Source: Clostridiales bacterium (GTDB lineage Bacteria > Bacillota > Clostridia > Christensenellales > Aristaeellaceae). Taken from it: 64,000 bases of DNA. The translations under genes and the position numbers were made by a program. Below are positions 1-64,000 of the stretch, piece after piece (positions within the stretch are counted from its first letter, which is position 1; each line of letters starts with the position of its first letter). The stretch is taken from NCBI GenBank assembly GCA_015056145.1, contig SVGY01000014.1, positions 263-64,262 on the forward strand, read 5' to 3'. A model generated the notes under the pieces. That model was not told the origin of the DNA. It searched no databases and saw only the letters and a program-made list of their open reading frames with translations.

Positions 1-112
1 AGCCCGCATTGGCCCAATTACCAGACATAGGATATAATAACGGTTTTCTGAAAGAATGTCAACCGCTATTTTGTTTTATTGTACTTTGTTTGTTTTTGCA
101 TGAAAATATACA

Positions 113-141
113 TTGACAGGCGAGGTATATCACGCTATCAT
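113..141 (+). promoter_or_regulatory. sigma-A type promoter upstream of the PadR-family gene
   Basis: TTGACA at 113-118, 17-nt spacer, TATCAT at 136-141. A GGAGG Shine-Dalgarno at 148-152 precedes ATG 160. Confidence 0.55.
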
Positions 142-159
142 AAATCCGGAGGTGATACC

Positions 160-489
160 ATGGCAATATCGGCAGATATTCTGCGTGGATACACGGATAC
201 CATCATCCTGACCCAGCTTTCCCAGGGGGACAGCTACGGCTATCGCATCAGCCGGGAGGCCGCTCAAATGACGCAGGGCGGGCTGGAAATGAAGGAGGCC
301 ACTTTGTACACCGCCTTCCGCAGGCTGGAGGGCAGCGGCATGATCACATCCTACTGGGGAGACGAGCAAAGCGGCGCAAGAAGAAGATATTACACCATTA
401 CCCCGCTGGGCCTGGAAAAACTGCATCAGGACCGGCTTGTGTGGCAGGAAACCCGGCAGATGCTGGATATGCTGATTGGAGGAGAATAA
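160..489 (+). CDS. PadR family transcriptional regulator
   Basis: ORF 79..489 trimmed to ATG 160, which has the SD. Winged-helix PadR hallmarks are present: LRGYTDTIILTQL, GYRISRE, LYTAFRRLEGSGMITSYW, RRRYYTITPLG. Confidence 0.85.
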   Translation: MAISADILRGYTDTIILTQLSQGDSYGYRISREAAQMTQGGLEMKEATLYTAFRRLEGSGMITSYWGDEQSGARRRYYTITPLGLEKLHQDRLVWQETRQMLDMLIGGE

Positions 490-490
490 A

Positions 491-1672
491 ATGAACGAAA
501 CCATCGCAAAGATTGTAAATATTTTGTTCGATGATGTGGCGGAAACGGAAGAGACCCTTGCCATGCGGGAGGAGATCCTCAATAACTGCCAGGAACGCTA
601 TCAGGATCTGGTCGGCGGCGGCGTGGACCCGGACACTGCCACCTCTGCCATTGTGGAAAGCCTGCGGGGCATGGAAGATGTGCTGAGCCAGTACCCCAGA
701 AAGGGCGAAGTGAATATGCCCGCAGACGAACAGGCTTTCCGGGAAGTGGGGTTTGAGGCTGCTGCGGAGAGCGTCCCCCTGGAAAGTGAAAGCATGGAAG
801 AATACGCATTCCGTGCGGGAGAAATAAGCAGTATTTCCTGCGCACTGATCAATGACGACCTGAGCATCGGCGTTTCCGACGATGGCGGGGTACATGTTCT
901 CTGTGATGACGACCTGAACAAACTGGCCGTCCGTCTGGCAGACGGCTGCCTGAAGATTGAGCGGAAAGCCCAGGAAGAGGAAGAAAACGAGGAACACGGC
1001 TTCCATATGGAAGTGGAGGCGGCCAATCTGGGCGACTTTGTCCGGAAGATTTTTTCGGAGTTCTCCCTGAAAAAGATCATAAGCGGCGTCCGGCGTCTGA
1101 ATGAATCCATGGAAATTACTCTGCTGCTGCCCGAAGGGAGCAATATCGACCTGAACATCACCAGCACCAGCGGCGATGTGTGCGCTGAAGACGTGCAAAT
1201 GCGTTCCCTGCGCATGACGTCCACCAGCGGCGATGTGGATATGCAGGATGTTGTACTGGACAGCCTTTGCATTACCACCACCAGCGGCGATGCGGATATG
1301 AGCAATGTACAGGTGTATGGCCAGATGCAATTGCACACCACCAGCGGGGATATCGATTTTGAGGGAAGCGGTAAGGATTTGGATATCAACACAGTCAGCG
1401 GGGACGTGGATATGAACGGCTCCATGGAAACCGCCCAGATCCGAACGGTAAGCGGCGATGTGGATGTAACGGTGGAAAACCAGAGTATCCGCAGGTTTGC
1501 TGCAAAATCAACCAGCGGTGAGCTGAGCCTGACTTTGCCGGAGGATGTACAGGCAGATATGAACTGCAGAAGTGTCTCTGGCTACGTCAACCAAAGCCAC
1601 CGTAGCTATCCCGGCGCACCCGTGGTCTCTGTGCATATGCAGACGGTATCTGGCGGCATCTGCGTGTACTGA
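491..1672 (+). CDS. PadR-associated protein with DUF4097-type repeat domain (putative adhesin / beta-helix)
   Basis: ATG 491 starts 1 nt after the padR stop, with SD GGAGGAG. The N-terminal helical segment is typical of PadR partner proteins. The C-terminal part has about 9 repeats of the (T/S)SGD(V/I)D motif. The family name is from memory. Confidence 0.7.
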   Translation: MNETIAKIVNILFDDVAETEETLAMREEILNNCQERYQDLVGGGVDPDTATSAIVESLRGMEDVLSQYPRKGEVNMPADEQAFREVGFEAAAESVPLESESMEEYAFRAGEISSISCALINDDLSIGVSDDGGVHVLCDDDLNKLAVRLADGCLKIERKAQEEEENEEHGFHMEVEAANLGDFVRKIFSEFSLKKIISGVRRLNESMEITLLLPEGSNIDLNITSTSGDVCAEDVQMRSLRMTSTSGDVDMQDVVLDSLCITTTSGDADMSNVQVYGQMQLHTTSGDIDFEGSGKDLDINTVSGDVDMNGSMETAQIRTVSGDVDVTVENQSIRRFAAKSTSGELSLTLPEDVQADMNCRSVSGYVNQSHRSYPGAPVVSVHMQTVSGGICVY

Positions 1673-1695
1673 GCTTGCGCCGCCCGGTTTTCCTG

Positions 1696-1704
1696 TGCTA
1701 TAAT
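1696..1704 (+). promoter_or_regulatory. extended -10 promoter element (TGcTATAAT)
   Basis: TGCTATAAT at 1696-1704, about 30 nt upstream of ATG 1736. Confidence 0.45.
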
Positions 1705-1735
1705 AGCTTCAGTATGAAAACAGGGGTGACGTTTC

Positions 1736-2134
1736 ATGGCATTTCTCTGCAAAATTTTCGGCCATCGCTGGAATGGCTGCCGGTGCGCTCGCTGTGGTGC
1801 ACAGCGGGATACCGATCACGCCTTTGAACGGGCAGAGGGCAAATGCCTGAACGTGTGCACCCTCTGCGGCAAAGAGGAAGAAGCCGAACACCTGTGGCAC
1901 CACTGCTCCTGCACCCATTGCGGCCAAACCCGTGACGAAGACCACGACTGGTTTGCCACCTCCGAATGCGAGGAAGTATGCCACCTCTGCGGCAAGGAGC
2001 GCTCCAGCCATGCCTATGTGCCCCATGAGCGGGGTGTGGACAAGTGCCGCTACTGTGGCAAAATCCATCATCTCAGTGCTGAGGAGATCGCCCAGCGGGA
2101 TGAGGAATGGGAAGAAAATGGTATAGGGTGCTGA
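1736..2134 (+). CDS. hypothetical cysteine/histidine-rich protein (repeated CxxCG zinc-ribbon-like units)
   Basis: 132-aa ORF. It has its own promoter-like element and a strong terminator immediately downstream. Five C-x2-CG units alternate with His residues. Confidence 0.6.
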   Translation: MAFLCKIFGHRWNGCRCARCGAQRDTDHAFERAEGKCLNVCTLCGKEEEAEHLWHHCSCTHCGQTRDEDHDWFATSECEEVCHLCGKERSSHAYVPHERGVDKCRYCGKIHHLSAEEIAQRDEEWEENGIGC

Positions 2135-2156
2135 AAAAAGAAATATGAATTGAGAA

Positions 2157-2203
2157 CCCCCGCAATCTCTGCGGCTTTTTAAGCAGAGATTGCGGGGGCT
2201 TTT
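2157..2203. terminator. bidirectional Rho-independent terminator
   Basis: Perfect 16-bp stem: CCCCCGCAATCTCTGC (2157-2172) pairs with GCAGAGATTGCGGGGG (2183-2198). A T-run follows. It lies between convergent genes. Confidence 0.85.
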
Positions 2204-2210
2204 GCTGGGG

Positions 2211-3842
2211 TTACGGAGTCAGAAGCCAGCCCTTTACATACAGTTGGCTGGGTTCGCCACCATAGGAGACCAGCCTCAGCTGGGAGATGCGGAATATCTT
2301 GCCATCCTCCAGCGGAATATCGGAACGGAGAAGGGTTTCGGTATCCCAGTCAACGCTTGCCAGTGCATCTTCCAGCACGAAGAAGGATTTGGCGCTGGTA
2401 TCGGAAAGGGACATCGTTTTATAGCGATAGGTAAAATTGAACCATTGGGCATGGCTGAAACCGGCAACCTCCACCGAGTAGTGATCGCAGGGACCGGTAA
2501 TTACGGTTTCTGCTTTTCTGTTTTCGGAAATGGAGTTGTAGCTGAATCCAAACACCAGCTCATAACCGTCGACGATGCCGCTGGAGGGAAACTGTGCCAG
2601 GAATTTTTCGGTAAAGGAGCCCTTGGGCGGATCATCCACATGATACCCCAGATATTCGGCGGAGGAAAGAATGACTCGTTTATGCTGATCGTCCGCATCG
2701 GGATTGGGAACGATTCTGCCGCCTATTTCCAGCATGCCGCACTCCGTCAGGGCGGTTTTCAGCCGGGCTTCCTGACTCCAGCGGGAGACATTGGCCGCAT
2801 TCAGAGGCGTGAGGGTCAAAAGCAGGGTGAGGGCGGCTGCAACAGCAAAAAACCAGCGGGTGGTCTTACCAAAGAAGGAAAGCACCACAACGGCAATCAG
2901 CAGAAGGGTGATTGCCAGTCCGATATACCGTGCAGGGGTAAGTCCATAGGCATCGATGCGGATCCATACACCTACCTGCTGTGCGATGATCACCGGTGGC
3001 AAAAGCAAAGCTCCCCAGCGGCAGAACCAGCGGCTGAGGGGGGATTCCTCTCCGGTAAGGGTCAGGCGCAAAAGGGTGAAAAAGCTGAGAGCAGCCAAAG
3101 CAAACCAATTCATCTGTCCTACGGGCATTTCCCATTTGATGATGATGGTGGCGATGTAGATCAGCAGAATGCCCGTGAGCAAAAGGAAGGCGGGCAGGAG
3201 CAAATTGGCGGTGAATTTGCGGAAGGCGCTGCGTTTTTCCGGGGGAGTGGATTCATCAGGCATGCGGCCCAAAAAGAGGAGGGGCGCAACAAGAAACATG
3301 GAAAAATAAAAGGCGGAGGAGTTGAGCTTGCTTTGAAGCCGTGCGGCGTTACGGAAAAACAGCAGCGAAAAGGCAGAGGAGCAGAATACCAGCAGTATGA
3401 AAAGGCAGAGTGCCAGACCGCCGCTGCTGAAGAAGGCACCGGCAATCTGCCCGAAACGTTCTTCCCGGTGTGTTTTTCCCACGGCCAGATGGACGCACAG
3501 GAAGGCTGCTGCAAGGCACATTCCGGTGTACGCCGAATGCAAATCCCGCAGCAGATAACCAAGCAGACATCCCGCGGCGGCTGTCGCCCAGGGAAGCCAG
3601 CCGTGCCGGGAGCATTTTTTCGTGATCAGGCTGCCCAGCACAGCAAAGAGGATTCCCGGAAAAAAGGCGGCGAGGACATTTGAAAATATAGCGTCAAGAG
3701 TGACGCTGCTTGTGGCGGCGGTCATGCCGAGAAACAGCGTAAAGCAAAGAATGCACGCCGAGGGAAACGTGCAGAAAAGGTTTTTCAGGAAAGCGGGGAT
3801 TGAGGTGTGCGTTTTCACAGAACGCTCATTCACAAGGATCAT
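2211..3842 (-). CDS. polytopic membrane protein with soluble C-terminal domain (DUF4153-like, unverified)
   Basis: 543-aa ORF. About 10 or more hydrophobic helices are followed by a ~190-aa non-hydrophobic C-terminus. The overlapping + strand ORF 2190..3683 is low-complexity. Confidence 0.6.
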   Translation of the reverse strand: MILVNERSVKTHTSIPAFLKNLFCTFPSACILCFTLFLGMTAATSSVTLDAIFSNVLAAFFPGILFAVLGSLITKKCSRHGWLPWATAAAGCLLGYLLRDLHSAYTGMCLAAAFLCVHLAVGKTHREERFGQIAGAFFSSGGLALCLFILLVFCSSAFSLLFFRNAARLQSKLNSSAFYFSMFLVAPLLFLGRMPDESTPPEKRSAFRKFTANLLLPAFLLLTGILLIYIATIIIKWEMPVGQMNWFALAALSFFTLLRLTLTGEESPLSRWFCRWGALLLPPVIIAQQVGVWIRIDAYGLTPARYIGLAITLLLIAVVVLSFFGKTTRWFFAVAAALTLLLTLTPLNAANVSRWSQEARLKTALTECGMLEIGGRIVPNPDADDQHKRVILSSAEYLGYHVDDPPKGSFTEKFLAQFPSSGIVDGYELVFGFSYNSISENRKAETVITGPCDHYSVEVAGFSHAQWFNFTYRYKTMSLSDTSAKSFFVLEDALASVDWDTETLLRSDIPLEDGKIFRISQLRLVSYGGEPSQLYVKGWLLTP

Positions 3843-3870
3843 CTCCGTTTCTTTTGTATGGAATGATAAG

Positions 3871-3879
3871 ATTATATCA
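3871..3879 (-). promoter_or_regulatory. extended -10 element (TGaTATAAT on minus strand)
   Basis: The reverse complement of ATTATATCA at 3871-3879 is TGATATAAT, about 30 nt upstream of the start at 3842. Confidence 0.45.
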
Positions 3880-3984
3880 TAGAAACAGCATCACAAAAGT
3901 AACGATTTTCCGTATGCTTGGTTTCACATAACAAAGATGTTATCGCCGAAAAAAGATGTTTTTCTTTTGGTTCTTTTCTTTTCT

Positions 3985-4024
3985 CAGAAAAGAAAAGAAC
4001 GCCCCCGGCAGGGCTGCCGGAGGC
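3985..4024 (-). terminator. Rho-independent terminator of the sugar ABC operon
   Basis: GC-rich hairpin CCCCCGGCAG/CTGCCGGAGG at 4002-4023, followed on the minus strand by a T-rich run (plus-strand A-rich 3989-4000). Confidence 0.6.
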
Positions 4025-4031
4025 ATCCTTG

Positions 4032-4889
4032 TTATCCCTTCACCGCACCGGCCATTACCCCGGAAACGATGTACCGCTGGCAGAACAGGTACATGAGTAC
4101 AATGGGCAGAATGGCCAGCGTCAGTATCGCCATCATGGCACCCATATCCACGGAACCATAACCGCCCTTCAGGTATTGCACTGCGATGGGGATGGTTTTG
4201 AAACGCTTCATATCCAGCACCAGATAGGGCAGCAGGTAGTCGTTCCAGATCCACATGGCTTGCAATATGCCTGTGGAAACGTATACCGGCTGTAGAATGG
4301 GCAGTACCACATGGAAGAAGATGGACGGAGGTGCACAGCCATCGATCATGGCGGCTTCCTCCACGGCAAGGGGCACCGAGCGCATGGAACCGGTAAAGAG
4401 GAATACCGCAAGCCCTGCGCCAAAGCCCAGATACACGATGGGAATGGTCCATGGTGTGTTCAGGGAAAGCAGATTTGCCACCTTGCTCAGGGTGAACATC
4501 ACCATCTGGAAGGGCACCACCATGGAAAAGATGAAAGCAAGGTAGATCAGCCGTGTTGCCGGATTGCTTACCCGGCTGATGTACCATGCGCACATGGAGG
4601 TGCACAGGAGGATCAGCCCCACGGAAAGCAGGGTGATGACCAGGCTCCAGCCGAAGGAGGAAAGGAAGTCCGTCCTTTCGATGCCCTGGCGGTAGTTGCT
4701 CAGGCCCGCAAACATCTGGCTGTCCCGGGGCAGCATGAAGGGAGCCCGGCTGATGAAGGCCTTGCGCTTGAAGCTGTTCATCACCATCACAAAAAGGGGA
4801 AAAAGGTAGACAGCTGAAATCACGGAGAAGACCAGCGTCAGCAGATGATCGGAAAACCGCCGCTTTCTGGCGGTTTTTTGCTTTGCCAT
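4032..4889 (-). CDS. carbohydrate ABC transporter permease (MalG/UgpE-like)
   Basis: 285 aa, about 6 TM helices. The EAA-type loop is present (EEAAMIDGCAPPSIFFHVVLP). Confidence 0.88.
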   Translation of the reverse strand: MAKQKTARKRRFSDHLLTLVFSVISAVYLFPLFVMVMNSFKRKAFISRAPFMLPRDSQMFAGLSNYRQGIERTDFLSSFGWSLVITLLSVGLILLCTSMCAWYISRVSNPATRLIYLAFIFSMVVPFQMVMFTLSKVANLLSLNTPWTIPIVYLGFGAGLAVFLFTGSMRSVPLAVEEAAMIDGCAPPSIFFHVVLPILQPVYVSTGILQAMWIWNDYLLPYLVLDMKRFKTIPIAVQYLKGGYGSVDMGAMMAILTLAILPIVLMYLFCQRYIVSGVMAGAVKG

Positions 4890-4890
4890 G

Positions 4891-5739
4891 TTATTGCTGC
4901 ACCTCCTTTGTGCGGGTCAACCGCAGCTGCAACAGGGCGATGCCTGTAACGATCAGAGCAAAAACCACCGCCTTGGCCTGCCCTGCACCTTCCCAGCCGC
5001 TGCGGCCGTAAAAGGTGTTGAAGATGTTCAGCGCCAGCAGCTCCGATCGGGAGGAGGGAGCACCGTTGGTCAGGGCCAGGTTCTGGTCGAAAAGCTTGAA
5101 TCCGCCGGTGAGGGTCAGAAAGGTGCAGATGGTAATGGAGGGCATCAGCATGGGCAGCTTTACCCGGAGAAAGGTCTGCCAGCCGGAGGCACCGTCGATG
5201 GAGGCGGCTTCTGTCAGCTCCTCGGGTATGGCATTGAGACCGGAAATGTAGATGATCATCATGTAGCCTGCCTGCTGCCACAGCATCAGGATCAGCAGCC
5301 CGGCAAACCCGTACCATTCATTGGTCACAAGGGTTTTGCCGTAGCGCATCAGGGCTCCGTTGAGGATCACCTGCCACAGCCAGCCCAGCACGATGCCGCC
5401 GATGAGGTTGGGCATGAAAAACACGGTGCGGAACAGATTGGAGCCCCGGATGCCCCGCACCAGGCACACCGCTAGGGTCAGACCCACCAGATTGATAATA
5501 ACGGTGGACACCAGGGCAAACAGAGCAGTGTAGCCCATGGAGTGCAGAAAATTGCTGCCGGGGTCTGAAAAGGCACGGATGTAGTTTTCAAAGCCTGTAA
5601 AGGTGGCATCCGATACTGTGGTAAAGCGGCAAAAGGACAGATACAGGCCCATGCCGAAGGGTAAAAGAAAGCCTACGATAAAGGCCAGCACAGTCGGCAG
5701 CACAAACAGCGGCCAATATCGTTTAATGGCGTGCTCCAC
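4891..5739 (-). CDS. carbohydrate ABC transporter permease (MalF/UgpA-like)
   Basis: 282 aa. EAA loop present (EAASIDGASGWQTFLRVKLP). It abuts the downstream permease with a 1-nt gap. Confidence 0.88.
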   Translation of the reverse strand: MEHAIKRYWPLFVLPTVLAFIVGFLLPFGMGLYLSFCRFTTVSDATFTGFENYIRAFSDPGSNFLHSMGYTALFALVSTVIINLVGLTLAVCLVRGIRGSNLFRTVFFMPNLIGGIVLGWLWQVILNGALMRYGKTLVTNEWYGFAGLLILMLWQQAGYMMIIYISGLNAIPEELTEAASIDGASGWQTFLRVKLPMLMPSITICTFLTLTGGFKLFDQNLALTNGAPSSRSELLALNIFNTFYGRSGWEGAGQAKAVVFALIVTGIALLQLRLTRTKEVQQ

Positions 5740-5774
5740 TTTTTCATCTCCCTGTCCGACTTATGCGGTATGAT

Positions 5775-7121
5775 TTACGGGTTTGCGGCTCCGTATTCCC
5801 TGGCCCAGCCATCCACAAAGACAGTGCGGACGTTTTCCCAGCTGCCGGTACCCTGAGCATATTCCAGCAGGGCTGCGCCCACGCCATCCTTCCAGGTATC
5901 GGAGGGCATGGTGGGAAAATTCCAGCTGACGGATTCCTTCCCTTCGGCAATATACCTGGCGGCATCGTCCAGAAGGGCGTTGGAGGCGGTGTAGCCAGCG
6001 TCGAAGGTTTTGAAAGGGGTCACGAATCCCATTTGGTTAGCCAGCATATCCCGGCCTGTATCGCTGGTGATGACCCATTCAAGAAAGGCTTTTGTGGCCT
6101 CGATGTTTTCGGCGGAGGCACGTTTGTTGATGCACCAGTAGTTTTCCGAACCGGTGCACAGGCCCTGGTTTTCCTCGCCCTCTGCGCCGATGTAGATGGG
6201 CAGCATGCCCAGCTGCTCATCCCGCATTCCGCCGCTGATGAGCTCGTCATAGGCCCAGGTGCCGTTCTGGTAAAACACGGCCTCGCCAAGGATGAACTCG
6301 CTGGAAGCATCGTCGCCGGTTTTTGCGCCAATGAGGGAGGGCGGACAGGTGGCGTTGTTGATGTACAGATCCCAGATGGCCTTGTAGCGGTCCAGATAGG
6401 TGCCTTTGATGGCCTCGGTCATGCCGATGCCGTCCTGTTTGTATTCGTAGTAAACGGGCAGGTTTGCCAGATGAGTCTTGAAGCGCCAGTCGGAGCTGGA
6501 ATCCATGCCGGCTGAAGTGAAGGCGCCCAGCACCCCCAGTTCTTCCCGGCGTGCCTGGATATCCTCCGCAATCCGTTTGAGGCTGTCAAAGTCCGTAATA
6601 TCAGCGGCAGTGTAGCCCGCTTTGTGCAAAAGCTCCTTGTTATAAATGAGGCCGTAGGTCTCGATAACGTATGCCACCGCCAATACCTGACCATCCTCCT
6701 TCAGGGCGAAGTCGTCGCTTTTCAGGTTGGCATAGATGGCGGTGTCCGTCAGATCCAGGCAGAAACCTTTCCACGTTTTCAACCCCACAGGCCCGTTGAC
6801 CTGAAACAGCGTGGGAGCATCCGGCTTTTCTATTTCAGAACGCAGGGTATCCTCGTAGGTGCCGGAGGCGGCGGTGCGCACAGTAACGGGCACACCGGTT
6901 TCGGCGGTGTAGATACGGGCCAGCTCCTCCCACTGCCGGGCCTGTTCGGGCTTGAAGTTGAGGTAGTAAACCGTTCCAGCGCCTTGCGGCTTGCTGCCGG
7001 GAGTGGAGTTTTCGTTAGTGGTGGCGGGCGGCGTGGGCGCTTTTTCCTCTCTTGCAGCAAAGATGGCAATAACGCCCAGAATCAGCGCCAGCGCAGCCGC
7101 AACGGCCAGTATTTTCTTCAT
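5775..7121 (-). CDS. extracellular solute-binding protein of a sugar ABC transporter
   Basis: 448 aa. N-terminal hydrophobic signal/anchor, followed by a family-1 SBP-like sequence. It is the first gene of the three-gene operon. No ATPase gene is present in the operon. Confidence 0.85.
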   Translation of the reverse strand: MKKILAVAAALALILGVIAIFAAREEKAPTPPATTNENSTPGSKPQGAGTVYYLNFKPEQARQWEELARIYTAETGVPVTVRTAASGTYEDTLRSEIEKPDAPTLFQVNGPVGLKTWKGFCLDLTDTAIYANLKSDDFALKEDGQVLAVAYVIETYGLIYNKELLHKAGYTAADITDFDSLKRIAEDIQARREELGVLGAFTSAGMDSSSDWRFKTHLANLPVYYEYKQDGIGMTEAIKGTYLDRYKAIWDLYINNATCPPSLIGAKTGDDASSEFILGEAVFYQNGTWAYDELISGGMRDEQLGMLPIYIGAEGEENQGLCTGSENYWCINKRASAENIEATKAFLEWVITSDTGRDMLANQMGFVTPFKTFDAGYTASNALLDDAARYIAEGKESVSWNFPTMPSDTWKDGVGAALLEYAQGTGSWENVRTVFVDGWAREYGAANP

Positions 7122-7327
7122 GTTGCTCTCTCCTTGTTTCGCCTGGGCATTTTAGTAATGCCGCTTGATTCGTTACGTTTTCAGTTTGGCAGAGTTTCGG
7201 GAAAATACACCTGCGGTTTTCAGGATTTTTTTGGCGAAGGGGAGCATGACCGGGCTGTGCACGGCGAGGAGTGCCTTTGCTCTTTTGAAGTTTTCTTTGG
7301 TTGCGGATTTGACGGAGGTGCTCCCCC

Positions 7328-7370
7328 ACAAAAAATAAAAAAACCTGCTGCATTGCTATGCAGCAGGTTA
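7328..7370 (-). terminator. distal copy of the duplicated mreB terminator hairpin, the copy that retains the T-tract
   Basis: Hairpin AACCTGCTGC-ATTGCTAT-GCAGCAGGTT at 7342-7369. On the minus strand it is followed by a T-run (plus-strand A-run 7330-7341). The 30-bp block 7341-7370 is identical to 7535-7564. Confidence 0.8.
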
Positions 7371-7534
7371 CTGGCTGTCAAAAAATGCGCAGGGTGCAGG
7401 GGGATCATCCCCCTGCCGGGTGTGGGCAGAGCCCACATTCCTTGTGCCGCAGCGCTTTCAAGAAAGCACAGCGAGCACCGAAGGTGCAAGATTTGCGGCT
7501 TTGACTGACAAGAATGAGGTTTTTCCACAAGCTG
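7371..7534 (-). mobile_element. 164-bp non-coding MITE-like repeat element, copy 1
   Basis: Its reverse complement matches 35379-35542 at 162/164 positions (aligned by eye). The ends form imperfect inverted repeats (10-11 of 15). It is flanked by a 30-bp direct duplication of the local terminator hairpin. Confidence 0.8.
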
Positions 7535-7564
7535 AAACCTGCTGCATTGCTATGCAGCAGGTTA
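7535..7564 (-). repeat. proximal copy of the duplicated mreB terminator hairpin, lacking a T-tract
   Basis: AAACCTGCTGCATTGCTATGCAGCAGGTTA is identical to 7341-7370. On the minus strand it is followed directly by the element, not by a T-run. Confidence 0.85.
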
Positions 7565-7588
7565 AAAACAAACAATAATCGATGATCC

Positions 7589-8620
7589 TTACCCCCGGCC
7601 CAGGACCCTCTTGCGGCCGTCGTCCAGATAACGTCCCAGGTCGGACATGTTTTCCAGGGCTCGTCCGCAGCCGACCACCACATTGTACTGGGGATCGTCG
7701 GCTATGGTGCAGGGTACCTTCAGCGCATCGGCAATGGCTTCGCAAAGACCGAAAAGCTTTGCACCGCCGCCGGAAAGAAGGATGCCGTATTCAAAAATGT
7801 CGGCAGCCAGTTCCGCAGGGGTGTTTTCCAGAACGCCGTGAATGCCCTCGATGAGCTGCTGGAGCGGATCGTCCAGGGCCTCGGTGATGTCGTCGCTGGA
7901 AATGCGCATGGTCTTGGGCAGGCCGGTGATCAGATTGCGTCCCGTCACTTCCCGGTAGGTCTGCACGGAGCGGGGAATGGCGGAACCGATATCGATCTTC
8001 AGTGCCTCGGCGGTACGCTCGCCGATGAAAAGGTTGTGCTTGCGGCGCAGGTGGCGGATAATGGCATCGTCAAAACGGTCGCCGCCTACATTGATGCAGC
8101 TGTTTACCAGCACCTTGCCGTAGGAAAGCACGGCGATATCGGTAACGCCTGCGCTCACATCCACGATCATGGTGCCGTAGCCTTCGTCGATATCAAGCCC
8201 GGCGCCAAGCGCAGCAGCCAGGGAACGGTTCAGAAGCTGGGTGCGGCGCATGCCTGCATCAAACATGGTGGAGATCAGGGAACGGCGCTCTACCTCGTTT
8301 ACGTTGGTGGGCACGGACAGAATGGCCCGGGGACGGGCAAACATGTGCTTGCCAATGGTCTTGGACAAAAAGCCTTTGAGCATAAAGCTGACCAGCTCGA
8401 AGTCGGAAATGGCGCCTTCCCTGAGGGGATGGATGGCCAGGATGTTGCTGGGCGTGCGGCCGACCATGCGGGCAGCTTCGTCGCCGATGGCCAGGATGTT
8501 CTGGGTATCCCGGTTTACCACCACAACAGCGGCTTCGTTGAGCACAATGCCCTTTTCCTTCATATAGATCAGTACCCGGGACGAGCCCAGATCGATGCCG
8601 ATATCATTGACGCTTGCCAT
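7589..8620 (-). CDS. mreB: rod-shape determining actin homologue MreB/Mbl
   Basis: 343 aa. It carries the motifs IGIDLGSS, EPLAAALGAG-like (NRSLAAALGAG), VDVSAGVTDIAV and LLSGGGAKL. It lies directly downstream of spoIIID, like mbl in Bacillus. Confidence 0.92.
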   Translation of the reverse strand: MASVNDIGIDLGSSRVLIYMKEKGIVLNEAAVVVVNRDTQNILAIGDEAARMVGRTPSNILAIHPLREGAISDFELVSFMLKGFLSKTIGKHMFARPRAILSVPTNVNEVERRSLISTMFDAGMRRTQLLNRSLAAALGAGLDIDEGYGTMIVDVSAGVTDIAVLSYGKVLVNSCINVGGDRFDDAIIRHLRRKHNLFIGERTAEALKIDIGSAIPRSVQTYREVTGRNLITGLPKTMRISSDDITEALDDPLQQLIEGIHGVLENTPAELAADIFEYGILLSGGGAKLFGLCEAIADALKVPCTIADDPQYNVVVGCGRALENMSDLGRYLDDGRKRVLGRG

Positions 8621-8724
8621 TGAATGCCTACCTTCCTCAAAAGTACTCCTTGGCTTTGGGAAAAAAGCCCAATATTAGAAAATTCGCTGTAAAAAGCGTA
8701 AATCCTTCTTTGAACGGCAAAGGC

Positions 8725-8982
8725 CTATTCTGCAACGGACCGGCGGAACTTGCGCCGGGTGGCCTCGCCTCCTCGGATGTGCCGGACGGATTTGTTGTAC
8801 ATCAGCCGTTCCTTCACCTGCCGGTACAGCGTTGGATTCATGTGGGGCAGACGCTGATCCAGATCCTTGTGTACCGAGGATTTGCTCAGGCCGAAGTGAC
8901 TGGCTGCCATGCGCACCGTATGCCCCGTATCAGCAATGTATTGACCGATTTTGATGCAACGCTCCCTGATATCTTCCCGCAC
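8725..8982 (-). CDS. spoIIID: sporulation transcriptional regulator SpoIIID
   Basis: 85 aa, GTG start with a GGAGGG SD. The sequence is near-collinear with the SpoIIID family: IKIGQYI, SKSSVHKDL, RHIRGGEATR. Confidence 0.9.
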   Translation of the reverse strand: MREDIRERCIKIGQYIADTGHTVRMAASHFGLSKSSVHKDLDQRLPHMNPTLYRQVKERLMYNKSVRHIRGGEATRRKFRRSVAE

Positions 8983-9008
8983 GCTCTATCCCTCCACCGG
9001 TTTTGGAA

Positions 9009-9034
9009 AGGATATGCAGCGCAGGGGGAAATGC
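9009..9034 (-). promoter_or_regulatory. possible sigma-E type promoter of spoIIID
   Basis: On the minus strand, GCATTT (9029-9034), a 12-nt spacer, then CATATCCT (9009-9016). This loosely fits the sigma-E -35/-10 consensus. The match is weak. Confidence 0.25.
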
Positions 9035-9060
9035 TTCCCGCAGAATGTGGAAAATGAAAA

Positions 9061-10335
9061 TCAGGCGAGGGTTTTTCCGGCAAGGAGGCCTGATGCAAAG
9101 GCAAACAGCAGGTTGTGACCGCCGCAGTCTCCATCCACGTTGAGGATTTCGCCGGTGAAACGAAGGCCGGGGATCCGCTTGCTTTCCATGGTTTCCGGGG
9201 ATATTTCGCCGGCGCAGATGCCTCCGGCAGTGACCTGTGCCGCCTCAAAACCCTTGACACCGGTAACGGTGAGACGGAAGGATTCGATGGCGTTGGCCAG
9301 CTGCTGCCGCTGGTCCGGGCTCAGAGCGGAGGCGTAACTGTCAAAGCCGCTCAGGCCGGCCTGAAGGAGAACGGCGTTTTGCAGGGCGGGCACCGCCGTT
9401 CCCTGAAGGAAGCGGGAAAGCGGCGAATTCCCCCGCTGCTGGATACGCTGGGCGATCCACTGGGACAGCGGCGTTTTCGGATGGCCGGTAAGGCTTTCCG
9501 TCAGATTGATAAAGAGAGTGCAGCCCTCATGGGCAAAACGGGCCAGCTGCATGGCGGCAATGCCGCTGACACCCTCGGCGGTGAAAAGGGCTTCTCCGCT
9601 GGATTGGTGCAGGGTCTCGCCGCTTTTGGAAGCAAGGCGCAGCCCGGCTTTGACCCGAATGCCATCCAGCCCTTGAATGGGCTTTGCTTCTGTAAGCAGC
9701 GGGCAGAGGGCGGGCCGGGGCGTGATCAGGCTGTGGCCAAGAGCTTCGGCCAGGGCGTAAGCGCTGCCGTCGGTACCGTGGGCCGGAGCAGCTTTGCCGC
9801 CCGCTGCAAGGATCACACGCTCTGCGGTAAACTGTACCTCCCGCTTGGACAACAATTCGCCCTTTTTTTCCTTTCCGCTTTTTTTTCGGGCGGAAGGGGC
9901 GTAGAGGCTTTCTGTGGCTTTTACGCAAAACACGCCGTTTTTAGGCTGGATGGAAGTAACTTCCATATTCTGGAGTATATCCACCTTCAGCTCCTTCATG
10001 CGGCTGAGAAATGCATCCACCGCCACGGATGCCATATAGCTGGAGGGATAGACCCGTCCTTCTCCGTCGCTGGTAAGGCTGAGGCCAAGGCCTGTCAGGA
10101 ATTCTTTCACCGAGGCGGGCGGCATGAGGGAAAGCACTTCATGGGCAAAGGAACGGTCGCCGAAAAAAACCGGCTCACCCAAATTCATCAGGTTTCCACG
10201 ACCATTGCCGGTTACGCCCAGTTTTTTCAGAGGCTTTCGGTTTTTATCCAGCACCGTGACGCTGTGCCCTGCCTCTGCTGCGGCGATGGCGGCGGCAGCG
10301 CCGGAGGCTCCGCAGCCGATAATGAGTACCTGCAT
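9061..10335 (-). CDS. NAD(P)/FAD-dependent oxidoreductase, HI0933/BaiN-like family
   Basis: 424 aa. N-terminal dinucleotide fold VLIIGCGASGAAAAIAAAEAG. The GNGRGNLMN motif typical of the HI0933 family is present. Confidence 0.8.
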   Translation of the reverse strand: MQVLIIGCGASGAAAAIAAAEAGHSVTVLDKNRKPLKKLGVTGNGRGNLMNLGEPVFFGDRSFAHEVLSLMPPASVKEFLTGLGLSLTSDGEGRVYPSSYMASVAVDAFLSRMKELKVDILQNMEVTSIQPKNGVFCVKATESLYAPSARKKSGKEKKGELLSKREVQFTAERVILAAGGKAAPAHGTDGSAYALAEALGHSLITPRPALCPLLTEAKPIQGLDGIRVKAGLRLASKSGETLHQSSGEALFTAEGVSGIAAMQLARFAHEGCTLFINLTESLTGHPKTPLSQWIAQRIQQRGNSPLSRFLQGTAVPALQNAVLLQAGLSGFDSYASALSPDQRQQLANAIESFRLTVTGVKGFEAAQVTAGGICAGEISPETMESKRIPGLRFTGEILNVDGDCGGHNLLFAFASGLLAGKTLA

Positions 10336-10886
10336 CAGAATTTCCTCATTTCGTCGATGAGATCCTGTTCGTTGTAAAGGGCTTCCAGCATGTCGTCATT
10401 CTGCACCAGCCGCTCGCCAACGCTGCACACAGCTTCTACAAAATCCCGGTCCATGGCGCTGAGGCCGCCCTCGTCGGGAAGGGGACAGCAGGCCCAGCTG
10501 CGGGGATCGATTTCCGGGATGATCTCCATATGCTGACCATCTTCCAGCATATTGAGCCGGATGCGCAGGGGAAACAGACGGCAGGCCAGCGGACGGTGCT
10601 CCCGCAGGCAGCTGCCCTTGCACACCAGCCGCTTGCCGCCCTTGAAGAGAGAATCGTCGGGCACGAGGTGAAAATCGAAGCCCGGGATCGGTTTTTTGTA
10701 GAACCATTCCTCGTAGGGGAAAAGCAGCATGCCGTTTTCGCCGCTTTCATCGCTCTGGCAGCAGGCTGCGCCGCAGCATTCGCCGCAGTTTGTTTTGAGG
10801 GGGGTGAGGTCACCGAGGATTTCATAGGCATCCCGCAGGGCACGCAGGGCTGCAGGGCGGGAGAATAAAGGCATGAAAAAGGACAT
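10335..10886 (-). CDS. YkgJ-type cysteine-cluster protein (CxxCxxCC)
   Basis: ORF trimmed to the ATG at 10886, which has a GGAGG SD. CGECCGAACC motif plus further Cys residues. Its stop overlaps the start of the downstream gene. Confidence 0.6.
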   Translation of the reverse strand: MSFFMPLFSRPAALRALRDAYEILGDLTPLKTNCGECCGAACCQSDESGENGMLLFPYEEWFYKKPIPGFDFHLVPDDSLFKGGKRLVCKGSCLREHRPLACRLFPLRIRLNMLEDGQHMEIIPEIDPRSWACCPLPDEGGLSAMDRDFVEAVCSVGERLVQNDDMLEALYNEQDLIDEMRKF

Positions 10887-10980
10887 AAGAACGCCTCCAT
10901 AACAGGATGAAACTATCTTATCAGGAAAAGCGGCGGTTGGCAAGGCGGCAAAGGCATGCTATACTTGCAAAAAAGGAGGG

Positions 10981-11865
10981 ATGCATGTGCCGGAATTGAT
11001 TTGGACGGTACCGGCGGATATAGACGGAAAACTGGTGCGTCAGGCGGCTATGGGCGGCATGGGTCTTTCCTATGGCCTGTTTAAGCGGGCCAAATTCCAC
11101 GGCTTGATAGAGCTGGACGGGCAAACCGTCCGTGCGGATGAAAAGGTGCACGCTGGTCAGAGGCTGCGCATAGTCATCCCCGAAAAGGAAAACACCCTGC
11201 CGGAAAAAATCTCTCTGCCCCTGAAGGTCGCTTATGAGGACGAACATTTGCTGATGGTGGACAAACCTGCACCCCTTCCTTCGGCTTCTTCCCCCAGAAA
11301 GGAACAGCCCACTCTGGAAAATGCGGTGTTCGTTTATCTGGGCTGCCCCGGGGACTTCGTCTACCGGCCCGTGAACCGGCTGGATAAGGGCACCAGCGGG
11401 CTGATGATGGTGGCTAAAACCGCTTACGGGCAGCACCTGATGCAAAAACTGCTGCACACGGATTTTTTCATCCGTGAATACCTTGCCGTAACGGAAGGCA
11501 CTTTGCCCGAAACGGAAGGGGTCATTGATCTGCCCATTGCCAAGGTGGAAGGCGCAACTGTGAAAAGAACCGTTTCCCCGGAAGGAAAGGTGGCCCGGAC
11601 GCATTTCCGGGTGCTGGAGGAAAGCCGGGGGCGCAGCATTATCCGCCTCAGGCTGGAAACCGGGCGCACGCATCAGATTCGGGTGCACCTGAGCGCCTCA
11701 GGGTGCCCCATATGCGGCGACTTTCTCTACGGTACAGAACTTGCGCAGCTGCAGGGCCGTTTTGCGCTGCACAGCACGCTGTGCCGGTTCCGTCATCCTG
11801 TGAGCGGCCAGTGGGTAGAGAGGGAAAGCCCGCTGCCGGAAGAGCTTTTGGCACTTGTAAAATAA
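10981..11865 (+). CDS. RluA family pseudouridine synthase with S4-like N-terminal domain
   Basis: Catalytic motif RLDKGTSGLMMVAKT and C-terminal GRTHQIRVHL. The true start may be the in-frame GTG at 10987, which is better spaced from the AGGAGGG SD. Confidence 0.85.
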   Translation: MHVPELIWTVPADIDGKLVRQAAMGGMGLSYGLFKRAKFHGLIELDGQTVRADEKVHAGQRLRIVIPEKENTLPEKISLPLKVAYEDEHLLMVDKPAPLPSASSPRKEQPTLENAVFVYLGCPGDFVYRPVNRLDKGTSGLMMVAKTAYGQHLMQKLLHTDFFIREYLAVTEGTLPETEGVIDLPIAKVEGATVKRTVSPEGKVARTHFRVLEESRGRSIIRLRLETGRTHQIRVHLSASGCPICGDFLYGTELAQLQGRFALHSTLCRFRHPVSGQWVERESPLPEELLALVK

Positions 11866-11899
11866 CTGGAAACATTTTTGAGGAAAGCCTATTTCCGTC

Positions 11900-11928
11900 T
11901 TGACAGCCAATGACGGCTTTGTTATTCT
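11900..11928 (+). promoter_or_regulatory. candidate sigma-A promoter of the L,D-transpeptidase gene
   Basis: TTGACA at 11900-11905, 17-nt spacer, TATTCT at 11923-11928. This leaves a leader of roughly 165 nt. Confidence 0.4.
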
Positions 11929-12095
11929 TGCATAGAATCCTGATGAATTGGGAAAGTTTGGAAACAAAAAACGGTTTTGTTTCATTCGGTGAATGAAATG
12001 ACCGGGATGAAACGTCTATCATTATGAAGCGCCGGAGGCAGAACCTGCCCATGGCGGCTGAAGATGAAACAACGGAAAGTAACGGAGGAACAGCG

Positions 12096-13280
12096 ATGAA
12101 AAAGTACGTCCGATGCCTTGCGGCAATCCTATGTGCAGTGATGTGCATTGTTGCTTCGCCCCGGACGGCCATGGGAAAAACCGTTGCGGAATGGCTGGAA
12201 GGCTATGATACGGGAGCTATCTGGTTCGGCGAGGATTTTGCCTATGATATCACTGATGAGGAAGCCTGCTGGGAGCTCCTGATGAGGCCTATCGTGGTGC
12301 TGGATGCCGGCCAGACGGAGGCCATTGCCCCCCGCAAGACACCCGGCGGCGAAAAGGTGAACACGGACAAGCTGGGCGGTACCATCAACGGTGCATCCGC
12401 CGCAGTGCATGTGCTGGGCGAGGATGAGGACGGCTGGACGCTGATTGAAGGCGTGGACTACTACAACCGCATCATTCGGGGCTATGTGAAGACCAGCCTG
12501 CTTAAAACCGTGACCCCCAGCAACGAGATGGGCATTATCATCGACAAACTGACCCAGCAAATGTATGTATTTGTGGATGGCAAGCTTTTTTCCAGCTGCG
12601 CCGTATCCACCGGCCTTGCCAACGACGAGCAACCCTACAACGAAACGGCAGCAGGCGAATACCTGATGGTCAGCCGTGTGGGCGATTTTGACAGCGAGGG
12701 CATGATTTGCGCCCGGGCCATCCGTTTCAATGGCGGCGATATGATCCACGAGGTGCCCTACACTGTCCTGGCAGATGGTACCAAGCGCTACAGCAAATGG
12801 GAAGCCCTGCTGGGCAGCAAGGCCAGCCACGGCTGTATCCGCACCGCCCGCATTGCCAATGAGGACGGCCTGAATGAAAAATGGGTATGGGATCATTACA
12901 AGTACGGCACCAAAGTGGTCATCTGGGATGATTACGGCCGCAGCATGCCCTACCCCGAAGACAGCCTGAAACTGTACTACAACCCCAATGGCGGAAGCTA
13001 CTACCATGCCATAGAGGATTGTACCTCTGTGCGGGAGCGTTACCTGCCTCTGACCGCCTTTACCTACGGCGAGCTGGACACCGCTCCCTTCAGCAAGCTG
13101 GAAAGCTGCTCCGCCTGTTCGCCGGTAAAACGCAAAGCGGTGATTGATGAAGAGAACGCCGCACGAGGCGTGGAGACGCCCAACAAGCCTGAAGGGACGA
13201 CCGTTCCCACCGAAACCCCTGCGTCCGATTCCAATGGAGAAGGCGGAGAGACAGAAGTGACGATTACCTTTATTGATTGA
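12096..13280 (+). CDS. L,D-transpeptidase family protein (YkuD domain), secreted
   Basis: ATG 12096 has a GGAGGA SD. Signal peptide MKKYVRCLAAILCAVMCIVASPRTAMG. Catalytic motif SHGCIRT. Confidence 0.8.
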   Translation: MKKYVRCLAAILCAVMCIVASPRTAMGKTVAEWLEGYDTGAIWFGEDFAYDITDEEACWELLMRPIVVLDAGQTEAIAPRKTPGGEKVNTDKLGGTINGASAAVHVLGEDEDGWTLIEGVDYYNRIIRGYVKTSLLKTVTPSNEMGIIIDKLTQQMYVFVDGKLFSSCAVSTGLANDEQPYNETAAGEYLMVSRVGDFDSEGMICARAIRFNGGDMIHEVPYTVLADGTKRYSKWEALLGSKASHGCIRTARIANEDGLNEKWVWDHYKYGTKVVIWDDYGRSMPYPEDSLKLYYNPNGGSYYHAIEDCTSVRERYLPLTAFTYGELDTAPFSKLESCSACSPVKRKAVIDEENAARGVETPNKPEGTTVPTETPASDSNGEGGETEVTITFID

Positions 13281-13304
13281 GCTGTCCTCAATTCTGAAAA
13301 ATGA

Positions 13305-13349
13305 AAAAACCGATTTCTTCCCAAAGTTGTGGAGGAAATCGGTTTTTTT
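13305..13349. terminator. bidirectional Rho-independent terminator
   Basis: Stem AAACCGATTTCTTCC / GGAGGAAATCGGTTT with A-run and T-run flanks. It lies between convergent genes. Confidence 0.8.
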
Positions 13350-13350
13350 G

Positions 13351-14964
13351 TCAGTGGAAAAAGGCGCAGAATTGCAGGTTGTTGCCCTTGTACAGCTTCA
13401 GATCAATCCATCTGCGTATGAGGATACTCCTGAGAATGACGGACATGCCGGTATAGTAATCCAGATCCTCTTTCAGCCATGGATTGAAGTAGGAAGCAAG
13501 GATTTTTCTGGCTTGATGGATGTATTTTCCAACGGCTTCCTTCAGGGTGGCATATTCTAAAGAAGATTTGATTTTTTCGTCCAGAGATTCACGGCTGTTT
13601 TCAGGAAAACGGATGGCGTTTACTGCGTAGCTGCCATCGTTACGCTCAATAACAAACCGCCTGCTCAGGAGAACAGAAAGATCGTCGTTACCATTTGCTG
13701 TGGGATGAATGTCACTTCCTTCTGCCACGCTTTGGAGGGTGCTGTGGAGGTAGCCGTCCGGCACATCCGTGGAATGGCGGGATACGGTCAGCGGATTTTC
13801 ATCCGAAGGAAAGGATTGAAAGCCTTCCCAACGCAATCCCCGCCAATTGGAACAATTGTTGCTCAGCGGAATGGGGATGACGGGATAACGGGCACCGTGT
13901 TCGTGCCCCATGAATCCCCAGTTTCCACCGTCTGCACGGCGGAACTTGATGAAAACCTCCGGAGGCAGACAGGCGTTTTCCAGCTGCTGGGAAAAATACA
14001 GAGCAAAGAACATTTGGGCATCGCTGTTGGAATAAGCGCTGGTATCGATTCCGCATTCCGGCGAAAGGTTCAGGGCCATTTTGCCAAGATGCCAGAATTC
14101 CTGGACATATCTGTCGGCGATATTGCATTTTAGCCTTGCAATTTCGTCCTGACATTGCTTGGGGGAGATGAAAAAACCGGGGATATACCTGCCGTTGTCC
14201 AGCTTTTTCAACAGCTCGCTTTTGAGAAGAATACTTACTTCTTCTTCCATATAGGGCATGGCCACGCCCAGTTCCAAAGCCAGCTCTTCCAGGGTGCAGG
14301 GATTATTGCTGGCATGCAACAGGATGTTTACGGGAATCTTGCGCTGTACGGCACTGAAAGGTAAGCCGCTGGGCTGATAGCCGGAAGAAGAAAAACCGAA
14401 CGCTTCCGGTTGATAACTGCGTCTGCCGAATTCACGGGCCATTTCCATACCTTCTTTCAATTGTTTTCTGGCTCTGTGGAGCTTTGTCATGACTGTGCCG
14501 GGCGGAAGGGACAACTGGTCGGCAATATCTTTTATCCGTTTCTTTTCCAGATAATAGGCAGCAAGAACGCTGCGGTAATCCGATGAGATAAAGGCCAGCT
14601 CCCGACGCATCAGAGCCGCCTGTTCCCTGTGGAGGTGACTTGCCTCTGTATCTGCGGCAGGATCCGGGATGTCCAGCTGAGCAAGATCTCCGCTGCTCAG
14701 AATGGTACGCCGGTGTTTTTGCTGCGCCCATGCGCAATAACGGTTATGGGCTATTTTCCATACCCAGGCTGAAAAGTGTGAGGGACGGGTTCCCTTGTTA
14801 AGCGACAGGAGGACATTCAGCGAAATATCCGAGGACAGTTCTTCTGCTTCCTGTGGATTTCCCGTTTTTTTCAGGCAGAAATAGAATACTTTTTCCATGT
14901 ATTCAGTGGCATAGAGATGGAACAGACGGTTTTCCGGGGACGGGCATTCTGCCATGGCTGTCAA
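13351..14964 (-). CDS. sigma-70 family (ECF-like) RNA polymerase sigma factor with ~350-aa C-terminal extension
   Basis: Region 2 (FSAWVWKIAHNRYCAW) and region 4 HTH (IKDIADQLSLPPGTVMTKLHRARKQL) lie in the first ~190 aa. The remainder has no motif I recognise. Confidence 0.75.
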   Translation of the reverse strand: MTAMAECPSPENRLFHLYATEYMEKVFYFCLKKTGNPQEAEELSSDISLNVLLSLNKGTRPSHFSAWVWKIAHNRYCAWAQQKHRRTILSSGDLAQLDIPDPAADTEASHLHREQAALMRRELAFISSDYRSVLAAYYLEKKRIKDIADQLSLPPGTVMTKLHRARKQLKEGMEMAREFGRRSYQPEAFGFSSSGYQPSGLPFSAVQRKIPVNILLHASNNPCTLEELALELGVAMPYMEEEVSILLKSELLKKLDNGRYIPGFFISPKQCQDEIARLKCNIADRYVQEFWHLGKMALNLSPECGIDTSAYSNSDAQMFFALYFSQQLENACLPPEVFIKFRRADGGNWGFMGHEHGARYPVIPIPLSNNCSNWRGLRWEGFQSFPSDENPLTVSRHSTDVPDGYLHSTLQSVAEGSDIHPTANGNDDLSVLLSRRFVIERNDGSYAVNAIRFPENSRESLDEKIKSSLEYATLKEAVGKYIHQARKILASYFNPWLKEDLDYYTGMSVILRSILIRRWIDLKLYKGNNLQFCAFFH

Positions 14965-15019
14965 CTCCTTTCACCAAGATAGTACAGGAAAATCTGTTTT
15001 GATTTCATCACAATAAGAA

Positions 15020-15051
15020 AAAAAGCATGCTCAATCGAGAATGCTTTTTTG
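15020..15051 (-). terminator. Rho-independent terminator
   Basis: AAAAAAGCAT ... ATGCTTTTTT hairpin immediately downstream of the stop at 15054. Confidence 0.65.
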
Positions 15052-15053
15052 GA

Positions 15054-15548
15054 TTATTCCACAGTTTCTAAAATAGTCAGGATCTCTTTCACCAGCAGAT
15101 CCGGTGTTTTGCCATCGGTGCGGATCACATGATCCCCTGTCACCGGCGGTTGATGAAGCCAGAAAAAAGAACATTCGCCGGGATCGCCCCTCTTTTTGTG
15201 GCGGGCAGCAAGGGTTTCCTCGGAACAGGTCAGCGTGATGCCGACGATAGAATAATCCTTTGCAGTGATATCCCGAAGGATATTTTTGCGGATTTGCTCG
15301 TCCCCTGCCACCACGGAGGCAAAGATGACATACTCAAAACCGCAGTTCAGATAATTGCTCAGGGCAAAGGACATGGTTTTGTCGCCGCAGCGGAGCCGGG
15401 GATCCTGCAGGGAAAAAGGATTGACGCACCATGCCCCGTCGCCGTCGAAATAGGCGCTGTTGGTACAGGCGTCGAACAGGGCGTTGCCCACGGTGGTTTT
15501 GCCCACACAGGGAGAACCGGAAAGAATGATCAGCTTTTGTTTTTTCAT
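15054..15548 (-). CDS. P-loop NTPase / small-molecule kinase-like protein
   Basis: 164 aa. Walker A motif LSGSPCVGKTT near the N-terminus. Confidence 0.6.
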   Translation of the reverse strand: MKKQKLIILSGSPCVGKTTVGNALFDACTNSAYFDGDGAWCVNPFSLQDPRLRCGDKTMSFALSNYLNCGFEYVIFASVVAGDEQIRKNILRDITAKDYSIVGITLTCSEETLAARHKKRGDPGECSFFWLHQPPVTGDHVIRTDGKTPDLLVKEILTILETVE

Positions 15549-15567
15549 GGATTACCTCTCAGGGGGA

Positions 15568-16482
15568 TCAGGGAAAGACGGCAGTATCGATCATTTCCAT
15601 ATACCCGGCAAAATTTTTGCCAGCCACTTTTTCAATAAGAACCTGCGAAAAACCCCGAGCAGCCATGCGGTCAAAGAGATCCGGCAGCTGGCCGGCGTGG
15701 CGCATTCCGTCCGGGTAGAGCTCGATGCCGTCAAAGTCGCTGCCCAGGCCCACGATGTTTTCGCCGCCAAGATCGCAGATGTATGCGATGTGGTCGATGA
15801 TGTGCTCCAGCGTTGCCTTGCCGGAGGGATGCAAAAAAACGGGGTAGAAATTCACGCCCACGAAGCTGTTCAGGGAAATCAGCCTGCGCAATTGGTGATC
15901 GCTCAGGTTGCGGAAGTGGTCGCAGAGCCGGCGGGCACAGCTGTGGGATGCCATGGGAGGGACGGGGGAATCCATCAGCTCCTCTGCGCCCCGTTCGTTG
16001 AGGTGGGAAATATCAAGGGCCACCTTGCGCCTTTGCAAGCGCCGGGCCATGGCTTTGCCCAGGGGAGTCAGGCCTTCTTTGGATCCGCTTTTGGCAGGGT
16101 GAGCCAGCAGGTTTTCATTGTTCCATACAGGGGCAGCAATCCGCACGCCCATATCCGCAAAGGTGTCCACGCTGGCAGGGTCGCTGCCGAAAGCCTCGCC
16201 GCCTTCGATGGTGAGCAGAGCGTTGGCTACATCCGGCAGAGCTTCGCCGAGGCTGCGGATCTGGTGCCAACCCTGCTGGAGCAGCGCCTGAAAATGCTCA
16301 AGCTCACGCTGTATCAGGCCGGCGTCCTTGCCCCGAAGGCCGTTTCCGCCAACAAAAAGCGCAAGTGCCTGGACACGGGTGTGGCCAGGCAGCAGGAGAC
16401 GTTCGGCGGTTACGTCCAGTTCTTTTTTGTGAGGCATGGCAAAAAGAGTGTCCGCATGGGTGTCGCAAATCAGCATGTGCAT
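15568..16482 (-). CDS. membrane dipeptidase family protein (peptidase M19-like)
   Basis: 304 aa. N-terminal CDTHADT metal-binding-like motif. C-terminal GLGSDFDG motif typical of renal-dipeptidase-like enzymes. Confidence 0.7.
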   Translation of the reverse strand: MHMLICDTHADTLFAMPHKKELDVTAERLLLPGHTRVQALALFVGGNGLRGKDAGLIQRELEHFQALLQQGWHQIRSLGEALPDVANALLTIEGGEAFGSDPASVDTFADMGVRIAAPVWNNENLLAHPAKSGSKEGLTPLGKAMARRLQRRKVALDISHLNERGAEELMDSPVPPMASHSCARRLCDHFRNLSDHQLRRLISLNSFVGVNFYPVFLHPSGKATLEHIIDHIAYICDLGGENIVGLGSDFDGIELYPDGMRHAGQLPDLFDRMAARGFSQVLIEKVAGKNFAGYMEMIDTAVFP

Positions 16483-16516
16483 TCCTCCCTGCCAAGAATA
16501 TGCTTTTGTTTATGGG

Positions 16517-17959
16517 TTATTCCATTTCTCCGTTGCTTTTGGAGGGGGTCAGATCGTATACCACACGGGATACACTGTGAATTTCGCCTAAAATGCGCTC
16601 GGTAACACGCTCCAGCAGGTCAAAGGGCAACCGGGCGGCAACGTTGGTGCGGCCTGCCTGAAGGGCACGGAGGGAAATGCTGTATGCGTCCGGAGCTTCC
16701 GGGCTTCTCAGAAGGACGGCGTAGAACTTGCGCAGGCGGCGGTCAAAGCCGTTTTCGATGATCTCGTCGGTGAAGCATACTTCTGCCTGCCTGAGCACCG
16801 CAAGGCGTTCCTCGGTTACCTCTCCAAAAATACGGGAGGCCAGGCCGGCGGCGGGGAAGGACTGGCGGCCGGAAAAACTGACGGGCAGCTGCAGATCCTG
16901 CGCAAGGCTCCGCACCTCGTCCTTGAAAAGTTTCTTCAGGGGTTCCACCACCGGGTAGGGCAATGGCCGGGCTTCCCCGCCCTCTACGGCGGAGGCGTAG
17001 CCGTCCAGCATTTCGCTGAAGTTGGTGCCCAGCACCACGGCGGTCCGTTGGCCCAGGGAGGCGAGCACGTCCAGGATGATTTCCCGAATAAGAGCGGATA
17101 CAGCCTGATCTTTTTCCGCATCGCCGCAGATGCCTGCAAGGGCGTTGAGGAAACGTTCCCTTGCATCGATATGCACCACGTCAATGCCCATGTATTCACG
17201 GAAATCAGAGATGATGGTTTCCGGCTCGTCCTGATGGAAAAAGCCAGTGTCGATGAAAATGCAGTACAGCCGGTTGCCGGCGGCAAGGCTGGTAAGCCGT
17301 GCGCATACGGCGCTGTCTACGCCTCCGGAAACAGCACAGACCACTTTTTCGCAGCCTTCGGTCTTTTTGCGGATTTCATCCAGTGAGTCGTCGATGAAGG
17401 CATCGGAGTCCCAGTTGGCACGGCAATTGCAAAGCTGCTGAGCAAAATTGCTCAAAAGCTGGGCTCCGTCCGGATCGTGCCGCTCGATGGGGTATTGCAC
17501 GCCGTAATGGCTTTTATCCCGGAGCCGGAAGGCGATGCAGTCCTCATTGGCAAACATGACGGGCTCGGCATTTTCCGGCAGCGTCATGGGGGAATAACCC
17601 TTCAAACGACGCTCGCCGCTGGTGATGGAGTCAAACAGAATATCATCATGGTGGGTCAGTTGTACGGTTTCGGAAACGGAGACGGCATTGCCGGTTTCGC
17701 CTCCGCAGCGCAGGCAAAGCTCTGCCGCAGCCTCTCCAAGGGCAAGCAGTGGGATATCCGATTCAAAAAAGGCGGGATCCAGCTGGTTCATGGTTTCGCG
17801 GCCCACCAGAACAAAGCCTCTGGGATTGCATTCCATGGCCTGGGCGTAGCTAATGGAGGCGGGCTGAATGGTGCTGTACAGTTGCCGCCAGCGGAAGGTG
17901 TGGGCAACCAGCGCTGCCGCAGAGGGTTCCTGACTCAGAATAAGGATTGTATCCTGCAT
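16517..17959 (-). CDS. GMP synthase-like ATP pyrophosphatase with degenerate N-terminal glutaminase domain
   Basis: ATG 17959 has a GGAGG SD. PP-loop SGGVDSAV (about 17306-17329). GuaA-like C-terminus RVVYDLT. The GATase-like N-terminus lacks the GICYG nucleophile context. Confidence 0.75.
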   Translation of the reverse strand: MQDTILILSQEPSAAALVAHTFRWRQLYSTIQPASISYAQAMECNPRGFVLVGRETMNQLDPAFFESDIPLLALGEAAAELCLRCGGETGNAVSVSETVQLTHHDDILFDSITSGERRLKGYSPMTLPENAEPVMFANEDCIAFRLRDKSHYGVQYPIERHDPDGAQLLSNFAQQLCNCRANWDSDAFIDDSLDEIRKKTEGCEKVVCAVSGGVDSAVCARLTSLAAGNRLYCIFIDTGFFHQDEPETIISDFREYMGIDVVHIDARERFLNALAGICGDAEKDQAVSALIREIILDVLASLGQRTAVVLGTNFSEMLDGYASAVEGGEARPLPYPVVEPLKKLFKDEVRSLAQDLQLPVSFSGRQSFPAAGLASRIFGEVTEERLAVLRQAEVCFTDEIIENGFDRRLRKFYAVLLRSPEAPDAYSISLRALQAGRTNVAARLPFDLLERVTERILGEIHSVSRVVYDLTPSKSNGEME

Positions 17960-18223
17960 GATGTTGCGCCTCCGGAATGGCAAAATGGGGTAATAAGTGT
18001 TACATTCGTCAGGCAAGGCCCTGTTTCCTGCTTTTTTTCTGACTTTGCCCGCAGGAGGGAGAAATAAATTCGGTCTTGTGGTCTTTTGAGATTGTTGGTA
18101 TAATGTATTTTGGTATATGCATGCGAATGTAAGACCATCCTACCTATGAATAACCGTTGCAGGCCGCCGGATGCGGCGCACCTGCCTGTGAAATGAGCAA
18201 CCAAGGATAAGGAGTGCGGAAAC

Positions 18224-21200
18224 TTGAACGATTTCTATCGGAATCAGCCCGATCCCAACGAGTTCTACGGCGCACAGGACGATTACGCCCAGCAGGATCA
18301 GTGGAACCCTTCCGGATATCCGGAAGAATACGTTCCCGGCGGCTTTGCAGGCACCGGCCCCGTGGAGGAAGATCCCTTCTCTGCATGGCGCAGGCCTGCA
18401 GATACCGGCATTGACGGCGGATATCTGGGCGAGGAATCCCTGATGATGGGCGCAGAGATGCACAGTGCTGCCCAGCCCTTTTATCAGGCAGAGGCTGCCG
18501 CAGATTTTCGCAGCCAGGGCGATGCGCCCACCCGTGTGAGTCAGCCTGTACAGATGGTATCCAAGCGGGTATCTCAGCAGGCGGAACCCCAGGTATCTTA
18601 TGCACAGCCCGTTCAGGAGCAGCCTTATGCCGCTGCCCCCGCCGCCGCTGCACCGGCAGAGACCGCTCCGCAGGAGGCAGCAGCTCCCCGTCGCCGCAGC
18701 CGTCGTATGGAACGCCGGGAAGCTGCGGATGTGCCTCAGGCCGCACCTGTCAGCAATCAACCGGAGATGGGCTATGATCCTTATCAGGCTCCCCGTGAGC
18801 AGGCAGCGCCTGTTCAGCAGCCTGTCCGCCAGGAATATCCCCGCAGAAGCGCCCCTGCAAGCAGCCAGCCGGAGATGGGCTATGATCCCTATCAGGCATC
18901 CCGTGAGCAGGCTGCGCCCGTTCAGCGTCCCGCTGCCAGAGAGTATCCCCGCCGCAGCGCCCCCGTAAACGCTCAGCCAGAAAGGGACTACGATTCCTAC
19001 CAGGCTCCCCGTGAGCAGGCCATGCCCGTACCCCAGCCCGCTCATCAGGAGTATCCCCGCAGAAATATGGCCGTAAGCCGCATGCCCGAAAACGAGTACG
19101 ACGGTTACGACGCATATGATGCACCTGTGGCAGATCCCCGTTACGAAACCCCCGTGGAGGAGCCCCGTCAGGCGCCCCGCAGGGAATACCGTCAGGCTGC
19201 CCCCGGAGACAATTATTCCGGCCCCCGCACCGCTATGCCCACGCAGAACCGTGGCTCTGTTGCAGACCGTGCCCGGGAAGTGCGTGACGAAGTAAGGAAC
19301 GCTCCCCAGGAAGAGATGAACGCTGCTCAGCGCAGACCCATGCCCCCTCAGGGCGGCGAAGCGCCTCAGCGTCGGCCCATGCCTCAGCGGCCTGTGCCTC
19401 AGGGTCAGGCTCTTCAGGGCGGCATGCCTCAGCGCCGGCCCGTGCCTCAGGGTGAAATGCCCTACGGCCAGGAAGAACAGCAGGGTTACGGTCAGGAGCA
19501 ATACGGCTATGGTCGTCGTCCCAGCCCCTATAACCGTGGCGAAAACGACCGCAGCGCATCCGTAAACCGCAAACCCTACGATTTTGAAAACGACGATCAG
19601 GATGAGGAACCCCGCCGCGGCAGCGTATTGCTGGCTATCGTCATTGTACTGCTGGTCATCGGCGGCCTTCTGGCCGGTCTCTGCCTGCCTGACTGGGCAA
19701 GCATCGGCGGCCCCGTGGGCAATACCCTTGCCCCTGCCAAGGAGGCTGTGGTGAATACCTTCACTACCCTCAAAAATAAGATCAAGCCCGAAGAAGAGAT
19801 GATCCGCAGCTTCACTGCCAACTGCTCCGATGCAGAGGCGCCCGCCACGGTGAAGTTTTCCGTGCAGACGGCCAAGAATGTTGCCGGTATCCGCATTGTG
19901 GATGATAATAACAATGAGCTCTATTCCGCCCTCTACACCGACGAGATGGCCCTTTCCGGCGATGTGATGGTAAACAGCAACGCCCTTATCTGGATGCCCT
20001 CCTGCGTGATTGAGGAAGAATACACCGGTGGTTTCACCGTTTACGCCATTCGCAAGGACGGCAGCACCGACGAGGGCACCCCCACTGCCGAGCAGGTGAC
20101 CATCGCCCCCAAGGCAGAGGAAGCACTGCCCATGCAGGGCTTTACAACCAGCGCCGAAAGCGGCGAGATTCCTGCAGAAATCACCTTTACCGTGACCACC
20201 TCCGCTGACGTTTCCGCTGTGCGGGTGGTGGATCAGTACGAATCCCCTGTGGCTACCAGCAACATCGATGCAGCCACCCTGGACGGCACCATGACCCAGG
20301 ACGGCGACAAGCGCATCTGGACGCTCCGTGTTACGGTGGATAACATCTACAGCGGTACCTACCGTGCCCAGTATCAGGCTGCGGATGATCTCAATTTTGT
20401 CAGCAGCGAATACACGGTTCCCGCTTCCTTTATGCCCCCCGTTGCCACGGAAGTGCCGCCGGAGGAGACCCCCGTGCCCCTGAACGAGGGTGAAGAGGAC
20501 CCCGTCGCCACCGAAGAGCCCGAGGAAACCGCAACTCCCGAGCCTACGGCGACCCCCACCCCCGAACCTACCGCCACCCCGGAACCCACCCCCACGCCCA
20601 CTCCGGCCCCTGATGCTACCGCAATGCCGGAAGTGGATGCCGCAGCCGCCGGCAGCGCAGATCCTGCTGCGCTGAACCTGAAAACCGTTACCAACAATAA
20701 CGGCAAGAGCGCCAGCAACTTCAGCCGCAGTGGCGAAAAAGCCATTTCTATGGTGACTCCCTTCACCAGTAAGACATCCAGCGACAACTATGCTGTGTGG
20801 AAGCAGGCTGGTGTGCTTACCTTCCGCAGCGGCCCCATGCGTCAGAATGCTTCCTTCGGCACTGTTGAGGTGGAGGAAGGCAAGCTGAGCGTTCTGTGGA
20901 GCCAGCCCGTTGGTTCCATGAAGGCCAAGGAGAGTACCCTCTATGGTGTGGTGGCTCCCGGTCAGCCCCTGATCATCAAATGGCCTACCGAAATGCGTAC
21001 CGACTATCTGGGCCTGAAGGATGAAGCCCGCCAGGTTACTGCCCTGAAGGAAGTAATCATCTCCGGTCAGGACGGCAAGATTTATTTCTACAACCTGCTG
21101 GACGGCACTATGACCCGTGAACCCATTGATATCGGCGCTCCCAGCGCAGGCGGTCTTTCCCTTGCCACCAATGGCACCCCGGTGCTGGGCGTGGGCCAGA

Positions 21201-22198
21201 GCCATGCCATGCTGGCAAAGAAGACCGTTAATTGCGGCTATCATCTGATCAACCTTGTAACCAACGAAGAGATTATGCTGGTACGCACCGACAACGACAA
21301 GGAACGTAACAGCAGCTATTCCGGCGTGCTGGGTTCCGCATTGTTCGATTCCAAAACCGGCACCATGATCTTCGGTTCCCAGGGCGGCACCCTGTATACC
21401 GTGGAGCTGGGCAAGCGGGAGGATTCCTTCAATACCAACTCCAGCCAAGTTTCCGTCAGCTCCTCCTATCAGACCTACCGCAGCCTTGCCGGCGACCAGA
21501 AAAAGAAGTACGCAAACATCGACGGCAGCGTTGCCATGTACGATAACTACGTTTTCTACGCAGACCGCTACGGCATTCTGCAGTGCGTGGATATCAACAC
21601 CATGTCCTCCGTATGGGCCATTGACACCGGCGACAAGACCGATGCCACCCCTGCCCTCGACATGGAAGAAAGCGGCCTGCTGGCCCTTTACACCGGCAAC
21701 ACCTATTACCGCCGCTATAAGTCCAGCGTGTGCAACCTGCGCAAGGTGGACGGCCTCACCGGCGAAGTGCTGTGGACCTACGATGTACCGGATCTGACCT
21801 ACAACGCCGATTATGACGTAGGCCTTGTGGCCAGCCCGGTGGTGGGCCAGGAATCCATTTCCGACATGGTTATCTTCACCGCCACCAACGGCAAGCATGG
21901 ATGCAGCGTTCTGGCCCTGAACAAGAAGGACGGTTCGCTGATCTGGCGCAAGGATTTTGAGGGTCAGGGTCATTCCAGCCCCGTGGCTGTGTATAATGAA
22001 AACGGAGATGCCTGGATCCTGCAGGCCCTTGGCAACGGCAACATTGTACTTATGAAGGCAGATAACGGCGAAGTGCTGGATACCCTCGCACTGGAAGGTG
22101 CGGAAATCACCGCCTCACCCGCCGTGTACGGCAACCTGCTGGTTATCGGCACCACCGGCAAAACCAACAGCGCTGTGTACTGCATCAAAATCCATTGA
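18224..22198 (+). CDS. giant single-pass membrane protein: P/Q/E-rich repeat N-terminus, TM helix, Ig-like region, Pro/Thr linker, C-terminal PQQ/BamB-like beta-propeller
   Basis: TTG start at 18224 with an AAGGAG SD 11 nt upstream. TM helix VLLAIVIVLLVIGGLLAGLCL (about 19621-19686). The C-terminal ~450 aa has repeated hydrophobic-G-x-DG / W motifs typical of PQQ-like propellers. Confidence 0.8.
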   Translation: MNDFYRNQPDPNEFYGAQDDYAQQDQWNPSGYPEEYVPGGFAGTGPVEEDPFSAWRRPADTGIDGGYLGEESLMMGAEMHSAAQPFYQAEAAADFRSQGDAPTRVSQPVQMVSKRVSQQAEPQVSYAQPVQEQPYAAAPAAAAPAETAPQEAAAPRRRSRRMERREAADVPQAAPVSNQPEMGYDPYQAPREQAAPVQQPVRQEYPRRSAPASSQPEMGYDPYQASREQAAPVQRPAAREYPRRSAPVNAQPERDYDSYQAPREQAMPVPQPAHQEYPRRNMAVSRMPENEYDGYDAYDAPVADPRYETPVEEPRQAPRREYRQAAPGDNYSGPRTAMPTQNRGSVADRAREVRDEVRNAPQEEMNAAQRRPMPPQGGEAPQRRPMPQRPVPQGQALQGGMPQRRPVPQGEMPYGQEEQQGYGQEQYGYGRRPSPYNRGENDRSASVNRKPYDFENDDQDEEPRRGSVLLAIVIVLLVIGGLLAGLCLPDWASIGGPVGNTLAPAKEAVVNTFTTLKNKIKPEEEMIRSFTANCSDAEAPATVKFSVQTAKNVAGIRIVDDNNNELYSALYTDEMALSGDVMVNSNALIWMPSCVIEEEYTGGFTVYAIRKDGSTDEGTPTAEQVTIAPKAEEALPMQGFTTSAESGEIPAEITFTVTTSADVSAVRVVDQYESPVATSNIDAATLDGTMTQDGDKRIWTLRVTVDNIYSGTYRAQYQAADDLNFVSSEYTVPASFMPPVATEVPPEETPVPLNEGEEDPVATEEPEETATPEPTATPTPEPTATPEPTPTPTPAPDATAMPEVDAAAAGSADPAALNLKTVTNNNGKSASNFSRSGEKAISMVTPFTSKTSSDNYAVWKQAGVLTFRSGPMRQNASFGTVEVEEGKLSVLWSQPVGSMKAKESTLYGVVAPGQPLIIKWPTEMRTDYLGLKDEARQVTALKEVIISGQDGKIYFYNLLDGTMTREPIDIGAPSAGGLSLATNGTPVLGVGQSHAMLAKKTVNCGYHLINLVTNEEIMLVRTDNDKERNSSYSGVLGSALFDSKTGTMIFGSQGGTLYTVELGKREDSFNTNSSQVSVSSSYQTYRSLAGDQKKKYANIDGSVAMYDNYVFYADRYGILQCVDINTMSSVWAIDTGDKTDATPALDMEESGLLALYTGNTYYRRYKSSVCNLRKVDGLTGEVLWTYDVPDLTYNADYDVGLVASPVVGQESISDMVIFTATNGKHGCSVLALNKKDGSLIWRKDFEGQGHSSPVAVYNENGDAWILQALGNGNIVLMKADNGEVLDTLALEGAEITASPAVYGNLLVIGTTGKTNSAVYCIKIH
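18758..19081 (+). repeat. three tandem in-frame 108-bp (36-aa) repeats
   Basis: Units start at 18758, 18866 and 18974. Consensus QPEMGYDPYQA(P/S)REQAAPVQ.P..(Q/R)EYPRRSAP. A degenerate fourth unit follows. Confidence 0.85.
20529..20612 (+). repeat. Pro/Thr/Glu-rich low-complexity linker (coding)
   Basis: Encodes TATPEPTATPTPEPTATPEPTPTPTPAP within the giant ORF. Confidence 0.8.
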
Positions 22199-22218
22199 CA
22201 AATGAAGAAGGAATTTTC

Positions 22219-23253
22219 ATGAAAATCTATCTGGATGCCATGGGGGGCGATTTCGCCCCCAAGGCTCCCGTGGAGGGAGCGCTGGAAGCCCTTACCAACT
22301 ACAGCGACCTCATCATTGAGCTGGCTGGCCCCCTTGCAGAGGTTCAGCCCGTGGTGGAGGAAGTGTTTCAGGGTAACGAGGCACTGAAGGAACGCCTTGT
22401 CTTGACAGACTGTCCGGAAGTGATCACCAACTGCGAATCTCCGGTGATGGCTGTGCGCCATAAGAAGCAGAGCGCCATTGTGGATGGCATGCTCAAGCTG
22501 CGGGATGGTCAGGTGGATGCATTCGTATCCGCTGGAAGTACCGGCGCTGTGCTGGCAGGCGGCATGTTCCGCCTGGGCCGCATCCCCGGCATCGACCGCC
22601 CTGCTCTGGCTCCCCTTCTGCCCAATGGCAAGGATTTCTTCCTGCTCATCGACTGTGGCGCAAATGTGGATTGCAAGCCTGAATATCTGCATCAGTTTGC
22701 CCAGATGGGCAACGCTTACATGCAGACCATGCGCAATATCGCCACTCCCCGCATCGGCCTTGTGAATAACGGCGCAGAGGCGGAAAAAGGCTGCACGCTC
22801 ACCAAGGAAACTTTCCAACTGCTTCAGGCTGATGGCAAGCTGAACTTTGTGGGTAACGTGGAAGCCCGGGAGATCACCCATGATGTGGCAGATGTGATCG
22901 TCTGCGACGGTTTTGTGGGCAATGTCATCCTGAAGTTCATGGAAGGCGTTGTGGAAACCCTGATGGATATGATCAAGGGCGAGATCTACGCCGATACCCG
23001 CAGCAAGATCGGCGGCCTGCTGGCCAAGCCTGCCTTCAAACGGGTCAAGAAAAAGACGGATTATACCGAAGTTGGCGGCGCTCCGCTGCTGGGCGTGAGG
23101 GGCAATGTGGTCAAGGCCCACGGCTCTTCCAACGGTCATGCACTGGCCTGCGCCATTCGTCAGGCCATCCAGATGACCGAAGGCGAACTGGTGCGCAAGA
23201 TTGAAAATCAGCTGGTCTCTGCGGAAACGGAAACGGTTTCCGAGCAGATATAA
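22219..23253 (+). CDS. plsX: phosphate acyltransferase PlsX
   Basis: MKIYLDAMGGDFAPKAPVEGA N-terminus and family-wide collinearity. ATG 22219 chosen. Confidence 0.9.
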   Translation: MKIYLDAMGGDFAPKAPVEGALEALTNYSDLIIELAGPLAEVQPVVEEVFQGNEALKERLVLTDCPEVITNCESPVMAVRHKKQSAIVDGMLKLRDGQVDAFVSAGSTGAVLAGGMFRLGRIPGIDRPALAPLLPNGKDFFLLIDCGANVDCKPEYLHQFAQMGNAYMQTMRNIATPRIGLVNNGAEAEKGCTLTKETFQLLQADGKLNFVGNVEAREITHDVADVIVCDGFVGNVILKFMEGVVETLMDMIKGEIYADTRSKIGGLLAKPAFKRVKKKTDYTEVGGAPLLGVRGNVVKAHGSSNGHALACAIRQAIQMTEGELVRKIENQLVSAETETVSEQI

Positions 23254-23289
23254 TGCAATCATTCATTGGTTAATAAGGAGGAAACAACA

Positions 23290-23517
23290 ATGGTATTTGA
23301 AAAAGTTCGTGATATGATCGCCGAGCAGCTGCGTGTGGATGCAGCCACCATCACCCCAGAAACCCTGCTGGTGGAAGACCTGAAGGCAGACAGCGCCAAC
23401 GTCATGGTTATGATCCTGGAGCTGGAATCCGAATTCGGCATTGAGGTTGAGGACGAAGTAATCCTGCAGCTCAAGACCGTGGGCGACGTGGTCGCTTACA
23501 TTGAAAAGAACCAGTAA
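23290..23517 (+). CDS. acpP: acyl carrier protein
   Basis: 75 aa. AAGGAGG SD. Phosphopantetheine attachment context DLKADSANVM. Confidence 0.9.
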   Translation: MVFEKVRDMIAEQLRVDAATITPETLLVEDLKADSANVMVMILELESEFGIEVEDEVILQLKTVGDVVAYIEKNQ

Positions 23518-23626
23518 CGGTTTCTTTTGACGGATTTGTAAGGGATGGGGCGTTCTGCAAAGGTCAGGCGAAAAGCAGCCGTGCTTTGCAGTGCGCCCTT
23601 GCCCGTTTGATTGGAAAGGAAAACAG

Positions 23627-24295
23627 ATGATCAAAGCTTTGCAAAAGGCGCTGGGATATCAGTTCCAAAACCCTGCGCTGCTTACCATGGCGTTGACGCA
23701 TCCCTCCACGAAGCTGCCGGATAATCAGCGGCTGGAATTTCTTGGCGACGCCATTTTGGAGTTTTGCGTCAGCGACATGCTCTATCGGAAATATCCACAA
23801 TATCATGAAGGACAGATGACGGCCCGGCGTGCTGCGCTGGTGTGCGAACGTACCCTGTGTGTGCTGGCACGGCAGATGGGCCTCGGGCCTTGTCTGCTTA
23901 TGGGCAACGGCGAGGAAATGACCGGCGGCCGGGAAAAACCCAGCATCCTGGCGGACGCTATGGAAGCCGTGTTTGCGGCCATCTACATGGACGGCGGCTA
24001 TGAAGCAGCAAAGGCAATTATTCTCAGGCTGTATCAGGATGAGGAGCATCTTGTGGCCCCCAAGGTCAAGGATGACAAAGGTGCGTTGCAGGAGTTTACC
24101 CAGGCACATGAGCTGGGTCTGCCCGTTTATCAGATCATTGCCGAGGAAGGCCCGCCCCACGACCGCCACTTTGTGGCACAGGTCAGCGTGCAGGGACAGG
24201 CGCTGGCAAAGGGCAGCGGCAACAGCAAAAAGGGCGCAGAAATGGCAGCTGCCAGGCAGGCCCTTGCATTGCTTGGAAACAAGCAAAATTCTTAA
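23627..24295 (+). CDS. rnc: ribonuclease III
   Basis: Signature ERLEFLGDAILE-like sequence (QRLEFLGDAILEF). C-terminal dsRBD with GSGNSKKGAEMAAA. Confidence 0.9.
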   Translation: MIKALQKALGYQFQNPALLTMALTHPSTKLPDNQRLEFLGDAILEFCVSDMLYRKYPQYHEGQMTARRAALVCERTLCVLARQMGLGPCLLMGNGEEMTGGREKPSILADAMEAVFAAIYMDGGYEAAKAIILRLYQDEEHLVAPKVKDDKGALQEFTQAHELGLPVYQIIAEEGPPHDRHFVAQVSVQGQALAKGSGNSKKGAEMAAARQALALLGNKQNS

Positions 24296-24313
24296 GGAAA
24301 CAGGAGGGTGCGG

Positions 24314-27300
24314 ATGCGCCTTACCAAGTTGGAAATATACGGTTTCAAGTCCTTCGCCCGCCGGACGGAGATCATTTTTCCCCAGAATGTGACGGGCATC
24401 GTCGGCCCCAACGGCAGCGGCAAGAGCAATATCAGCGATGCCGTGCGTTGGGTGCTGGGCGAACAGAGTGCAAAAAACCTTCGGGGCAACAGTATGGCGG
24501 ACGTTATCTTCAACGGCACCGAACAGAAAAAGCCCATGAATTACTGCGAAGTAACCCTTACTTTTGATAATGGCGACAAGCAGCTTCCGGTGGATTTTGG
24601 CGAGGTGAGCATCACCCGCCGTGTATACCGCAGCGGCGACAGCGAATATCTGATGAACGGCGCAGCCTGCCGCCTGAAGGATATCGTGGAGCTGTTCCGG
24701 GATACGGGCGTGGGCAAGGAAGGATATTCCATCATCGGCCAGGGCCGCATTGATGAAATCCTCAGCCAGCGCAGCGAAGATCGCCGTGCAGTATTTGAGG
24801 AGGCCGCCGGCATCAGCCGTTTTCGTACCCGCAAGGAGGAAGCAGAAGCACGCATGAAGCGTGCGGACGAAAACCTTGTGCGTGTAAATGATATTCTGGA
24901 AGAGCTGGAGCAGCGCATCAAGCCCCTCAAGCGTCAGGCCGAAACCGCAAGGATGTACCTCAGCCTCAGCGAACAATTGAAGGAACTGGATGTTAAGCTG
25001 TTTCTGCACCGCTATGACCGCCTGAAGGAAAAGGATCTTGCGGCAGAACAGAATCTGCTCAAAGCAAGGGATATTCTGAAAGAGGCCGAAGAAACCCTGT
25101 CCGCACAGCAGCACCGGCGTACCCTTGGCGAAGCGGAGCTGGAAGAGCTTGGAATGGCGCTGAATCAGGCCCACGATGAATTGCTGGGCGCCAACGATCG
25201 TCTCCATGTGCTGCGTGAAAATGCCATGACCATTCACAGCCGCATAGAGTCGGGACGGGAAACGGTGGAACGCCTTAAGGGCGAAATGGATACCGCTGCC
25301 GACAGGCTCAGGCTGATCGAAGCCACCATGAGTCAGTCCGACGGAGGTATGAGCGAAGCCGAGGCTCTGCTTCAAAAAGCCCAGGAGGCTTTGGACAGGC
25401 GCAAGGCTGCCCAGGCTGCCGCATCAGAAAAGGCAGAAGCTCTGGAAACCGAGCTGACGGAACACAAAAACCAGTTAATGGAACGCATGAACCGCATGCA
25501 GACCATGAAGACCAATCAGGCACGGCAGGCCGCCATGCAGCAGCAACGAAAAGCCCGCCGGGAGGAACTGGCCCAGCAGCTGGATGCGGAAATGGAGCGG
25601 GAAAAGGAAGTGACCACCGCTGCCGAAGCCGCAGCAGAAAGCCTTCGCCAGGAAGAAAGCCGGCTGGAAGAACTCCGGGGCGATGCAACCCGGCTGGAAG
25701 AAAGCTCCCGGCAACTTTTGCAGGATATCCTTCAAAAGCAAAAGGAGTTGCAGGAGGATGCCCAGAATTACCGTGCGGCGGATACCCGCTTGCGTACTCT
25801 CAGGGAACTGCAGGACGGCTACGAGGGTTATCAGTACGCCGTAAAGAATGCCCTCAGCCATGCCAAAAAGGAAAATATGACCGGTGTGCGCAATGTCGTG
25901 GCCATGCTGATGCGTGTGCCCAGGGAATACGAAACGGCGCTGGATATGGCCCTTGGCGGCTCCATGCAGGATATCGTTACGGAAACCGAACAGGATGCCA
26001 AGCAGCTTATCGAGTACCTGCGCAGGAATAAACTTGGCCGTGCTACTTTCCTGCCTATGACCACCGTGCGCAGCCGTACCCTGAACCAGAACGAGCGGAA
26101 AGTACTTTCCATGGATGGCTGCATTGGCGTGGCCAGCGAACTGGTGCAATATTCCCAGGAATACAGGAATATTATGGAAAACCTGCTGGGCCGCATTGTG
26201 ATAGCAAGAGACCTGGACAGCGGCATTGCCATTATGAAGGCGGGAAATCACGCCTTCCGGCTGGTGACACTGCAGGGCGATGTGATGCATGCTGGCGGCA
26301 GCATCACCGGTGGCAGTATTCAGCAGAAGGCCCAGAACCTGCTGGGCCGGGACCGTGAGATCCGTGAATTGCAGGCATCCCTGAAAGAGCTTGCACAGCG
26401 GATGGAGGAAGGCAAAACACAGCTTGCCGCCATGGAGGAAAAGCGTGCGGGCGAAAAGGAAAAAAGGGAAGCCGCACAGGAAGCTCAGCACCAGCAGGAG
26501 ATCGCCGTGGTGCGTGATACGGAGCATTTGAAGAGCGCCAACCGCAACCTGGAAACCCATCAGCAGATGGTGCAGCAGTTGGAGGGCGCAATTTCCCAGC
26601 TGGACGAAATTCTGGAAGAAACCGAAGCAGAACTGCACCGAATGGAAGAGCTTTCCAGCCAGCAGGATGGCAGCATGGAGGAAATGAACGCCCGCAGCGG
26701 CGAGCTTGCCGTGCTTCTGGACAAAGCCCGCCGGGAGCGGGAGGCAGCCCAGGAGGCCCTGACGGATGCCATGCTGACGCTGCAGAATGCAGAGCATGAT
26801 TGCGACCGTATCCGGCGGGATCAGCAGCGCCTTCTGGGGGACAGCGAAAGCTGCCGCAAGGAAATACAGCGGCTGGAAAACCTGCGCTGCAAAACCCTGG
26901 AGGATATGAAAAAGGCCGGGGAGGAACAGGCCTCTGCGGAAGCTTCGGTGGAATCCGCTGAGGAACAGGTGACTCAGGCCCGGAATCAGGTGGAGGACCT
27001 ACAGCTCCGTCAGACAGAAAAACAACGATTGCAGCGTGAACTACAGGATGACATCGACGCATCCCAGCAACAGCTGAACCATGAGCGGGAAAGGCTCCAT
27101 CGCCAGGAATTGACCCAGAGCCGCATCCGCAGCGACTTGAGCCAGCTGGCAGAAAGGCTCTGGGATACCTACGAGCTGACCTACGCCAATGCTCAGGAAC
27201 TTTCGGAGCGATTCCCGGTCAGGGAAGGCCCCTTCAAGGAGACCGAAGCCGACGAGCAGGCAAGGTTCATCCGGGATGAAATCCGTCTGCTGGGCCCTGT

Positions 27301-27892
27301 CAATGTGGAGGCCATCGACGAGTATGCCGCCACGCAGGAACGCTACTCCCAGCTCAGCGACCAGCGCAATGATATCGAAAAGGCCAAGCAGGATCTGCAA
27401 ACCCTCATCGCCCAACTGCTGGAGCAGATGGAAACCGTATTTGTGAGCCAGTTTGGCCTGATGCAGGAGTATTTCTCCGAAACTTTCCGCCGGCTCTTTG
27501 GCGGTGGCAATGGCGATATCAGCCTTTCCAACCCTGAGGATCCGCTGAATTGCGGCATCGAGATCATCGTGCAGCCTCCGGGAAAGAAACGCCAGCTTCT
27601 GAGCCTGTTCAGCGGAGGCGAGCGTGCCCTGACAGCCATCGCCATCCTCTTTGCCATGCTCAAGCTCAAGCCCACCCCCTTCTGTATTCTGGATGAGATT
27701 GAGGCTGCGCTGGATGATGCGAACATCAGCTATTTTGCCGATTACCTCAAGGAATTCAGCGAGGATACACAGTTTGTGGTGGTCACGCACCGCAAGGGCA
27801 CCATGGAGCGCTGCGATACCCTCTTTGGCGTTGCCATGGAGGAGCGGGGTGTCAGCAGCCTTGTCAGCGTGAACCTGATGGACTACGAATAA
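24314..27892 (+). CDS. smc: chromosome segregation protein SMC
   Basis: Walker A GPNGSGKSN, long coiled coils, hinge region, signature LSGGE and Walker B ILDEIEAALD. Confidence 0.95.
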   Translation: MRLTKLEIYGFKSFARRTEIIFPQNVTGIVGPNGSGKSNISDAVRWVLGEQSAKNLRGNSMADVIFNGTEQKKPMNYCEVTLTFDNGDKQLPVDFGEVSITRRVYRSGDSEYLMNGAACRLKDIVELFRDTGVGKEGYSIIGQGRIDEILSQRSEDRRAVFEEAAGISRFRTRKEEAEARMKRADENLVRVNDILEELEQRIKPLKRQAETARMYLSLSEQLKELDVKLFLHRYDRLKEKDLAAEQNLLKARDILKEAEETLSAQQHRRTLGEAELEELGMALNQAHDELLGANDRLHVLRENAMTIHSRIESGRETVERLKGEMDTAADRLRLIEATMSQSDGGMSEAEALLQKAQEALDRRKAAQAAASEKAEALETELTEHKNQLMERMNRMQTMKTNQARQAAMQQQRKARREELAQQLDAEMEREKEVTTAAEAAAESLRQEESRLEELRGDATRLEESSRQLLQDILQKQKELQEDAQNYRAADTRLRTLRELQDGYEGYQYAVKNALSHAKKENMTGVRNVVAMLMRVPREYETALDMALGGSMQDIVTETEQDAKQLIEYLRRNKLGRATFLPMTTVRSRTLNQNERKVLSMDGCIGVASELVQYSQEYRNIMENLLGRIVIARDLDSGIAIMKAGNHAFRLVTLQGDVMHAGGSITGGSIQQKAQNLLGRDREIRELQASLKELAQRMEEGKTQLAAMEEKRAGEKEKREAAQEAQHQQEIAVVRDTEHLKSANRNLETHQQMVQQLEGAISQLDEILEETEAELHRMEELSSQQDGSMEEMNARSGELAVLLDKARREREAAQEALTDAMLTLQNAEHDCDRIRRDQQRLLGDSESCRKEIQRLENLRCKTLEDMKKAGEEQASAEASVESAEEQVTQARNQVEDLQLRQTEKQRLQRELQDDIDASQQQLNHERERLHRQELTQSRIRSDLSQLAERLWDTYELTYANAQELSERFPVREGPFKETEADEQARFIRDEIRLLGPVNVEAIDEYAATQERYSQLSDQRNDIEKAKQDLQTLIAQLLEQMETVFVSQFGLMQEYFSETFRRLFGGGNGDISLSNPEDPLNCGIEIIVQPPGKKRQLLSLFSGGERALTAIAILFAMLKLKPTPFCILDEIEAALDDANISYFADYLKEFSEDTQFVVVTHRKGTMERCDTLFGVAMEERGVSSLVSVNLMDYE

Positions 27893-27920
27893 GCAAATCC
27901 CCATAAGGAGGAAAACAAAA

Positions 27921-28832
27921 ATGTCGGAAAAGATGAGCCTTTTTGCCCGGCTTCGTCAGGGCATGAGCCGGAGCCGTCAGCAGATGGCCCAGGTAATGGA
28001 GATGGAGGGAGACGATAACACCCCCCTCAGCGAAGATTATTTTGATTCCCTTCTGGATGCCATGATCCTGTCGGATATGGGCGCAGTATGCGCCGAGGAG
28101 GCCATGGACAAGCTGCGCATGGTCGTGAAGGAAAAGAAACTGCGCACCAACGGCGAGGCCAAGGCGGCCCTGAAGGAAATCCTGGTGGGATTCCTGCAGG
28201 TGGAGAAACCCAGCCTGAAGTGGCCCATGGTGATCCTCACCGTGGGCGTGAACGGCGTGGGCAAAACCACAACCATCGGTAAGCTGGCACTGCGTTTCCA
28301 GGGTCTGGGACGTACCATCGTGCTCTGTGCTGCGGATACCTTCCGTGCTGCCGCTGCTGACCAGCTGCAGGTATGGGCGGAGCGTGCACGCTGCCCGATC
28401 GTGCGTCACAAGGAAGGCGCAGACCCCGCAGGCGTAGTGTTTGATGGTGTACAGTCTGCCAAGGCACAGAAGGCGGATTTGCTCATCGTGGATACCGCAG
28501 GCCGTCTGCATAACAAGAAAAACCTGATGGATGAAATGGAAAAGATGCGTCGGGTCATCGACCGGGAATACCCTGAGGCTACCGTGCGCTGCCTGCTGGT
28601 GGTGGATGCCACCACTGGCCAGAACGGCCTGCAGCAGGCCCGTGCTTTCCGGGAAGCCGCCGGCATCAATGGCATTGTGCTTACCAAGCTGGACGGCACT
28701 GCCAAGGGCGGCATTGCCTTCGGCATTGTGAGGGAACTGCAGGTGCCGGTGATGTATGTGGGCGTGGGCGAAGGCATTGAAGACATGCAGGCCTTTGACG
28801 CAAAGGAATTTGTGGACGCTCTGTTTGACTGA
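27921..28832 (+). CDS. ftsY: signal recognition particle receptor FtsY
   Basis: SRP-GTPase motifs GVNGVGKTTT, DTAGR and TKLDG. Confidence 0.92.
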   Translation: MSEKMSLFARLRQGMSRSRQQMAQVMEMEGDDNTPLSEDYFDSLLDAMILSDMGAVCAEEAMDKLRMVVKEKKLRTNGEAKAALKEILVGFLQVEKPSLKWPMVILTVGVNGVGKTTTIGKLALRFQGLGRTIVLCAADTFRAAAADQLQVWAERARCPIVRHKEGADPAGVVFDGVQSAKAQKADLLIVDTAGRLHNKKNLMDEMEKMRRVIDREYPEATVRCLLVVDATTGQNGLQQARAFREAAGINGIVLTKLDGTAKGGIAFGIVRELQVPVMYVGVGEGIEDMQAFDAKEFVDALFD

Positions 28833-28857
28833 TTTGTAAACAACTCGGAGGATTGCA

Positions 28858-29856
28858 ATGTTTGGTATCGGATCCTTTTATTTCAAAATGAAAGCCAAGG
28901 CTGCCCTGAAGGGCAACTGGCAGACCGCTATGCTGGTGACCTTCTTCTCCGGTGTATTCACCGTGGCGCTGCAGGTTTTCCAGAGCCGGTTCTTGCAGCT
29001 GGACGTTCAGCAGATCGAAGGTTTGATGATGGTCAGAAACTATGAAGAACTCTGGCCTCTTTTCGGCCTCAACAGGAAGATCATATACGGTTTTCTTGGG
29101 TTGTCCCTGCTTTCCCTGCTGATGAGCCCGGCCCTGACGCTTGGATGCAATCATTATTTCATTCAGCGCCTGCGCAAGGAGGAGCTGGGTTTCGGCGGTC
29201 TGTTCAGCCGTTTTTGCATTTTCTTCAAAGCCCTGTGGCTGAATATCCTCATTGCGGTAAAAACCCTGCTTTGGGGCCTTGTGGTGATGGGGCCGTTCCT
29301 TGCGCTGCTGTTTCTGGTGCCGCAGGTATCGGTTTTTCTGCTGAAAAATCCCTTCCTTGTTACGGTGGTGAGCGTTGTTGCCTCCATACCGCCCATTCTG
29401 GCAGCCCTGCGCTATGCCATGGCGACCTTTATCGTGGCGGATAAGCCGGATGTGGGCGCATGGAAGGCCATAGAGCAGAGCAAGCAGATGATGAAGACCA
29501 TGAAGATGAACTATCTGGCCCTTAACATCAGCTTTGTGGGCTGGCTGCTGCTTTCCTCGCTGCTGGGCGTGCTGCTGGGGCCCGTGGTGGGCATGATTGC
29601 ACAGTTGTTTATGGAAACCTGGGTCGGAGCCTATATGAACGGCGCATTCGCCAGCTTCTATCAGGTGGTGGCCGATGAGGACGGACTGATGAACGCTGCA
29701 CGGGATCTTCACAAAATGATGCAGAATGCAGGCGTGAATTTTCCGGATGCAGAAGCCTTTGCTCATCCCGAAGAGGTGGAGGAACTTCAGCCTGAGGAAT
29801 CAGGCGAAGCAGAGGAAACGGTGGAATCTGCCCCGGATGAGGACAGGATGAACTGA
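28858..29856 (+). CDS. DUF975-like integral membrane protein with acidic C-terminal tail
   Basis: N-terminus MKAKAALKGNWQTAMLVTFF and multiple TM helices. The family name is from memory. Confidence 0.65.
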   Translation: MFGIGSFYFKMKAKAALKGNWQTAMLVTFFSGVFTVALQVFQSRFLQLDVQQIEGLMMVRNYEELWPLFGLNRKIIYGFLGLSLLSLLMSPALTLGCNHYFIQRLRKEELGFGGLFSRFCIFFKALWLNILIAVKTLLWGLVVMGPFLALLFLVPQVSVFLLKNPFLVTVVSVVASIPPILAALRYAMATFIVADKPDVGAWKAIEQSKQMMKTMKMNYLALNISFVGWLLLSSLLGVLLGPVVGMIAQLFMETWVGAYMNGAFASFYQVVADEDGLMNAARDLHKMMQNAGVNFPDAEAFAHPEEVEELQPEESGEAEETVESAPDEDRMN

Positions 29857-29881
29857 CACTTTACATAAAGGAGGGGGAGCC

Positions 29882-30616
29882 ATGCCGCCCCTGAAACCAT
29901 ACAGTCAGGAATTGACATACAGCTACGCACCGGGGCTGTTTCCCTCGCTGGAACTGATGAGGGTAAACCCCGGGCGGGCACAGCGGCTGCTTTTGAGCGA
30001 GAAGGCCCATGGCGAGGGCGTGGAGAAGCTCAGGCAGATTTGCCGGGAACACGGCGTGCGGGAAGAAATCGCAGACAAGGCCCTGCGGCGTATCAGCGGC
30101 AAGGACAACTGCTTTGCCGCAGTGGTATTTTCCAAATGGCAGGCGGATCTTCAGCCGGACAGGCCCCATGTGGTGCTGCATCATCCCATGGATGAGGGAA
30201 ATCTGGGCACCATCCAGCGTACCTTGCTGGGCCTTGGCCTTAAGGACATCGCTGTGATTACTCCCGCTGCGGACGTGTTTGAACCCCATGTGGTGCGGGC
30301 AACCATGGGTGCCGTGTTTTCCCTGCGGGTGAAACAGTATGCAGATTTTGAGGAATATCGGAAGGAATTTCCCACTCACGCACTGTACCCCTTTATGCTG
30401 GATGGTTCCAAGCTGCTGCCGGAAGTGCTGGACGATATCAAAATGCCTTATTCCCTGGTTTTCGGAAACGAGGGCAGCGGACTCCCACCGGAATTTGCCC
30501 GGATGGGCCAGGCAGTCAGGATCCCCCACAGTAATGAGATCGACTCGCTGAATTTGTCCATTGCGGTGGGCATCGGCGCATATGCCTTTGTACAGGCAGG
30601 AGAAGGAGCAAAGTAA
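29882..30616 (+). CDS. TrmH/SpoU family RNA 2'-O-methyltransferase
   Basis: SpoU motifs NLGTIQRT, LVFGNEGSGL and SLNLSIAVGI. Confidence 0.8.
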   Translation: MPPLKPYSQELTYSYAPGLFPSLELMRVNPGRAQRLLLSEKAHGEGVEKLRQICREHGVREEIADKALRRISGKDNCFAAVVFSKWQADLQPDRPHVVLHHPMDEGNLGTIQRTLLGLGLKDIAVITPAADVFEPHVVRATMGAVFSLRVKQYADFEEYRKEFPTHALYPFMLDGSKLLPEVLDDIKMPYSLVFGNEGSGLPPEFARMGQAVRIPHSNEIDSLNLSIAVGIGAYAFVQAGEGAK

Positions 30617-30617
30617 T

Positions 30618-31169
30618 ATGTACGAGAATATCCGGAATGAAGTGAAGGAAGTTGTGGACTTCCTGTATGAAAACGCCCACCTGAAACCCGGCGCAGTGGT
30701 GGTTTTCGGCTGCAGCACCAGCGAGGTTGCCGGCGGGCGCATCGGCAAAAACAGCGTGCCGGAGCTGGGCGATGCTCTGGCCTCCGCTATGATGGATGCA
30801 TGCAGGGAAAAGGGACTGCATCCGGTGTTTCAGTGCTGCGAGCATCTGAACCGTGCACTGGTGATGGAGCAGGAACTTCTGGACAGGCTGCACCTTGTGC
30901 AGGTGAACGCCATGCCCGTGCCCAAGGCCGGCGGCAGCACCGGCGCAGCGGCTTATCAGCGGTTTAATAATCCGGCCCTTGCCATGGCCATTCAGGCTGA
31001 TGCGGCGGTGGATATTGGCGACACACTGGTGGGCATGCATATCCGCCCGGTGGCGGTGCCCCTGCGCATGGAGGGAAAACAGGCCAAAATTGGTCAGGCT
31101 CATGTGGTGATGGCGTATTCCCGCCTGCCTTTCATTGGCGGCGAAAGGGCGCAGTATCCGGGAAAATAA
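30618..31169 (+). CDS. TIGR01440 / UPF0340 family protein
   Basis: ATG 30618 lies directly after the trmH-like stop. The FGCSTSEV...GG.IG motif is typical of the family (from memory). Confidence 0.65.
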   Translation: MYENIRNEVKEVVDFLYENAHLKPGAVVVFGCSTSEVAGGRIGKNSVPELGDALASAMMDACREKGLHPVFQCCEHLNRALVMEQELLDRLHLVQVNAMPVPKAGGSTGAAAYQRFNNPALAMAIQADAAVDIGDTLVGMHIRPVAVPLRMEGKQAKIGQAHVVMAYSRLPFIGGERAQYPGK

Positions 31170-31231
31170 TACAAAAAACGAGACGGTGACTATGTGTTGC
31201 CGCCTCTTTTCCATTCAAGGGAGTTGGCAAT

Positions 31232-31639
31232 ATGTTTTTCTCAAAACCCGAAACCCTGGAACTATATCTCCCCCTGCGCCTGGACAGGCTCAAAGAGGAT
31301 GAGGACAACGGTATCATCAGCCTTGAGGCATGGGGCGAAGTAATGGGCAAGCGTCAGTACCTGAGCAGCAGTTACTCCCTGAAAGAACCGGCTATGTACG
31401 GCGACGGGCGATACGAAAAAATGCTGGAGGAGCTGGATCGCCTCAGCGAAGGCGCAGAGGATGAAAGCGATATTCCCCGGAACAAGAAGGTGAAGGTTGT
31501 CCTGACCATCAAAAAAGGGAAGGTGAAAAAAGGCCTTATTGATCTGGAAAGTTTGGCGGAGATTACCGGCGATATGGGCTTTCTTGCCATGGAATTGCTG
31601 GGGTGGGGAATCGGCGAAAAAAGCTGCATCAACAAATAA
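31232..31639 (+). CDS. hypothetical protein
   Basis: 135-aa ORF followed by a terminator. No motif recognised. Confidence 0.5.
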   Translation: MFFSKPETLELYLPLRLDRLKEDEDNGIISLEAWGEVMGKRQYLSSSYSLKEPAMYGDGRYEKMLEELDRLSEGAEDESDIPRNKKVKVVLTIKKGKVKKGLIDLESLAEITGDMGFLAMELLGWGIGEKSCINK

Positions 31640-31655
31640 GAATAACAAAACCCGT

Positions 31656-31690
31656 GCAGAAAGATCATTCCGCACGGGTTTGCTATATGC
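31656..31690. terminator. bidirectional Rho-independent terminator
   Basis: AAACCCGTGC ... GCACGGGTTT hairpin between convergent genes. The T-run is better on the minus strand. Confidence 0.7.
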
Positions 31691-31757
31691 GTAAGGGTGT
31701 AGGAGTCTCCGTCTTTTCCTGCGGGACGGTTCCGCAAAGAAAATGGTATCAGCCCAA

Positions 31758-32864
31758 TCAGAAAATATAAAATTCACATTCCAGCCGCCCGTTGTACAGC
31801 CGGCGTTTCTGGGTGGCACGCTTGCCGAAGCAGCGCTCGAAGGCGAAGTCGGAGGTGATCACCGCCATGCGCCAGCCGGGATGCCGCTTGAGCAAAAGCC
31901 CCATTTCTTTGTACAGAGCCTGTGCGGCTTTCCTGTCGCCCAGCCGTTCGCCGTAGGGAGGATTGCACAGGAACACGCCGGGTTCGCCAGGTACGTTCAG
32001 GGTGCGCAGGTCTTGCTGGTGTACCTGGATCTGCTTCTGGAAACCGGCTTGCCGGATGTGCTTTCGGGCAAGGGAAAGGGCGCTTTCGTCGATATCGCTG
32101 CCGGAGATTTGCAGCTCCGGCACGGCATCCAGTTTGTCCCGTTCCGCTTCCCGGATGGCATTGAGTTCCATTTTGTCCATGAAGAAGAAATCCTCACAGA
32201 TGAAGGAGCGATTTATCCCCGCCGGTCTGCCGCAGGCCTTGATGGCTGCCTCCACCAAAAGAGTGCCGGTGCCGCAGCAGGGGTCGTAGAGAGGCATGCG
32301 GCTGCGCCAGGGGCTCAGGTCCACCAGGGCCGCAGCGAGGGTCTCCCGGATGGGCGCCTCGCCGTTCCAGGTGCGGTAACCACGCTTGTTCAGGGCATCG
32401 CCGCTCATATCCAGCGTCAGACGGGCCTTGTCCTTGTAGATGGATACATCCACCGGATAGCGTGCGCCCTTCTCCGGCAGGCGTTCCACATGGAGCTTTT
32501 TCATCAGCCGGTTTACAATGGCCTTTTTGGTAATGGACTGGCAGTCACGGACGCTCATCAGCTGGCTGCGCACGCATTTGCCGGTAACGTGGATCATACC
32601 GTCACGGGAGATGTAATGCTCCCAGGGAATGGCGGAAGCGAAGGTGAAAAGCTCCTCGAAGGTGTACACCTCCCGCTCGTCCAGAAGGAGAAGCACTCTG
32701 TCAGCGGTGCGCAGGCAAAGCTGGGCACGGAAGGCATCGGTCATCTCGCCGGAGAAACGGGCGCAGCCCTGTTCTGCCTTCGCATCGAAGCCAAGGCGAC
32801 GCAGTTCGTTGGCTACCACGCCCTCCAGACCGAAGGCGGCAGTGGCAAGAAAAGTATGTTTCAT
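31758..32864 (-). CDS. THUMP domain-containing class I SAM-dependent RNA methyltransferase (RlmL/YpsC-like)
   Basis: ATG 32864 has an AGGAG SD. SAM motif DPCCGTGTLL and catalytic NPPYG. Confidence 0.82.
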   Translation of the reverse strand: MKHTFLATAAFGLEGVVANELRRLGFDAKAEQGCARFSGEMTDAFRAQLCLRTADRVLLLLDEREVYTFEELFTFASAIPWEHYISRDGMIHVTGKCVRSQLMSVRDCQSITKKAIVNRLMKKLHVERLPEKGARYPVDVSIYKDKARLTLDMSGDALNKRGYRTWNGEAPIRETLAAALVDLSPWRSRMPLYDPCCGTGTLLVEAAIKACGRPAGINRSFICEDFFFMDKMELNAIREAERDKLDAVPELQISGSDIDESALSLARKHIRQAGFQKQIQVHQQDLRTLNVPGEPGVFLCNPPYGERLGDRKAAQALYKEMGLLLKRHPGWRMAVITSDFAFERCFGKRATQKRRLYNGRLECEFYIF

Positions 32865-32956
32865 AGGATACACTCCTGATCTCAGCAATGGAAAATACCG
32901 CAGAACATCATAGCATTTTTGTTGCAAAATGGAAAGGGGTATGATAAGATATCAAA

Positions 32957-33215
32957 GTCGTGAGCCAAGCTCATACCCAAAGGAATGCACGCCCGGCCCC
33001 GCCAAAGAGAACCATCCCTCCGGCTGAAAGGATGGTGCGGAAGGCAAAGCGCAGCTCCCGCCTTTGCGAAAATCGGCCAATCCCCGACGGTTTGCCGCCG
33101 TTATCCGGCATGGAAAGGTGCAGGCAGAAAATGCCTGAAACTGGGTGGTACCGCGAAGGCTCCCTTCGTCCCATGTGCAGCATGGCTGCAGTGGGAGCGG
33201 AAAGCCTTTTTTTCA
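32957..33215 (+). promoter_or_regulatory. T-box leader (tRNA-sensing riboswitch) with terminator, controlling proS
   Basis: Conserved T-box core AAACTGGGTGGTACCGCG at 33138-33155. AGAGA element near 33006. A long imperfect hairpin follows, then a T7 run at 33207-33213. Candidate promoter: TTGCAA at 32922-32927 and TAAGAT at 32945-32950. Confidence 0.8.
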
Positions 33216-33245
33216 TAGCCAAAACAGGAAAAGGAGAGATGCAAA

Positions 33246-34691
33246 ATGGCAAAGCAGGAAAAAAAGCAGGGGTTTGTAGAGCATATCACACCCCGTGACG
33301 TGGACTTTTCTCAGTGGTATACCGACGTAATTCTCCAGAGCCAGCTGGTGGACTATGCTCCCGTGCGTGGCTGCATGATTATCCGTCCCTACGGCTTCGC
33401 CCTGTGGGAGCGCATTAAGGAAGTGCTGGACAAGCGCTTCAAGGCCACCGGCCATGAAAACGTATATATGCCCATGCTGATCCCGGAAAGCCTTCTTTTG
33501 AAGGAAGCGGAGCATGTGGAAGGCTTCGCCCCCGAAGTGGCCTGGGTTACCCATGGCGGCAGCGAAAAGCTGCAGGAACGCCTTGCAGTGCGGCCCACCA
33601 GCGAGACCATTTTCTGCGCCATGTACTCCAAGTGGGTGGAGTCTTGGCGTGACCTGCCCATGAAGTACAACCAGTGGTGCAGCGTTATGCGCTGGGAAAA
33701 GAGCACCCGCCCCTTCCTGCGCACCAGCGAGTTCCTCTGGCAGGAAGGCCATACCATTCATGCCACTGCTGAAGAGGCTCAGGAAGAAACCATGCAGATG
33801 CTGGAAGTGTACCGTGACGTGGCTGAAAACGAGCTGGCCATGCCTGTGCTGGTGGGCAAGAAGAGCGACAAGGAAAAGTTTGCCGGCGCACGGGCTACCT
33901 ACTCCATGGAAGCCATGATGCAGGACGGTAAGGCTCTGCAGGCCGGTACCAGCCACAACTTCGGCACCAATTTTGCTGAAGCCTACGATATCCAGTACCT
34001 CAACAAGGAAGGCAAGCTGACTTACGTTCACGAAACCAGCTGGGGCGTATCCACCCGTTTGATCGGCGCCATCATCATGACCCACGGCGACGAGCGTGGC
34101 CTGAAACTGCCGCCCCATGTGGCACCCATTCAGGCTGTTATCGTTCCCGTTGCTGCCCATAAGGGCGGAGTCATGGAAAAGGCCGAGGAGATCCGTGCTC
34201 AGCTGGAAGCCGCCGGTATCCGTGTAAAGCTGGATGACCGTGATACCCTGAGCCCCGGCTTCAAGTTCAATGACTGGGAACTGAAGGGCGTGCCCGTCCG
34301 TATTGAGATCGGCCCCCGTGATGTGGAAAACGGCAAGTGCGTTGTATTCCGCCGTGACACTTATGAAAAGCAGGATGTGGCCCTGACTGATCTGGCCGCT
34401 GCTATCCCCGAGCTGCTTGAAAATATCCAGCAGACCATGTACAAACTGGCTGCGGACTTCCGTCAGGAACGCATCAGCGATGTAAACAACATGGAAGAAC
34501 TGGCCAAGGTGGTGGACGGTGGCTTTGCCCGTGCAATGTGGTGCGGCGACCGTGCCTGCGAGGACAAGATCAAGGAAATGACCGGCGCAACCAGTCGCAA
34601 CATGCCCTTTGACCAGACCGCTATCGGAGATACCTGCGTATGCTGCGGCAAGAAGGCTGATAAGCTGATCTACTTTGCCAAGGCCTATTGA
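33246..34691 (+). CDS. proS: proline--tRNA ligase (short, archaeal/eukaryote-like type)
   Basis: 481 aa. Class II aaRS motifs and C-terminal zinc-binding CVCCGKKA. Family-wide collinearity. Confidence 0.9.
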   Translation: MAKQEKKQGFVEHITPRDVDFSQWYTDVILQSQLVDYAPVRGCMIIRPYGFALWERIKEVLDKRFKATGHENVYMPMLIPESLLLKEAEHVEGFAPEVAWVTHGGSEKLQERLAVRPTSETIFCAMYSKWVESWRDLPMKYNQWCSVMRWEKSTRPFLRTSEFLWQEGHTIHATAEEAQEETMQMLEVYRDVAENELAMPVLVGKKSDKEKFAGARATYSMEAMMQDGKALQAGTSHNFGTNFAEAYDIQYLNKEGKLTYVHETSWGVSTRLIGAIIMTHGDERGLKLPPHVAPIQAVIVPVAAHKGGVMEKAEEIRAQLEAAGIRVKLDDRDTLSPGFKFNDWELKGVPVRIEIGPRDVENGKCVVFRRDTYEKQDVALTDLAAAIPELLENIQQTMYKLAADFRQERISDVNNMEELAKVVDGGFARAMWCGDRACEDKIKEMTGATSRNMPFDQTAIGDTCVCCGKKADKLIYFAKAY

Positions 34692-35338
34692 TGATGAAGA
34701 TCCGGCAGATTTTCTGGGACTGGAACGGCACGCTGCTGGATGACCTGTGGTATGCCATCGGGGTGAGGAACCGCACGTTCCCTCTCTTTGGCCTGCCTGT
34801 CATTGAAAACCTTGAAGAATACTTCAGTCAGTTCACCTTTCCGGTTCGTGAGTATTACTACCGTGCTGGAGTCACTGAGGAAAATTTCAACGAAGTGGCG
34901 CATGCCTGGATGAATGAATACGTCCGGGGCCAGGAAAGCATTCCCCTGCATAGCGATGCACTGGAAACAATTGCAAGCCTTCGCAAGGGCGGGCTTTCCC
35001 AGGTGGTGCTCAGCGCCAGTCAGATTGAGATCCTCAAGGGGCAACTGGCCCTGTATGGTCTGGAAAACACCTTTGATGACGTGCTGGGCCATGACAATAT
35101 CTATGCCGACAGCAAGGAAATGATCGGCGTGCGCTATATGCAGAAAACCGGATTGACCCCGGAGGAGTGCATGATGATCGGCGATACCCTCCACGATGCG
35201 GATGTGGCCCGTGGCATGGGGATCCGCTGCATATTGGTGGCCAGAGGCCATCAGAGCCGGGAAACGCTGGAAACTGCCGGGGTACCGGTGCTGGGCAGCC
35301 TTCTGGAAGCTGCGGAACTGATATTGAAAACGGAATAA
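34691..35338 (+). CDS. HAD family hydrolase (phosphoglycolate phosphatase-like)
   Basis: Motif I FWDWNGTLLDD and motif IV IGDTLHDADVA. The start overlaps the proS stop. Confidence 0.8.
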   Translation: MMKIRQIFWDWNGTLLDDLWYAIGVRNRTFPLFGLPVIENLEEYFSQFTFPVREYYYRAGVTEENFNEVAHAWMNEYVRGQESIPLHSDALETIASLRKGGLSQVVLSASQIEILKGQLALYGLENTFDDVLGHDNIYADSKEMIGVRYMQKTGLTPEECMMIGDTLHDADVARGMGIRCILVARGHQSRETLETAGVPVLGSLLEAAELILKTE

Positions 35339-35346
35339 AAAGCAAA

Positions 35347-35379
35347 AGACCATGGCAGAAAAAAGTCTGTCATGGTCTC
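35347..35379 (+). repeat. proximal copy of the duplicated terminator hairpin, lacking a T-tract
   Basis: AGACCATGGCAGAAAAAAGTCTGTCATGGTCTC is identical to 35543-35575. It is followed directly by the element. Confidence 0.85.
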
Positions 35380-35542
35380 AGCTTGTCGAAAAACCTCATT
35401 CTTGTCAGTCAAAGCCGCAAATCTTGCACCTTCGGTGCTCGCTGTGCTTTCTTGAAAGTGCTGCGGCACAAGGAATGTGGGCTCTGCCCACACCCGGCAG
35501 GGGGATGATCCCCCTGCACCCTGCGCATTTTTTGACAGCCAG
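35380..35542 (+). mobile_element. MITE-like repeat element, copy 2
   Basis: Near-identical to the reverse complement of 7371-7534 (2 mismatches). No coding capacity. Several internal GC-rich hairpins. Confidence 0.8.
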
Positions 35543-35581
35543 AGACCATGGCAGAAAAAAGTCTGTCATGGTCTCTTTTTG
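35543..35581 (+). terminator. distal copy of the duplicated terminator hairpin, the copy that retains the T-tract
   Basis: 13-bp stem AGACCATGGCAGA / TCTGTCATGGTCT, followed by CTTTTT. Confidence 0.8.
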
Positions 35582-35727
35582 CAGAAAAACCTATTTTTGA
35601 TGGAAGCCGTACAGCCTGCCCTTGCGGCGCTGGCTGAGGATTGCTGCGGCGTAAAGGCTTGTGAGCTGGGTCTGCGCCCGGCAAGGAGATGATTTTCCGC
35701 ATCTACCCCTTTTTGACAATTGGGTAT

Positions 35728-36294
35728 TCAGGAAAAATCACCAATTTCTCCAAGAAGCCGGCCGATGCTGTGATACTTGCCGGAGTAGATCACCGGGTCC
35801 AGCTTCGTGAGGTCAACATCGAAGGCGTCGGCACATTGGAGGCCTTCCTCCATCTGCACATTTCTGATTTTGCAGAAGAAGGTGGTGGATTGGCCTGTTG
35901 ATACGGATTGCACTACCTCACATTCATATACCCAGCGGCTCATGTCCAGAACGGGTACATCCACTGCTTTACCTCTGGAAACGGAGTAATCCACCTCATC
36001 CTTGTGCCCCGATGCGGCATGATGGGAGCCGAAGTAGTCCATCAGTGGAAGCATATCGGTGCTCACCAGATTGACGCTGAGCTGCCCGGTGAGAATCACA
36101 TTCTGCTTGGTGTTTTTTTCGCCAAACATGCTGATCACCAGCAAATAGTCGTCATCCTTTTCACAGGTGGCGCTGACCCATGTAATGGGAGCGAAATTGT
36201 GGCTGCCGTCCGGGTTGTTGGTGCCGATGATAAAGGCTGGCTGAACGCACATGGAAAAACAGGGTTTTACGGATTTGCGTCTGACAGAATTCAT
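35728..36294 (-). CDS. flavin reductase family protein
   Basis: 188 aa. The pattern QPAFIIGTNNPDGSHNFAPITW is typical of flavin reductase-like FMN-binding domains. Confidence 0.7.
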   Translation of the reverse strand: MNSVRRKSVKPCFSMCVQPAFIIGTNNPDGSHNFAPITWVSATCEKDDDYLLVISMFGEKNTKQNVILTGQLSVNLVSTDMLPLMDYFGSHHAASGHKDEVDYSVSRGKAVDVPVLDMSRWVYECEVVQSVSTGQSTTFFCKIRNVQMEEGLQCADAFDVDLTKLDPVIYSGKYHSIGRLLGEIGDFS

Positions 36295-36323
36295 GGAAAA
36301 TCACCTCTGCAAAATGAAATGAT

Positions 36324-36692
36324 TCATTTGTTGAGCGCAAAGCTCCAGGCCGCATCCAGCCATTCCCATAATTGCTGATCCAACTCCTCCGGATGGGCAA
36401 CGGGAATGTGATGCGTCCAGCGGCCGGGCCTTAGCTGAACAGATTGAGCTACACGGGAAGAAGCAAGCTGCGTGCCAAGGCCGAGGGTGAGGCGGAGACC
36501 GGGTTCCCCCTTGCGTCGGGGCAGGGACACGGCTGCGAAGATAAAGCGGTTTTTCAGAGAAATCTGGGTTTTTCCTGCCTGAAAAAGCATGCAGGGGTAT
36601 CGGGACAATAAGCCCTTTTTCAGCTGCTCATAAAGCATCAGGCGCTGAGAATTTTTTTGGAAAAACAACAGTTCGTCCTGAGTCAGCATCAC
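36324..36692 (-). CDS. hypothetical protein (possibly DUF5655-like)
   Basis: 122-aa ORF overlapping the upstream gene by 4 nt. The family guess is from memory only. Confidence 0.5.
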   Translation of the reverse strand: MMLTQDELLFFQKNSQRLMLYEQLKKGLLSRYPCMLFQAGKTQISLKNRFIFAAVSLPRRKGEPGLRLTLGLGTQLASSRVAQSVQLRPGRWTHHIPVAHPEELDQQLWEWLDAAWSFALNK

Positions 36693-37471
36693 GTCATCTC
36701 CCTGAGCCAGTCAACAGAACGGCGTAGCCCGGTAATGGTCTTGGTTTCCAGCACTACGGTAGATTCTGTTTCCCGAGCCAGTTCCAGCAGGGCGATTTTA
36801 TCCACAAGGCCTTCCCCCAGCGGCAGGTGACAGCCCTTTGGGGAGGCATCGTGAAGATGCATGTGAACAAGCCGGTCTTTTCGGGACAGAAGAAAGTCCC
36901 TGTCTGTATGTCCTGCCTCGAAATCGTGACCTGTATCATAGGTCAGGCAGAAAATAGGGCTTTGGAGCAGAAGGCGCAGCCCTTCCAGCTGGAAAGGCAG
37001 AAACCCGTTGGTGTTTTCGATGGCAATCTTGATTTTTCCAGAGGCGGGGGATTTTTCACAAAGGGCAATCACCCGTTCAAGACTGCGCAAATATACCGCC
37101 CGGTACCGCTCGTACAGAAATTCTCTCTTTCCGGGCAGAGTGAAATAAACGCCACGGCTCAGGTGGAGATTGATCAGCGGACATTCCAGTTCCTGGGCCA
37201 GCTGAAGCGTTTCCTCCAGCGTGCGCAGCCAGGCGTCGGCGATGTGTGGGTTAAAATCGCAGGGGTTGAAGTTTTCATCCAGATGAAGAGTGAAAAAGAG
37301 GCCCTGATCCCGGGTAAGCTTTTTCAGCGCAGAGAGGGGAAAAGTTTGGGGCTGGTAGTGGGGCAGATTCATGTTCAGCTCCACGAAGCTGAGGCCAAGC
37401 TCCTTGCAGAGTAAGGCGGATTCCTCCGGGGAAGGGGCTTCTATCAGGGTGGGCATGCCGAAGACGGGCAT
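36689..37471 (-). CDS. sugar phosphate isomerase/epimerase (xylose isomerase-like TIM barrel)
   Basis: 260 aa. Motifs FVELN, HLHD and LPLGEG are consistent with AP endonuclease 2 / TIM barrel family proteins. Confidence 0.72.
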   Translation of the reverse strand: MPVFGMPTLIEAPSPEESALLCKELGLSFVELNMNLPHYQPQTFPLSALKKLTRDQGLFFTLHLDENFNPCDFNPHIADAWLRTLEETLQLAQELECPLINLHLSRGVYFTLPGKREFLYERYRAVYLRSLERVIALCEKSPASGKIKIAIENTNGFLPFQLEGLRLLLQSPIFCLTYDTGHDFEAGHTDRDFLLSRKDRLVHMHLHDASPKGCHLPLGEGLVDKIALLELARETESTVVLETKTITGLRRSVDWLREMT

Positions 37472-37492
37472 GGGTCTGCCTCCTTTGTGGGG

Positions 37493-37861
37493 TTATTCCG
37501 CAATGGCAACGGCGGCGGCCATGCCATTTTCGTGGGTCAGGCTCAGGTGGACGGTTTGTCCGCCCATTTGGTGCAGCCTTTCGCAGGCGGCCCCGGTAAG
37601 GTGATACCGGGGAGCTCCGCCGGGGTCATGAAGGATCTCGATCTCCTGCAGGGTGATGCCTCCGCCAATGCCTGCGCTCACTGCTTTTAGAAAAGCCTCT
37701 TTGGCGGCAAACATGGCCGCTGCGCTCTGGGCGCCCATTTTGCCCCGGGAGGCAATGTAACTTTGTTCCTCCGGGGTATAGTACCGCTGGAGAAAAGCGG
37801 GGGAGGAAATGGCAGTTTCGATGCGTGCCACTTCACACAGATCAAGCCCTATGCCGATCAT
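37493..37861 (-). CDS. acpS: holo-[acyl-carrier-protein] synthase
   Basis: Trimmed to MIGIGLDLCEVARIE. The C-terminus has the SLTHE motif. The start overlaps the stop of the upstream gene. Confidence 0.85.
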   Translation of the reverse strand: MIGIGLDLCEVARIETAISSPAFLQRYYTPEEQSYIASRGKMGAQSAAAMFAAKEAFLKAVSAGIGGGITLQEIEILHDPGGAPRYHLTGAACERLHQMGGQTVHLSLTHENGMAAAVAIAE

Positions 37862-38811
37862 GGATGATCCACCGCCCATACTGCGTTCTGGATGGCACGG
37901 GCCGTGACCTCCGCAGCGGCAGCGCAAAGCTGGATGGGATTCACATCGGCATCCACCCGGCAGGTTGCAAGGCCGAAAATGGTGTCACCGTCCATCTGGG
38001 TATGCACGGGGCGAATGGTACGGGCAAAGCCGTCGTGGGCGCAGGTGGCAAGCCGCTGGGCCTGTGCTTTGGTAAGAATGGCATCGGTGGCGACAACGGC
38101 AATGGTGGTGTTCTGGCCGCTGATTCTGGGGGCATCGGCCGCAGGGGCGCTGCCATAAAGCAGACTGTCGCAGAGGATGGGTTTGCCGTCGGGCAGGCGG
38201 CCGGAGGCCAGAGGACGGTCGGAGTTGGCTTCGTACACATCGCCGCAGGCGTTTACGGCAACAATGGCCCCCACGGTTACGCCGCAGGGCAGCGTGAGGC
38301 TGGCGGTACCGATGCCGCTCTGGCTGGGAATGGCTCCGGGCAGAAGTTTTCCGACCGTGGCTCCGCAGCCGGCGCCAACGGTGCCCTGGGCAACTTCTTT
38401 TCCGGCGGCCAGGCAGGCTGCATATCCCATTTCCTTGTCGGGACGGACAAGACCATCGCCATTTTTCAGATCAAAAATAACGGCGGCAGGCACAATGGGT
38501 ACATGGCACACGCCCATATCCACACCCAGGCCCTGTTCTTCACAAAACTGCATGACGCCGGCAGCGGCATCAAGTCCGAAGGCGCTTCCGCCGGAAAGGA
38601 GTACGGCGTTGGCACGTTCCACCGTGTTTTCCGGGCGGCACAGGTCGGTTTCCCGGGTGCCGGGGGCTGCGCCCCGTACATCGGCGCCCACCACGGCACC
38701 TTCGTGGCTGCAAAGCACAACGGTGCAGCCGGTTTTGGCGGCTTCATTCTGTGCGTGGCCCACACGGATGCCATGCACACGGGTAATGCTTCCATCAAAA
38801 AGCTGTTTCAT
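37858..38811 (-). CDS. P1 family peptidase (DmpA/S58 aminopeptidase-like)
   Basis: 317 aa. Motifs GIRVGHAQ, TGCTVVL and the NTTIAVVATDA self-processing context. Confidence 0.8.
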   Translation of the reverse strand: MKQLFDGSITRVHGIRVGHAQNEAAKTGCTVVLCSHEGAVVGADVRGAAPGTRETDLCRPENTVERANAVLLSGGSAFGLDAAAGVMQFCEEQGLGVDMGVCHVPIVPAAVIFDLKNGDGLVRPDKEMGYAACLAAGKEVAQGTVGAGCGATVGKLLPGAIPSQSGIGTASLTLPCGVTVGAIVAVNACGDVYEANSDRPLASGRLPDGKPILCDSLLYGSAPAADAPRISGQNTTIAVVATDAILTKAQAQRLATCAHDGFARTIRPVHTQMDGDTIFGLATCRVDADVNPIQLCAAAAEVTARAIQNAVWAVDHP

Positions 38812-38848
38812 ACTGTAACCTCCTTACAGGGTTGAAAGTGAGTGCTAG

Positions 38849-39676
38849 TCAGATATAGCCCATCAGGCCCCGGACGGATACATCGCCGCTGAGCACCCGG
38901 CGAAGGGAGCCGCTTTCATCACGGACCAGCAATGCGCCGGTTTCGTCCATGGCCTCGGCAGTGCCGGTGAAATTTTCTTCCCGGCCAATGACGTTTACAC
39001 GCCGTTTGAGCGTGGCAGAGCGTTCTGCACAGGCGGCAAGGAGCAGGGCAGGATCACGGGAAAGCATATCCATGCTGGCTTCCATGCTTTCGAGGAAGGC
39101 GGCAAGGAGAGGAAGGGGAGAAGGCGTGATAGCGCTGCCGGATTCCGGCATCGCCATAACAAGAGATGTGGCAGTTCTGGCGATTTCTTCGGGGAAAGAA
39201 TGCTGCGCCACGTTGATGCCAACGCCCATTACCACGCAGGGATTGCCCGCAGGGTCGTATACAAGCTCGCTGAGGATGCCGGTGCACTTTTTGCCTTCAA
39301 GGACGATGTCGTTGGGCCATTTGATCAGCGGTTCCAGCGGCGGACAGAGCTGCCGTACGGCGTCGCATACCGCAAGGGCAGCGGCAAAGGTGCAGAGGGG
39401 AAAATGCTCCGGAGCGATAGAAGGCTTCAGCAGCAAGGAGAAGGTCAGCGTTTCGCCAGCGGCGGAGAGCCAGCTGCGCTGAAGCCGTCCCCGCCCTGCG
39501 GTTTGGCTGTGGCAGATGCAGAGACTGCCTTCGGGCGCACCCTGCTTCGCCAGTTCTTTCAGGCGGCTGTTGGTGGAGGGAAGCTGTTCGTGGTAATCCA
39601 ACAGACCCTTTCCGGCCCAGCCTGTGGGAAGACCGCAGGCCCACTGTTCCGGAGTGATACGGTCAAACAGGCTCAT
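38849..39676 (-). CDS. birA: biotin--[acetyl-CoA-carboxylase] ligase (no N-terminal HTH)
   Basis: Trimmed to MSLFDR at 39676 (ATGA overlap with queH). Signature QTAGRGRLQRSW. Confidence 0.85.
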   Translation of the reverse strand: MSLFDRITPEQWACGLPTGWAGKGLLDYHEQLPSTNSRLKELAKQGAPEGSLCICHSQTAGRGRLQRSWLSAAGETLTFSLLLKPSIAPEHFPLCTFAAALAVCDAVRQLCPPLEPLIKWPNDIVLEGKKCTGILSELVYDPAGNPCVVMGVGINVAQHSFPEEIARTATSLVMAMPESGSAITPSPLPLLAAFLESMEASMDMLSRDPALLLAACAERSATLKRRVNVIGREENFTGTAEAMDETGALLVRDESGSLRRVLSGDVSVRGLMGYI

Positions 39677-40236
39677 GAATTGGCCTCCGTGCATTTTTTT
39701 GCTTTTTTGCGTTTGCGGTAGCGGTCTTCTTCGCTGAAAACGCATCCGCAGTATTTCTGCATATACATTTCAAGCTCCCGGGCCTTTTGCTGGCCTTCCC
39801 GGAAATAAGGCCGGAAGTCCCGGTAGAGAAGCTCCACGCCGTGGGCTTTGGCACGTTCCTCTGCCACCTGCCTGAGCAGCTCGTGGTTTTGATAGGGACT
39901 GATAAACAGCGTGGTGCAGATATGGGTGAAGCCGTTGGCGGCGGCGTACTCTGCCGCTGCATCCATGCGGTGCCAATAGCATTTTACGCAGCGTCCGTCA
40001 ATGTCCTCAGCCACCGCCTGTACAAAGGGCCTGAGGCCGTATTCGCCGTGATCCACCAGCGCAAGGCCGATGCTCTTGGCATAGTCCACAAGGCAGTTTT
40101 TCCGGCTGCGATACTCAGTATAGGGATGGATATTCAGGTTGTCCCAGAAACCTACCGGTTCAATGCCCTCTCCCCTCAGGGTTTCGATGCACATAACGGA
40201 GCAGGGAGCACAGCAGATATGCAAAAGAAGCTTCAT
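39673..40236 (-). CDS. queH: epoxyqueuosine reductase QueH
   Basis: N-terminus LLLHICCAPCS and conserved Cys pattern of the DUF208/QueH family. Confidence 0.85.
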   Translation of the reverse strand: MKLLLHICCAPCSVMCIETLRGEGIEPVGFWDNLNIHPYTEYRSRKNCLVDYAKSIGLALVDHGEYGLRPFVQAVAEDIDGRCVKCYWHRMDAAAEYAAANGFTHICTTLFISPYQNHELLRQVAEERAKAHGVELLYRDFRPYFREGQQKARELEMYMQKYCGCVFSEEDRYRKRKKAKKCTEANS

Positions 40237-40325
40237 GGCCTGACCTCCAAAGTGTTTGTGTATACATCATATCACATTCCTCTGCTACATAGAAAGAAGA
40301 ATTTGTTTTCATTACGGAAAGAATG

Positions 40326-40359
40326 TGGTATAATCAAATTCAGGAATATTTTCCTGAAT
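40326..40359 (+). promoter_or_regulatory. extended -10 promoter plus perfect 9-4-9 inverted repeat (candidate operator) upstream of rubrerythrin
   Basis: TGGTATAAT at 40326-40334. ATTCAGGAA (40338-40346), TATT, then TTCCTGAAT (40351-40359), which overlaps the expected transcription start. Confidence 0.5.
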
Positions 40360-40462
40360 GATGCAAAAAGAAGATACCTTCCCCTCCGATGCATGGAATA
40401 CATATCTGACAGGGAAAAGTATCTGAGGAACGTCTATATTACCAACAAGGAGGAAACAAATT

Positions 40463-41005
40463 ATGAAACCTTTGAAGGGAACCAAAACGGAAGCCAACCT
40501 GATGTCCGCCTTTGCCGGTGAGAGCCAGGCACGCAACAAGTACACCTACTACGCCTCCAAAGCCCGCAAGGAAGGGTATGTGCAGATTGCCAACCTGTTT
40601 GAGGAAACCGCCAACAACGAAAAAGAGCACGCCAAAATCTGGTTCAAGCTGCTCCATGACGGCGATATCCCCACCACCGCCGTGAACCTTGAGGATGCTG
40701 CCGACGGCGAAAACTACGAGTGGACCGATATGTACGCCGGCATGGCCAAGGATGCCTGGGAAGAGGGCTTTGACGAGATCGCCGCTCTGTTTGAGGCTGT
40801 GGCAAAGATCGAAAAGAACCACGAAGAGCGCTACCGCAAGCTGCTCAAAAATGTGCAGGAAGGCATCGTGTTCAGCCGTGATGGCGACATGATCTGGGAA
40901 TGCTCCAACTGCGGCCACATCGTGATTGGCAAGAAAGCCCCCATGCTGTGCCCTGTGTGCAAGCATCCGCAGGCATACTTCATGATTAAGGCCCAGAACT
41001 ATTGA
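40463..41005 (+). CDS. rbr: rubrerythrin
   Basis: Diiron ferritin-like EX2H motifs ([15 protein letters not shown]) and a C-terminal rubredoxin-like CSNCG ... CPVC. Confidence 0.92.
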
Positions 41006-41018
41006 TCTGATGAAATCG

Positions 41019-41067
41019 GCCGTCGGGGCAGCAGGGGGATAACAGGCCCCTGCCATGCCCCGGCGGC
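41019..41067 (+). terminator. GC-rich imperfect hairpin downstream of rbr, without a T-tract
   Basis: GCCGTCGGGGCAGCAGGGGG / CCCCTGCCATGCCCCGGCGGC. Its function as a terminator is uncertain. Confidence 0.35.
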
Positions 41068-41101
41068 TGTTGCATATCGTGGAAATGCGGAGGATGAAAA
41101 G

Positions 41102-42805
41102 GTGCGGGTTGCGCTTATCAATGTAACGGCTTCCGGTGGAACGGGCAAATTCTGCGTGGAGCTGAGCAGGCAGACCATGGAAAGGGGCCATACGGTCCTG
41201 TTTTGTCATGCCCGAAGCCACTGCCCGGGGGATGTGCCGTCCTGCCGGGTGTGCTGGTACAGCGGCGCTTTTGCATTTGTGAAAAGGATTCTCGGCAGCG
41301 GATGGAAGTATATTTCCCGTTTTTTTGGCAGCCTGTGGCGCTATGCCGGGCTGAAATTCGGAAAAACCGGCAGAAAAAAAGCTGCGGAGAAAGGCGAGGC
41401 GGATCTGAAAAACGCCGTTCTTCCCCGCACAGAAGCCCTCCGCAGTGATCTCCCATCCCGGAAACGTCGTGGACGATCGGGCAGGCTGCCTGGCGGCCTG
41501 CGGGTACGGAGCCGTCACAAGCCGGATATAAGAACCCGGATCCAGGACGCAAAAAGAGGGATGGACAAAGGAAAAGTGAAGATGAAGCGGGCCATCCATC
41601 CCCGGACGGAGTTTTTCCGCAGCAATATTAACACTTACACTCATGGGGTCAGGGCAAGGCTTACGGACAGGCAGGGTTTTTTCAGCAAGCAGGCCACCCG
41701 GCGGCTGGTGGAACAGCTCAGAAGTTTTCAGCCCGATGTGATTCATCTGAATAATCTTCACGGATATTATCTGCATATGCCTACACTTTTTTTGTACCTG
41801 CGGGAGGAACAGATACCCGTGGTGTGGACGTTGCATGACCTGTGGGCGGTGACCGGGCACTGCGCCTTCCCCTCTACTGCTGTGGAACCCTTCCTGACGG
41901 ATGCCCAGGAGCAGATGTACCTCAGCTGCGCCGGCGACGCCGCCCGGGAGGCCGAGGTGGATAAGCAGATTTGCCGGGAAGGTTGCCTGCGCTGGCAAAC
42001 CGGCTGCGGGCACTGCGTCATGAAAGGGGAATATCCCAGAAGCTGGTTCCGGGATCAGAGCGCACGGAACTGGCGTGAAAAGCGGGCGCTGTTTTCCGGG
42101 CATCCCTATATGGTGCTTACGGTTCCCTCCCGGTGGATGGAGCAGCAGGTAAGGAAATCTTTTCTTTCCGGATATCCGCTGCACTATATGCCCCACGGGC
42201 TGGATATGAACGCCTACCGGCCCTGCGTGAATGTGGACGAACGCATTGCGCTTCTCAAACGGCTGAAATTGTGGGAAATGCGCTCCAAATATCTGCTGGT
42301 GAGCGTGGCCAGCCTCTGGGAAAGCAGGAAGGGGCTGGAGGATCTGATGGATCTGAAGGAACTCCTGGGAGAAGATTACTGCGTGGTGGCTGTCGGCCTT
42401 GACGAGGATCAGCGGGCAGCCATTCCGGACGGCTCCGTCATTGCCCTGGAGGAAATGGGCAACAGGGCGGACCTGTGCGCCCTGTACACGGCGGCGGACC
42501 TGTTTGTGAGCCTGAGCCGGGCGGAAAGCATGGGTATGCGGCCGCTTCAGGCCATGGCCTGCGGCACGCAGGTGCTCTGCTGGGATGCGACCGCCATGCC
42601 GGAGCTGATTACCAATGACGTTGGCCTGACGGCGGAGCTGGGCAACCTGCAGGACGCTGCGGACAAGGTGCGCTGGTTGTGCGAAAACCCGGCTTCTCCG
42701 GAAGATTGCCGCAGAAGGGCCATGGAATATGAAGCCGGACACAGAAACCGGCAGTTTGTGTACCTTTACGAGGGGATGCATGAAAACGGCCCTGCCGCAT
42801 CCTGA
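41102..42805 (+). CDS. glycosyltransferase (GT4-like) with a ~125-aa Arg/Lys-rich insertion
   Basis: GTG start with a GGAGGA SD. N-terminus VALINVTASGGTGKF. Core motifs PDVIHLNNLHGYY and WTLHDLWAVTGHCAF. The C-terminal half is GT-B-like. Confidence 0.78.
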   Translation: MRVALINVTASGGTGKFCVELSRQTMERGHTVLFCHARSHCPGDVPSCRVCWYSGAFAFVKRILGSGWKYISRFFGSLWRYAGLKFGKTGRKKAAEKGEADLKNAVLPRTEALRSDLPSRKRRGRSGRLPGGLRVRSRHKPDIRTRIQDAKRGMDKGKVKMKRAIHPRTEFFRSNINTYTHGVRARLTDRQGFFSKQATRRLVEQLRSFQPDVIHLNNLHGYYLHMPTLFLYLREEQIPVVWTLHDLWAVTGHCAFPSTAVEPFLTDAQEQMYLSCAGDAAREAEVDKQICREGCLRWQTGCGHCVMKGEYPRSWFRDQSARNWREKRALFSGHPYMVLTVPSRWMEQQVRKSFLSGYPLHYMPHGLDMNAYRPCVNVDERIALLKRLKLWEMRSKYLLVSVASLWESRKGLEDLMDLKELLGEDYCVVAVGLDEDQRAAIPDGSVIALEEMGNRADLCALYTAADLFVSLSRAESMGMRPLQAMACGTQVLCWDATAMPELITNDVGLTAELGNLQDAADKVRWLCENPASPEDCRRRAMEYEAGHRNRQFVYLYEGMHENGPAAS

Positions 42806-42848
42806 TTGGGCCATCAGGAAATATGTTTTGGAAAGGAGAGCGCATTTC

Positions 42849-44900
42849 ATGAAAAAACTGAAATGGCTTTGCCTCATTCTGGCGCTGATGATGTGCCTTT
42901 CCGGCTGTGAGAAACTGAACATTCAGGGGCAGCAGACCGCTACGGCACCCTCGCTGCAGCTTCTGAACATGCCGCCCTATGAGGATGAGGAGGCAGCCTC
43001 TGTGGGCTCTGCCGACGAAGAGGGCAATATGCTGGTGGATCTCTGGATGGATGGCTCGCAGCTTATGGGCGGCATCAACGAGGATCCCACCAGCCTCTAT
43101 CCCCAGACAGGACTTCGTTACCGTCAGGGCGGTTTTCATTACCGGCTTGGCGGAGAGGTGGGCTGGTATGAGGATGTGCTGGGCTGCTTTTTGGAAGCGG
43201 CGGGCGATTCCCGTGTGCGGGTGCTGCGTACCGGCAACGAGCGCATCCCGGACAGTCTGATCACCAGCTATGGCTTCACTGGCACCGAGGAGGAAATGCG
43301 CTCCTATCGGCGGGATCTGATGACCTATGCCATCGATCCCATGCCCAGCATATTTTCCGGGTTTTCTTCGGAAAGTATGGAAAACAGCTTTTATTCCCTG
43401 GGCACGCCCCAGATGAACCAGATGGCCCGCTTTATGGGAAATGGCGGCGCAGATTTGGAAAACCCCGGTAGAACAGAAGAAATGAACGCCCTGCTTACGG
43501 AGTTTGTGGAGGGCTTCCATCAGAAGAACGTACCGCCCCCTGCACAATGGCATGCGGTGGGCAACGACCAGGACAGCCCGCTTTTGTACGCCCTCAGGAA
43601 TCTGGATGTTACAAGGCTTTCTGTTGTTACCTGCGACCCTGCCACCCTCCGCAGGCTTCAGGGCACCCGGGTGGATGGTTCGCCGGTATACTATGTGGAA
43701 GAAATCCTGCGGGAAAGAAAGGCCTTTGATAACGGCATGAGCGTGGGGTTGTATGCTATGCAGCTGGACTATATGGGTCATATGGTCAGTTTCGGTCCGG
43801 CGGATTTTTCGGATTCCCTGATCTGGGGCAAACCGGACTATAACAGCAACACACGGAAAATCAACGGCGTTTTGCCGATGCCCCGGACACTGCTGGTGCT
43901 TGTTATCGGCAGGCCGGAGCAGGTGGAAAGTTATACCGCCGCCCTGAACGCCCAGCTGAATGGAAACCGCAGCCTTTCACAGATGCGTGGCCCGGACGAC
44001 GGCCAGCTCACCTATACTGCCAACAGCCAGACGGTGGTGCAGCAGCCCTTCTATTTTGAATATGAATATACCGGGGTAAAACGCCCGTCGCTGGGATACT
44101 ACACCCATCATACCGCTGGCGCAAAGCTGGAAACCCGCAGCGGCCTTGCCTCCCAGCAGAAGGATGGCCTTGAAATGCTTACCCTTGGCGGAAATGTGGA
44201 CGAAACGCTGGTCTATTCCTGGCCTGCAGAGCAGCTTCCGGACGGCCTGCAGCTGGATCTTTCCACCCTGTCCGGCGCAAGGGTTGAGGTGATTGATTCC
44301 CTGCTGCTTACGCAGATCGTGCCCAACGGCCCGGAAGCCGCTATGGGGGAAAACACGCAGGTGCTCACCCTGCGGGATAAACTGTATTGCTTTGAAAGGG
44401 TGGAATCACCTTTTGAGGGCAAAGAGAAGCAATGCCCCTTTCAACTGGAATCCATCGCCTGGAGCGAGGATGGTTCCCGGCTGGAGGTTCGGGTGAAGGT
44501 GGATCACACCCTGCTGAAAAGCGGGTATTACCGGCTTAAACTGGTGGCGGACGTGACCGGCGAACAGCTGGAATGGCCACTGGTCAGCTGGGCGCAGGAC
44601 GGTACCGGCCTCAGTGTGGAAATATCCAACAGCGAGGTCATTGCATGGGAAAACCTGATGCAGACCCTGACCCGTTACGGTCGTTCCCGCAACTCTATCC
44701 CCACTACTTTCCGGCATGCCTGGGGCAGCTATACGGGCAAGGATTATCAGGGCGTGGAAGTGCCCGATTTTCCGCAGGTGTACAAGGCCCCTGGACTTCA
44801 GCGGCTTTTGGAGCAGATCCGCTCGGCAGCCAACCTGGAAACCGCCCCGCTGATCCGTTGTACCTTTGATGTATTTGTGCCGGAGATCATTGCGCCCTGA
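42849..44900 (+). CDS. lipoprotein of unknown function, first gene of the tubulin-like/actin-like operon
   Basis: ORF 42729..44900 trimmed to ATG 42849 (GGAGAG SD). Signal peptide MKKLKWLCLILALMMCLSGC with lipobox LSGC (Cys codon 42906-42908). Confidence 0.8.
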   Translation: MKKLKWLCLILALMMCLSGCEKLNIQGQQTATAPSLQLLNMPPYEDEEAASVGSADEEGNMLVDLWMDGSQLMGGINEDPTSLYPQTGLRYRQGGFHYRLGGEVGWYEDVLGCFLEAAGDSRVRVLRTGNERIPDSLITSYGFTGTEEEMRSYRRDLMTYAIDPMPSIFSGFSSESMENSFYSLGTPQMNQMARFMGNGGADLENPGRTEEMNALLTEFVEGFHQKNVPPPAQWHAVGNDQDSPLLYALRNLDVTRLSVVTCDPATLRRLQGTRVDGSPVYYVEEILRERKAFDNGMSVGLYAMQLDYMGHMVSFGPADFSDSLIWGKPDYNSNTRKINGVLPMPRTLLVLVIGRPEQVESYTAALNAQLNGNRSLSQMRGPDDGQLTYTANSQTVVQQPFYFEYEYTGVKRPSLGYYTHHTAGAKLETRSGLASQQKDGLEMLTLGGNVDETLVYSWPAEQLPDGLQLDLSTLSGARVEVIDSLLLTQIVPNGPEAAMGENTQVLTLRDKLYCFERVESPFEGKEKQCPFQLESIAWSEDGSRLEVRVKVDHTLLKSGYYRLKLVADVTGEQLEWPLVSWAQDGTGLSVEISNSEVIAWENLMQTLTRYGRSRNSIPTTFRHAWGSYTGKDYQGVEVPDFPQVYKAPGLQRLLEQIRSAANLETAPLIRCTFDVFVPEIIAP

Positions 44901-44924
44901 CGAAACCGCCAAGGAGATGAAAGG

Positions 44925-45581
44925 ATGCAGACCGCTGTAATCACCCCCACGAAGAAGAAAAAGCGTACCCGCATGAGGTACTCCAACCGCTTCAAGGTGC
45001 TTTTGTGCTACCTGGTCAGCTTTGCGTTGCCGCCCCTCTGGCAGTTGGGCAGCCTTTTGCTGATCTATCCCTACCAGCTGAAAAACAGCGCACCGCTGAT
45101 CGCAGAAAATCTGTCTGGCGTTTTTCCTTTTCTGAAAAATATGCTGGAACCATATGTACAGCGGGCTGCTGAACCGGCTGGCGGCCAGTTTTCCGCAGAA
45201 ATGTGGAACCAGGTGCAGCAAAGCAGGGAGAAACAATGGATGCTGTTTTTGCTGGTTCTTTTTGCAGCAGGCTTTGTGCTTACGCTGCTTTTGCAGCTGA
45301 TATGGCGCTGGAGTCATACCCGGGGACTGCAGGGCGCAAAGGCAGTAAATCGTGCCGTGGCCCATTACCGGCTGAGCATGCTGGTGATCCTCCTCATCAA
45401 CGCTGCGCTGGCGGTGGCGGTGTGGCTTTTGGGCGTGCAGTTCATTGCTGGCCGGGGGCTTTGGGATTATCTGACCTATTTCGGCGCTTATGGGCTCAAT
45501 GTTATCGCTGCATTTGTCTGCTTCCGGCTGGCAGCTCCGCCGGCGATCAGCGGCAAAAAGGCGTTCTTTAAACGATTGTAA
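44925..45581 (+). CDS. predicted 4-TM membrane protein of unknown function
   Basis: AAGGAG SD 8 nt upstream. Basic N-terminus (KKKKRTRMR) followed by four hydrophobic segments. Confidence 0.7.
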   Translation: MQTAVITPTKKKKRTRMRYSNRFKVLLCYLVSFALPPLWQLGSLLLIYPYQLKNSAPLIAENLSGVFPFLKNMLEPYVQRAAEPAGGQFSAEMWNQVQQSREKQWMLFLLVLFAAGFVLTLLLQLIWRWSHTRGLQGAKAVNRAVAHYRLSMLVILLINAALAVAVWLLGVQFIAGRGLWDYLTYFGAYGLNVIAAFVCFRLAAPPAISGKKAFFKRL

Positions 45582-45596
45582 GAAGGGAGGGCTTCC

Positions 45597-47714
45597 ATGA
45601 GCTGCTATGTTCTGGCCGTGGGCGGAACCGGCAATAAAATACTGGAAAGCCTTGTCTATTGTGCCGCCATTGACGGTTTTTACACGGTGGATGAGGAAGG
45701 GGCCCGCAGCCCCATCCCCGAGATCCGCATGCTTTCCGTCGATGTGGACAGCGCTTGCGGCAACACAACCCGTGCCAAGCGTGCGGCGGAATATTATGAG
45801 GATATCCGGCAGGCCTACGAGAAGTATCCTGCCCGTCATCCGGGATTCCATACGGCGGTGCTGGCCAGCCGCTGGAATATGAACCTGTCCAAAAGGGCCA
45901 TGTCTGTGGACAAAATGGTGGAAGGCCATCGCAGGGATAAATTGCTCAGCCGAACCATTTTCAGCCGGACGGAATCCTCCCTTGAGTACAGCGAGGGCTT
46001 CCGGGGTCATCCCGACCTTGGTGTACTGTTTTTTTCCGATGTGCTCAATTCTCTGGAACGGCTTCGGGCAGAGGGCCAGCCTGACGAAATGAACGACCTG
46101 CTGGACCGCATCACCGATGAAATGAAGCGGGGAGAAAAAGTGAAGCTGATCCTTTGCGGCAGCATCTTCGGCGGTACAGGCGCATCGGGCATTCCCGCCA
46201 TCGCCAGGTTTCTCAGGGAGTATTTCAGGGACAACAGCCCCCTGTTTGAAATGGCAGCCATGCTGATGCTGCCTTACTACAAGGTTCCGCCATCCTCCCA
46301 GAATGAAGAGATGGAGATCGTGGTGAAGAGCTCCACCTTCCTGGACAAGGCACGCACGGCCCTGCAGTATTACGGTATGGAGGGCATGATACGCTCCGGC
46401 GAAAACGACGAAAAGGGCATCTTTGATGCGCTGTACATGCTGGGCCTGCCTACGGAGGCATTCATCACTACCCGCATCTATTCCACCGGTTCCCAGAGCC
46501 AGGAAAACGACGCACATATGCTGGAATGGCTGGCTACCAGGTGTATATCCCATTTCTTCCGCACCGGCTTCCGGGGCAAGGATGCCCACCACATCGACTG
46601 CTACTATTACCAGTGGCACACGCCTCAGCTGTGCTGGCAGAGCTTTGATCAGGAGGAGGAACTGTACCGCAATGGCTATACCAGCCTCCTGAAGGCGGCG
46701 GCGCTGTTTTTTGCGGAGCTGTACCCCTCTTTGCTGGGCTGTGCCAACGGACACAGAAAGAGCTGTACCCGCATCGGTTACTGCGCACCTTTCTTTTCCA
46801 CATTCCATAAAAAAACCAGCGCGGAGCAGGCAGAACTGGAGAATCTGCTCCAATCGCTGTATCATTTCCTGAATTTCTATTCCAACTGGATGATTCAAGT
46901 GGTGCGCACCATTCCCCCCACCATGAGGGAAAAGCGCATCAGCGAAAACTTGCGCACGGAGGCCGCAGAGAATTATGACCAGCTGGTAAAACGCCGGGCG
47001 CTGCTTACCCAGCGGGAGGAACACAAAGAAGAATCCCGGGCCTGGCAGGAAGAAACCAAGACCTTGCGCAAGGAATACGAGGATATGCAGCAGACCCGCA
47101 GCCAGCTTGCAAAGAAAATCGGCGGATATGCATGGCTGTCTGTGCTGAAGGACGCACAGGACAGCGCCCGGGAAAAGCTGTACCGTCAGGAAGAAAGCAT
47201 TGCAGAGGCAGAAGCCTCCCTGGAACGCATGAACGGCGAAGATGCAGGGCTGGTGGATGCCCAGATGATACGCCAGCAGACGGAACGGCTGGAAACCATG
47301 CGCCGTGCGGCTGTCACCATGGAACTGTGCCGGGAGCAGATCAGCCTGGATATTGAAGCTGCTATCCGGGAAAACGTGGTGCAGCGGGCTCCGGAACAGG
47401 CGGCACAGGATGAGGATGCATTGTCCCGCAACGGCCTGATGGACGCAGCTTTGCTGGAAAAACTCTATCTGTTGCTGAATCAGTACGGCCTGAAACCGGC
47501 CCAGCGCAGCAGCCAGGTTTTTGACGCTGCTGCCATAGAGCTGCAAAAAGGCCTGAACAAAATGAGCATTCAGCGTGTTCCCGACAGGATGGATACCACC
47601 CGGGTTATTGCGGGCCTTGGCGGAGGAACCCTTCGTGGCAGCGGCGCAGAAGGAGCTCTTTGCTCCTTCCTGACAACACTGCTCAGAGCCGTAGGAGAGG
47701 AGGAAGGCCAGTGA
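45597..47714 (+). CDS. tubulin/FtsZ-like GTPase domain protein with C-terminal coiled coil
   Basis: GGGAGG SD. T1-like VGGTGNK (45618-45638), T3-like GFRGHPDLG (45996-46022) and T4 signature GGTGASG (46170-46190). Charged heptad-like region at roughly 47000-47400. Confidence 0.7.
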   Translation: MSCYVLAVGGTGNKILESLVYCAAIDGFYTVDEEGARSPIPEIRMLSVDVDSACGNTTRAKRAAEYYEDIRQAYEKYPARHPGFHTAVLASRWNMNLSKRAMSVDKMVEGHRRDKLLSRTIFSRTESSLEYSEGFRGHPDLGVLFFSDVLNSLERLRAEGQPDEMNDLLDRITDEMKRGEKVKLILCGSIFGGTGASGIPAIARFLREYFRDNSPLFEMAAMLMLPYYKVPPSSQNEEMEIVVKSSTFLDKARTALQYYGMEGMIRSGENDEKGIFDALYMLGLPTEAFITTRIYSTGSQSQENDAHMLEWLATRCISHFFRTGFRGKDAHHIDCYYYQWHTPQLCWQSFDQEEELYRNGYTSLLKAAALFFAELYPSLLGCANGHRKSCTRIGYCAPFFSTFHKKTSAEQAELENLLQSLYHFLNFYSNWMIQVVRTIPPTMREKRISENLRTEAAENYDQLVKRRALLTQREEHKEESRAWQEETKTLRKEYEDMQQTRSQLAKKIGGYAWLSVLKDAQDSAREKLYRQEESIAEAEASLERMNGEDAGLVDAQMIRQQTERLETMRRAAVTMELCREQISLDIEAAIRENVVQRAPEQAAQDEDALSRNGLMDAALLEKLYLLLNQYGLKPAQRSSQVFDAAAIELQKGLNKMSIQRVPDRMDTTRVIAGLGGGTLRGSGAEGALCSFLTTLLRAVGEEEGQ

Positions 47715-50700
47715 AGGAACCGAAAAACAAGCGCCGTATTACCGAGGCAGATAAGGAAATGCTGGATAAGGAAACCCCGTATCTGACCCTGCTGCCTGAT
47801 ATGGACGAGGGCCTGAACATCGGCTACAAGCCTACTCCCGGTATTCAGAGCGACGGCAACCAGAAGCCCATGGAGTGGCTGGATCAGTTTGCCAAATTCA
47901 TCAAAACCCAAGGCGAGGACGTGGGATATTCCATTCCCGATGTGCTGGCCAGCGAACAGCAGCTGCGCCGTCTGGCCCGGCTTCCGGGAGATATTGCCCT
48001 GCGCCATCAGGAAATGGTGGATTACAGGGCGGTGCTTGCTCTGCTCCTTTTGTGGGAAAGCATAGCCGCTGACCCTTCCTGTGCCACGCTGACCATAGAG
48101 CCCATGCTGGAAATGGCGGACGAGGGCAGCTTTATTCACGCCGTTAGCGGCGCACTGCCTGAAAGCCGTGTGCGGGAAGGGTTGTATGTGTTTGCACTTT
48201 CCCGCCCCAAATCTGAAACCCCTGAAAAAACGCCCATCTGCCTGCTTTCCCGCAGTATGGTGCTGATGCCTGCGGCCAACTTGGGGGATCTGAGCAACCT
48301 TCTGCCGCCCTCTGTGGGCTGGTATGACCGCAACCGCAAGCGTTTTACCGACCCCTGCCCCTGGCTGGACGAGGAAATGTGCGCAGTGCTTATCCCCCGG
48401 CTGAGGCTGCTGAAAAGCCTCAACGAAGAGATTGCCTCCAGCTACATCTATTCTCAGGAGGCACAGCTGTGCTCGCTTATCGACCGCTTTATCCGGGATA
48501 TTCTTGCGGGAAGGGAAACCTGGCGGCAAGCCGTCAGAACCGGTGATGAAGAGGCTGCACGGGAACTGCGCACCCGCATTCTGACCATATACGGCCTGGC
48601 AGAGCGGGATCAGCGGTTGCAACTGAATATGTACACCTATCCTGCGGATGCATCCGATGCAGGCAGTAATGTGCTCATGGGTCAATTGATCCATCCGGAG
48701 GAGCCTGCGCCGAAACTGGATGCAGGTGAGGATACGGTGCTCTACACAATGGATGGCGTACCCTTCGCCCGGTTCTCTGCATCTTTCCTGATGGAGCCTT
48801 CCCGTGCCTTTGGCGAGAAGGAGGCGCTTCGCCGTGCAGAGGAAGAGATTGCCCTGCTGGATCAGTATGATGAAGACTGGCGGGCCAATATGGCCAGCAC
48901 ATTGCTGGAACTGTACCAGGACACCCAGGGCAGAACCGGTGTGGATCCGGCGGTTCCGGAGCTCTTGCTGGCGTGGAGCCGGGAATATGCGGCTGCCCCC
49001 CGTTATGGCGACAGCGATATTTTGCTGCGTTATCCGGAGGAAACTTCATCACGCACTCTGTCCCCCTTGCTGGAAAAGCTGTTTGGCCAGGGGGCCGAGG
49101 ATTGCATCCGGGAGCCCTTTTCCGATTGCCTCCTGATGGTGGAAAATGCGGAAACCTGCCCGCTTCCCGGGTGGATGGAGCCTTATTGCAGGCTCCGGGA
49201 TGTGCCCGGAGACCACAGGGTGTATTTTGTGCCGCCCATTTCCAGAGGAATGGCCGCATGGCTTGCCCGCAATGGCGAAAGTAACGATCCTTCCCTGCCC
49301 AGACTGCTGCCGGAAAGCCTGTCCTGCAGGCTTCTGGCAGATCAGCAGCACATTGAAGCAAGCTTTTCCGTTGGTACCCGCAGCGCCAATCAGCAGGGCG
49401 TGCTGGGAAAAGTGAGCTTTGTTCGTACCTACGACCTGCGGGCTCTGCCGGAGGTGGGCGCAGCGGTGACTCTTGCTGCATCTGCTCTGCCCTCGGTTAC
49501 GGTATGGCCCAACATCCGTCTTTCTTCCCAACAGTGGAAGCAGTATTTTGTGCACACCCACGGTGCACATACGCTGGAAGCCTTCACTCTGGACGGTGAT
49601 CAGTGGAAGCGGGGCATTATGCGTTCGGCTCAGGGCTATGACCGGGAGGAAATGAGCCGCCGCAGCTGGCATACTGCCAGAACCACCACCTTCCCGGCCT
49701 ATGTGGCCCTGTGCCGTGGTTCGCTGTGCTTTGGTATGCTGGTGAATGATCTTTCCTGCACACAGCTGCGCTATGAGCAGCCCGCCATCATCAGTGTGGA
49801 CTTTGGCTCCATTGCCACCACCGTGATGATGCGCCAGGGCGACAAGGTTCAGCCGGCCTCCCTGCCAGCCAGCCTGCACGGTGTGCTTCTTTCGGCCACG
49901 GAGGGGCTGGAGGATATCCTCATGGAGGAATTCATCCCCCGCAACGCCCTCACCCCCGGCAGCCCCAGCGAAAGCACCTACTACAGCGTGGTGGACCTTT
50001 TCGGAGAAGGCCCGGCGGATTGGAAAAACGTGCTGGAGGATGGCCATATTTTCTATCCGGAAAGCATGACGGCCTTGATGCGCAAGGATTCCAACACCCT
50101 TTACTACGACCTGAAGTGGAGCGATGAGGAATATGTGCTCAGGTGCCTGAGGCTGTTCCTGAAGCAGATGATGCTGCAGGCATCGCTGGCAGCACGGCTC
50201 TGGGGGTCCGAAAGCCTCAGCTGGCGTGTAAGCGTGCCCGGTGCCCTGCCGCCCCACCGGCAGGAGGCTTATCTGGACATGATGCGTGGCCTTGCCAAGG
50301 AAGTGGCCAAGGAAACGGGCATGCCCCTCAGCAGCGGCTGCCCTGCGGTACTCTATGCGCTGGAAAATCAGGCGGACGGCCTGTACTTCCGTCACCGCAA
50401 CGAGGTGAACGCAGGCAGCGGATACCTGAATCTGGACGTGGGCGGCAGTACCGCCGACCTGAGCCTGTGGCTCCGGGGAGGCAGTCACGCCACGGCGGAA
50501 TGTTCACTGCTGCTGGGTTGCAGGCGGATTCTGTATGCATCCGTGTCCGAAGGGCATATAGAAGATTTTCACCGGGATTTCCTCCGGGGCGACAGCGCTA
50601 TGGTCGGCGCCGCAGCGGGTCTGGTGGAGGAAATGCGCAGCGCAGGCAGCGCCACCCGGGCGCAACAGAAATGCATGCTCCTCATGGACGATTTCTTTGC

Positions 50701-51373
50701 CAGCTACGCAAAACCCATCCGCAAATGCCTTGCGGAATTCCGCTCCCAGGGCCAGATTACCTATACGGAATCGTTGCTGCTGTTCAACTTCGGCTTCCTG
50801 TTCCGGCTTTGCGGCCTGATGCTGCAGCGTTCCTATGAGGATAAGGAACTGCGGGCAAAGCTGCCTCAGCGGGTGGAATTGTGCATTGCCGGCAATGGCG
50901 GTCAGCTTCTGAAAATGTTCTCCCGGGAGCAGATGGAGCGGCTGTGTGGCCTTGCCCTGACCCTTCTGTGCAACCAGCATCCCGTAACGGTGCTGATGCC
51001 GGTGCAGAGCGTTGATCCCAAGCAGGAGGTGGCCCTTGGCCTGCTTCACAGCGAGGGCGATCTGCAAAGTACCCTGCACAGCGTGGAGCGCTGGAATGGT
51101 ACCCTTCTTAGCGAAGACGGCAGAAGCCTCCACGGAGAGGATTCCTTTATGGCGGATTTCCTCCGGGAGTTTGTGCAGGCGTTCCCCCAGGCGGCCAACC
51201 GCATCCTTGGCAACGCCCTGGAAATGGATGACCTTGGGGAAGTGCATCTTGCAGAAGGAGCGCTGATGGAGCTGGAAAACATTCTGGCCAACGAAAACGC
51301 AAAAACGCCCGAAGACAATTTTGGTACCTACATCCGCTGCTTTGCTGCCATGAAGCGGCTTTGGAGGGTGTAA
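47711..51373 (+). CDS. giant protein with C-terminal actin/Hsp70-like (ASKHA) ATPase domain
   Basis: GTG 47711 overlaps the upstream TGA (GTGA), with SD GGAGAGGAGGAAGG. Motifs occur in order: ISVDFGSIATT (49790-49822), ALENQADG (50357-50380), DVGGSTAD (50435-50458), IAGNGGQ (50885-50905). Confidence 0.65.
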   Translation: MKEPKNKRRITEADKEMLDKETPYLTLLPDMDEGLNIGYKPTPGIQSDGNQKPMEWLDQFAKFIKTQGEDVGYSIPDVLASEQQLRRLARLPGDIALRHQEMVDYRAVLALLLLWESIAADPSCATLTIEPMLEMADEGSFIHAVSGALPESRVREGLYVFALSRPKSETPEKTPICLLSRSMVLMPAANLGDLSNLLPPSVGWYDRNRKRFTDPCPWLDEEMCAVLIPRLRLLKSLNEEIASSYIYSQEAQLCSLIDRFIRDILAGRETWRQAVRTGDEEAARELRTRILTIYGLAERDQRLQLNMYTYPADASDAGSNVLMGQLIHPEEPAPKLDAGEDTVLYTMDGVPFARFSASFLMEPSRAFGEKEALRRAEEEIALLDQYDEDWRANMASTLLELYQDTQGRTGVDPAVPELLLAWSREYAAAPRYGDSDILLRYPEETSSRTLSPLLEKLFGQGAEDCIREPFSDCLLMVENAETCPLPGWMEPYCRLRDVPGDHRVYFVPPISRGMAAWLARNGESNDPSLPRLLPESLSCRLLADQQHIEASFSVGTRSANQQGVLGKVSFVRTYDLRALPEVGAAVTLAASALPSVTVWPNIRLSSQQWKQYFVHTHGAHTLEAFTLDGDQWKRGIMRSAQGYDREEMSRRSWHTARTTTFPAYVALCRGSLCFGMLVNDLSCTQLRYEQPAIISVDFGSIATTVMMRQGDKVQPASLPASLHGVLLSATEGLEDILMEEFIPRNALTPGSPSESTYYSVVDLFGEGPADWKNVLEDGHIFYPESMTALMRKDSNTLYYDLKWSDEEYVLRCLRLFLKQMMLQASLAARLWGSESLSWRVSVPGALPPHRQEAYLDMMRGLAKEVAKETGMPLSSGCPAVLYALENQADGLYFRHRNEVNAGSGYLNLDVGGSTADLSLWLRGGSHATAECSLLLGCRRILYASVSEGHIEDFHRDFLRGDSAMVGAAAGLVEEMRSAGSATRAQQKCMLLMDDFFASYAKPIRKCLAEFRSQGQITYTESLLLFNFGFLFRLCGLMLQRSYEDKELRAKLPQRVELCIAGNGGQLLKMFSREQMERLCGLALTLLCNQHPVTVLMPVQSVDPKQEVALGLLHSEGDLQSTLHSVERWNGTLLSEDGRSLHGEDSFMADFLREFVQAFPQAANRILGNALEMDDLGEVHLAEGALMELENILANENAKTPEDNFGTYIRCFAAMKRLWRV

Positions 51374-51390
51374 GGCCTGCTGGACAGAAA

Positions 51391-51431
51391 AGGACTGTTG
51401 CGAAGATTTGCTTTGCAACAGTCCTGTTTTT
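51391..51431. terminator. bidirectional Rho-independent terminator
   Basis: AGGACTGTTGCGAAG / CTTTGCAACAGTCCT stem followed by GTTTTT. A T-rich run is also present on the opposite strand. Confidence 0.8.
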
Positions 51432-51446
51432 ATGCACTCTGTGATT

Positions 51447-52109
51447 TTATTCCATCCACGGATGTCCTGCGGGACATAGTTTCTTCAGTTGAAGCTGAAA
51501 CCATTGCTTTTGCGAAGGAGAAAGTCGGGGATAGACGGCTTGATAATCGCTGGCGGCGGGACCTTCATCGGGACGCAGCGCTTTATACAGCAAAGCCAGC
51601 TCGGGAGCCAGGAAGGGGAAACCTTCGGTTCCCCGGAGCAAAGCCTTTTCTGCGGGCAGGGAAACGGGCGGATTGGCGCTGAAAAGATAGGTATTCGGGG
51701 CTGCGGAGGGGGTAAAAAGAAACTCCAGATAATTCAGTTCCTTCAGCCCTGTATGATAAAACTGATGGTACAGCAGGCCCTCTTCCTCGCTGGGAAAGAA
51801 CTCCACCAGAGAGCAACCCGGCAGAACACACATCAGGTTACGCCCCGGGTCGCTGGCATCGCCCGGCTCCAGCAGGCGAACCTTGCCCTGCCCACGGAAC
51901 TCGTATACCTGCCAGCCGGATTTTTGCATAAAGGCGGGTATTTTGCTCCGGTCGGCTTCAAAGGCACAGAGATCGATATCTCCGTGGGGGCGCAGTTCCC
52001 TGCCAAGAAAGAGCTCCAAAGCAAAGCCGCCGCAGACGGCCCATGAGAAATCGGCAGCAGACAACAGCTTCGCCGCCTGCATAAGCAGAGGATTCATCGT
52101 GGTGAACAC
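51447..52109 (-). CDS. nucleotidyltransferase-fold protein (aminoglycoside/lincosamide NTase-like)
   Basis: N-terminal motif VCGGFALELFLG ... HGDIDL fits the G(G/S)-x(n)-DxD minimal NTase fold. The start is either GTG 52109 or ATG 52097. Confidence 0.55.
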   Translation of the reverse strand: MFTTMNPLLMQAAKLLSAADFSWAVCGGFALELFLGRELRPHGDIDLCAFEADRSKIPAFMQKSGWQVYEFRGQGKVRLLEPGDASDPGRNLMCVLPGCSLVEFFPSEEEGLLYHQFYHTGLKELNYLEFLFTPSAAPNTYLFSANPPVSLPAEKALLRGTEGFPFLAPELALLYKALRPDEGPAASDYQAVYPRLSPSQKQWFQLQLKKLCPAGHPWME

Positions 52110-52135
52110 ATCCCTTCATTCATTGCGGAAAATAG

Positions 52136-52178
52136 GATAAAAGAGAAACACGCAGCCTGTGAATGTGGCAGCGTGTTT
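52136..52178 (-). terminator. Rho-independent terminator
   Basis: AAACACGCAGCC / GGCAGCGTGTTT stem (1 mismatch). A T-rich tract follows on the minus strand. Confidence 0.55.
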
Positions 52179-52183
52179 TGCTA

Positions 52184-53155
52184 TCAATATATGATGCTCG
52201 ATGATTTTGCCAGGCATTTGTCCCGGGCGGCATCCATCAGCAGGAAGAATGCCTGTGCCTCCACGGAATAACCGGGCTTGTTGAAGAATGGAGCGCCACA
52301 TACCGGGGAAATACGTCCATGATCGTCCATGGCGTTTACCACCGAATTAAAGAGGAACTCGGCCTTGGGCAGCCAGTCCTTTTCCAGCCAGCCGTCGGCC
52401 ATGCCACGGTACATGGCGTAGGCAACCATTTGGCTCAGGTTCCATTCCTTGAAACTTTCAGGTTTATCCATGATGTCATGGTAGCTACCGTCTTCGTTCT
52501 GCCAGCGGATCACATCGGCAAGAAGCGCTTTGTTCATGGAAATGAGTTTTTGCCGGTCGCTTTCTTTTTCCGGGGGCAGCATTGCAATGACCCGGGCGAT
52601 ACCCGCAAGAGCCCAACCGTTGCCGCTGCCCCAGAAGGCTCCATCGGCAAATTCTTGCCTGCCTTCATCCCAGATGTGACGGAGGAGGCCGGTTTCCGGA
52701 TCCCGTAGCGCATCGAAGAGGCCGTAGAGCTGATGAAGAGCTTCGTCGTACTTGCCAGCGGCGCACAGGAAAGGAGGCAGCATGTACAGGGAATCATTCC
52801 AGAACTGCACGCCATCGCCAAGGTGAAAGAGAATTCCCTTTTCACTGCGGGGCGCCAGTTCCAGCGACCAGCTCAAAAGTTTTTCAACATTGGTTTTCAG
52901 GTGTTCGTGACCGGGCATGGCCGAAGCAACAATCATTCCTTCGCCACAGGCGCAGGGATCATTCACGGCCGTTTCGCTGCCCATCATGGCAACACGTCCG
53001 TCTTCAAGGCTGCGGTAGGCGGCTTCCTCGGCCATCATGGCCATGGCTTCCAGATCGCCACATTCCAGCAGGGCTTGCATGGCGGTACCCTGCTCCCAGG
53101 AAAAACGCTGCATGCAAAGCATGGCCAGCTTGGCTTTGTCAGCAATGGGGTGCAT
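52184..53155 (-). CDS. glycoside hydrolase family 88/105-like (unsaturated uronyl hydrolase)
   Basis: FWNDSLYMLPPFL and FWGSGNGWALAG motifs are typical of the GH88/GH105 (alpha/alpha)6 fold. Confidence 0.72.
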   Translation of the reverse strand: MHPIADKAKLAMLCMQRFSWEQGTAMQALLECGDLEAMAMMAEEAAYRSLEDGRVAMMGSETAVNDPCACGEGMIVASAMPGHEHLKTNVEKLLSWSLELAPRSEKGILFHLGDGVQFWNDSLYMLPPFLCAAGKYDEALHQLYGLFDALRDPETGLLRHIWDEGRQEFADGAFWGSGNGWALAGIARVIAMLPPEKESDRQKLISMNKALLADVIRWQNEDGSYHDIMDKPESFKEWNLSQMVAYAMYRGMADGWLEKDWLPKAEFLFNSVVNAMDDHGRISPVCGAPFFNKPGYSVEAQAFFLLMDAARDKCLAKSSSIIY

Positions 53156-53181
53156 ATGTCCTCCTTGCCCGGCGGGCGGGT

Positions 53182-54444
53182 TTATTCTTCAGGTTCCTCC
53201 ACGGGGATGGCGTTATCGCTGACGCCGACGCCAATAAGGGAGGTAACGGTACGCACGAAGGTCTTATCCTTCCACTTGGCCAGGTTGTTCAGCATCCGTC
53301 CACGGAAGATCAGCGCCATGGTATTGCCGCCATCCAGGTTGAAGCCTTCCACCACGCCTCTCTCCAGCATCAGCTGGGTAGGGAAACGCAGACCGGTGCC
53401 TTCGGAATTCTTGGTGCGGCCCTGAACAGAAACCAGCAGGTAATGGTTGGGTTCGATCATGCCAAGAAGCTGGCGGGGGGATTTGGTGTCATAATAGCCG
53501 GCAGGGATGTATTCGTCGATCTGGCCTTCGGAAATGACCACGGGCCCGAAACAGAATACATTCACGGCGCCCAGCGCCAGCAACTCTTCAGAGGTGATGG
53601 TGCTGCTGCGGTAGCATTTGAGCGTGCCATCGGGGAACTGGGCCATCATGTCCAGATTGGGCAGGTTGTGGAGACGCTTGCGGTAGTCGTCATCGCAGAT
53701 GATCTCGCCATTGCGGATGACGATGCCTTCCTGCTCCTTGCGGTTGATGCGGTGGCCGTAGAAGTCGTCGGTAAAGCCGAGGACGTATTTGTTGTTGGTT
53801 GCGATATCGAAGGGGTAGGAAAAACGGGTGCCGGGACGGTCGGGGTTGGTTTCCGTGGTGAGGAACTGCTGTCCGTTGCGCATGAAGATTTCCGTTTCAA
53901 ACCACACCAGCGGCACGGAAGGACGCTCGTAGCGGTTGATAAGGATTTGCAGATCGCCGGAAAGATAGCACCACTGACCGCCTTCGTCATTTTCATAAAA
54001 ATACTCGGAACCGTCGGCAGTATAGCCGGCTTCGTCCAGCTCGGGCACATCGTCCGCCATCAGGGGGCGGGGAGTGGGCAGGGGTTCCGGCGTGGGTTCA
54101 GGGGTGGGGGTGGGCTCCACATAGGGCTGAGCCTGGTCGGAAAAGAGGAAGTCTTTGTCCGCTACGGTAATCACGCCGGTCACTTCCAGACCATTCTGCT
54201 CCTGAAAGGTTTTGACGGTGCGGGTCATGGCGGAGTTGAATTCCCGGTTGAGATTGGTGGTGTTGTAGTAGCCCAGCTCGTAAAGACGCTGCTTGATCTC
54301 TTTGATTTCGGCGTTTTTGTCGCCCTGTTTGTAGAGCACCTTATCGGGCGCAGGGGTCTCTTCAGCTTCCGCACAGGCGGCGCCCACGCAGGCAAGCAGG
54401 GAAAGAATCAGCACGAGAAGGGCAATCAGACGGAATTTTTTCAT
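53182..54444 (-). CDS. secreted peptidoglycan-binding domain protein with phosphodiester glycosidase (NAGPA-like) domain
   Basis: Signal peptide present. PG_binding_1-like segment (IKEIKQRLYELGYY ... TVKTFQEQNGLEVTGV). Pro/Thr/Glu linker. The C-terminal domain ends in FNLDGGNTMALIF. Confidence 0.65.
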   Translation of the reverse strand: MKKFRLIALLVLILSLLACVGAACAEAEETPAPDKVLYKQGDKNAEIKEIKQRLYELGYYNTTNLNREFNSAMTRTVKTFQEQNGLEVTGVITVADKDFLFSDQAQPYVEPTPTPEPTPEPLPTPRPLMADDVPELDEAGYTADGSEYFYENDEGGQWCYLSGDLQILINRYERPSVPLVWFETEIFMRNGQQFLTTETNPDRPGTRFSYPFDIATNNKYVLGFTDDFYGHRINRKEQEGIVIRNGEIICDDDYRKRLHNLPNLDMMAQFPDGTLKCYRSSTITSEELLALGAVNVFCFGPVVISEGQIDEYIPAGYYDTKSPRQLLGMIEPNHYLLVSVQGRTKNSEGTGLRFPTQLMLERGVVEGFNLDGGNTMALIFRGRMLNNLAKWKDKTFVRTVTSLIGVGVSDNAIPVEEPEE

Positions 54445-54447
54445 TTG

Positions 54448-56115
54448 TTAAATCTCCATAATGATAGGAAGAATCATGGGGTTGCGTTTGATCTTTTCAA
54501 AGATGTAGCGGTGCAGTTCATCCTTGACGCGGTTTTTCAGATTCTGCCACTCGCTGCCGTCCAGACGGCCGTATTCGGCCAGAATGGCACGGGTGAGCTC
54601 TCTGCTGGACTCGATGATGTCTTCGTTTTCACGCACATACACAAAGCCACGGCTGATGAGATCCGGGCCGGAAACCAGCACGCCGCTGTCCCGTTCGATG
54701 GCCATGACCACGATGATAAGGCCGTCCTGGCTCAGATGCTTGCGGTCCCGGAGAACCACGTTTCCAACATCGCCGATACCAAGACCGTCCACCAGCACGC
54801 CGCCGGTGGGCACAACGCCGGCGATGCTCAGACTGTTCTGGGACATTTCGATGACGTTGCCGATTTCGGGGATGATGATATTGTTGCTGGCAACGCCCAG
54901 CTGCTCGGCCAGCTCCGCATGCTGCCACAGCTTGGCATATTCGCCGTGGATGGGGATGAAGTACTTTTCCTTGCACAGGGCGTGCAGCAGCTTGATTTCC
55001 TCCTGGCAGGCGTGGCCGGAAACGTGCACCTCACCCAGCTGGCCGTAGATCACGTTGACGCCGCAGCGGTACAGCTGGTTGATAACACGGGAAACAGGCT
55101 TTTCGTTGCCGGGAATGGGGGAGGCGGAGATGATGACGGTATCGGTGGGGCGGATCTGCAGCTTGCGGTGTTCGCCGTAGGCCATACGGGTCAGACCGGC
55201 CATGGCTTCGCCCTGGCTTCCGGTGGTCACCACCAGCACCTCGTCATCGGGGTAGTTGTCCAGATCGTCCACGTCGATGATGTTTTCATCGGGGATGCAC
55301 AATTCGCCGATGGTCATGGCCACCCGGGTGACGTTGACCATGCTGCGGCCGATAAAGCAAACCTTGCGTCCGTACATGGCAGCGGAATCCACCACCATCT
55401 GTACACGGTGGATGTTGGAGGCGAACATGGCCACGATCACACGGCCCTTGGCCTGCTGGAACATATCGATGAAGGTCTGGCCGATTTTGGTTTCGCTCAT
55501 GGTGTGGCCTTTGCGCTCGATGTTGGTGGACTCGCAAAGGAAAGCCAGTACGCCCTCATTGCCAAGCATGGCAAAGCTGGCCAGGTCGGTTACCTCGCCG
55601 TCGATGGGGGTGTAGTCCACCTTGAAGTCGCCGCTGAAGACGATGGTGCCCGCAGGGCAGGTGATGGCGATGGCCACGGCGCCGGCGATGGAGTGATTGA
55701 CATGGATGAACTTGATGTGGAAGCAGCCCAGGTTGATTTCATCCCGGGGATGGATCACATTGAGGGGGATGCCGGCGATGCGGTGCTCCTTCAGCTTCAG
55801 GTCCACCAGCGCCAGGGTCAGCTTGGTGCCGTAAAGGGGCATGGGTACCTGGCGCAGCACATAGGGCGTTGCGCCGATATGGTCCTCATGGCCGTGGGTA
55901 AGCAGCATACCACGCAGCTTTTCTCTGTTTTTAATAAGATATGTTACATCCGGGATGACCAGGTCCACGCCCAGCATGTCTTCCTTGGGGAAGATGGAAC
56001 CGCAGTCCACCACCAGAATATCATCGCCGTATTCCACGACGGTGATGTTTTTGCCAAATTCGTCTACGCCGCCCAGCGGGATGATGCGGAGTTTGGGTTC
56101 GTTGTTTTGCACCAT
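54448..56115 (-). CDS. rnj: ribonuclease J
   Basis: Trimmed to MVQNNEPKLRIIPLGG (AAGGAGG SD). Metallo-beta-lactamase motif HGHEDHIG plus a beta-CASP region. Confidence 0.92.
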   Translation of the reverse strand: MVQNNEPKLRIIPLGGVDEFGKNITVVEYGDDILVVDCGSIFPKEDMLGVDLVIPDVTYLIKNREKLRGMLLTHGHEDHIGATPYVLRQVPMPLYGTKLTLALVDLKLKEHRIAGIPLNVIHPRDEINLGCFHIKFIHVNHSIAGAVAIAITCPAGTIVFSGDFKVDYTPIDGEVTDLASFAMLGNEGVLAFLCESTNIERKGHTMSETKIGQTFIDMFQQAKGRVIVAMFASNIHRVQMVVDSAAMYGRKVCFIGRSMVNVTRVAMTIGELCIPDENIIDVDDLDNYPDDEVLVVTTGSQGEAMAGLTRMAYGEHRKLQIRPTDTVIISASPIPGNEKPVSRVINQLYRCGVNVIYGQLGEVHVSGHACQEEIKLLHALCKEKYFIPIHGEYAKLWQHAELAEQLGVASNNIIIPEIGNVIEMSQNSLSIAGVVPTGGVLVDGLGIGDVGNVVLRDRKHLSQDGLIIVVMAIERDSGVLVSGPDLISRGFVYVRENEDIIESSRELTRAILAEYGRLDGSEWQNLKNRVKDELHRYIFEKIKRNPMILPIIMEI

Positions 56116-56317
56116 GGCGACCTCCTTATGGGGGATATAAGATTCTGTAGCAGCCCTCACCACTGCAAAGCAGTAATAAGCGACTGAAGGAACTCGGTAA
56201 TCAATGGCCTGCACAAAAGATAAAGTAAACATGCAGTACAGCAAAAGCTGTACGCAAAAGAACTTTGAATGGATTTGTACGTCTGGCATAAAGCCAACGG
56301 CCCAAAGATACTACAAT

Positions 56318-56326
56318 AGTATAGCA
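56318..56326 (-). promoter_or_regulatory. extended -10 element (TGcTATACT) upstream of rnj
   Basis: The reverse complement of AGTATAGCA at 56318-56326. This implies a leader of about 200 nt. Confidence 0.35.
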
Positions 56327-56399
56327 CAAAAGGCATCCTTTGAACAGTATTTTCCTGTTTTTTTTCTATTATTTTGAAAAGATTTTCCGGGTCTCCGGC

Positions 56400-56843
56400 T
56401 CAGAAGCCGCCCTGCCCGCTGCAGCCCATCTGAGAGGGGTCGGGGCATTGGTCATAGACCGCAGAAATATGAGGAGTCCATTCCGGTTTGCCGGAAATGG
56501 ATTTATTGATGAAGAAAACAGCCACGCCGCCCAGGCCGAGGCCAAGGAAAGCAAAGAGGATGGTCATGCCGTCGGTGCCAAATACAAAGTGGCCCAGCAG
56601 GAAGCCCGCCAGGAAGCACAGGAGGGGTACCATGTAGGCTAAAAAGGTGGCGGAGAGGAACCGTCCGTCAGGCAGTTCCACCCGGACCCAGCTGTCCACA
56701 GGCGCATCGGTTTTCAGCTGGATGCTTTCCTCACGGCCGGTGGAGCAGGCGCCGCACTTTTCGCAGGCCTCGGGCCGTGCGTAGCGGATGGTGGCCACTC
56801 CTGTATTTTTATTGTATGCGATTACCTGACCATATTTCGTCAT
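56400..56843 (-). CDS. RseC/MucC (SoxR-reducing system) family protein
   Basis: N-terminal OB-like segment with CEKCGAC, followed by two TM helices. Confidence 0.7.
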   Translation of the reverse strand: MTKYGQVIAYNKNTGVATIRYARPEACEKCGACSTGREESIQLKTDAPVDSWVRVELPDGRFLSATFLAYMVPLLCFLAGFLLGHFVFGTDGMTILFAFLGLGLGGVAVFFINKSISGKPEWTPHISAVYDQCPDPSQMGCSGQGGF

Positions 56844-56921
56844 AAAAAACGTGCTCCTTTCCCGGCGGCGGGGGTCTGCTGGAAAAATTGATAAAAATAA
56901 AAGAGAATTTCCATGTATGTA

Positions 56922-56950
56922 TTGACATGGAAAGGAACAGGGGCTATAAT
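56922..56950 (+). promoter_or_regulatory. consensus sigma-A promoter of rpoB-rpoC
   Basis: TTGACA at 56922-56927, 17-nt spacer, TATAAT at 56945-56950. Confidence 0.7.
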
Positions 56951-57111
56951 ATAAAATTGCATCAGTATCGGAACTGTGCGCATTTTAGCCAAAAGCCTGA
57001 GGGTATTGTACATGCCCCGGCAAAAAAAAGCAACAGAAAAATGTTGCAGGGCTGAAGTGCTTGTAAAATAAGGATCCGACGCATGCGAGAACATAAGGGG
57101 TGATGGCATTT

Positions 57112-60873
<3,762 letters not shown>

Positions 60874-60908
60874 CCCTTAGCTCATTGACCGAAAGGGAGT
60901 GCCGTGTT

Positions 60909-63900
60909 TTGTTTGAATTGACCAATCTGGATTCCATCCAAATCGGAATGGCGTCGCCTGAGCAGATTTTAGCATGGAGCTTTGGCGAGGTTTCCAAGCC
61001 TGAAACCATCAACTACCGTACCCTCAAACCGGAACGGGATGGTCTTTTCTGCGAGCGCATCTTTGGACCCACCAAGGACTGGGAATGCGGCTGCGGAAAG
61101 TACAAGCGTGTTAAGTATAAAGACAAGAACAAGATCTGCGACAAGTGCGGCGTTCAGGTCACCAAGGCCAAGGTTCGCCGTGAGCGCATGGGCCACATTC
61201 AGCTGGCTGCCCCTGTAAGCCATATCTGGTATTTCAAGGGCATCCCCAGCCGGATGGGCATGCTGCTGGATATCAGCCCCAAGTCCCTGGAAAAGGTGCT
61301 GTATTTTGCCAGCTTTATCGTGCTTGATCCCGGCGACAGCGCCGAGACCGGCCTGAAGAAGTATCAGCTCATCAACGATGCCCAGTACCGTGAGGTGGAA
61401 GCCAAGTGCGGCAAGGGAAGCTTCCGTGCTGGCATGGGCGCCGAAGCCGTGAAGGAACTGCTCATGGAGCTGGACCTGGAGTCCCTCAGCGAAAAGCTGA
61501 AGAAGGAAGTTGCCGAGCTGACCGAAAAGGAACGGGATCGTGAGACCGAAGGTCAGAAGCGTGCCCGTACCGTGAAGCGCCTGGAAGTGGTGGAAGCATT
61601 CCGCCAGAGCAATAACAAGCCCGAGTGGATGATCCTGGACGTTGTGCCCGTCATCCCCCCGGATCTGCGCCCCATGGTGCAGCTGGACGGCGGCCGCTTT
61701 GCCACCAGCGACCTCAACGACCTTTACCGTCGTGTTATCAACCGTAACAACCGTCTGAAGAGACTTCTTGAGCTGGGTGCGCCGGATATCATCGTCCGCA
61801 ACGAAAAGCGCATGCTGCAGGAAGCCGTGGACGCCCTCATCGACAACGGCCGTCGTGGCCGTGCCGTGACCGGCCCCGGTAACCGTGCCCTCAAGAGCCT
61901 GTCCGACCTGCTGCGTGGTAAGCAGGGCCGCTTCCGTCAGAACCTGCTGGGTAAGCGTGTTGACTACTCCGGCCGTTCCGTTATCGTTGTGGGCCCCGAA
62001 CTGAAGCTGTATCAGTGCGGCGTGCCCAAGGAAATGGCCCTGGAGCTGTTCAAGCCCTTTGTAATCGAACGGCTGGTCACCCTGAAGAAGGCCGTCCACG
62101 GCAAGAACGCCAAGCGTATGGTGGACAAGGGCCGCCCCGAAGTGTGGGATATTCTGGAAGAGGTTATCAAGGAACACCCCGTGCTGCTGAACCGTGCTCC
62201 CACCCTGCACCGTCTGGGTATCCAGGCCTTCGAGCCCATGCTGGTGGAAGGCAAGGCCCTGAAGCTGCATCCTCTGGTATGTACTGCTTACAACGCCGAC
62301 TTTGACGGCGACCAGATGGCCATTCACGTTCCCCTGAGCATGGAAGCTCAGGCAGAAGCCCGCTTCCTGATGCTGGCCCATAACAACATCCTGAAGCCTC
62401 AGGATGGTAAGCCCGTTATGAGCCCCTCTCAGGACATGGTTATCGGCTGCTACTACCTGACCATCGACCGTGAAGACGGCCTTGGCGCAGGACGCTATTT
62501 CATCAGCCCCGACGAAGCCATGATGGCCTACCAGACCGGCCAGCTGAGCCTGCAGGCTCCCATCCACGTCCGTGTGGAGCGTGAGTTCAACGGCGAAAAG
62601 GGCAGCAAGGTTATCGAGTGCACCCTGGGACGGCTCCTCTTCAACGAGGTCATTCCCCAGGATATTGGCCGCAAGCCCCGTACCTGCCTGGAGGAAATGT
62701 TCCCCCTGGAGATCGACTGCCTCTGCGGCAAGAAGGAACTTGGCAAGATCGTAGACGAAGTGTATCAGAAGCACGGCATCCACGAGACCGCTCAGGTGCT
62801 GGACAATATCAAGAACCTTGGCTTCAAGTACTCCACCCGTGGCGCTGTAACCGTATCTGTATCCGATATCATCGTGCCCAAGCAGAAGGCTGAGATCATG
62901 AAGAAGGCTGACGAAGAAGTGACCATGATCAACAATCAGTACCTCATGGGCTTCATGAGCGAGGACGAGCGTTACACCACCGTTGTGGATATCTGGAACA
63001 AGACCACCGCCACTCTCCGTGGCATGATTCTGCCCGGTCTGGATAAGTTCAACCCCATCCGAATGATGACTGACTCCGGTGCCCGTGGTAGCGCCGCTCA
63101 GGTTTCCCAGCTGGCTGGTATGCGTGGCTTGATGGCCTCTCCCTCCGGACGTACGCTGGAACTGCCCATTCGTGCAAACTTCCGTGAAGGTCTGAAAGTG
63201 CTTGAGTTCTTCCTGTCCTCTCACGGTAGCCGTAAGTCTCTGGCTGATACCGCTCTGCGTACCGCTGACTCTGGTTACCTGACCCGCCGTCTGGTGGACG
63301 TTTCTCAGGAAGTCATCGTCCGGGAGCAGGATTGCTTCGAGACCCGTGGCGAGCGCGTGCGTGGCATCACCATTCAGGAAATTTCCATTAACAATCAGGT
63401 CATCGAGAGCCTGGAAGATCGTCTGGTGGGCCGTGTGGCTGCCGAGGACGTGTTCCATCCCGAAACCGGCGAACTGCTGGTGGCCCTCAACGAGACCATT
63501 TCCAACGCCAAGGCCAAACTGGTGGTCAAGGCCGGCATTACCAAGGTGCAGGTGCGCAGCGTGCTTACCTGCCGCAACGAAACCGGCGTATGCGCTCGCT
63601 GCTACGGCATGAACCTTGCCACCGGCGGCGCTGTGGACGTGGGTGAAGCTGTTGGTATCATCGCTGCACAGGCTATCGGTGAACCCGGTACCCAGCTGAC
63701 CATGCGTACCTTCCATACCGGCGGTATCGCCAGCGGCGAGGACATCACTCAGGGTCTTCCCCGTGTTGAGGAACTCTTCGAGGCCCGCAAGCCCAAGCGT
63801 GACGCTATCCTCAGTGAGATCAGCGGCCGTGTAAGCTTCGGCGAAAACAAGAAGAAGCGTGAAGTGATCGTTACCAGCACCGAGGATGCCAGCGAGCAGA

Positions 63901-64000
63901 AGACCTACGCTATCAACTATGGCAGCCGCCTGAAGGTTCAGGAAGGCCAGATCATCAAGGCCGGCGACGAGCTTATCGAAGGCTCCGTCAACCCCCACGA
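60909..64000 (+). CDS. rpoC: DNA-directed RNA polymerase subunit beta-prime (partial, continues past the window end)
   Basis: Not in the ORF track because there is no in-window stop. Hand translation from TTG 60909 (AGGGAG SD 9 nt upstream) gives [67 protein letters not shown]. Confidence 0.95.

Follow-up and report, generated by a model that had tools for sequence, protein, structure and literature searches.

The terminator of mreB raises an unusual question. Within the 64-kb window (the whole stretch of DNA that was analysed), its hairpin is present twice, on either side of 164 bp of DNA that recur at a distant position, and only one of the two hairpins is followed by a T-tract. What is the intervening DNA, and how did an entire stem-loop come to be duplicated around it? 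The evidence set out below makes it probable that the 164 bp are a MITE of gut Clostridia that targets terminator-type palindromes, duplicates the whole stem-loop and is moved by a transposase acting in trans.

Results

Two copies of a 164-bp element in the window

The 30-mer AAACCTGCTGCATTGCTATGCAGCAGGTTA has two exact occurrences, at 7341–7370 and 7535–7564 (0 matches in 100 shuffles), and the 164 bp between them (7371–7534) agree with positions 35542–35379 on the other strand at 162 of 164 positions (98.8%), the only mismatches lying at element positions 84 and 156. Read along mreB (7589–8620, minus strand), the stop codon is followed by 24 nt, a hairpin without a T-run (7564–7535), the element, an identical hairpin and TTTTTTATTTTTT. 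These coordinates confirm the repeated 30-bp block, the near-exact copy on the other strand and the order of gene, hairpin, element, hairpin and T-run that the first-pass annotation had described. The hairpin has a 12-bp stem (AACCTGCTGCAT/ATGCAGCAGGTT), and the duplicated block includes one extra nucleotide per side. In the copy distal to mreB (7341–7370), it is followed by the T-tract of the mreB terminator (7330–7340; TTTTTTATTTT on the minus strand), which now stands after this copy only, and a simple terminator scan makes a terminator-like call for the distal copy alone. The proximal copy (7535–7564) is followed, on the mreB strand, by the element and no T-run.

Copy 1 of the element lies on the plus strand in the orientation left terminal inverted repeat (TIR), core, right TIR. 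The left TIR (7371–7387) is CTGGCTGTCAAAAAATG; the right TIR (7517–7534) is AGGTTTTTCCACAAGCTG, with the reverse complement CAGCTTGTGGAAAAACCT. Between them lie a conserved double hairpin (7396–7437), made up of GCAGGGGGATCATCCCCCTGC (7396–7416) and TGTGGGCAGAGCCCACA (7421–7437), and a 3′ domain (7444–7496) in which a mini-hairpin, GTGC-CGCA-GCGC (7444–7455), precedes a helix (7466–7496) that encloses a GCGA/AAGA internal loop and the C-GAA-G hairpin GCACCGAAGGTGC. Six other assemblies with an identical MreB display either the same structure at this site or a contig break inside the element; the structure is therefore not an artefact of the assembly of the window.

Copy 2 (35379–35542, minus strand) lies between convergent genes and is flanked by its own, different 32-bp palindrome duplication, AGACCATGGCAGAAAAAAGTCTGTCATGGTCT, which the first-pass annotation had not recorded and which bears out its claim that the duplicated hairpin is locus-specific. 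One copy of this palindrome (35347–35378) adjoins a HAD-type hydrolase gene (34688–35338, plus strand), and the other (35543–35574) stands beside a flavin reductase gene (35728–36294, minus strand) and is followed on the plus strand by CTTTTTG. An empty allele was sought for both window copies, and every strain found either carries the element or has a contig break inside it; at the second site, the contigs of all strains found break inside the element.

Two other repeat arrays were seen in the window, one of three tandem 108-nt repeats with 73–78% identity (18742–19065) and one of three repeats spaced by 57 nt (1150–1300). Both are probably coding repeats.

Whole stem-loops are duplicated at 14 insertions

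Across the loci collected, 14 independent insertions have matched flanks: the two in the window and those in L027, L035, L037, L039, L044, L052, L077, L078, L101, L152, L154 and L170 (L101 is the same locus as L112 and L158 and was counted once). In every case, the two ends of the element adjoin, without intervening nucleotides, direct copies of a palindrome that is specific to the locus. The target-site duplication (TSD) comprises the entire stem-loop from foot to foot, and its length, 16–34 bp, tracks that of the palindrome with no fixed ruler. The joints lie within about 1 nt of the palindrome feet at most sites, and 3–4 nt off one foot in L044 and L170. The idea of an unusually long TSD spanning the whole stem-loop thus holds at all 14 loci; the accompanying proposal, that the element inserts 1–3 nt after the stem, does not, as the joints lie at both feet and the whole palindrome forms the TSD. 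Most TSDs begin with AG and end with CT, which is the sole feature common among the targets, and no primary-sequence consensus is discernible. The two TSD copies differ by one mismatch in 5 of the 14 insertions, which indicates the age of these insertions.

The targets are hairpins at the 3′ ends of genes. In 12 of 13 sites, the stop codon of a long open reading frame (ORF) with high third-position GC lies 7–75 nt from the hairpin, and seven sites are located between convergent genes. Some sites have a T-run after the right hairpin copy, others an A-run before the left copy, and some have both; either orientation of the element relative to the T-tract occurs. Recognition of intrinsic terminators, as first proposed, is therefore borne out in so far as gene-3′ hairpins are hit, but the occurrence of both orientations implies that the palindrome is recognized, and not the terminator as such or the direction of transcription. 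In all intact copies the stem-loop is duplicated, and none shows its deletion or replacement, as by IS1272. A search for tandem hairpins without an element, which could be the footprint of excision and had been named as a sign of independent local duplication, found no case.

In seven further copies from metagenomes, both sides bear a hairpin, but left and right hairpins differ; among these, one left flank pairs with three different right flanks. Such copies may be assembly chimeras across the repeat, or recombinants. Contigs from many independent assemblies end inside the element (L019, L171–L173 and L176), as is expected of a multi-copy repeat.

An orthologous site with a single hairpin

An orthologous site without the element, one of the checks originally suggested for this locus, was found for one locus only, L101, which belongs to a sister subfamily. 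The neighbours of the L101 copy are genes for a uracil/xanthine permease and for a member of the AAT family. In L174 and L175, whose permeases are 98% and 97% identical, the place of insertion is occupied by a single hairpin and no element, and the genes lie about 190 bp closer together than in L101. In L174, this site reads AACGGCATGGCTTCGGCCATGCCGTT followed by the T-run GCTTTTTC, and the downstream DNA is homologous to that of L101. An allele of this kind would be expected for the state before insertion, or for that after precise loss. The presence of one hairpin in the empty allele identifies the flanking repeats as the TSD of a pre-existing terminator hairpin.

The closest relative at the first window site is of another kind. 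In L021, in which MreB is 94% identical, the region downstream of mreB contains the core double hairpin only (3570–3628), with compensatory changes in hairpin 1 (GCAGGAGG…CCTCCTGC; GCAGGAGGCACTGCCTCCTGC), and this double hairpin adjoins a different terminator (CCCCGCCACTTTCGGCGGGG plus a T-run); the 3′ domain and the duplication are absent, and arms are not clearly recognizable. This short form may derive from an older copy by decay or have come to occupy the site independently, and it counts against the main model.

Family, ends and the search for an autonomous partner

A pattern derived from the 3′ part of the element, run once against species-representative genomes, recovered true relatives in three Clostridia MAGs (SIG359, SIG362 and RGIG9011). 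Hairpin 1, used as the query in metagenomes, gave 120 loci, of which many came from human gut and many from one large contig set (Ga0123353/Ga0123354) that we take to be from termite gut; a metagenome scan with the exact 3′ domain gave no match. Full-length copies fall into three subfamilies of 162–164 bp, with the 5′ end CAGRYYGYYGAMAAA and a 3′ end that is its imperfect reverse complement. The TIRs of 15–18 nt match at only about 10–12 of 16 positions, and may resemble the inverted repeat of IS903 (GGCTTTGTTGAATAAATC). ORFs that cross the element are locus-specific read-throughs only, and it has no coding capacity. With 162–164 bp and no transposase gene, it falls within the size range of MITEs in general (below about 300 bp).

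Ends of the same type bound two other small elements with different interiors, at L043 898–1103 (206 bp) and L052 ~3211–3463 (~253 bp), each with a hairpin at its left flank. The interior of the latter contains a further repeat (…GCAAATACAAGGGCTGCGCGCGGCCAGCGCGCAGAACGCCGATATTTGCG…), which is also nested in the L078 copy and present elsewhere in L078. Common ends around different interiors, together with cores that lack arms (see below), imply that the ends are the unit of mobility, and the core a passenger or tolerated structured module.

The longer partner with the same ends that had been anticipated was sought by TIR scans, by searching for palindromic direct repeats 0.8–4 kb apart and by looking for internal segments common to the loci. 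In the window and 1.3 Mb of related loci, these searches yielded neither an autonomous element with these ends nor any unit of IS size between duplicated hairpins. Three candidates, involving a peptidase in L048, a transporter in L091 and a phage protein in L086, were rejected as ordinary genes between identical REP-like hairpins. In L048 (3660/5633; M3 peptidase) and L091 (544/1931; MFS transporter), identical palindromes of 27–30 bp, 1.4–2 kb apart, bracket single genes; these are not insertion sequences, and resemble REP-like hairpins reused as terminators.

The size of the element, its lack of coding capacity and its TIRs point to a non-autonomous status. Together with a locus-specific TSD and presence/absence polymorphism at one locus, size and TIRs make it a MITE in the generic sense, bar a known cognate IS.

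A conserved, widely distributed core

In order, the core consists of an A-rich lead, hairpin 1 (GCAGGGGG-ATCAT-CCCCCTGC), hairpin 2, the mini-hairpin RYGC-CGCA-GCRY and a last helix that encloses the conserved GCGA/AAGA internal loop and a hairpin with a C-GAA-G loop. Among 15 diverse copies, 98.6% of cells are paired, compared with 37–52% when the partners are slid, and 15 of 34 pairs have changes on both sides, compared with 0–3 when slid; the observed covariation score was reached by none of 500 shuffles. The covarying changes are concentrated at subfamily splits and thus represent few independent events, and they are compatible with folding either as RNA or as a DNA strand.

Rfam reports no family at its gathering score anywhere in the 64-kb window or in 20 loci. 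The only match, below threshold, is RF02937 (Clostridiales-2), with 24.2, 22.4 and 21.0 bits against a gathering score of 58.6, and spans the lead and hairpin 1. The model has in common with the core the A-rich lead, a first hairpin of the type GGGGGUGCAGGGG…CCCCUGCCG and a second hairpin thereafter, but lacks the 3′ domain with the C-GAA-G hairpin; given 21–24 bits where 58.6 are needed, membership of this family was rejected.

The core also occurs outside the element. Arm-less cores without duplications directly follow stop codons in L013 and L048, and L035 contains two in tandem (5683–5943, 145-bp period), which lie directly behind a stop codon and ahead of an ordinary terminator. The distribution of the bare double hairpin is very wide: it is present on 14 viral contigs (L001–L014, IMG/VR) and on more than 100 metagenome contigs (L051–L170), often within mosaics of GC-rich hairpins, and a search of a plasmid collection with the element gave one match, a 44-nt double hairpin of 88.6% identity in an unannotated stretch of Candidatus Magnetococcus massalia (NZ_LO017728.1, 17632–17675). 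The widespread motif reads GGTGCAGGGG-N7-CCCCTGCCG followed by a second GC hairpin, and the invariance of the stem sequence across such distant sources suggests that it may have a sequence-specific role. On the Ga0123353/Ga0123354 contigs, the motif forms part of BIME-like mosaics of several different GC-rich hairpins, with up to three copies per 10 kb.

Hairpins of the core are in turn interrupted by other small insertions, in L037 (~1595–1712), L078 (in the copy at 2427–2738), L069, L076, L097, L134 and L168. Insert sizes are ~118 bp where the hairpin 1 loop is hit, ~148 bp for the C-GAA-G hairpin and ~95 bp for the second hairpin, and no insert shows an obvious duplication. It seems that hairpins are attractive to small elements of several kinds.

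Discussion

A proposed mechanism of insertion

The observations are best accommodated by a trans-acting transposase, probably an IS1182/IS5-type DDE enzyme, that would read the palindrome as a structure, whether as an extruded cruciform or as symmetric hairpins. Strand transfer probably takes place at the palindrome's two 5′ feet, which would lie side by side in an extruded cruciform; gap repair would then copy the stem-loop to both sides of the element. At mreB, transcription would be expected to pass the proximal hairpin, to include the element in the 3′ untranslated region (UTR) and to stop at the distal copy, an expectation based on the sequence and on what is known of intrinsic terminators. 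Since it is the distal copy that retains the T-tract, termination in either direction should survive the insertion, with the element in the 3′ UTR, and terminators would for this reason be a safe landing site.

Members of the IS1182 family have direct repeats of 0–60 bp according to ISfinder. IS1272 and TnSha1, which belong to this family, target inverted-repeat stem-loops by structure, mostly terminators just downstream of genes and in both orientations, and delete or replace the stem-loop with no duplication left (PMC5678879, PMC4923244). As quoted in these two papers, a review also states that some IS1182 members target palindromes. The cruciform model for IS1272 (Wan et al.) includes a ‘pathway b’ in which attack at the 5′ feet predicts that the entire stem-loop is duplicated (PMC5678879), and the route proposed here would be exactly this pathway. 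The element thus resembles IS1272/IS1182 in its palindromic terminator targets, chosen by structure without a sequence consensus and entered in either orientation, but differs in that it always duplicates the stem-loop and is a non-coding 164 bp; neither an IS1182-type transposase nor matching IS ends could be linked to it, and two regions of aph(3′)-IIIa plasmids, inspected for an IS1182 copy with which to compare ends, contain none.

With classical MITEs (Correia/NEMIS, RUP, ERIC, Nezha and Chunjie), the element shares small size, TIRs, the lack of a transposase, multiple copies and intergenic location, as well as strong folding and, by its position, presumed co-transcription with neighbours. 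By contrast, their duplications are short and of fixed length (for example, TA), whereas here a whole palindrome of variable length is duplicated. EFAR repeats of Enterococcus may be similar. A literature search for terminator-duplicating elements returned the IS1272 work only, and a 2024 review of prokaryotic MITEs makes no mention of such elements (PMC10969869).

Alternative readings

It is conceivable, although rather unlikely, that the family is not driven by an ordinary IS transposase, and that a structure-reading integrase without a recognizable partner IS attaches DNA to the two feet of whatever palindrome is extruded, a free-living mechanistic counterpart of the way in which CRISPR repeats are duplicated; or else that the conserved core, found across phyla and on viral contigs, helps targeting or is a selected 3′-UTR module spread by the element.

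A single-strand or structure-specific recombinase of the HUH/RAYT or IS110 type, acting in place of a DDE enzyme on hairpins in single-stranded DNA at the replication fork, would suit several observations: it is hairpins that are targeted, C-GAA-G loops, known for very stable DNA mini-hairpins, occur in the core, and the double hairpin has spread like REP/BIME modules in mosaic hairpin clusters. Enzymes of these types make no TSD and do not need TIRs, however, and every intact copy has both; no GTAG/CGTC tag precedes the palindromes, and both orientations occur. We regard such an enzyme as unlikely. The comparison with REP/BIME sequences and RAYT leads to the same distinction, in that GC-rich palindromes in 3′ UTRs and mosaic clusters are common to both, but REPs have the GTAG/CGTC tag and neither TIR nor TSD, and the element has TIRs and a TSD but no tag. 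Unlike the element, with its TIRs and long TSD, the IS200/IS605-derived PATE has subterminal hairpins, no TIR or TSD, and inserts 3′ of a short motif.

The conservation of the core, with compensatory changes in 15 of 34 pairs, the arm-less cores directly after stop codons (L013, L048 and the L035 tandem) and the weak RF02937 match could each be taken to mean that a structured small RNA or 3′-UTR module related to Clostridiales-2 has spread between intergenic regions rich in hairpins, through recombination or gene conversion and without transposition. We consider this distinctly improbable, since it leaves unaccounted for the precise and gap-free way in which every one of 14 sites has its own palindrome duplicated, the TIRs, the 98.8% identity of copies 28 kb apart and the empty site; the Rfam score of 21–24 against a gathering score of 58.6 also speaks against it.

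Insertion between two copies of a pre-existing palindrome of about 30 bp is formally reminiscent of CRISPR spacer integration and of casposons, which likewise have TIRs, so that a Cas1-like integrase of the casposase type might be imagined to join the element at both palindrome borders as Cas1–Cas2 does at the CRISPR repeat. Such an origin for the 16–34-bp duplications is very improbable: casposon duplications have a fixed length of 14–15 bp at specific sites, whereas here the length tracks each palindrome; the element forms no array, no cas1 was noticed near any copy and nothing ties its ends to casposons.

Bacterial class C group II introns also home just after terminator stem-loops, but these ribozymes have an intron-encoded protein (or are ORF-less and longer) and do not duplicate the hairpin, and the intron models in Rfam gave no match to the element. 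The TIRs, the matched duplications, the two orientations and the absence of an intron or reverse transcriptase signature led us to reject group II intron, IS200/IS605-type, REP/RAYT and retroelement readings. Independent local duplication of a hairpin, or an assembly artefact, can be given almost no credence when 14 loci whose hairpins differ, from independent assemblies and collections, all have the same architecture, when no double hairpin without the element was found and when the empty site has one hairpin.

Implications

On the preferred reading, that of a MITE mobilized in trans that duplicates the palindromes it enters, the insertion strategy would be neutral by design: to judge from the arrangement of the sites, the duplicated terminator would keep termination in both directions while the element sits in the 3′ UTR. 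Such an element would match, in nature, the branch of the IS1272 model that leads to duplication, until now drawn but unobserved, and the tracking of target structure by TSD length is direct sequence evidence for structure-directed strand transfer. A structure-specific insertion system of this kind could become a tool once the enzyme is known.

For the genomes concerned, the family breaks MAG assemblies and is a recurrent cause of fragmentation in this lineage, and its tandem terminator copies confuse the annotation of terminators and 3′ UTRs. It may also explain part of the orphan Rfam motif Clostridiales-2 and of the hairpin-rich mosaics in gut bacteria.

Follow-up and report, generated by a model that had tools for sequence, protein, structure and literature searches.

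A four-gene operon in the 64,000-nucleotide window (the whole stretch of DNA analysed here) encodes an extracytoplasmic lipoprotein, a small polytopic membrane protein, a predicted tubulin-like GTPase and a giant protein with a predicted Hsp70-like ATPase domain. The four genes, annotated merely as hypothetical in databases, are strongly supported as a real, vertically conserved chromosomal operon, and the composition and conservation of the system as described below are nearly certain. As the best reading, we propose that the module may act as an envelope-spanning, nucleotide-driven scaffold; to the combined statement of composition, conservation, mechanism and envelope role we assign a probability of roughly 0.45. 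A preliminary description had proposed an envelope-anchored module combining tubulin-like and actin/Hsp70-fold NTPases, and the fold matches and the conservation of the neighbouring genes support that proposal.

The four co-directional genes (42849-51373, + strand) are each preceded by a Shine-Dalgarno site and run, 5' to 3', from those of the lipoprotein and the 4-TM protein to those of the 705-aa tubulin-like protein and the 1220-aa protein (Table 1). ORF and junction analysis placed the ATG of the lipoprotein gene at 42849, with GGAAAGGAGA just 5' of the start, and its TGA stop at 44898-44900, followed by a 24-nt gap containing AAGGAGA before the ATG of the 4-TM gene at 44925. The 4-TM gene ends with TAA at 45579-45581, and a 15-nt gap containing GAAGGGAGGG leads to the ATG of the tubulin-like gene at 45597, whose stop (47712-47714) overlaps the GTG start of the giant gene (47711) in the sequence GTGA, with GGAGAGGAGGAAGG upstream of the GTG. 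The giant gene stops with TAA at 51371-51373, and the terminator hairpin at 51391-51425, followed by GTTTTTAT, is the strongest terminator-like site within 39500-52300. The re-check agreed with the preliminary description on the four same-strand ORFs, their Shine-Dalgarno sites, both gaps, the overlap and the single hairpin with a T-run that ends the set. The junction from the upstream glycosyltransferase gene to that of the lipoprotein holds a weak 7-bp hairpin (42800-42819).

Table 1. Features of the operon and the gene upstream of it, with positions in the window
Feature	Position	Strand	Basis
GT4-family glycosyltransferase gene upstream of operon	41102..42805	+	Pfam Glycos_transf_1, Glyco_transf_4
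Gene 1, extracytoplasmic lipoprotein, 683 aa	42849..44900	+	ORF and start supported by 683-aa homologue P0088
Gene 2, small polytopic membrane protein, 218 aa	44925..45581	+	Hydropathy, loop charges, conservation
Gene 3, predicted divergent tubulin/FtsZ-superfamily GTPase (Tubulin_2/FtsZl1-like), 705 aa	45597..47714	+	PF13809 match, invariant motifs
Gene 4, giant cytoplasmic protein, 1220 aa	47711..51373	+	P0001, AF2 model
Predicted ASKHA (Hsp70-NBD/MreB-like) ATPase domain of gene 4, residues ~692-1220	49784..51370	+	Foldseek, motifs
Intrinsic terminator closing operon	51391..51431	+	15-bp stem, 5-nt loop, T-run

The N-terminus of the lipoprotein, MKKLKWLCLILALMMCLSGC, carries a signal peptide with the lipobox LSGC (Cys20), and the 99%-identical database protein P0088 is of equal length. 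Its AF2 model (pLDDT 90, pTM 0.83) comprises an N-terminal alpha/beta domain (residues ~60-380) with VDLWMDGSQLMGG, followed by beta-sandwich domains; no match was found in Pfam or NCBIfam, and no significant one in the PDB, by fold or by sequence. Hydropathy of the gene 2 protein, which also had no Pfam or NCBIfam match, indicated four TM segments, three of them strong and the N-terminal one weaker, and its loop charges followed a positive-inside pattern (+8, 0, +4, 0, +4) that fits four TM helices with both termini predicted to be cytoplasmic. The protein has a basic N-terminus and a conserved C-terminal tail, AAPPAISGKxAFFKRL. ORFs, hydropathy and charges thus confirmed the earlier account of a 683-aa lipobox lipoprotein and a 218-aa 4-TM protein with a basic N-terminus. 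No TM segment was indicated by hydropathy in the products of genes 3 and 4, and a division of the products across the membrane, with the lipoprotein outside, the ~4-TM protein within and the two NTPases in the cytoplasm, is strongly supported.

The gene 3 protein matched Pfam Tubulin_2 (PF13809) over residues 8-238 with 29.9 bits, above the gathering score (GA) of 27 (E 4.5e-7), and PF00091 with 26 bits, under GA. Among the gene 3 family members scanned, PF13809 was matched by 23/25, including relatives only ~20% identical, and PF00091 by 5/25. The T1 motif GGTG (residues 9-12), the T3-like motif GFRGHPDLG (134-142) and the T4 motif GSIFGGTGASG (188-198) occupy invariant or near-invariant columns of the family alignment, and a charged helical coiled-coil-like insert (residues ~440-610) is followed by an alpha-helical C-terminus. 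Against PDB sequences, the family profile touched only the T4 region of CetZ (E 1.3). Some orthologues are named 'tubulin-like doman-containing protein' by NCBI. These sequence features strongly support the assignment of gene 3 as a probable divergent tubulin/FtsZ-superfamily GTPase, Tubulin_2/FtsZl1-like, and the PF13809 score together with its recurrence among relatives bears out the earlier view of the 705-aa protein.

The product of gene 4 is 100% identical to P0001 (1220 aa) and was modelled by AF2 with a pLDDT of 87 and a pTM of 0.76; it had no Pfam, NCBIfam or PDB sequence match. In the model, the N-terminal ~690 aa form helical, alpha/beta and beta-sandwich domains, for which no known family was matched. 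For the C-terminal domain, which takes up the last ~530 residues of the model, Foldseek found 610 PDB matches at E<=1e-3 (the best at 3.4e-8, prob 1.0), with TM (target) values of 0.45-0.55 over ~490 columns, Hsp70 NBDs at the top and MreB at rank 29, and 20 BFVD matches at E<=1e-3, mostly Hsp70. The domain carries phosphate-1 (DFGS, 697-700), connect (ENQADG, E885), phosphate-2 (DVGGSTAD, 909-916) and adenosine (AGNGG, 1060-1064) motifs, the residues of which are invariant in 37 gene 4 homologues. Its spacings of 188 aa (phosphate-1 to connect), 24 aa (connect to phosphate-2) and 152 aa (phosphate-2 to adenosine) compare with 163, 23 and 144 in E. coli DnaK numbering. Sequence identity with the Hsp70/DnaK NBD is only ~13%, similarity of the family profile to Hsp70 or FtsA is confined to the phosphate-2 motif, and the ~690-aa extension ahead of the ASKHA domain, of unassigned fold family, is an addition relative to DnaK. 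The modelled fold and the motifs strongly support a predicted Hsp70-NBD-like ASKHA ATPase whose catalytic motifs are intact. The actin/Hsp70 fold anticipated for the giant protein thus appears well founded; of the wording 'cytoskeletal NTPase folds', the tubulin and ASKHA matches stand, but the ASKHA domain is at least as Hsp70-NBD-like as MreB/actin-like.

In all 46/46 complete Limiplasma/Christensenellales-type loci the four genes are present, collinear and co-directional, the gene 2 protein being kept in every one (alignment A8). In 16 distant loci, from Cyanobacteriota, Acidobacteriota, Pseudomonadota, Actinomycetota, Bacillota and Gemmatimonadota, a tubulin-like gene lies upstream of a giant gene on the same strand, a count that leaves out a seventeenth locus (L068), whose match is marginal and cut off. 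Upstream of the pair, ten of these loci encode a lipobox-bearing lipoprotein that shows the motif DxSxSM...TDLE, and the gene 2 position, between this lipoprotein and the tubulin-like gene, is taken in distant loci by small TM proteins (130-225 aa). Comparison of the gene 1 family with the distant lipoprotein family C2 (hhalign prob 93%, E 3.3e-7) suggests that the lipoproteins of the clade and of the distant loci are homologous; in the profile comparison of the gene 2 family with the small TM proteins, homology was not significant. Furthermore, in ~27 protein clusters (1635-1771 aa) a degenerate tubulin-like domain is fused to the giant protein, and the distance matrices of the tubulin-like and giant proteins are correlated (r=0.98, Mantel p~5e-4). 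The tubulin-like/giant pair is the conserved core; which lipoprotein and 4-TM families accompany it depends on the clade. That this core is old, its two genes being neighbours that are inherited together, frequently coupled in translation and in some cases fused, is strongly supported. The co-occurrence of the four genes, raised as a question in the preliminary description, was found in the related loci, and that of the pair extends to distant phyla.

A literature search found no description of the four-gene system, and no characterised or named system matched, as had been supposed earlier; the pairing of the two folds nevertheless has precedents, in an FtsZl1 operon and in the systems of PMC7159879 discussed below. 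The FtsZl1 family, equivalent to Pfam Tubulin_2, was described from predicted membrane-associated operons, leading to the prediction of an 'FtsZl1-centred membrane-associated complex', and T6-H7/T7 elements were not found in it (Makarova & Koonin, 2010; PMC2875224). The FtsZl1 operon amb2957-2961 of M. magneticum, in the supplement of that study, holds a 1626-aa DnaK-like gene. Gene 3 has the FtsZl1 layout: the FtsZ-like GTPase domain, which bears inserts between T1 and T4, stands at the N-terminus, then come a coiled-coil-like region and, last, an alpha-helical C-terminus. It likewise lies beside genes for membrane-associated and secreted proteins, and it is probably not a division FtsZ. However, classical FtsZl1 proteins have 900-1200 aa, compared with 705 aa for gene 3 and 500-550 aa for most of its relatives. 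The hallmark COG2304 vWA partner was undetected here, a vWA-like nature of the lipoprotein being unconfirmed by any significant Pfam, PDB-profile or fold-search match and hinted at only by a MIDAS-like motif in distant lipoprotein orthologues. Further FtsZl1 partners (S/T kinases, a novel GTPase and OmpA) are absent from the four-gene operon, and its constant ~1100-1200-aa ASKHA partner is not described in the main text of PMC2875224. By analogy, we infer that the operon may correspond to the predicted FtsZl1-centred complex. FtsZ and FtsA would offer a similar parallel, as a tubulin-superfamily GTPase and an ASKHA-fold ATPase that act at the membrane, where FtsA tethers FtsZ, and are encoded by adjacent genes, and the FtsA phosphate-2 region is among the few, weak sequence matches of the giant family to known proteins, all within that motif. 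The gene order is, however, reversed; the present proteins lack the FtsZ_C domain, the FtsA 1C subdomain, the amphipathic helix and a dcw cluster context; the gene 4 protein is three times as large as FtsA, its ASKHA domain, as modelled, being structurally nearer to Hsp70 NBDs; and the lipoprotein and 4-TM protein stand in place of divisome partners.

The module could alternatively be a conflict system of the anti-phage or abortive-infection type, in which the tubulin and HSP70 proteins would provide NTP-dependent assembly or thresholding, the lipoprotein would sense an invader or envelope damage and the TM protein would be a membrane-disrupting effector. It would then be related to the predicted GTPase-centric (GAP1-N2) systems of Kaur, Burroughs, Iyer and Aravind (2020, eLife; PMC7159879), which carry tubulin or HSP70 components, likewise include coiled-coil-fused tubulin-domain proteins and extracellular vWA-type membrane proteins, have HSP70-domain proteins without a peptide-binding domain in other variants, and are predicted to assemble near the membrane in an NTP-dependent way. 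The MIDAS-like DxSxSM motif of the distant lipoproteins, the patchy distribution across phyla with one copy on a plasmid of the cyanobacterium Picosynechococcus NIES-970, and the degenerate-GTPase fusions, which recall inactive enzyme domains common in such systems, are consistent with this explanation. However, neither the operon nor its flanks contain the TRAFAC GTPase(s), GAP1 or the FNIII-repeat proteins that define those systems, and the tubulin and HSP70 themes, reported as non-overlapping in PMC7159879, are always paired in the present module. PADLOC matched none of the four proteins (4/4), a phage search gave no match to the module, and neither an effector-type domain, in these proteins or their conserved neighbours, nor an EAD was found. 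The flanking genes (BirA, QueH, rubrerythrin, GT4, RNase J, SMC, PlsX and RpoB) are of housekeeping type, in line with the preliminary description, which held that the flanks were not classical defence-island genes, and the upstream synteny is retained in relatives and common to ~46 species of one clade. Defence islands are not usually flanked by housekeeping genes with clade-wide shared synteny, and we consider a conflict role unlikely.

Quite improbable, too, is an envelope-glycopolymer or surface-layer scaffold, in which the two NTPases would organise synthesis or export that depends on glycosyltransferases, with the lipoprotein binding the product outside the cell. The same-strand GT4 gene, which may be co-transcribed with the operon, lies directly upstream of the lipoprotein gene in the window and ~30 related loci; GH88 and a NAGPA/PG_binding protein are among the window neighbours; a polysaccharide pyruvyl transferase and a VanY/PG_binding gene lie near locus L003; and two distant Clostridia-type loci have a sugar nucleotidyltransferase gene, accompanied or not by an epimerase gene, ahead of the pair or fusion. 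However, GT4 is outside the conserved core, one subclade keeping the four genes without it, and the loci of Cyanobacteriota, Acidobacteriota, Pseudomonadota, Actinomycetota and Gemmatimonadota have no sugar-metabolism genes among their conserved neighbours; since BirA, QueH and rubrerythrin are equally syntenic, the GT4 association may only reflect inherited gene order. That the giant protein is instead a specialised Hsp70-type chaperone or remodeller, not a structural partner, using ATP in the assembly, disassembly or regulation of the tubulin-like GTPase or a membrane complex with no filament-type function, agrees with the top structural matches in two libraries, the Hsp70-like motifs and spacing and the canonical Hsp70 gene directly downstream in three distant loci, but is just as hard to credit, given that gene 4 has no Hsp70 substrate-binding domain and no Pfam HSP70 match, the operon no J-domain or GrpE partner, and no chaperone resembles the ~690-aa N-terminal region.

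Considering these results, we prefer the scaffold reading and propose the following scenario. The gene 3 GTPase and the gene 4 ATPase may assemble, under nucleotide control, at the inner face of the membrane, and the 4-TM protein may tether this assembly and couple it to the lipoprotein on the outer face, gene order alone pointing to the contact between the outer and inner parts. Such a membrane-linked GTPase/ATPase assembly coupled to an outer lipoprotein is put forward tentatively. The module would likely serve a housekeeping role in organising or remodelling the envelope or membrane, rather than cell division itself or a classical defence system.

The four plus-strand open reading frames proposed in the preliminary description were found exactly as it gave them, and their starts, the gaps, the GTGA overlap and the terminator were confirmed directly. 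A TGA stop, followed by a 24-nt gap with AAGGAGA, separates gene 1 from the ATG of gene 2, a TAA stop and a 15-nt gap with GAAGGGAGGG precede the ATG of gene 3 (both junctions read directly), and the stop of gene 3 shares GTGA at 47711-47714 with the GTG start of gene 4, with GGAGAGGAGGAAGG immediately 5'. Homologues of gene 1 do not use an in-frame ATG at 42729: P0088, a database protein 99% identical to the gene 1 product, is also 683 aa. The hairpin behind gene 4 was the top terminator-like site across the 12.8 kb scanned, and the scan found no comparable site within the operon. A pattern scan that covered a single genome for each GTDB species gave 50 loci with close giant orthologues (42-76% identity) and 19 with distant relatives, and all 50 close loci belong to uncultured Clostridia labelled Candidatus Limiplasma, Christensenellaceae, Eubacteriales or similar names. 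When four HMMs, one per protein, were searched against every ORF of every locus, the lipoprotein, 4-TM, tubulin-like and giant genes were found in the same order and on one strand in all 46 of the close loci that reach far enough upstream, the remaining 4 of the 50 being cut by contig ends. The proposed grouping of the genes thus held among relatives, and the conserved four-gene operon is real.

Coordinates of the operon, its signals and further features in the window and in homologous loci of other genomes (L-numbers)
Feature	Sequence	Position	Strand	Remarks
Gene 1, lipoprotein	window	ATG at 42849	+	GGAAAGGAGA just 5' of start
Gene 2, 4-TM protein	window	ATG at 44925	+	
Gene 3, tubulin-like protein	window	45597-47714	+	ATG start
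Gene 4, giant protein	window	47711-51373	+	GTG start
Coiled-coil-like insert	gene 3 product	residues ~440-610 (window 46914-47426)		charged, helical; rich in E, R, Q, A, L
ASKHA domain	gene 4 product	residues ~692-1220		two RNase-H-like lobes; AF2 model and Foldseek
Operon-closing hairpin	window	51391-51425	+	15-bp stem and T-run, 3' of last stop
Weak hairpin	window	42800-42819		7 bp; between GT4 and lipoprotein genes
GT4 glycosyltransferase	window	41102-42805	+	44 nt 5' of lipoprotein gene
ORF, 1046 aa	window	44406-47546	-	antisense to tubulin-like gene; probable high-GC artefact
ORF, 827 aa	window	40439-42922	-	antisense to GT4 gene; probable high-GC artefact
ORF, 914 aa	window	53443-56187	+	antisense to NAGPA/RNase J genes; no Pfam match; looks spurious, GC-rich type
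1324-aa protein	window	18224-22198	+	adjoins plsX and smc
Fusion gene	L001	4363-9606		
Hsp70-like gene	L072	12183-13811		immediately 3' of giant gene
Hsp70-like gene	L068	4347-5936		immediately 3' of giant gene
Hsp70-like gene	L071	3117-4687		immediately 3' of giant gene
Four-gene version	L073 (AP017960.1)	2090-8920		on 138-kb plasmid1
Fifth conserved gene	L055	11887-12975		3' of giant gene; cyanobacterial

The 705-aa gene 3 product matched PF13809 (Tubulin_2) over residues 8-238 with 29.9 bits against a GA of 27 (E 4.5e-7), and its match to PF00091 (Tubulin) fell just under the cut-off. Scanned separately, 23 of 25 family members matched PF13809 (best E 6.3e-11) in a set including approximately 20%-identical proteins and other phyla, indicating that the match of the gene 3 product is not one lucky match; PF00091 matched 5 of the 25, under its cut-off. 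In the T1 loop, AVGGTGNKIL (residues 7-16), G9, G10 and G12 are kept in at least 90% of the 25 members, a set that takes in relatives with only 20% identity, and in the T4 signature, GSIFGGTGASG (residues 188-198), G188, S189, G192, G193, T194, G195 and A196 are invariant in the family alignment, the first G of the canonical GGG being replaced by F in the gene 3 product, as in Tubulin_2. At the level of motifs, GGTG (T1), GFRGxPxxG (T3-like) and GSxFGGTGAxG (T4) vary little or not at all. A further conserved block, G-x3-Q-x-N-x5-E (G298, Q302, N304, E310), could be equated with T7 as speculation. The best match of the family profile to PDB sequences was CetZ (3zid; E 1.3, T4 region only), which is not significant. 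Some orthologues carry the NCBI name 'tubulin-like doman-containing protein'. Gene 3 had been described as tubulin/FtsZ-like, and the above-GA match together with the conserved T1, T3-like and T4 loops supports its prediction as a Tubulin_2-type GTPase. The coiled-coil-like insert, to which weak SMC-like PADLOC matches map, occurs only in the ~700-aa forms and in one distant relative, at L003; most relatives (500-550 aa), including many close orthologues (520-550 aa) and the remaining distant ones, do not have it. Across Pfam, NCBIfam, PADLOC and PDB, Tubulin_2 was the sole match obtained for any of the four proteins.

The gene 4 product (1220 aa) is identical (100%) to the database protein P0001 and had no sequence-level match in Pfam, NCBIfam, PADLOC or PDB; the best PDB match of the family profile, to the phosphate-2 region of FtsA (E 2), was not significant, and nothing was found against Pfam HSP70 at E<=1. 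The AlphaFold model of residues 26-1220, built with 83 homologues, had a pLDDT of 87 and a pTM of 0.76, with pLDDT 85-97 over the ASKHA domain. Foldseek returned 610 PDB matches to this model at E<=1e-3 (best E 3.4e-8, prob 1.0), the top ones being Hsp70 nucleotide-binding domains (NBDs; target TM 0.45-0.55, approximately 490 aligned columns) and MreB standing at rank 29, and independently the viral library BFVD gave 20 matches at E<=1e-3, mostly to Hsp70 homologues. The phosphate-1 (D697-F-G-S, 697-700), connect (E885), phosphate-2 (D909-x-G-G-x-T-x-D916) and adenosine (A1060-G-x-G-G1064, 1060-1064; AGNGG in the window protein) motifs are invariant in 37 homologues and lie in canonical order with Hsp70-like spacing. 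The ASKHA assignment rests on the model and these motifs, since the hhalign comparison of the giant family with canonical Hsp70 aligned the phosphate-2 motif only (E 0.009, prob 5%). In agreement with the earlier actin/Hsp70-fold claim, the modelled fold and the four ordered motifs support the prediction that gene 4 encodes an Hsp70-NBD-like ATPase with intact catalytic motifs. No known family matches the N-terminal ~690 residues, which the model shows as a mixture of helical, alpha/beta and beta-sandwich parts.

Several observations link the two predicted NTPases. A stop/start overlap of the gene 3/gene 4 type was seen again at L003 and at no fewer than 13 close-type loci, and pairwise distances among the tubulin-like proteins tracked those among the giant proteins (matrix correlation r=0.98), the 17 distant loci alone also giving 0.98 (Mantel p~5e-4). 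The family is large: an exhaustive search with a giant profile, built from an alignment of shorter homologues, over 1.84 billion representative proteins yielded 1189 relatives (clusters at 50% identity) at E<=1e-3, of which 779 reached E<=1e-10 and 198 reached E<=1e-30. Among the best 150, approximately 27 proteins measure 1635-1771 aa and have an N-terminal region of ~600 aa before the giant part (for example P0082-P0085, P0363, P0367-P0373 and the fusion at L001). A direct match to the tubulin-like profile was obtained for approximately half of them (HMM E 4e-10 to 8e-4), and P0084 aligned with the tubulin-like family over 370 collinear columns (hhalign E 1e-4), with a probability of only 57%. 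No fusion retains the T4 signature, and in each of them the GGTG loop has decayed to G-[D/S/E]-x-A; the N-terminal region looks like an inactivated GTPase domain retained as a structural module. The fusions argue that the tubulin-like and giant proteins may physically work together, and the NTPase pair is ancient, co-inherited and sometimes fused. In P0411 (902 aa), a full tubulin-like domain with intact motifs (E 8.5e-96) runs into the N-terminal 350 residues of a giant; this may be a true fusion, or it may come from reading through, or shifting frame at, the overlapping stop/start.

The gene 1 product carries a signal peptide and the lipobox LSGC (Cys20), and hydropathy showed no hydrophobic segment besides the signal peptide. 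Its AlphaFold model (pLDDT 90, pTM 0.83) has an alpha/beta domain at the N-terminus and beta-sandwich domains behind it, and neither Foldseek with this model nor profile searches gave a significant PDB match; Pfam, NCBIfam and PADLOC gave no match. The profile of the distant lipoprotein family, which is homologous to the window lipoprotein (hhalign prob 93%, E 3.3e-7), likewise found nothing significant in PDB. Distant orthologues carry I/V-D-(G/A)-S-G-S-M-x-G and later (V/I)TDLE, resembling a vWA MIDAS motif, which is degenerate (D-G-S-Q-L-M) in the window lipoprotein. Pfam VWA matched neither the window lipoprotein nor 10 distant orthologues, and a vWA identity also found no support from Foldseek; it is kept as a possible lead at the level of the motif. 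The 218-aa gene 2 product begins with a very basic N-terminus and contains four hydrophobic segments, three strong and one weaker, and the loop charges of +8, 0, +4, 0 and +4 fit four predicted TM helices with both ends cytoplasmic. Together, the four products showed a split between outside, membrane and inside.

The pair extends beyond the Clostridia. In 16 distant loci, distributed over Cyanobacteriota, Acidobacteriota, Pseudomonadota, Actinomycetota, Bacillota and Gemmatimonadota, a tubulin-like gene (490-620 aa) lies upstream of a giant gene (~1040-1250 aa) on one strand, and the two are immediate neighbours in every case with an intact giant gene; L068 is a seventeenth, contig-cut locus with a marginal match, and the pair is likewise present in L003. 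In 10 of these distant loci, an upstream 440-520-aa protein combines a lipobox cysteine with the MIDAS-like motif and (V/I)TDLE, and a 130-225-aa polytopic membrane protein with a conserved tail, (S/T)P...P...G...R, is encoded between it and the tubulin-like gene, so that the four-part layout recurs across phyla. Homology between the window 4-TM family and the distant small TM proteins was not significant by hhalign (prob 1.6%), and their equivalence is thus one of position and topology only. A cultured cyanobacterium, Picosynechococcus sp. NIES-970, carries a plasmid-borne four-gene version (L073; NIES970_27680-27710), comprising an IDASGSM lipoprotein, a 169-aa TM protein, a 503-aa tubulin-like protein and a 1093-aa giant, all annotated 'unknown protein', and offers a possible experimental host.

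Several additions were observed at these loci. A coiled-coil protein gene is added downstream in some of them; in place of the insert in the tubulin-like protein, several distant loci have this separate protein encoded 3' of the giant gene. Three distant loci (L072, L068 and L071), from Gemmatimonadaceae, Thermoanaerobaculia and Nitrospirae, have an Hsp70-like gene immediately 3' of the giant gene and thus encode two Hsp70-fold proteins; the L072 copy (~540 aa), the one scanned of the three, matched Pfam HSP70 with E 7e-75. Cyanobacterial versions have a fifth conserved gene 3' of the giant gene (at L055, and as the C4 family at L060-L063), whose product of ~320-360 aa (663 aa in L063) is hydrophobic in stretches close to the N-terminus and has no Pfam match. 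In L001 and L003, of distant Clostridia type, a sugar nucleotidyltransferase gene instead of GT4 lies upstream.

PF13809 corresponds to the FtsZl1 family, which, with vWA and other membrane-associated partners, was predicted to form a 'membrane remodeling' machinery (Makarova and Koonin 2010, PMC2875224). FtsZl1 proteins have an FtsZ-like domain at the N-terminus, a long coiled coil and an alpha-helical C-terminal domain in 900-1200 aa, and their partners are COG2304 vWA, an S/T protein kinase, a divergent or novel P-loop GTPase and an OmpA/MotB-like protein; a DnaK-like gene appears in just one supplementary FtsZl1 operon and is not discussed there (Makarova and Koonin 2010, PMC2875224). The domain order of the gene 3 product fits this layout, whereas its 705 aa, and the 500-550 aa without coiled coil of most relatives, fall short of the ~900-1200 aa of FtsZl1. 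None of the S/T kinase, P-loop GTPase and OmpA/MotB-like partners was found in the window operon or its flanks. Among the predicted FtsZl1-type systems, the module is a sharply delimited variant whose constant partner, a ~1100-1200-aa Hsp70-NBD-like protein, had not been recognised before. Searches of the literature turned up neither a description of a four-gene module with tubulin-like and Hsp70-like proteins nor a functional study of Tubulin_2/FtsZl1-type tubulin homologues; together with PADLOC, Pfam, NCBIfam and PDB, they gave no characterised system with this gene set, as the preliminary description had supposed. The classic gene pair of a tubulin fold with an ASKHA fold is FtsZ-FtsA. The window proteins matched neither FtsZ_C nor the FtsA Pfam family, the neighbours are not dcw genes, and one distant giant homologue had a sub-threshold FtsA match (E 7.6e-4, 20 bits against a GA of 31.8); the likeness to FtsZ-FtsA is one of analogy, not membership.

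The window is core chromosome, with PlsX, SMC, RpoB, RNase J, BirA and QueH; the BirA, QueH and rubrerythrin genes are likewise syntenic among the close loci, and the genes 3' of the operon vary. Scanning the window for Rfam families and tRNAs gave no match. The long antisense ORFs were set aside as probable artefacts because each lies over genes with conserved homologues or Pfam matches. Elsewhere in the window, the 1324-aa protein has a C-terminal PQQ/BamB-like beta-propeller, and Pfam matched nothing in its first ~1100 residues.

That the module serves biological conflict is unlikely. GTPase-centric predicted conflict systems do include tubulin or HSP70 'themes', which are non-overlapping, and they centre on TRAFAC GTPases (with zinc ribbons), GAP1 and FNIII proteins (Kaur et al. 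2020, PMC7159879). TRAFAC GTPases, GAP1 and FNIII were absent from the four proteins, the flanks and the conserved neighbours of the distant loci, and PADLOC-DB v2 gave no component match at E<0.05, only weak coiled-coil similarities (E 0.07-0.4). With housekeeping neighbours and no PADLOC or phage match, a defence-island reading was rejected, and the flanking genes are indeed not of the classical defence-island type. A scaffold for glycopolymer assembly is quite unlikely; the GT4 gene lies directly 5' on the same strand in approximately 30 close loci and is missing from one subclade, and its co-transcription with the operon is uncertain because the weak hairpin overlaps its stop codon. A dedicated chaperone is likewise a quite unlikely reading of the giant, which resembles Hsp70 NBDs, has no Hsp70 substrate-binding domain or lid and ends with the NBD-like domain.

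Composition and conservation support overall the envelope module that had been suggested for these genes, and a housekeeping envelope role is favoured: the context is core genome, conservation within one clade is strictly vertical, and neither effector domains nor PADLOC matches were found. We propose the following tentative scenario. The tubulin-like and giant proteins would undergo nucleotide-regulated assembly at the membrane, the TM protein would anchor this assembly, and the assembly would be coupled to the lipoprotein. More broadly, a GTPase and an ATPase always encoded together and sometimes fused may constitute an unrecognised NTPase machine across phyla. A small TM protein would link this machine to a MIDAS-type lipoprotein outside the cell, and the resulting transmembrane device would either pass force or assembly state on to the cell surface or detect events there and answer them with cytoplasmic polymerisation; we give this whole reading a probability of roughly 0.3. 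If true, it would amount to a bacterial cytoskeleton-like or signalling system of a new class, apart from the divisome, FtsZl1/vWA and GTPase-centric systems.

Divergent tubulin homologues of this kind were predicted in 2010, and the module presents a compact, sharply bounded Tubulin_2/FtsZl1-type system. Its NTPase pairing spans six phyla, with gut Clostridia and cyanobacteria among the carriers, and gene fusions and the correlated divergence of the two proteins lend it support. The four-gene unit lets one ask what non-division bacterial tubulins do, and whether tubulin-fold and actin/Hsp70-fold NTPases cooperate beyond the divisome.

Follow-up and report, generated by a model that had tools for sequence, protein, structure and literature searches.

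The locus described here raises a simple question. A stretch of 64,000 nt from a Clostridiales bacterium, referred to below as the window, encodes a protein that resembles FtsZ and tubulin in a few short motifs, and it is not obvious whether such a protein represents a new kind of GTPase, to what extent it is still a tubulin, and what it might do together with the products of the neighbouring genes.

The gene product and its family

The 705-aa open reading frame named in a preliminary description of this DNA is real, with relatives across phyla. A word-indexed search gave 195 relatives and an exhaustive search 1,749 clusters at 50% identity, and both numbers far exceed chance. The ATG is preceded by a Shine-Dalgarno-like GAAGGGAGGG. 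A 1046-aa antisense open reading frame was considered as a coding sequence and rejected, as homology, Pfam matches and gene calls are all on the + strand.

The protein matches the Pfam family PF13809 (Tubulin_2) with 29.9 bits (gathering cut-off 27), residues 8-238 corresponding to positions 5-219 of the 356 profile positions, and PF00091 with 26.2 bits (E=1.1e-5) at residues 165-212, i.e. the S4-T4-H4 region. Homologues from distant cassettes reach 39 bits with PF13809, a precomputed match to this family is present in most homologues, and some of them carry the NCBI label 'tubulin-like domain-containing protein'. Structure prediction, which the preliminary description had proposed as a check, gave a confident AF2 model (pLDDT 86.5, pTM 0.85), and when this model was compared with the PDB by Foldseek, all of the 50 top matches were tubulins (probability 1.0). 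The scores of these matches are weak (E~1e-3, TM 0.25-0.31, rmsd 10-12 Å), and phage tubulin-like proteins, which rank top in a viral structure library, also match weakly, so that the predicted similarity to the tubulin/FtsZ Rossmann-like fold is best described as weak but specific.

Sequence searches against PDB chains, both with the protein and with the family profile, detected no tubulin or FtsZ, only coiled-coil noise. The family profile was also aligned by hhalign to Escherichia coli FtsZ (the 318 N-terminal residues used are 100% identical to RefSeq) and to a profile of nine FtsZ sequences taken from plasmid-borne ftsZ genes. The probability was at most 3% in both cases, and the best local path pairs T4 and T5 only, in a match that is not significant. 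In one run the IAGLGGG motif of the C-terminal tail was paired with the T4 loop of FtsZ, which was judged to be a chance pairing. No FtsZ gene was found in the window or in the fetched loci.

On the evidence of sequence and model, we regard the 705-aa protein as a highly divergent member of the tubulin/FtsZ superfamily with a nucleotide pocket that looks intact, as the preliminary description had proposed; a PF13809 match above threshold, a PF00091 match at T4 and a list of top 50 folds consisting of tubulins only all point the same way. It is not the founder of a new family. The published hallmarks of FtsZl1 proteins are a T1-T4 stretch expanded by inserts, the lack of an identifiable T6-H7/T7 region, and a coiled coil with an alpha-helical C-terminus (Makarova & Koonin 2010, Biol Direct 5:33; PMC2875224; PMC9871819). 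Since the T1-T4 inserts, the missing C-terminal domain and the coiled coil with a helical tail are also found here, the protein belongs to the already described FtsZl1/Tubulin_2 family.

Predicted nucleotide-binding core

The features of the locus are collected in Table 1. The loop names given there (T1, T3 etc.) are provisional, as they were assigned by position in the predicted secondary structure.

Table 1. Features of the tubulin-like gene and its neighbours; positions refer to the window, residues to the respective protein
Feature	Residues	Position	Strand	Basis or remark
GT4-family glycosyltransferase, possible fifth operon member		41102..42805	+	directly upstream; Pfam; position kept in 35 loci
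Lipoprotein, 683 aa; predicted signal peptide, lipobox LSGC (Cys20)		42849..44900	+	sequence and hydrophobicity
Small polytopic membrane protein, 218 aa, about 4 hydrophobic helices		44925..45581	+	hydrophobicity, conserved position
Tubulin/FtsZ-like protein, 705 aa (FtsZl1/Pfam Tubulin_2)		45597..47714	+	ORF, Pfam, AF2, Foldseek, homologues
Putative Rossmann-like GTPase-type core	1-345	45597..46631	+	model secondary structure, invariant columns, cross-phylum alignment
T1 (GGTGN)	G9-N13	45621-45635	+	after strand 2-8
T2-like	D49-x-D51...G55-N56		+	within core
T3-like	E133-G142	45993-46022	+	preceded by ~40-aa insert after strand S3; ahead of H3-like helix
T4 (GGTGASG at 192-198)	G188-G198	46158-46190	+	after strand 182-189
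T5-like	L225-P226-Y227		+	within core
Conserved Q-x-N-x-x-H, then H7-resembling helix	Q302-x-N304-x-x-H307		+	within core
Conserved all-helical domain	347-445	46635..46931	+	replaces FtsZ/tubulin C-terminal beta-sheet domain; kept in distant homologues
Charged helical (coiled-coil-like) insert	451-605	46947..47411	+	lineage-specific, dispensable
C-terminal helical tail, ~100 aa	606-705	47412..47711	+	conserved RVPDR...IAGLGGG; Limiplasma-type clade only
Giant cytoplasmic protein, 1220 aa		47711..51373	+	GTG start overlaps stop of tubulin-like gene (GTGA)
Predicted N-terminal alpha/beta region of giant protein	~80-520		+	AF2
Giant-protein segment fused to Tubulin_2 in relatives	76-423	47936..48979	+	~900-aa proteins P0196-P0200
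Predicted beta-rich region of giant protein	~530-680		+	AF2
Predicted Hsp70/MreB-like (ASKHA) ATPase domain	~690-1220	about 49778-51370	+	AF2, Foldseek
Intrinsic terminator, 15-bp stem then T-run		51391..51425	+	closes operon

The three motifs on which the initial assignment was based, namely the N-terminal YVLAVGGTGNKILESL (residues 4-19), SEGFRGHPDLG (132-142) and GGTGASG, are present, and they are conserved both in 84 homologues and across phyla. The glycine-rich, phosphate-binding loops T1 and T4 are kept. G10/T11/G12, E133-P139, G142 and G188-G198 are invariant in the 84 homologues; the cyanobacterial, acidobacterial and Anaerovibrio homologues, which are 26-31% identical, keep GGTGAK, GFRG(H/R)PxxG and GSIFGGTGA(S/A)G. 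The expanded spacing from T1 to T4, put at about 185 residues in the preliminary description, was measured at ~182. The helix that carries the Q-x-N-x-x-H motif (302-322) might, together with the acidic residues D329 and D334, be a remnant of H7-T7.

The C-terminal half

From residue 347 onwards the model consists of helices only, without a beta-sheet domain of the FtsZ_C/tubulin_C type; neither FtsZ_C nor Tubulin_C was found in the protein by Pfam. The canonical T7 loop (H7-T7 with its catalytic Asp/Glu) and the C-terminal activation domain, which had not been recognised at the outset, are indeed not present in the AF2 model or in the Pfam matches.

The C-terminus was originally described as a coiled coil of ~230 aa, rich in E/R/K/Q and heptad-like in character. 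It is really composed of three parts (347-445, 451-605 and 606-705), and only the middle one is a charged helical insert. The E/R/K/Q content of this insert is 42%. Four long charged helices are predicted at residues 448-591, and a significant heptad periodicity was found for just two of them. The insert is also the least conserved part of the protein (column identity 20-35%), and 29 of the 84 close homologues lack it, as does every distant one. Because of this poor conservation and frequent absence, the coiled coil is unlikely to be a core assembly element and is better seen as a clade-specific accessory; the suggestion that the protein polymerises or scaffolds through it is thus not retained as the core mechanism.

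A conserved four-gene operon

The tubulin-like gene is the third in a cassette that encodes a lipoprotein, a four-TM protein, the tubulin-like protein and a 1220-aa protein, in an order that is identical in more than 50 Christensenellales loci; the lipoprotein is co-located in every one of the Christensenellales loci. The order of the membrane, tubulin-like and giant genes is kept in Cyanobacteria, Acidobacteriota and Anaerovibrio, and the distant cassettes are adjoined by a lipoprotein-like open reading frame (detected with the lipoprotein family profile), which in the cyanobacterial loci is encoded on the other strand. The GTGA overlap, the ribosome binding sites, the terminator and the kept gene order show that the four genes form an operon, in which the tubulin-like and giant genes are co-transcribed. 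What is new here is the occurrence of a Tubulin_2 protein in an operon with a giant ATPase, a membrane protein and a lipoprotein, an arrangement conserved over four phyla. The literature was searched for earlier descriptions of a tubulin-like/actin-like operon and for anti-phage systems based on tubulin other than those of Kaur et al. 2020 (see below), and nothing relevant came up.

Among the four cassette proteins, only the tubulin-like and the giant protein are free of hydrophobic segments. For the lipoprotein, sequence searches with 36 family members gave no Pfam or PDB matches and in particular no vWA domain. Its N-terminal 'LDASQxMGG' bears a slight resemblance to a degenerate MIDAS motif. 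Searches of the four proteins against NCBIfam, PADLOC and PHROGs gave no matches, PADLOC offering nothing better than E=0.07. Upstream, the synteny with GT4, rubrerythrin and QueH genes is kept in 22-35 loci, and the flanks of the cassette are ordinary metabolic genes. Partners with vWA, DO-GTPase, GAP1, kinase or OmpA-like domains were not found by Pfam in the cassette, in its flanks or among the neighbours of the distant cassettes. The Zn-ribbon and coiled-coil genes located 3' of the cyanobacterial cassettes were considered as DO-GTPases and rejected, since Pfam shows no GTPase domain in them.

The giant partner is most informative in its C-terminal part. Its AF2 model (pLDDT 86) has 580 PDB matches at E<=1e-3. 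Hsp70/DnaK nucleotide-binding domains rank first among them (1.7e-8), MreB is also represented, and the Anaerovibrio orthologue passes the threshold of PF06723 MreB_Mbl (29.7 bits, cut-off 27). The ASKHA motifs D697-F-G699 (phosphate-1), D909-x-G-G-x-T-x-D916 (phosphate-2) and A1060-G-N-G-G (adenosine) are invariant; judged by sequence and model, the 1220-aa protein has an ASKHA ATPase domain whose motifs appear intact. As this domain is slightly closer to Hsp70 than to MreB, it may work as a conformational switch and not form filaments. No recognisable domain was found by Pfam in the first ~680 residues. In the relatives P0196-P0200 (~900 aa), a Tubulin_2 domain is joined directly to the counterpart of residues 76-423 of the giant protein.

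What the cassette might do

We infer, with a probability of roughly 0.55, that the cassette encodes a membrane-anchored complex of two nucleotide-hydrolysing proteins that acts on the cell envelope. The tubulin-like protein would bind GTP and, in the GTP state, would either self-associate or clamp onto its actin-like partner at the N-terminal region of the latter; the two parts are united in the natural fusion. The small membrane protein may tether the cytoplasmic two-NTPase assembly and link it to the external lipoprotein, so that the whole would be a stable, chromosomally inherited trans-membrane machine at the cell envelope, with the coiled coil as a clade-specific accessory and not the assembly engine. 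Its output could be the remodelling of membrane or wall, or the positioning of envelope synthesis, following a logic analogous to that of FtsZ-FtsA or MreB-RodZ. A bolder and decidedly more tentative version is that the module is an undescribed trans-membrane machine built on an obligate pair of tubulin- and actin-superfamily NTPases, i.e. a third cytoskeleton-like envelope system in addition to the divisome (FtsZ-FtsA) and the elongasome (MreB).

The patchy distribution (Christensenellales, Cyanobacteria, Acidobacteriota, Anaerovibrio) also fits a horizontally spread system of biological conflict, anti-phage or abortive-infection, in which the two NTPases would respond to a sensed invader with large assemblies that contain it or kill the cell, a mode of action proposed for the tubulin-containing DO-GTPase/GAP1-N2 systems. 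In predicted conflict systems with extracellular or membrane parts, from Firmicutes and Actinobacteria, Kaur et al. 2020 placed Tubulin_2-type proteins that have a C-terminal coiled coil and, as a separate theme, Hsp70 proteins; moreover, two divergent copies occur in one MAG (L036, L048), and the coiled-coil insert varies. On the other hand, the tubulin and Hsp70 themes, which do not overlap in that study, co-occur here, a search in and beside the cassette detected no DO-GTPase, GAP1, vWA, FNIII or effector domain (nuclease, protease, TIR), and PADLOC matches none of its proteins. The locus has a conserved housekeeping synteny and no defence island, and the four proteins evolve in concert, none of them with hypervariable parts, all of which makes a role in conflict unlikely. 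We consider it somewhat less likely still that the tubulin-like module is degenerate and acts as a non-polymerising, GTP-gated switch or co-chaperone of the Hsp70-like ATPase, the pair serving to fold, insert or export the lipoprotein or another envelope client. Such a role would agree with the model, which lacks the T7/C-terminal activation domain on which polymer-stimulated hydrolysis depends (PMC2875224), with the Hsp70 nucleotide-binding domains that are the best structural matches of the partner, and with the membrane and lipoprotein partners. However, the giant protein has no Hsp70 substrate-binding domain, GrpE and DnaJ are not among the neighbours, and, as the authors of the 2010 study remark, all characterised proteins of the tubulin/FtsZ superfamily form filaments (PMC2875224).

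There is finally the original suggestion of a distinct GTPase, which in its strong form would be a new kind outside the known tubulin/FtsZ families that polymerises or scaffolds via a long coiled coil. The protein does differ from FtsZ, TubZ and BtubAB, has no sequence match to solved structures and no FtsZ_C or Tubulin_C domain, and long charged helices are predicted in it. Yet it is of the FtsZl1/Tubulin_2 kind published in 2010, NCBI already labels some homologues as tubulin-like, the coiled coil is the part that is least conserved and most often missing, and a pTM of 0.85 suggests that the helices fold back instead of forming an extended rod. We therefore consider a new kind of GTPase very improbable.

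The reading that we prefer, an envelope complex of two NTPases, would be of interest for several reasons. No branch of the tubulin/FtsZ superfamily is more divergent than the FtsZl1/Tubulin_2 proteins, and a literature search found no experimental work on them. At 50% identity, the present subfamily comprises at least 1,330 clusters. The family poses the question whether a tubulin fold that lacks the T7/C-terminal activation domain is able to form polymers or to hydrolyse GTP. The cassette is a compact system for such studies, with four co-evolving genes and a natural fusion that points to interacting surfaces, and its carriers include culturable or genetically tractable organisms (Arthrospira, Nostoc/Anabaena, Thermosynechococcus and relatives of Christensenella). 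If the tubulin- and actin-like partners do cooperate at the membrane, this would be a new coupling of two ancient cytomotive folds, and a conserved locus of the abundant gut Christensenellales would be given a function.

Comparison with known systems

It is instructive to compare the cassette with the systems that are closest to it. With the FtsZl1 proteins it shares the N-terminal tubulin/FtsZ-type domain with a GGTG(S/A)G T4 motif and inserts between T1 and T4, the lack of an alignable T6-H7/T7 region and of the FtsZ/tubulin C-terminal domain, the coiled coil and helical C-terminus (the coiled coil being optional in the present subfamily), and an operon with membrane-associated and extracytoplasmic proteins; the Pfam gathering threshold is passed as well. 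The present proteins are shorter (500-700 aa versus ~900-1100 aa) and lie at the periphery of the Pfam model (30-39 bits), they are always accompanied by the giant Hsp70/actin-like ATPase, the small TM protein and the lipoprotein, and none of the partners described in 2010 (vWA, P-loop GTPase, kinase, OmpA) was detected beside them. The 2010 tables contain one similar case, the FtsZl1 gene of Magnetospirillum, which adjoins the genes of two vWA proteins and of a DnaK-like protein of 1626 aa (PMC2875224). The DO-GTPase/GAP1-N2 systems (Kaur, Burroughs, Iyer, Aravind 2020, eLife 9:e52696) also include, in Firmicutes, a Tubulin_2-type domain with a C-terminal coiled coil, they are accompanied by membrane and extracellular proteins, and Hsp70-family proteins are linked to related systems. 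In contrast, DO-GTPase, GAP1, vWA and FNIII genes were not detected at the present locus, which is syntenic and housekeeping-like.

TubZ, PhuZ, BtubAB and CetZ are likewise divergent prokaryotic proteins of the tubulin superfamily, but they have the two-domain fold with H7-T7 and a C-terminal domain that the 705-aa protein lacks, and partners of the TubR/TubY or BtubC type are absent here. Canonical FtsZ differs by its FtsZ_C domain, T7 loop, FtsA-binding C-terminal peptide and location in the dcw/ftsA cluster, while FtsA and MreB differ from the 1220-aa partner, which has large extra domains and a predicted fold closest to Hsp70 nucleotide-binding domains. The overall layout nevertheless resembles FtsZ-FtsA and MreB-RodZ, as a functional analogy only, in as much as a putative tubulin-superfamily GTPase is found beside an ASKHA ATPase, a membrane tether and extracytoplasmic partners.

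The tubulin-like protein and its family

The ORF of the tubulin-like protein encodes 705 aa behind a good ribosome-binding site, and it and its three FtsZ-like motifs, YVLAVGGTGNKILESL (residues 4-19), SEGFRGHPDLG (132-142) and GGTGASG (192-198), lie where the preliminary description had put them. Across 84 aligned homologues no variation occurs at residues G10/T11/G12, D49-V-D51, C54-R59, E133-P139, G142 and G188-G198. A word-indexed search returned 195 homologues, every one from Clostridia MAGs. When 1.84 billion cluster representatives were searched exhaustively with an HMM, 1,749 clusters matched at E<=1e-3 and 1,330 at E<=1e-10, most of them with lengths of 480-600 aa. In Cyanobacteria, Acidobacteriota and Anaerovibrio the homologues share just 26-31% identity with our protein, and they keep GGTGAK (T1), DxD..GN (T2-like), GFRG(H/R)PxxG (T3-like), GSIFGGTGA(S/A)G (T4), LPYF/Y (T5-like) and a Q-x-N-x-x-H motif. 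With so many homologues, and with motifs that persist at such low identity, the original observation is real and goes far beyond what chance would give.

An ORF of 1046 aa lies antisense to the gene of the membrane protein and to the greater part of the tubulin-like gene, and comparable long ORFs occur elsewhere in the window (56% GC; examples in the table). The 1046-aa ORF was rejected as coding; because homology and gene calls all fall on the opposite strand, long antisense-type ORFs in the window look like compositional artefacts.

The Pfam model PF13809 (Tubulin_2) matches residues 8-238 at profile positions 5-219 with 29.9 bits (gathering score 27), and PF00091 (Tubulin) gives a sub-threshold match at S4-T4-H4 (E=1.1e-5). 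The AlphaFold2 model is confident (pLDDT 86.5, pTM 0.85) and shows beta/alpha alternation in the core up to about residue 340, and helices only from residue 347 onward. In this model strand 2-8 passes through the GGTGN loop into a helix, strand 182-189 does so through the GGTGASG loop, and strand 87-93 is followed by an insert of about 40 residues with GFRGHPDLG immediately ahead of a helix. All of the top 50 Foldseek matches in the PDB were alpha-, beta- or gamma-tubulins (probability 1.0, about 345 aligned columns), at weak scores (E~1e-3, TM 0.25-0.31, rmsd 10-12 Å), and in a viral structure library phage tubulin-like proteins were best (E 0.02-0.05). Direct sequence and profile comparison with solved structures and FtsZ gave no significant match, which leaves the Pfam models and predicted fold as the basis for placing the protein in the superfamily. 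Together these bear out a divergent tubulin/FtsZ-like protein with predicted GTPase activity. It had also been proposed to be distinct from the known kinds, a claim we abandon because the PF13809 match is above threshold and Tubulin_2 is the FtsZl1 (FtsZ-like 1) family (Santana-Molina et al. 2023, PMC9871819); some homologues carry the NCBI label 'tubulin-like domain-containing protein'. The protein represents a subfamily of short proteins at the periphery of a family that has been described but is experimentally untouched: the protein-level finding is real, yet accounted for by a known family. It conserves the pocket motifs and lacks the canonical activation domain; a conserved helix bearing Q302-x-N304-x-x-H307, together with the acidic residues D329 and D334, may be an H7/T7 remnant.

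The C-terminal region

The C-terminal part comprises a conserved helical domain (residues 347-445), a charged helical insert (451-605; 42% E/R/K/Q) and a clade-specific helical tail (606-705). The long coiled-coil C-terminus proposed earlier thus shrinks to the insert, where charged helices are indeed predicted, two out of four with significant heptad periodicity. The insert is the least conserved part of the protein (20-35% column identity) and is missing in all distant homologues and in 29 out of 84 close ones, which make up a length class of about 530 aa; a coiled coil as core mechanism is therefore not supported.

The tail segment RVPDR...VIAGLGGG (residues 664-680) is conserved, but limited to the Limiplasma-type clade. 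Its weak likeness to the FtsZ T4 segment IAAGMGGGTGTG (hhalign probability 3%) is probably due to chance, although the segment could serve as a glycine-rich loop or in binding a partner. Two divergent cassette copies occur in the Limiplasma MAG JAZKYW01; the tubulin-like gene is of the short form in one (58% identity) and of the long form in the other (40% identity). As both forms occur there, they may represent paralogous lineages instead of differing by simple indels.

The operon and its large partner

Features discussed in the text (positions are those of the window unless a locus is named)
Feature	Position	Strand	Remark
GT4-family glycosyltransferase	41102-42805	+	directly upstream of cassette
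Lipoprotein	42849-44900	+	cassette gene
Lipoprotein stretch with VDLW(L/M)D(A/G)SQxMGGIN	42849-43100		residues 60-76
4-TM protein	44925-45581	+	cassette gene
Tubulin-like protein	45597-47714	+	cassette gene
RVPDR...VIAGLGGG	47586-47636		in tubulin-like protein
Large protein, 1220 aa	47711-51373	+	cassette gene
Long ORF, 1046 aa	44406-47546	-	rejected as coding
Long ORF	40439-42922	-	
Long ORF	53443-56187	+	
P0196, fusion protein	L084 10001-12709		
Second large-protein paralogue	L071 17412-19604		Sphaerospermopsis
MotA/ExbB fusion and small membrane protein	L081 15620-18131		Acidobacteriota

The tubulin-like gene is the third of a four-gene cassette. On identical contigs and in a 3.4-Mb Limiplasma genome, the called genes stand in the same order within differing flanks (products of about 690 aa, about 210 aa, the tubulin-like protein and about 1215 aa). 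When 185,579 species-representative genomes were scanned, 442 relatives came up, and 79 of their loci were retrieved. Wherever a Christensenellales locus is long enough, it has all four genes in this order, and the identities of the four proteins fall in step. The genes form an operon: each has a ribosome-binding site, the GTG start of the large gene overlaps the tubulin-like stop codon (GTGA), and a terminator with a 15-bp stem follows the last gene. The first product is a lipoprotein (signal peptide, lipobox LSGC) and the second has about four hydrophobic helices; no hydrophobic segments were found in the tubulin-like or large protein. The upstream glycosyltransferase, which carries a K/R-rich low-complexity insert at about residues 80-190, may be a fifth member tying the cassette to envelope glycan synthesis.

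The conserved lipoprotein motif after the signal peptide (table) resembles, by its residues, the beta-strand and degenerate MIDAS (DxSxS) of vWA domains; vWA profiles matched none of 36 lipoprotein homologues.

The large protein belongs to the actin/Hsp70 (ASKHA) superfamily and is a predicted ATPase. D-F-G (697-699), D-x-G-G-x-T-x-D (909-916) and A-G-N-G-G (1060-1064) are invariant in its family, weak PDB sequence matches to exopolyphosphatase and FtsA fall at the phosphate-2 motif, and the Anaerovibrio orthologue scores 29.7 bits on Pfam MreB_Mbl (cut-off 27). The AlphaFold model of residues 21-1220 (pLDDT 86) has 580 PDB matches (E<=1e-3); the best are Hsp70/DnaK nucleotide-binding domains (1.7e-8), and MreB is among the matches at 5.6e-7. 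The first 680 or so residues, disordered at the start and then forming an alpha/beta region and a beta-rich domain, have no known match by sequence.

In homologous proteins of about 900 aa (P0196-P0200) a Tubulin_2 domain (32% identity to residues 1 to about 450 of the tubulin-like protein) is fused to the partner's N-terminal region (32% identity to residues 76-423). P0196 stands alone directly after a DAP epimerase and an aminotransferase, the pair just downstream of which another Limiplasma genome (L004) has a complete cassette. The fusion and the shared site support a putative direct contact between the tubulin-like protein and its partner's N-terminal region. No lipoprotein, TM protein or ATPase domain was found near the stand-alone fusions, which could be a reduced derivative of the cassette.

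The module extends across phyla. Loci of Nostoc, Sphaerospermopsis, Arthrospira, Thermosynechococcus (Cyanobacteria), Acidobacteriota and Anaerovibrio have a Tubulin_2 protein of about 500 aa (39 bits on PF13809), with a membrane protein of about 160 aa upstream and a full-length homologue of the large protein (about 1080 aa) downstream. The Christensenellales lipoprotein profile finds a lipoprotein-like ORF beside them (E 3e-7 to 3.5e-3), on the opposite strand in the cyanobacterial loci. Other neighbours vary (Zn-ribbon, coiled-coil and MotA/ExbB-like proteins), and no GTPase domain was detectable in them.

The Sphaerospermopsis locus has, a few kb downstream, a second, 730-aa paralogue of the large protein's C-terminal two-thirds. 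In an acidobacterial locus a small membrane protein follows a fusion between a MotA/ExbB-family protein and an apolipoprotein-like helical region, an arrangement reminiscent of the MotB/OmpA-like genes in classical FtsZl1 operons.

Possible role

We favour, at a probability of roughly 0.55 that includes the family assignment, a constitutive envelope-associated machine. The tubulin-like protein would bind GTP and either self-associate in a GTP-dependent manner or clamp onto the N-terminal region of its large partner; the 4-TM protein would tether the assembly to the membrane, with coupling to the external lipoprotein and possibly also to the GT4 product, and the cassette might act in envelope remodelling.

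Firmicute and Actinobacterial FtsZl1 versions have been recast as DO-GTPase/GAP1-N2 conflict systems (Kaur et al. 2020, PMC7159879). We consider it unlikely that the cassette is such a system, since none of the defining partners of FtsZl1 or DO-GTPase/GAP1-N2 systems was detected in the cassette proteins, their flanks or the distant neighbours, and PADLOC and PHROGs gave no matches for the cassette proteins. Moreover, the cassette is set among ordinary metabolic genes. GT4 is its immediate upstream neighbour in 35 loci, and rubrerythrin and QueH lie upstream of it in 22-24, which, judged from gene order, indicates stable vertical inheritance on that side. These observations together favour the constitutive envelope machine. 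For the ASKHA domain, MreB-like polymerisation and Hsp70-NBD-like switching are two candidate behaviours; a non-polymerising switch or chaperone pair seems to us a little less probable still than a conflict system.

Comparison with described FtsZl1 systems

Described FtsZl1 operons contain vWA proteins, a diverged P-loop GTPase, kinases and OmpA-like proteins (Makarova & Koonin 2010, PMC2875224), and the context of the present cassette differs from them. In the conflict systems tubulin and Hsp70 are separate, non-overlapping themes (PMC7159879). The closest precedent for a tubulin-like/ASKHA pairing is one row of the 2010 supplementary tables, where a Magnetospirillum FtsZl1 adjoins two vWA proteins and a 1626-aa DnaK-like protein. 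No account of the present combination was found in the searchable literature, and what the analysis adds is that a giant actin/Hsp70-like ATPase, a TM protein and a lipoprotein are conserved companions of the tubulin-like protein.

Follow-up and report, generated by a model that had tools for sequence, protein, structure and literature searches.

A gene encoding a 1220-aa multidomain protein, hereafter the giant protein, lies at the 3′ end of an operon within the 64,000-nucleotide window (the whole stretch of DNA that was analysed), and its start overlaps the stop codon of a gene for a tubulin-like GTPase. The features of this region are the following:

41102–42805 (+), GT4-family glycosyltransferase (Pfam Glycos_transf_1 and Glyco_transf_4), found in 30 of 50 loci
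42849–44900 (+), extracytoplasmic lipoprotein of about 683 aa (signal/lipobox LSGC), conserved in 46 of 50 loci
44925–45581 (+), 218-aa polytopic membrane protein (3–4 hydrophobic segments), conserved in 45 of 50 loci
45597–47714 (+), 705-aa tubulin-like GTPase (FtsZl1; PF13809, Tubulin_2), identified by its Pfam match and invariant motifs
47693–47714 (+), purine-rich Shine-Dalgarno-like run AGGAGAGGAGGAAGG and GTGA stop/start overlap, read from the sequence
47711–51373 (+), gene for the giant protein (GTG start, TGA stop), supported by the ORF, its translation and homologues
51391–51425 (+), strong intrinsic terminator closing the operon (15-bp stem with 7 GC pairs, T run)

The giant gene is genuine and conserved, and it is conservation, not length, that provides the real evidence. 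Its frame (47660–51373, forward strand) is uninterrupted for 1237 codons; since long antisense ORFs without database matches recur throughout the window, however, ORF length alone says little. The alignment of full-length homologues (n = 75, identity 32–90%) begins at the same Met, and M1 is at least 90% conserved. The GTG at 47711, placed 3–10 nt downstream of the purine-rich AGGAGAGGAGGAAGG (47693–47707), overlaps the TGA (47712–47714) of the tubulin-like gene in a GTGA.

The 705-aa tubulin-like protein scores 29.9 bits for Tubulin_2, above the cut-off of 27, and consists of a GTPase domain (about residues 1–446), a variable coiled-coil-like linker and a conserved C-terminal tail. Its GGTGNK and GSIFGGTGASG motifs are invariant. 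Of the 50 species loci, 47 include upstream DNA, and in every one of these the gene immediately precedes the giant gene; a 4-nt NTGA overlap of stop and start is present at 35 of these 47 orthologous loci. Among distant members of the giant-protein family, positions directly 3′ of a Tubulin_2 gene occur on a Thermodesulfovibrionales contig, in one other genome and at locus L059.

The two proteins also occur as single polypeptides. In one class, of roughly 900 aa (P0076–80), tubulin-like residues 1–416 are joined to a domain from the N-terminal half of the giant protein that we call N1 (BLASTP E 1e-26 to 1e-38). In the other, of about 1550–1770 aa, a tubulin-like domain is followed by nearly the whole giant protein (hhalign probability 99, E 3.7e-18), and one syntenic site holds either the split form (646 + 1100 aa) or the fused form (1729 aa). 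This fused class retains the nucleotide-binding motifs of the giant protein, described below, while its tubulin-like domain has lost the GTP motifs. Conserved adjacency, the start/stop overlap and two independent fusions together give good support for a partnership between the giant protein and the tubulin-like GTPase. That N1 physically contacts the tubulin-like protein is inferred from the fusions, without a model of the complex. Elements through which FtsZ makes its filament contacts are missing from FtsZl1 proteins, so it is uncertain that the latter polymerize.

Several of these points bear on an earlier sequence-only reading of the locus, which had proposed that the giant start is coupled to the tubulin-like gene through GTGA, that the product is an ATPase partner of the tubulin-like protein and that the antisense ORFs are fragmented. 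The overlap is confirmed in the sequence, and the partnership held on the grounds of adjacency, overlap and fusions. The third claim held only in part: the ORFs opposite the giant gene are fragmented relative to its frame, yet are 268–479 aa long.

When clustered at 50% identity, the wider giant-protein family falls into at least 1184 clusters. It spans Poribacteria, Nitrospirota and Acidobacteriota, its gene always adjoining a Tubulin_2 gene; named relatives include Poribacteria and Pyrinomonadaceae. The clostridial members are from Christensenellales/Limiplasma MAGs recovered from gut and digesters.

If the giant protein is a partner of the GTPase, what kind of protein is it? Residues 691–1100 carry the following predicted domain and motifs:

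49781–51010 (+), residues 691–1100, Hsp70-like ASKHA nucleotide-binding domain (NBD), from the AF2 model, Foldseek and weak Pfam/PDB profile matches
49784–49825 (+), phosphate-1 motif AIISVDFGSIATTV (D697, G699, T703), from conservation and hhalign to DnaK
50423–50470 (+), phosphate-2 motif YLNLDVGGSTADLSLW (D909, G911, G912, T914), from conservation and alignment with the DxGGG of Ppx/FtsA
50873–50920 (+), adenosine motif VELCIAGNGGQLLKMF (G1061, G1063), from conservation and its place after a lobe II β-strand in the model

The giant protein satisfies the ASKHA motif criteria (DxG, DxGG.T and G.G). Across 44 homologues of 32–75% identity, D697, F698, G699, T703, D909, G911, G912, C1058, A1060, G1061 and G1063 are invariant, and T914 is invariant or nearly so. 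Conservation extends to 114 representatives of the wide family: residue 697 is D or E in 113 and G699 is kept in 113, D909 in 111, G911 in 112, G1061 in 113 and G1063 in 106. Phosphate 1, connect 1, phosphate 2, adenosine and connect 2, the full set of five classical motifs, follow one another in this order. The putative catalytic Lys and Glu, K802 and E885, were picked by eye, not by superposition, and about 70% of the wide-family representatives keep them.

An AF2 model of residues 640–1220 (pLDDT 85, pTM 0.86) contains two β-β-β-α-β-α-β-α lobes, with every motif where expected. In model numbering, lobe I consists of strands 53–76, helix 168–191, strand 197–203, helix 209–230, strand 241–245 and helix 246–255, and lobe II of strands 265–294, helices, strand 415–421, helix 433–445, strand 455–460 and helix 467–474. 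A Foldseek search of the PDB with this model returned 654 matches at E ≤ 1e-3, with Hsp70 NBDs filling the first 50 places (E 5e-9 to 6e-8, probability 1.00); identity to these is 12–14%. TM-scores are modest (0.31–0.36 by query length, 0.30–0.50 by target), with an rmsd of about 10–12 Å. We regard the presence of two RNase-H-like lobes of ASKHA type in residues 691–1100 as well supported, as a model prediction without a solved structure. That the protein binds or hydrolyzes ATP is inferred, with no biochemistry behind it.

The peptides on which the sequence-only reading rested its Hsp70/actin-like ATPase core stand at the residues it gave, with spacings of 212 and then about 150 aa; since this spacing is Hsp70-like, IB- and IIB-type insertions are implied. 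The core itself held at the level of predicted fold (AF2 and Foldseek), ATPase activity remaining an inference, and its placement closer to Hsp70 than to MreB or ParM agrees with the Foldseek list. That reading would have been refuted by the absence of an ASKHA prediction for residues ~690–1100; the prediction was obtained. The fold search it proposed was run separately on the core (640–1220) and the N terminus (1–660), yielding Hsp70 NBDs and no match, respectively. Its statement that the first ~690 and last ~130 aa are unrecognized also held.

The likeness to Hsp70 in sequence is confined to the motif level. No Pfam, NCBIfam or PADLOC model matches the giant protein, and the Pfam HSP70 profile (PF00012) gives no match to it nor, with the limit relaxed to E ≤ 10, to any among 39 homologues. 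In a comparison by hhalign with DnaK/Hsc70 NBDs, only 22 residues aligned, at the phosphate-1 motif (E 2.3e-4). The likeness to the Hsp70/DnaK NBD thus lies in the predicted two-lobed fold, the ordered motifs and the best fold matches, whereas the giant protein differs in having no interdomain linker, substrate-binding domain or DnaJ/GrpE context, and in having additions at both ends, namely 690 N-terminal aa whose fold is unknown and a helical bundle at the C terminus. It could be proposed that the protein is a specialized Hsp70-type chaperone for client proteins, since Hsp70 NBDs are its nearest structural neighbors. We consider this very unlikely: only a helical bundle of ~120 aa follows the NBD, the HSP70 profile matches none of 39 members even at a permissive threshold, and DnaJ and GrpE genes are absent from all inspected neighborhoods.

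It is also conceivable that the giant protein is a filament-forming actin-like protein of the ParM, MreB or MamK kind, providing a second polymer beside the tubulin-like one. In favor are the ASKHA fold, a weak FtsA match in a PDB sequence-profile search (E 2) and the automated labels on a few distant relatives, one of which NCBI calls "cell division protein FtsA" while two have a precomputed MreB_Mbl (PF06723) match. Against it, the best 50 fold matches are to Hsp70 and not to actin, MreB or ParM, and a filament would need room for 690 extra aa at the N terminus and 120 at the C terminus. We judge this explanation unlikely.

Another possibility is that the ASKHA domain is a small-molecule or sugar enzyme (a kinase, a Ppx/GppA-type phosphatase or an EutA/DdrA-type reactivase) that feeds or regulates the adjacent glycan pathway while the tubulin-like protein serves as a scaffold. 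Only EutA and Ppx-GppA recur among the weak Pfam matches (each in 5 of 39 members, with best E-values of 0.008 and 0.012, respectively), the top match in the PDB profile search is an exopolyphosphatase (Ppx, E 0.38), and sugar-nucleotide and glycosyltransferase genes adjoin the operon. However, all these matches are sub-threshold, as is that to FtsA; the Pfam and PDB alignments, including those to Ppx and FtsA, do not extend beyond the universal DxGG(G) motif of phosphate 2; the structural neighbors are uniformly Hsp70 NBDs rather than kinases or phosphatases; and no glycan genes are present in the operon at either of the two distant-phylum loci inspected. This explanation, too, seems unlikely.

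The regions flanking the core are divided as follows:

47711–47938 (+), residues 1–76, conserved segment with a low-confidence model, possibly a linear interaction motif (alignment, AF2)
47939–49000 (+), residues 77–430, N1, an α/β and helical domain (BLASTP; AF2 pLDDT mostly 85–98)
49001–49780 (+), residues 431–690, small α/β unit and β-rich domain leading to the ATPase core (AF2 secondary structure)
51011–51370 (+), residues 1101–1220, C-terminal helical bundle with no assignable family (AF2; no Pfam match)

Residues 1–76 contain many invariant or near-invariant positions, yet are modeled with pLDDT of only 43–60, and they are missing from the 1050–1110-aa and fused classes of the family. 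N1 is the part that occurs fused to tubulin-like domains, and from about profile position 450–560 onward the 431–690 region is co-conserved with the ATPase core in distant members. The AF2 model of the N-terminal 660 aa is confident (pLDDT 84), and a fold search with residues 1–660 against the PDB and BFVD gave no match. The helices of the C-terminal bundle (model residues 507–578) have pLDDT 88–96. No membrane helix is predicted in the giant protein.

The neighbors of the tubulin-like and giant genes suggest a link to the cell envelope. The probable start of the lipoprotein is Met41 of the listed ORF, and the protein is without a Pfam match; a MIDAS-like motif in it is no more than a lead (hhalign against one vWA protein, E 0.0039, probability 8.5%). 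No vWA Pfam match was found in the window, and among the loci L007 alone has a true vWA gene. The GT4 gene opens the cluster in many genomes and is missing from 20 of the 50 loci. In Clostridia, the operon is adjoined by genes for glycan synthesis (GT4, Bac_transf, NTP_transferase, epimerase and a Wzx-like flippase), and OmpA-domain genes lie 3′ of the giant gene at both distant loci, where one neighbor has a faint MotA_ExbB match. Synteny from birA and rubrerythrin through GT4 and onward is stable between genomes that are only 47% identical, which argues for a housekeeping role. A role in the envelope or surface glycan is inferred from gene neighborhood only; in the literature searched, we found no papers on the envelope biology of Christensenellales/Limiplasma.

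Could the giant protein instead belong to an NTP-dependent conflict system (anti-phage or abortive infection), whose effector complex would assemble only once a threshold set by the ATPase is passed? Kaur et al. (2020; PMC7159879) class FtsZl1/vWA neighborhoods among conflict systems and describe DO-GTPase/GAP1-N2 systems in which tubulin homologues or HSP70-family proteins accompany a DO-GTPase and GAP1, the Firmicutes versions having coiled-coil tubulins and extracellular vWA proteins. Tubulin- and HSP70-family proteins are thus treated there in one class of bacterial operons. Also in favor, L007, the most divergent Limiplasma-type locus, encodes a subtilase and a secreted vWA protein along with a second Tubulin_2 gene of canonical type, and the GT4 of the window weakly matches "GT4-conflict" (E 0.022). 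However, PADLOC finds nothing for any operon protein; DO-GTPase and FNIII components were not found, nor was GAP1 or another such Pfam family for the operon proteins of the window or their orthologues; the neighboring genes of distant loci L059, L064 and L065 lack a P-loop GTPase motif; and variable effector genes are absent. Unlike defense islands, the gene order and chromosomal neighborhood are the same at only 47% genome identity. Moreover, a published system follows either the tubulin or the HSP70 theme but not both, and where HSP70 occurs it is canonical, accompanied by GrpE and DnaJ. A conflict role is, in our view, unlikely. PMC7159879 is the only published setting we found, in the literature searched, that treats both protein families together.

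Another precedent is the set of FtsZl1 operons predicted to be membrane-remodelling systems (Makarova and Koonin, 2010; PMC2875224). The upstream gene shares their PF13809/FtsZl1-type architecture (N-terminal GTPase, coiled coil, helical C terminus), and OmpA-family genes at the distant loci and vWA at one locus are further points in common. The partners listed in that study are vWA (in the majority of operons), protein kinases, a P-loop GTPase and OmpA, with other operon genes lacking recognizable domains; its text mentions no Hsp70 partner and does not use "actin" of an operon partner. Measured against that study, the ASKHA partner of FtsZl1 and its fusions have probably not been described before.

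The arrangement also recalls FtsZ-FtsA, in which a tubulin-superfamily GTPase gene is likewise beside an ASKHA-fold gene and associated with membrane/envelope genes. The variable linker and conserved C-terminal tail of the tubulin-like partner are a further resemblance. Here, however, the tubulin-like gene comes first, the ASKHA protein is ~3 times the size of FtsA and resembles Hsp70 instead, the tubulin is of FtsZl1 type without the C-terminal domain of FtsZ, and nothing indicates a role in division.

On balance, we lean toward the giant protein being a cytoplasmic, multidomain, ATP-driven partner of an FtsZl1-type GTPase that is associated with the envelope; its cellular function is inferred. 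According to this proposal, the N1 region would dock the protein onto the tubulin-like subunit or polymer, and ATP binding and hydrolysis by the Hsp70-like domain would act as a conformational switch. By analogy with FtsA and FtsZ, the switch may govern how the tubulin-like protein assembles, turns over or engages the membrane. The pair would work at the membrane with the polytopic membrane protein and the extracytoplasmic lipoprotein of the operon, in the assembly or remodelling of the envelope or surface glycan.

A bolder reading, which we offer tentatively and would not yet prefer, is that the operon encodes an unrecognized and widespread two-NTPase machine, FtsZ/FtsA-like but evolved independently of the divisome. 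Such a machine would be coupled to the envelope through the small membrane protein and lipoprotein (and in diderms also through OmpA-domain and possibly MotA/ExbB-like proteins), and would position or power surface-glycan or envelope assembly, with the N-terminal 690 aa providing new folds for binding the tubulin-like protein.

FtsZl1 proteins were predicted in 2010, and we found no experiment on them in the literature searched. With the giant protein, the ASKHA superfamily gains a large family (at least 1184 clusters at 50% identity) that is without a Pfam model, and ~600 confidently modeled residues of the protein match no fold in the PDB or BFVD. FtsZl1 genes gain a constant, sometimes covalently fused, partner with the predicted fold of an Hsp70 ATPase. 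What had been an orphan GTPase becomes a defined two-enzyme module, with a constant partner whose nucleotide motifs outlast the GTP motifs and with a place in envelope operons.

The 1220-aa protein with a predicted C-terminal ASKHA (Hsp70-like nucleotide-binding) domain, here called the giant protein, lies in a plus-strand frame (47660–51373) that an ORF scan of the window found open for 1237 codons. We regard this frame as coding because it has 75 full-length homologues at 32–90% identity, and in a 44-sequence alignment the starts of the homologues align with its Met1. The sequence-only reading had argued instead from the length of the open frame (3.66 kb), which is weak support here, since many long antisense ORFs in the window have no family match, including one of 1046 aa that faces three real genes and one of 1123 aa that faces rpoB on the opposite strand. 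None of the antisense ORFs of 827–1123 aa has a Pfam match, and they probably represent codon-usage artefacts, making ORF length unreliable in this genome. The genes they face are operon genes, rpoB, and RNase J with the NAGPA/PG_binding gene; a 914-aa example is rich in G/A/V/D/H. That the giant frame is itself a non-coding artefact of this kind was rejected, as conservation spans its full length. Other parts of the sequence-only reading held: its three quoted peptides all occur in the translation, and the GTG start shares bases with the TGA of the upstream gene as GTGA, the overlap from which it had proposed translational coupling.

Features of the operon and its surroundings in the window
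41102–42805, GT4 glycosyltransferase gene
42849–44900, plus strand, lipoprotein gene, with signal and lipobox MKKLKWLCLILALMMCLSGC, counted from Met41 of the listed ORF
45597–47714, plus strand, gene for the 705-aa tubulin-like protein
47693–47707, plus strand, Shine-Dalgarno-like purine-rich run just before the GTG start at 47711
47711–51373, plus strand, giant gene
51391–51425, plus strand, terminator with a 15-bp stem, 18 nt past the giant stop
44406–47546, minus strand, very long antisense ORF opposite real genes
40439–42922, minus strand, very long antisense ORF opposite real genes
56962–60333, minus strand, very long antisense ORF opposite real genes
53443–56187, plus strand, very long antisense ORF opposite real genes

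An AlphaFold2 model of giant residues 640–1220, built from the homologue alignment (mean pLDDT 85, pTM 0.86), has the secondary-structure order of two ASKHA lobes. When this model was compared with the PDB using Foldseek, 654 matches had E ≤ 1e-3 and the best 50 were all Hsp70 nucleotide-binding domains (mortalin, BiP, Hsc70, DnaK; E 4.8e-9 to 6e-8, probability 1.00), with identities of only 12–14% and TM-scores of 0.31–0.36 by query length and 0.30–0.50 by target. Thus, of the Hsp70/actin-like ATPase core claimed by the sequence-only reading, the fold is upheld by prediction, and ATPase activity remains an inference. D697/F698/G699/T703, D909/G911/G912 and C1058/A1060/G1061/G1063 are invariant in the 44-sequence alignment. 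By inference, the first hairpin of the model would hold D697 (phosphate 1), and E885 would sit where the helix after strand 5 begins. In lobe II, D909 (phosphate 2) would fall in the first hairpin and G1061/G1063 (adenosine) behind strand 4; PKQEVALG would belong to the last helix.

Sequence likeness to known proteins amounts only to motif-level echoes. Pfam, NCBIfam and PADLOC models did not match the giant. When PDB sequences were searched, by single sequence and by profile, nothing beyond motif matches below threshold came back, those at the DxGG motif being to Ppx (E 0.38) and FtsA (E 2); a Rubisco match (E 0.011) was discarded as spurious. Of 39 family members, five echoed the Pfam model EutA (best E 0.008) and five Ppx-GppA (best E 0.012). 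With hhalign, using DnaK and Hsc70 nucleotide-binding domain sequences, the ASKHA region gave no global alignment, and the phosphate-1 motif alone aligned locally (E 2.3e-4 for DnaK). Since no other motif aligned, the catalytic assignments of K802 and E885 remain by eye.

Several other readings of the giant fit some of the data. It could be an enzyme acting on a small molecule or an actin-like filament former, both of which we consider unlikely, or a true chaperone, which is more doubtful still. In the model, residues 1101–1220 form a helical bundle and the Hsp70 substrate-binding domain is absent. These readings conflict with the proteins nearest in fold, with the appendages, or with the lack of a substrate-binding domain and of co-chaperones.

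The N-terminal half was also modelled with confidence (residues 1–660; pLDDT 83.8, pTM 0.74), except for residues 1–76. As the sequence-only reading had said of this region, it matches nothing recognizable: Foldseek returned no significant match (best E 0.45 in the PDB and 0.06 in BFVD). Residues 1–76 (window 47711–47938) are strongly conserved (YLTLLP.MDEG...PGI.SD.NQKP.EWL) despite a model pLDDT of ~43–60, and are missing from the 1050–1110-aa and fused classes of homologues. It is possible that they are a peptide that folds upon binding a partner.

The adjacent 705-aa protein matches Pfam Tubulin_2 (PF13809, FtsZl1 family; 29.9 bits, cut-off 27) and retains the GGTGNK and GGTGASG motifs, followed by a variable coiled-coil-like linker and a conserved C-terminal tail, a layout that agrees with the architecture described for FtsZl1 (Makarova and Koonin, PMC2875224) and recalls the linker and FtsA-binding C-terminal peptide of FtsZ. 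The charged linker (within residues ~450–705) is absent from the 541-aa orthologue at L008, a related locus. PDB-sequence profile searches with the tubulin-like and lipoprotein families gave nothing meaningful. Besides the two cytoplasmic NTPases, the operon products in the window are the GT4 glycosyltransferase, the lipoprotein and a 218-aa protein with 3–4 membrane segments. As listed, the lipoprotein ORF starts at 42729 and overlaps the end of the GT4 gene; its true start is probably Met41 (42849). The GT4 protein has 567 aa in the window and 439–447 aa in the L001 and L008 orthologues.

With each GTDB species represented by a single genome, a scan gave 50 loci, all in uncultured Clostridia (labelled Candidatus Limiplasma, Christensenellaceae and similar).

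Genes found upstream of the giant gene by tblastn
Tubulin-like, 47 of 50 loci (remaining three contigs truncated)
Lipoprotein, 46 of 50 loci
Small membrane protein, 45 of 50 loci
GT4 glycosyltransferase, 30 of 50 loci

The giant start overlaps the tubulin-like stop as NTGA at 35 of 47 loci; this count is biased because the start nearest the stop was chosen, and the chance of an in-frame start at that codon is only ~5%. The order birA, rubrerythrin, cluster is common to the window and the genome with a 47%-identical giant orthologue. A plasmid-partition (TubZ/ParM-like) role was rejected, as the operon lies on the chromosome in the vicinity of rpoB, RNase J and birA and lacks a DNA-binding partner.

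Fusions connect the two proteins directly. Homologues P0076–80 (~900 aa, same lineage) join a segment homologous to tubulin-like residues 1–446 (E 1e-58 to 1e-68) to one homologous to giant residues 76–427 (E 1e-26 to 1e-38). This paralogue class, consisting of the tubulin-like domain and N1 (giant residues 77–430) without the ASKHA part, is encoded by solitary genes directly following dapF and an aminotransferase gene. It may point to another version of the system, without the ATPase, close to diaminopimelate (DAP)/peptidoglycan-precursor genes.

Genes of the ~900-aa class, after dapF and an aminotransferase gene on Limiplasma-type contigs
L003, 10001–12709
L004, 10001–12694
L005, 1769–4462

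When the full library was searched with a profile of the giant family, 1184 representatives matched at E ≤ 1e-3, of which 785 reached E ≤ 1e-10 and 221 reached E ≤ 1e-30. Twenty-four have ~1550–1770 aa, with the giant match starting near residue 630–850 in most; the first 400 aa of these proteins share homology with the tubulin-like domain (hhalign probability 99, E 3.7e-18) and have lost the GTP-binding motifs. In one Clostridial lineage, the same site, flanked by Bac_transf, NTP_transferase and epimerase genes upstream and a SpoU methylase gene downstream, holds either a split form (646 + 1100 aa, the former tubulin-like with HMM E 7.6e-39) or a fused form (1729 aa). The partnership proposed by the sequence-only reading is thus supported by adjacency, overlap and fusions; physical docking is inferred. 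ASKHA motif residues are conserved across all classes (among 114 representatives, D697 in 106 with Glu in 7, G699 in 113, D909 in 111, G911 in 112, G1061 in 113 and G1063 in 106).

A distant branch (~1000–1300 aa, matching from profile position ~450–560 onward) includes members from Poribacteria, Thermodesulfovibrionales and Pyrinomonadaceae, and others on contigs of 5–6.6 Mb; its automated labels include one "cell division protein FtsA" (NCBI) and two precomputed MreB_Mbl matches. Three distant loci share the order ~250–450-aa protein (lipobox-like N terminus in two of three), 154–155-aa membrane protein, Tubulin_2, giant. Small HMMs did not show homology of the lipoprotein and small membrane protein to these positional equivalents. 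Near its N terminus, the lipoprotein has a hydrophobic strand and then D-x-[ST]-x-x-M-G-G (in the window, VDLWMDGSQLMGG), and distant counterparts (L059, 6407–7777; L065, 6576–7916) have IDSTVSMEGF and LDATTSMEGF. The motif resembles the MIDAS of the vWA domain, the usual FtsZl1 partner; a vWA identity for the lipoprotein was not substantiated (hhalign insignificant, E 0.0039, probability 8.5%).

At two loci from distant phyla, four more genes, themselves conserved, follow the tubulin-like and giant pair (L064, 13301–18552; L065, 13436–18395). The third encodes an OmpA domain at both, in agreement with the FtsZl1/OmpA operons predicted in 2010 as membrane-remodelling systems (Makarova and Koonin, PMC2875224); Hsp70 goes unmentioned there, and the passages on actin examined in that paper do not concern an operon partner. 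The second matches MotA_ExbB faintly and at L065 only, leaving it possible that diderm versions include a proton-motive stator-like module.

L007, the most divergent Limiplasma-type locus, also carries genes for a subtilase, for a secreted vWA protein and for another, canonical Tubulin_2 (1190 aa, E 7e-54; extra genes at 16079–19648 and 13869–16028), a content that ties the module to classical FtsZl1-vWA neighbourhoods. It also keeps alive the possibility of a conflict system of the DO-GTPase/GAP1 kind (PMC7159879). We consider this unlikely, as DO-GTPase/GAP1 core genes are absent from the loci checked, the operon proteins have no PADLOC match and core-genome synteny is stable.

The ASKHA fold and FtsZl1 operons are already known. 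The literature searched describes neither the giant family nor its architecture, its N-terminal folds, or the constancy with which it is paired, and at times fused, with FtsZl1 tubulin-like proteins. The analysis shows a predicted fold, conserved motifs, an obligatory and coupled gene adjacency, the fusions, and the membrane and lipoprotein partners; the mechanism is inferred. We envision that N1 would dock on the tubulin-like subunit and that the Hsp70-like domain would serve as an ATP-driven switch for its assembly or membrane engagement, FtsZ-FtsA being the closest functional analogue in working mode, not in membership. Such a module would act on the envelope, with a possible link to surface glycans in Clostridia.
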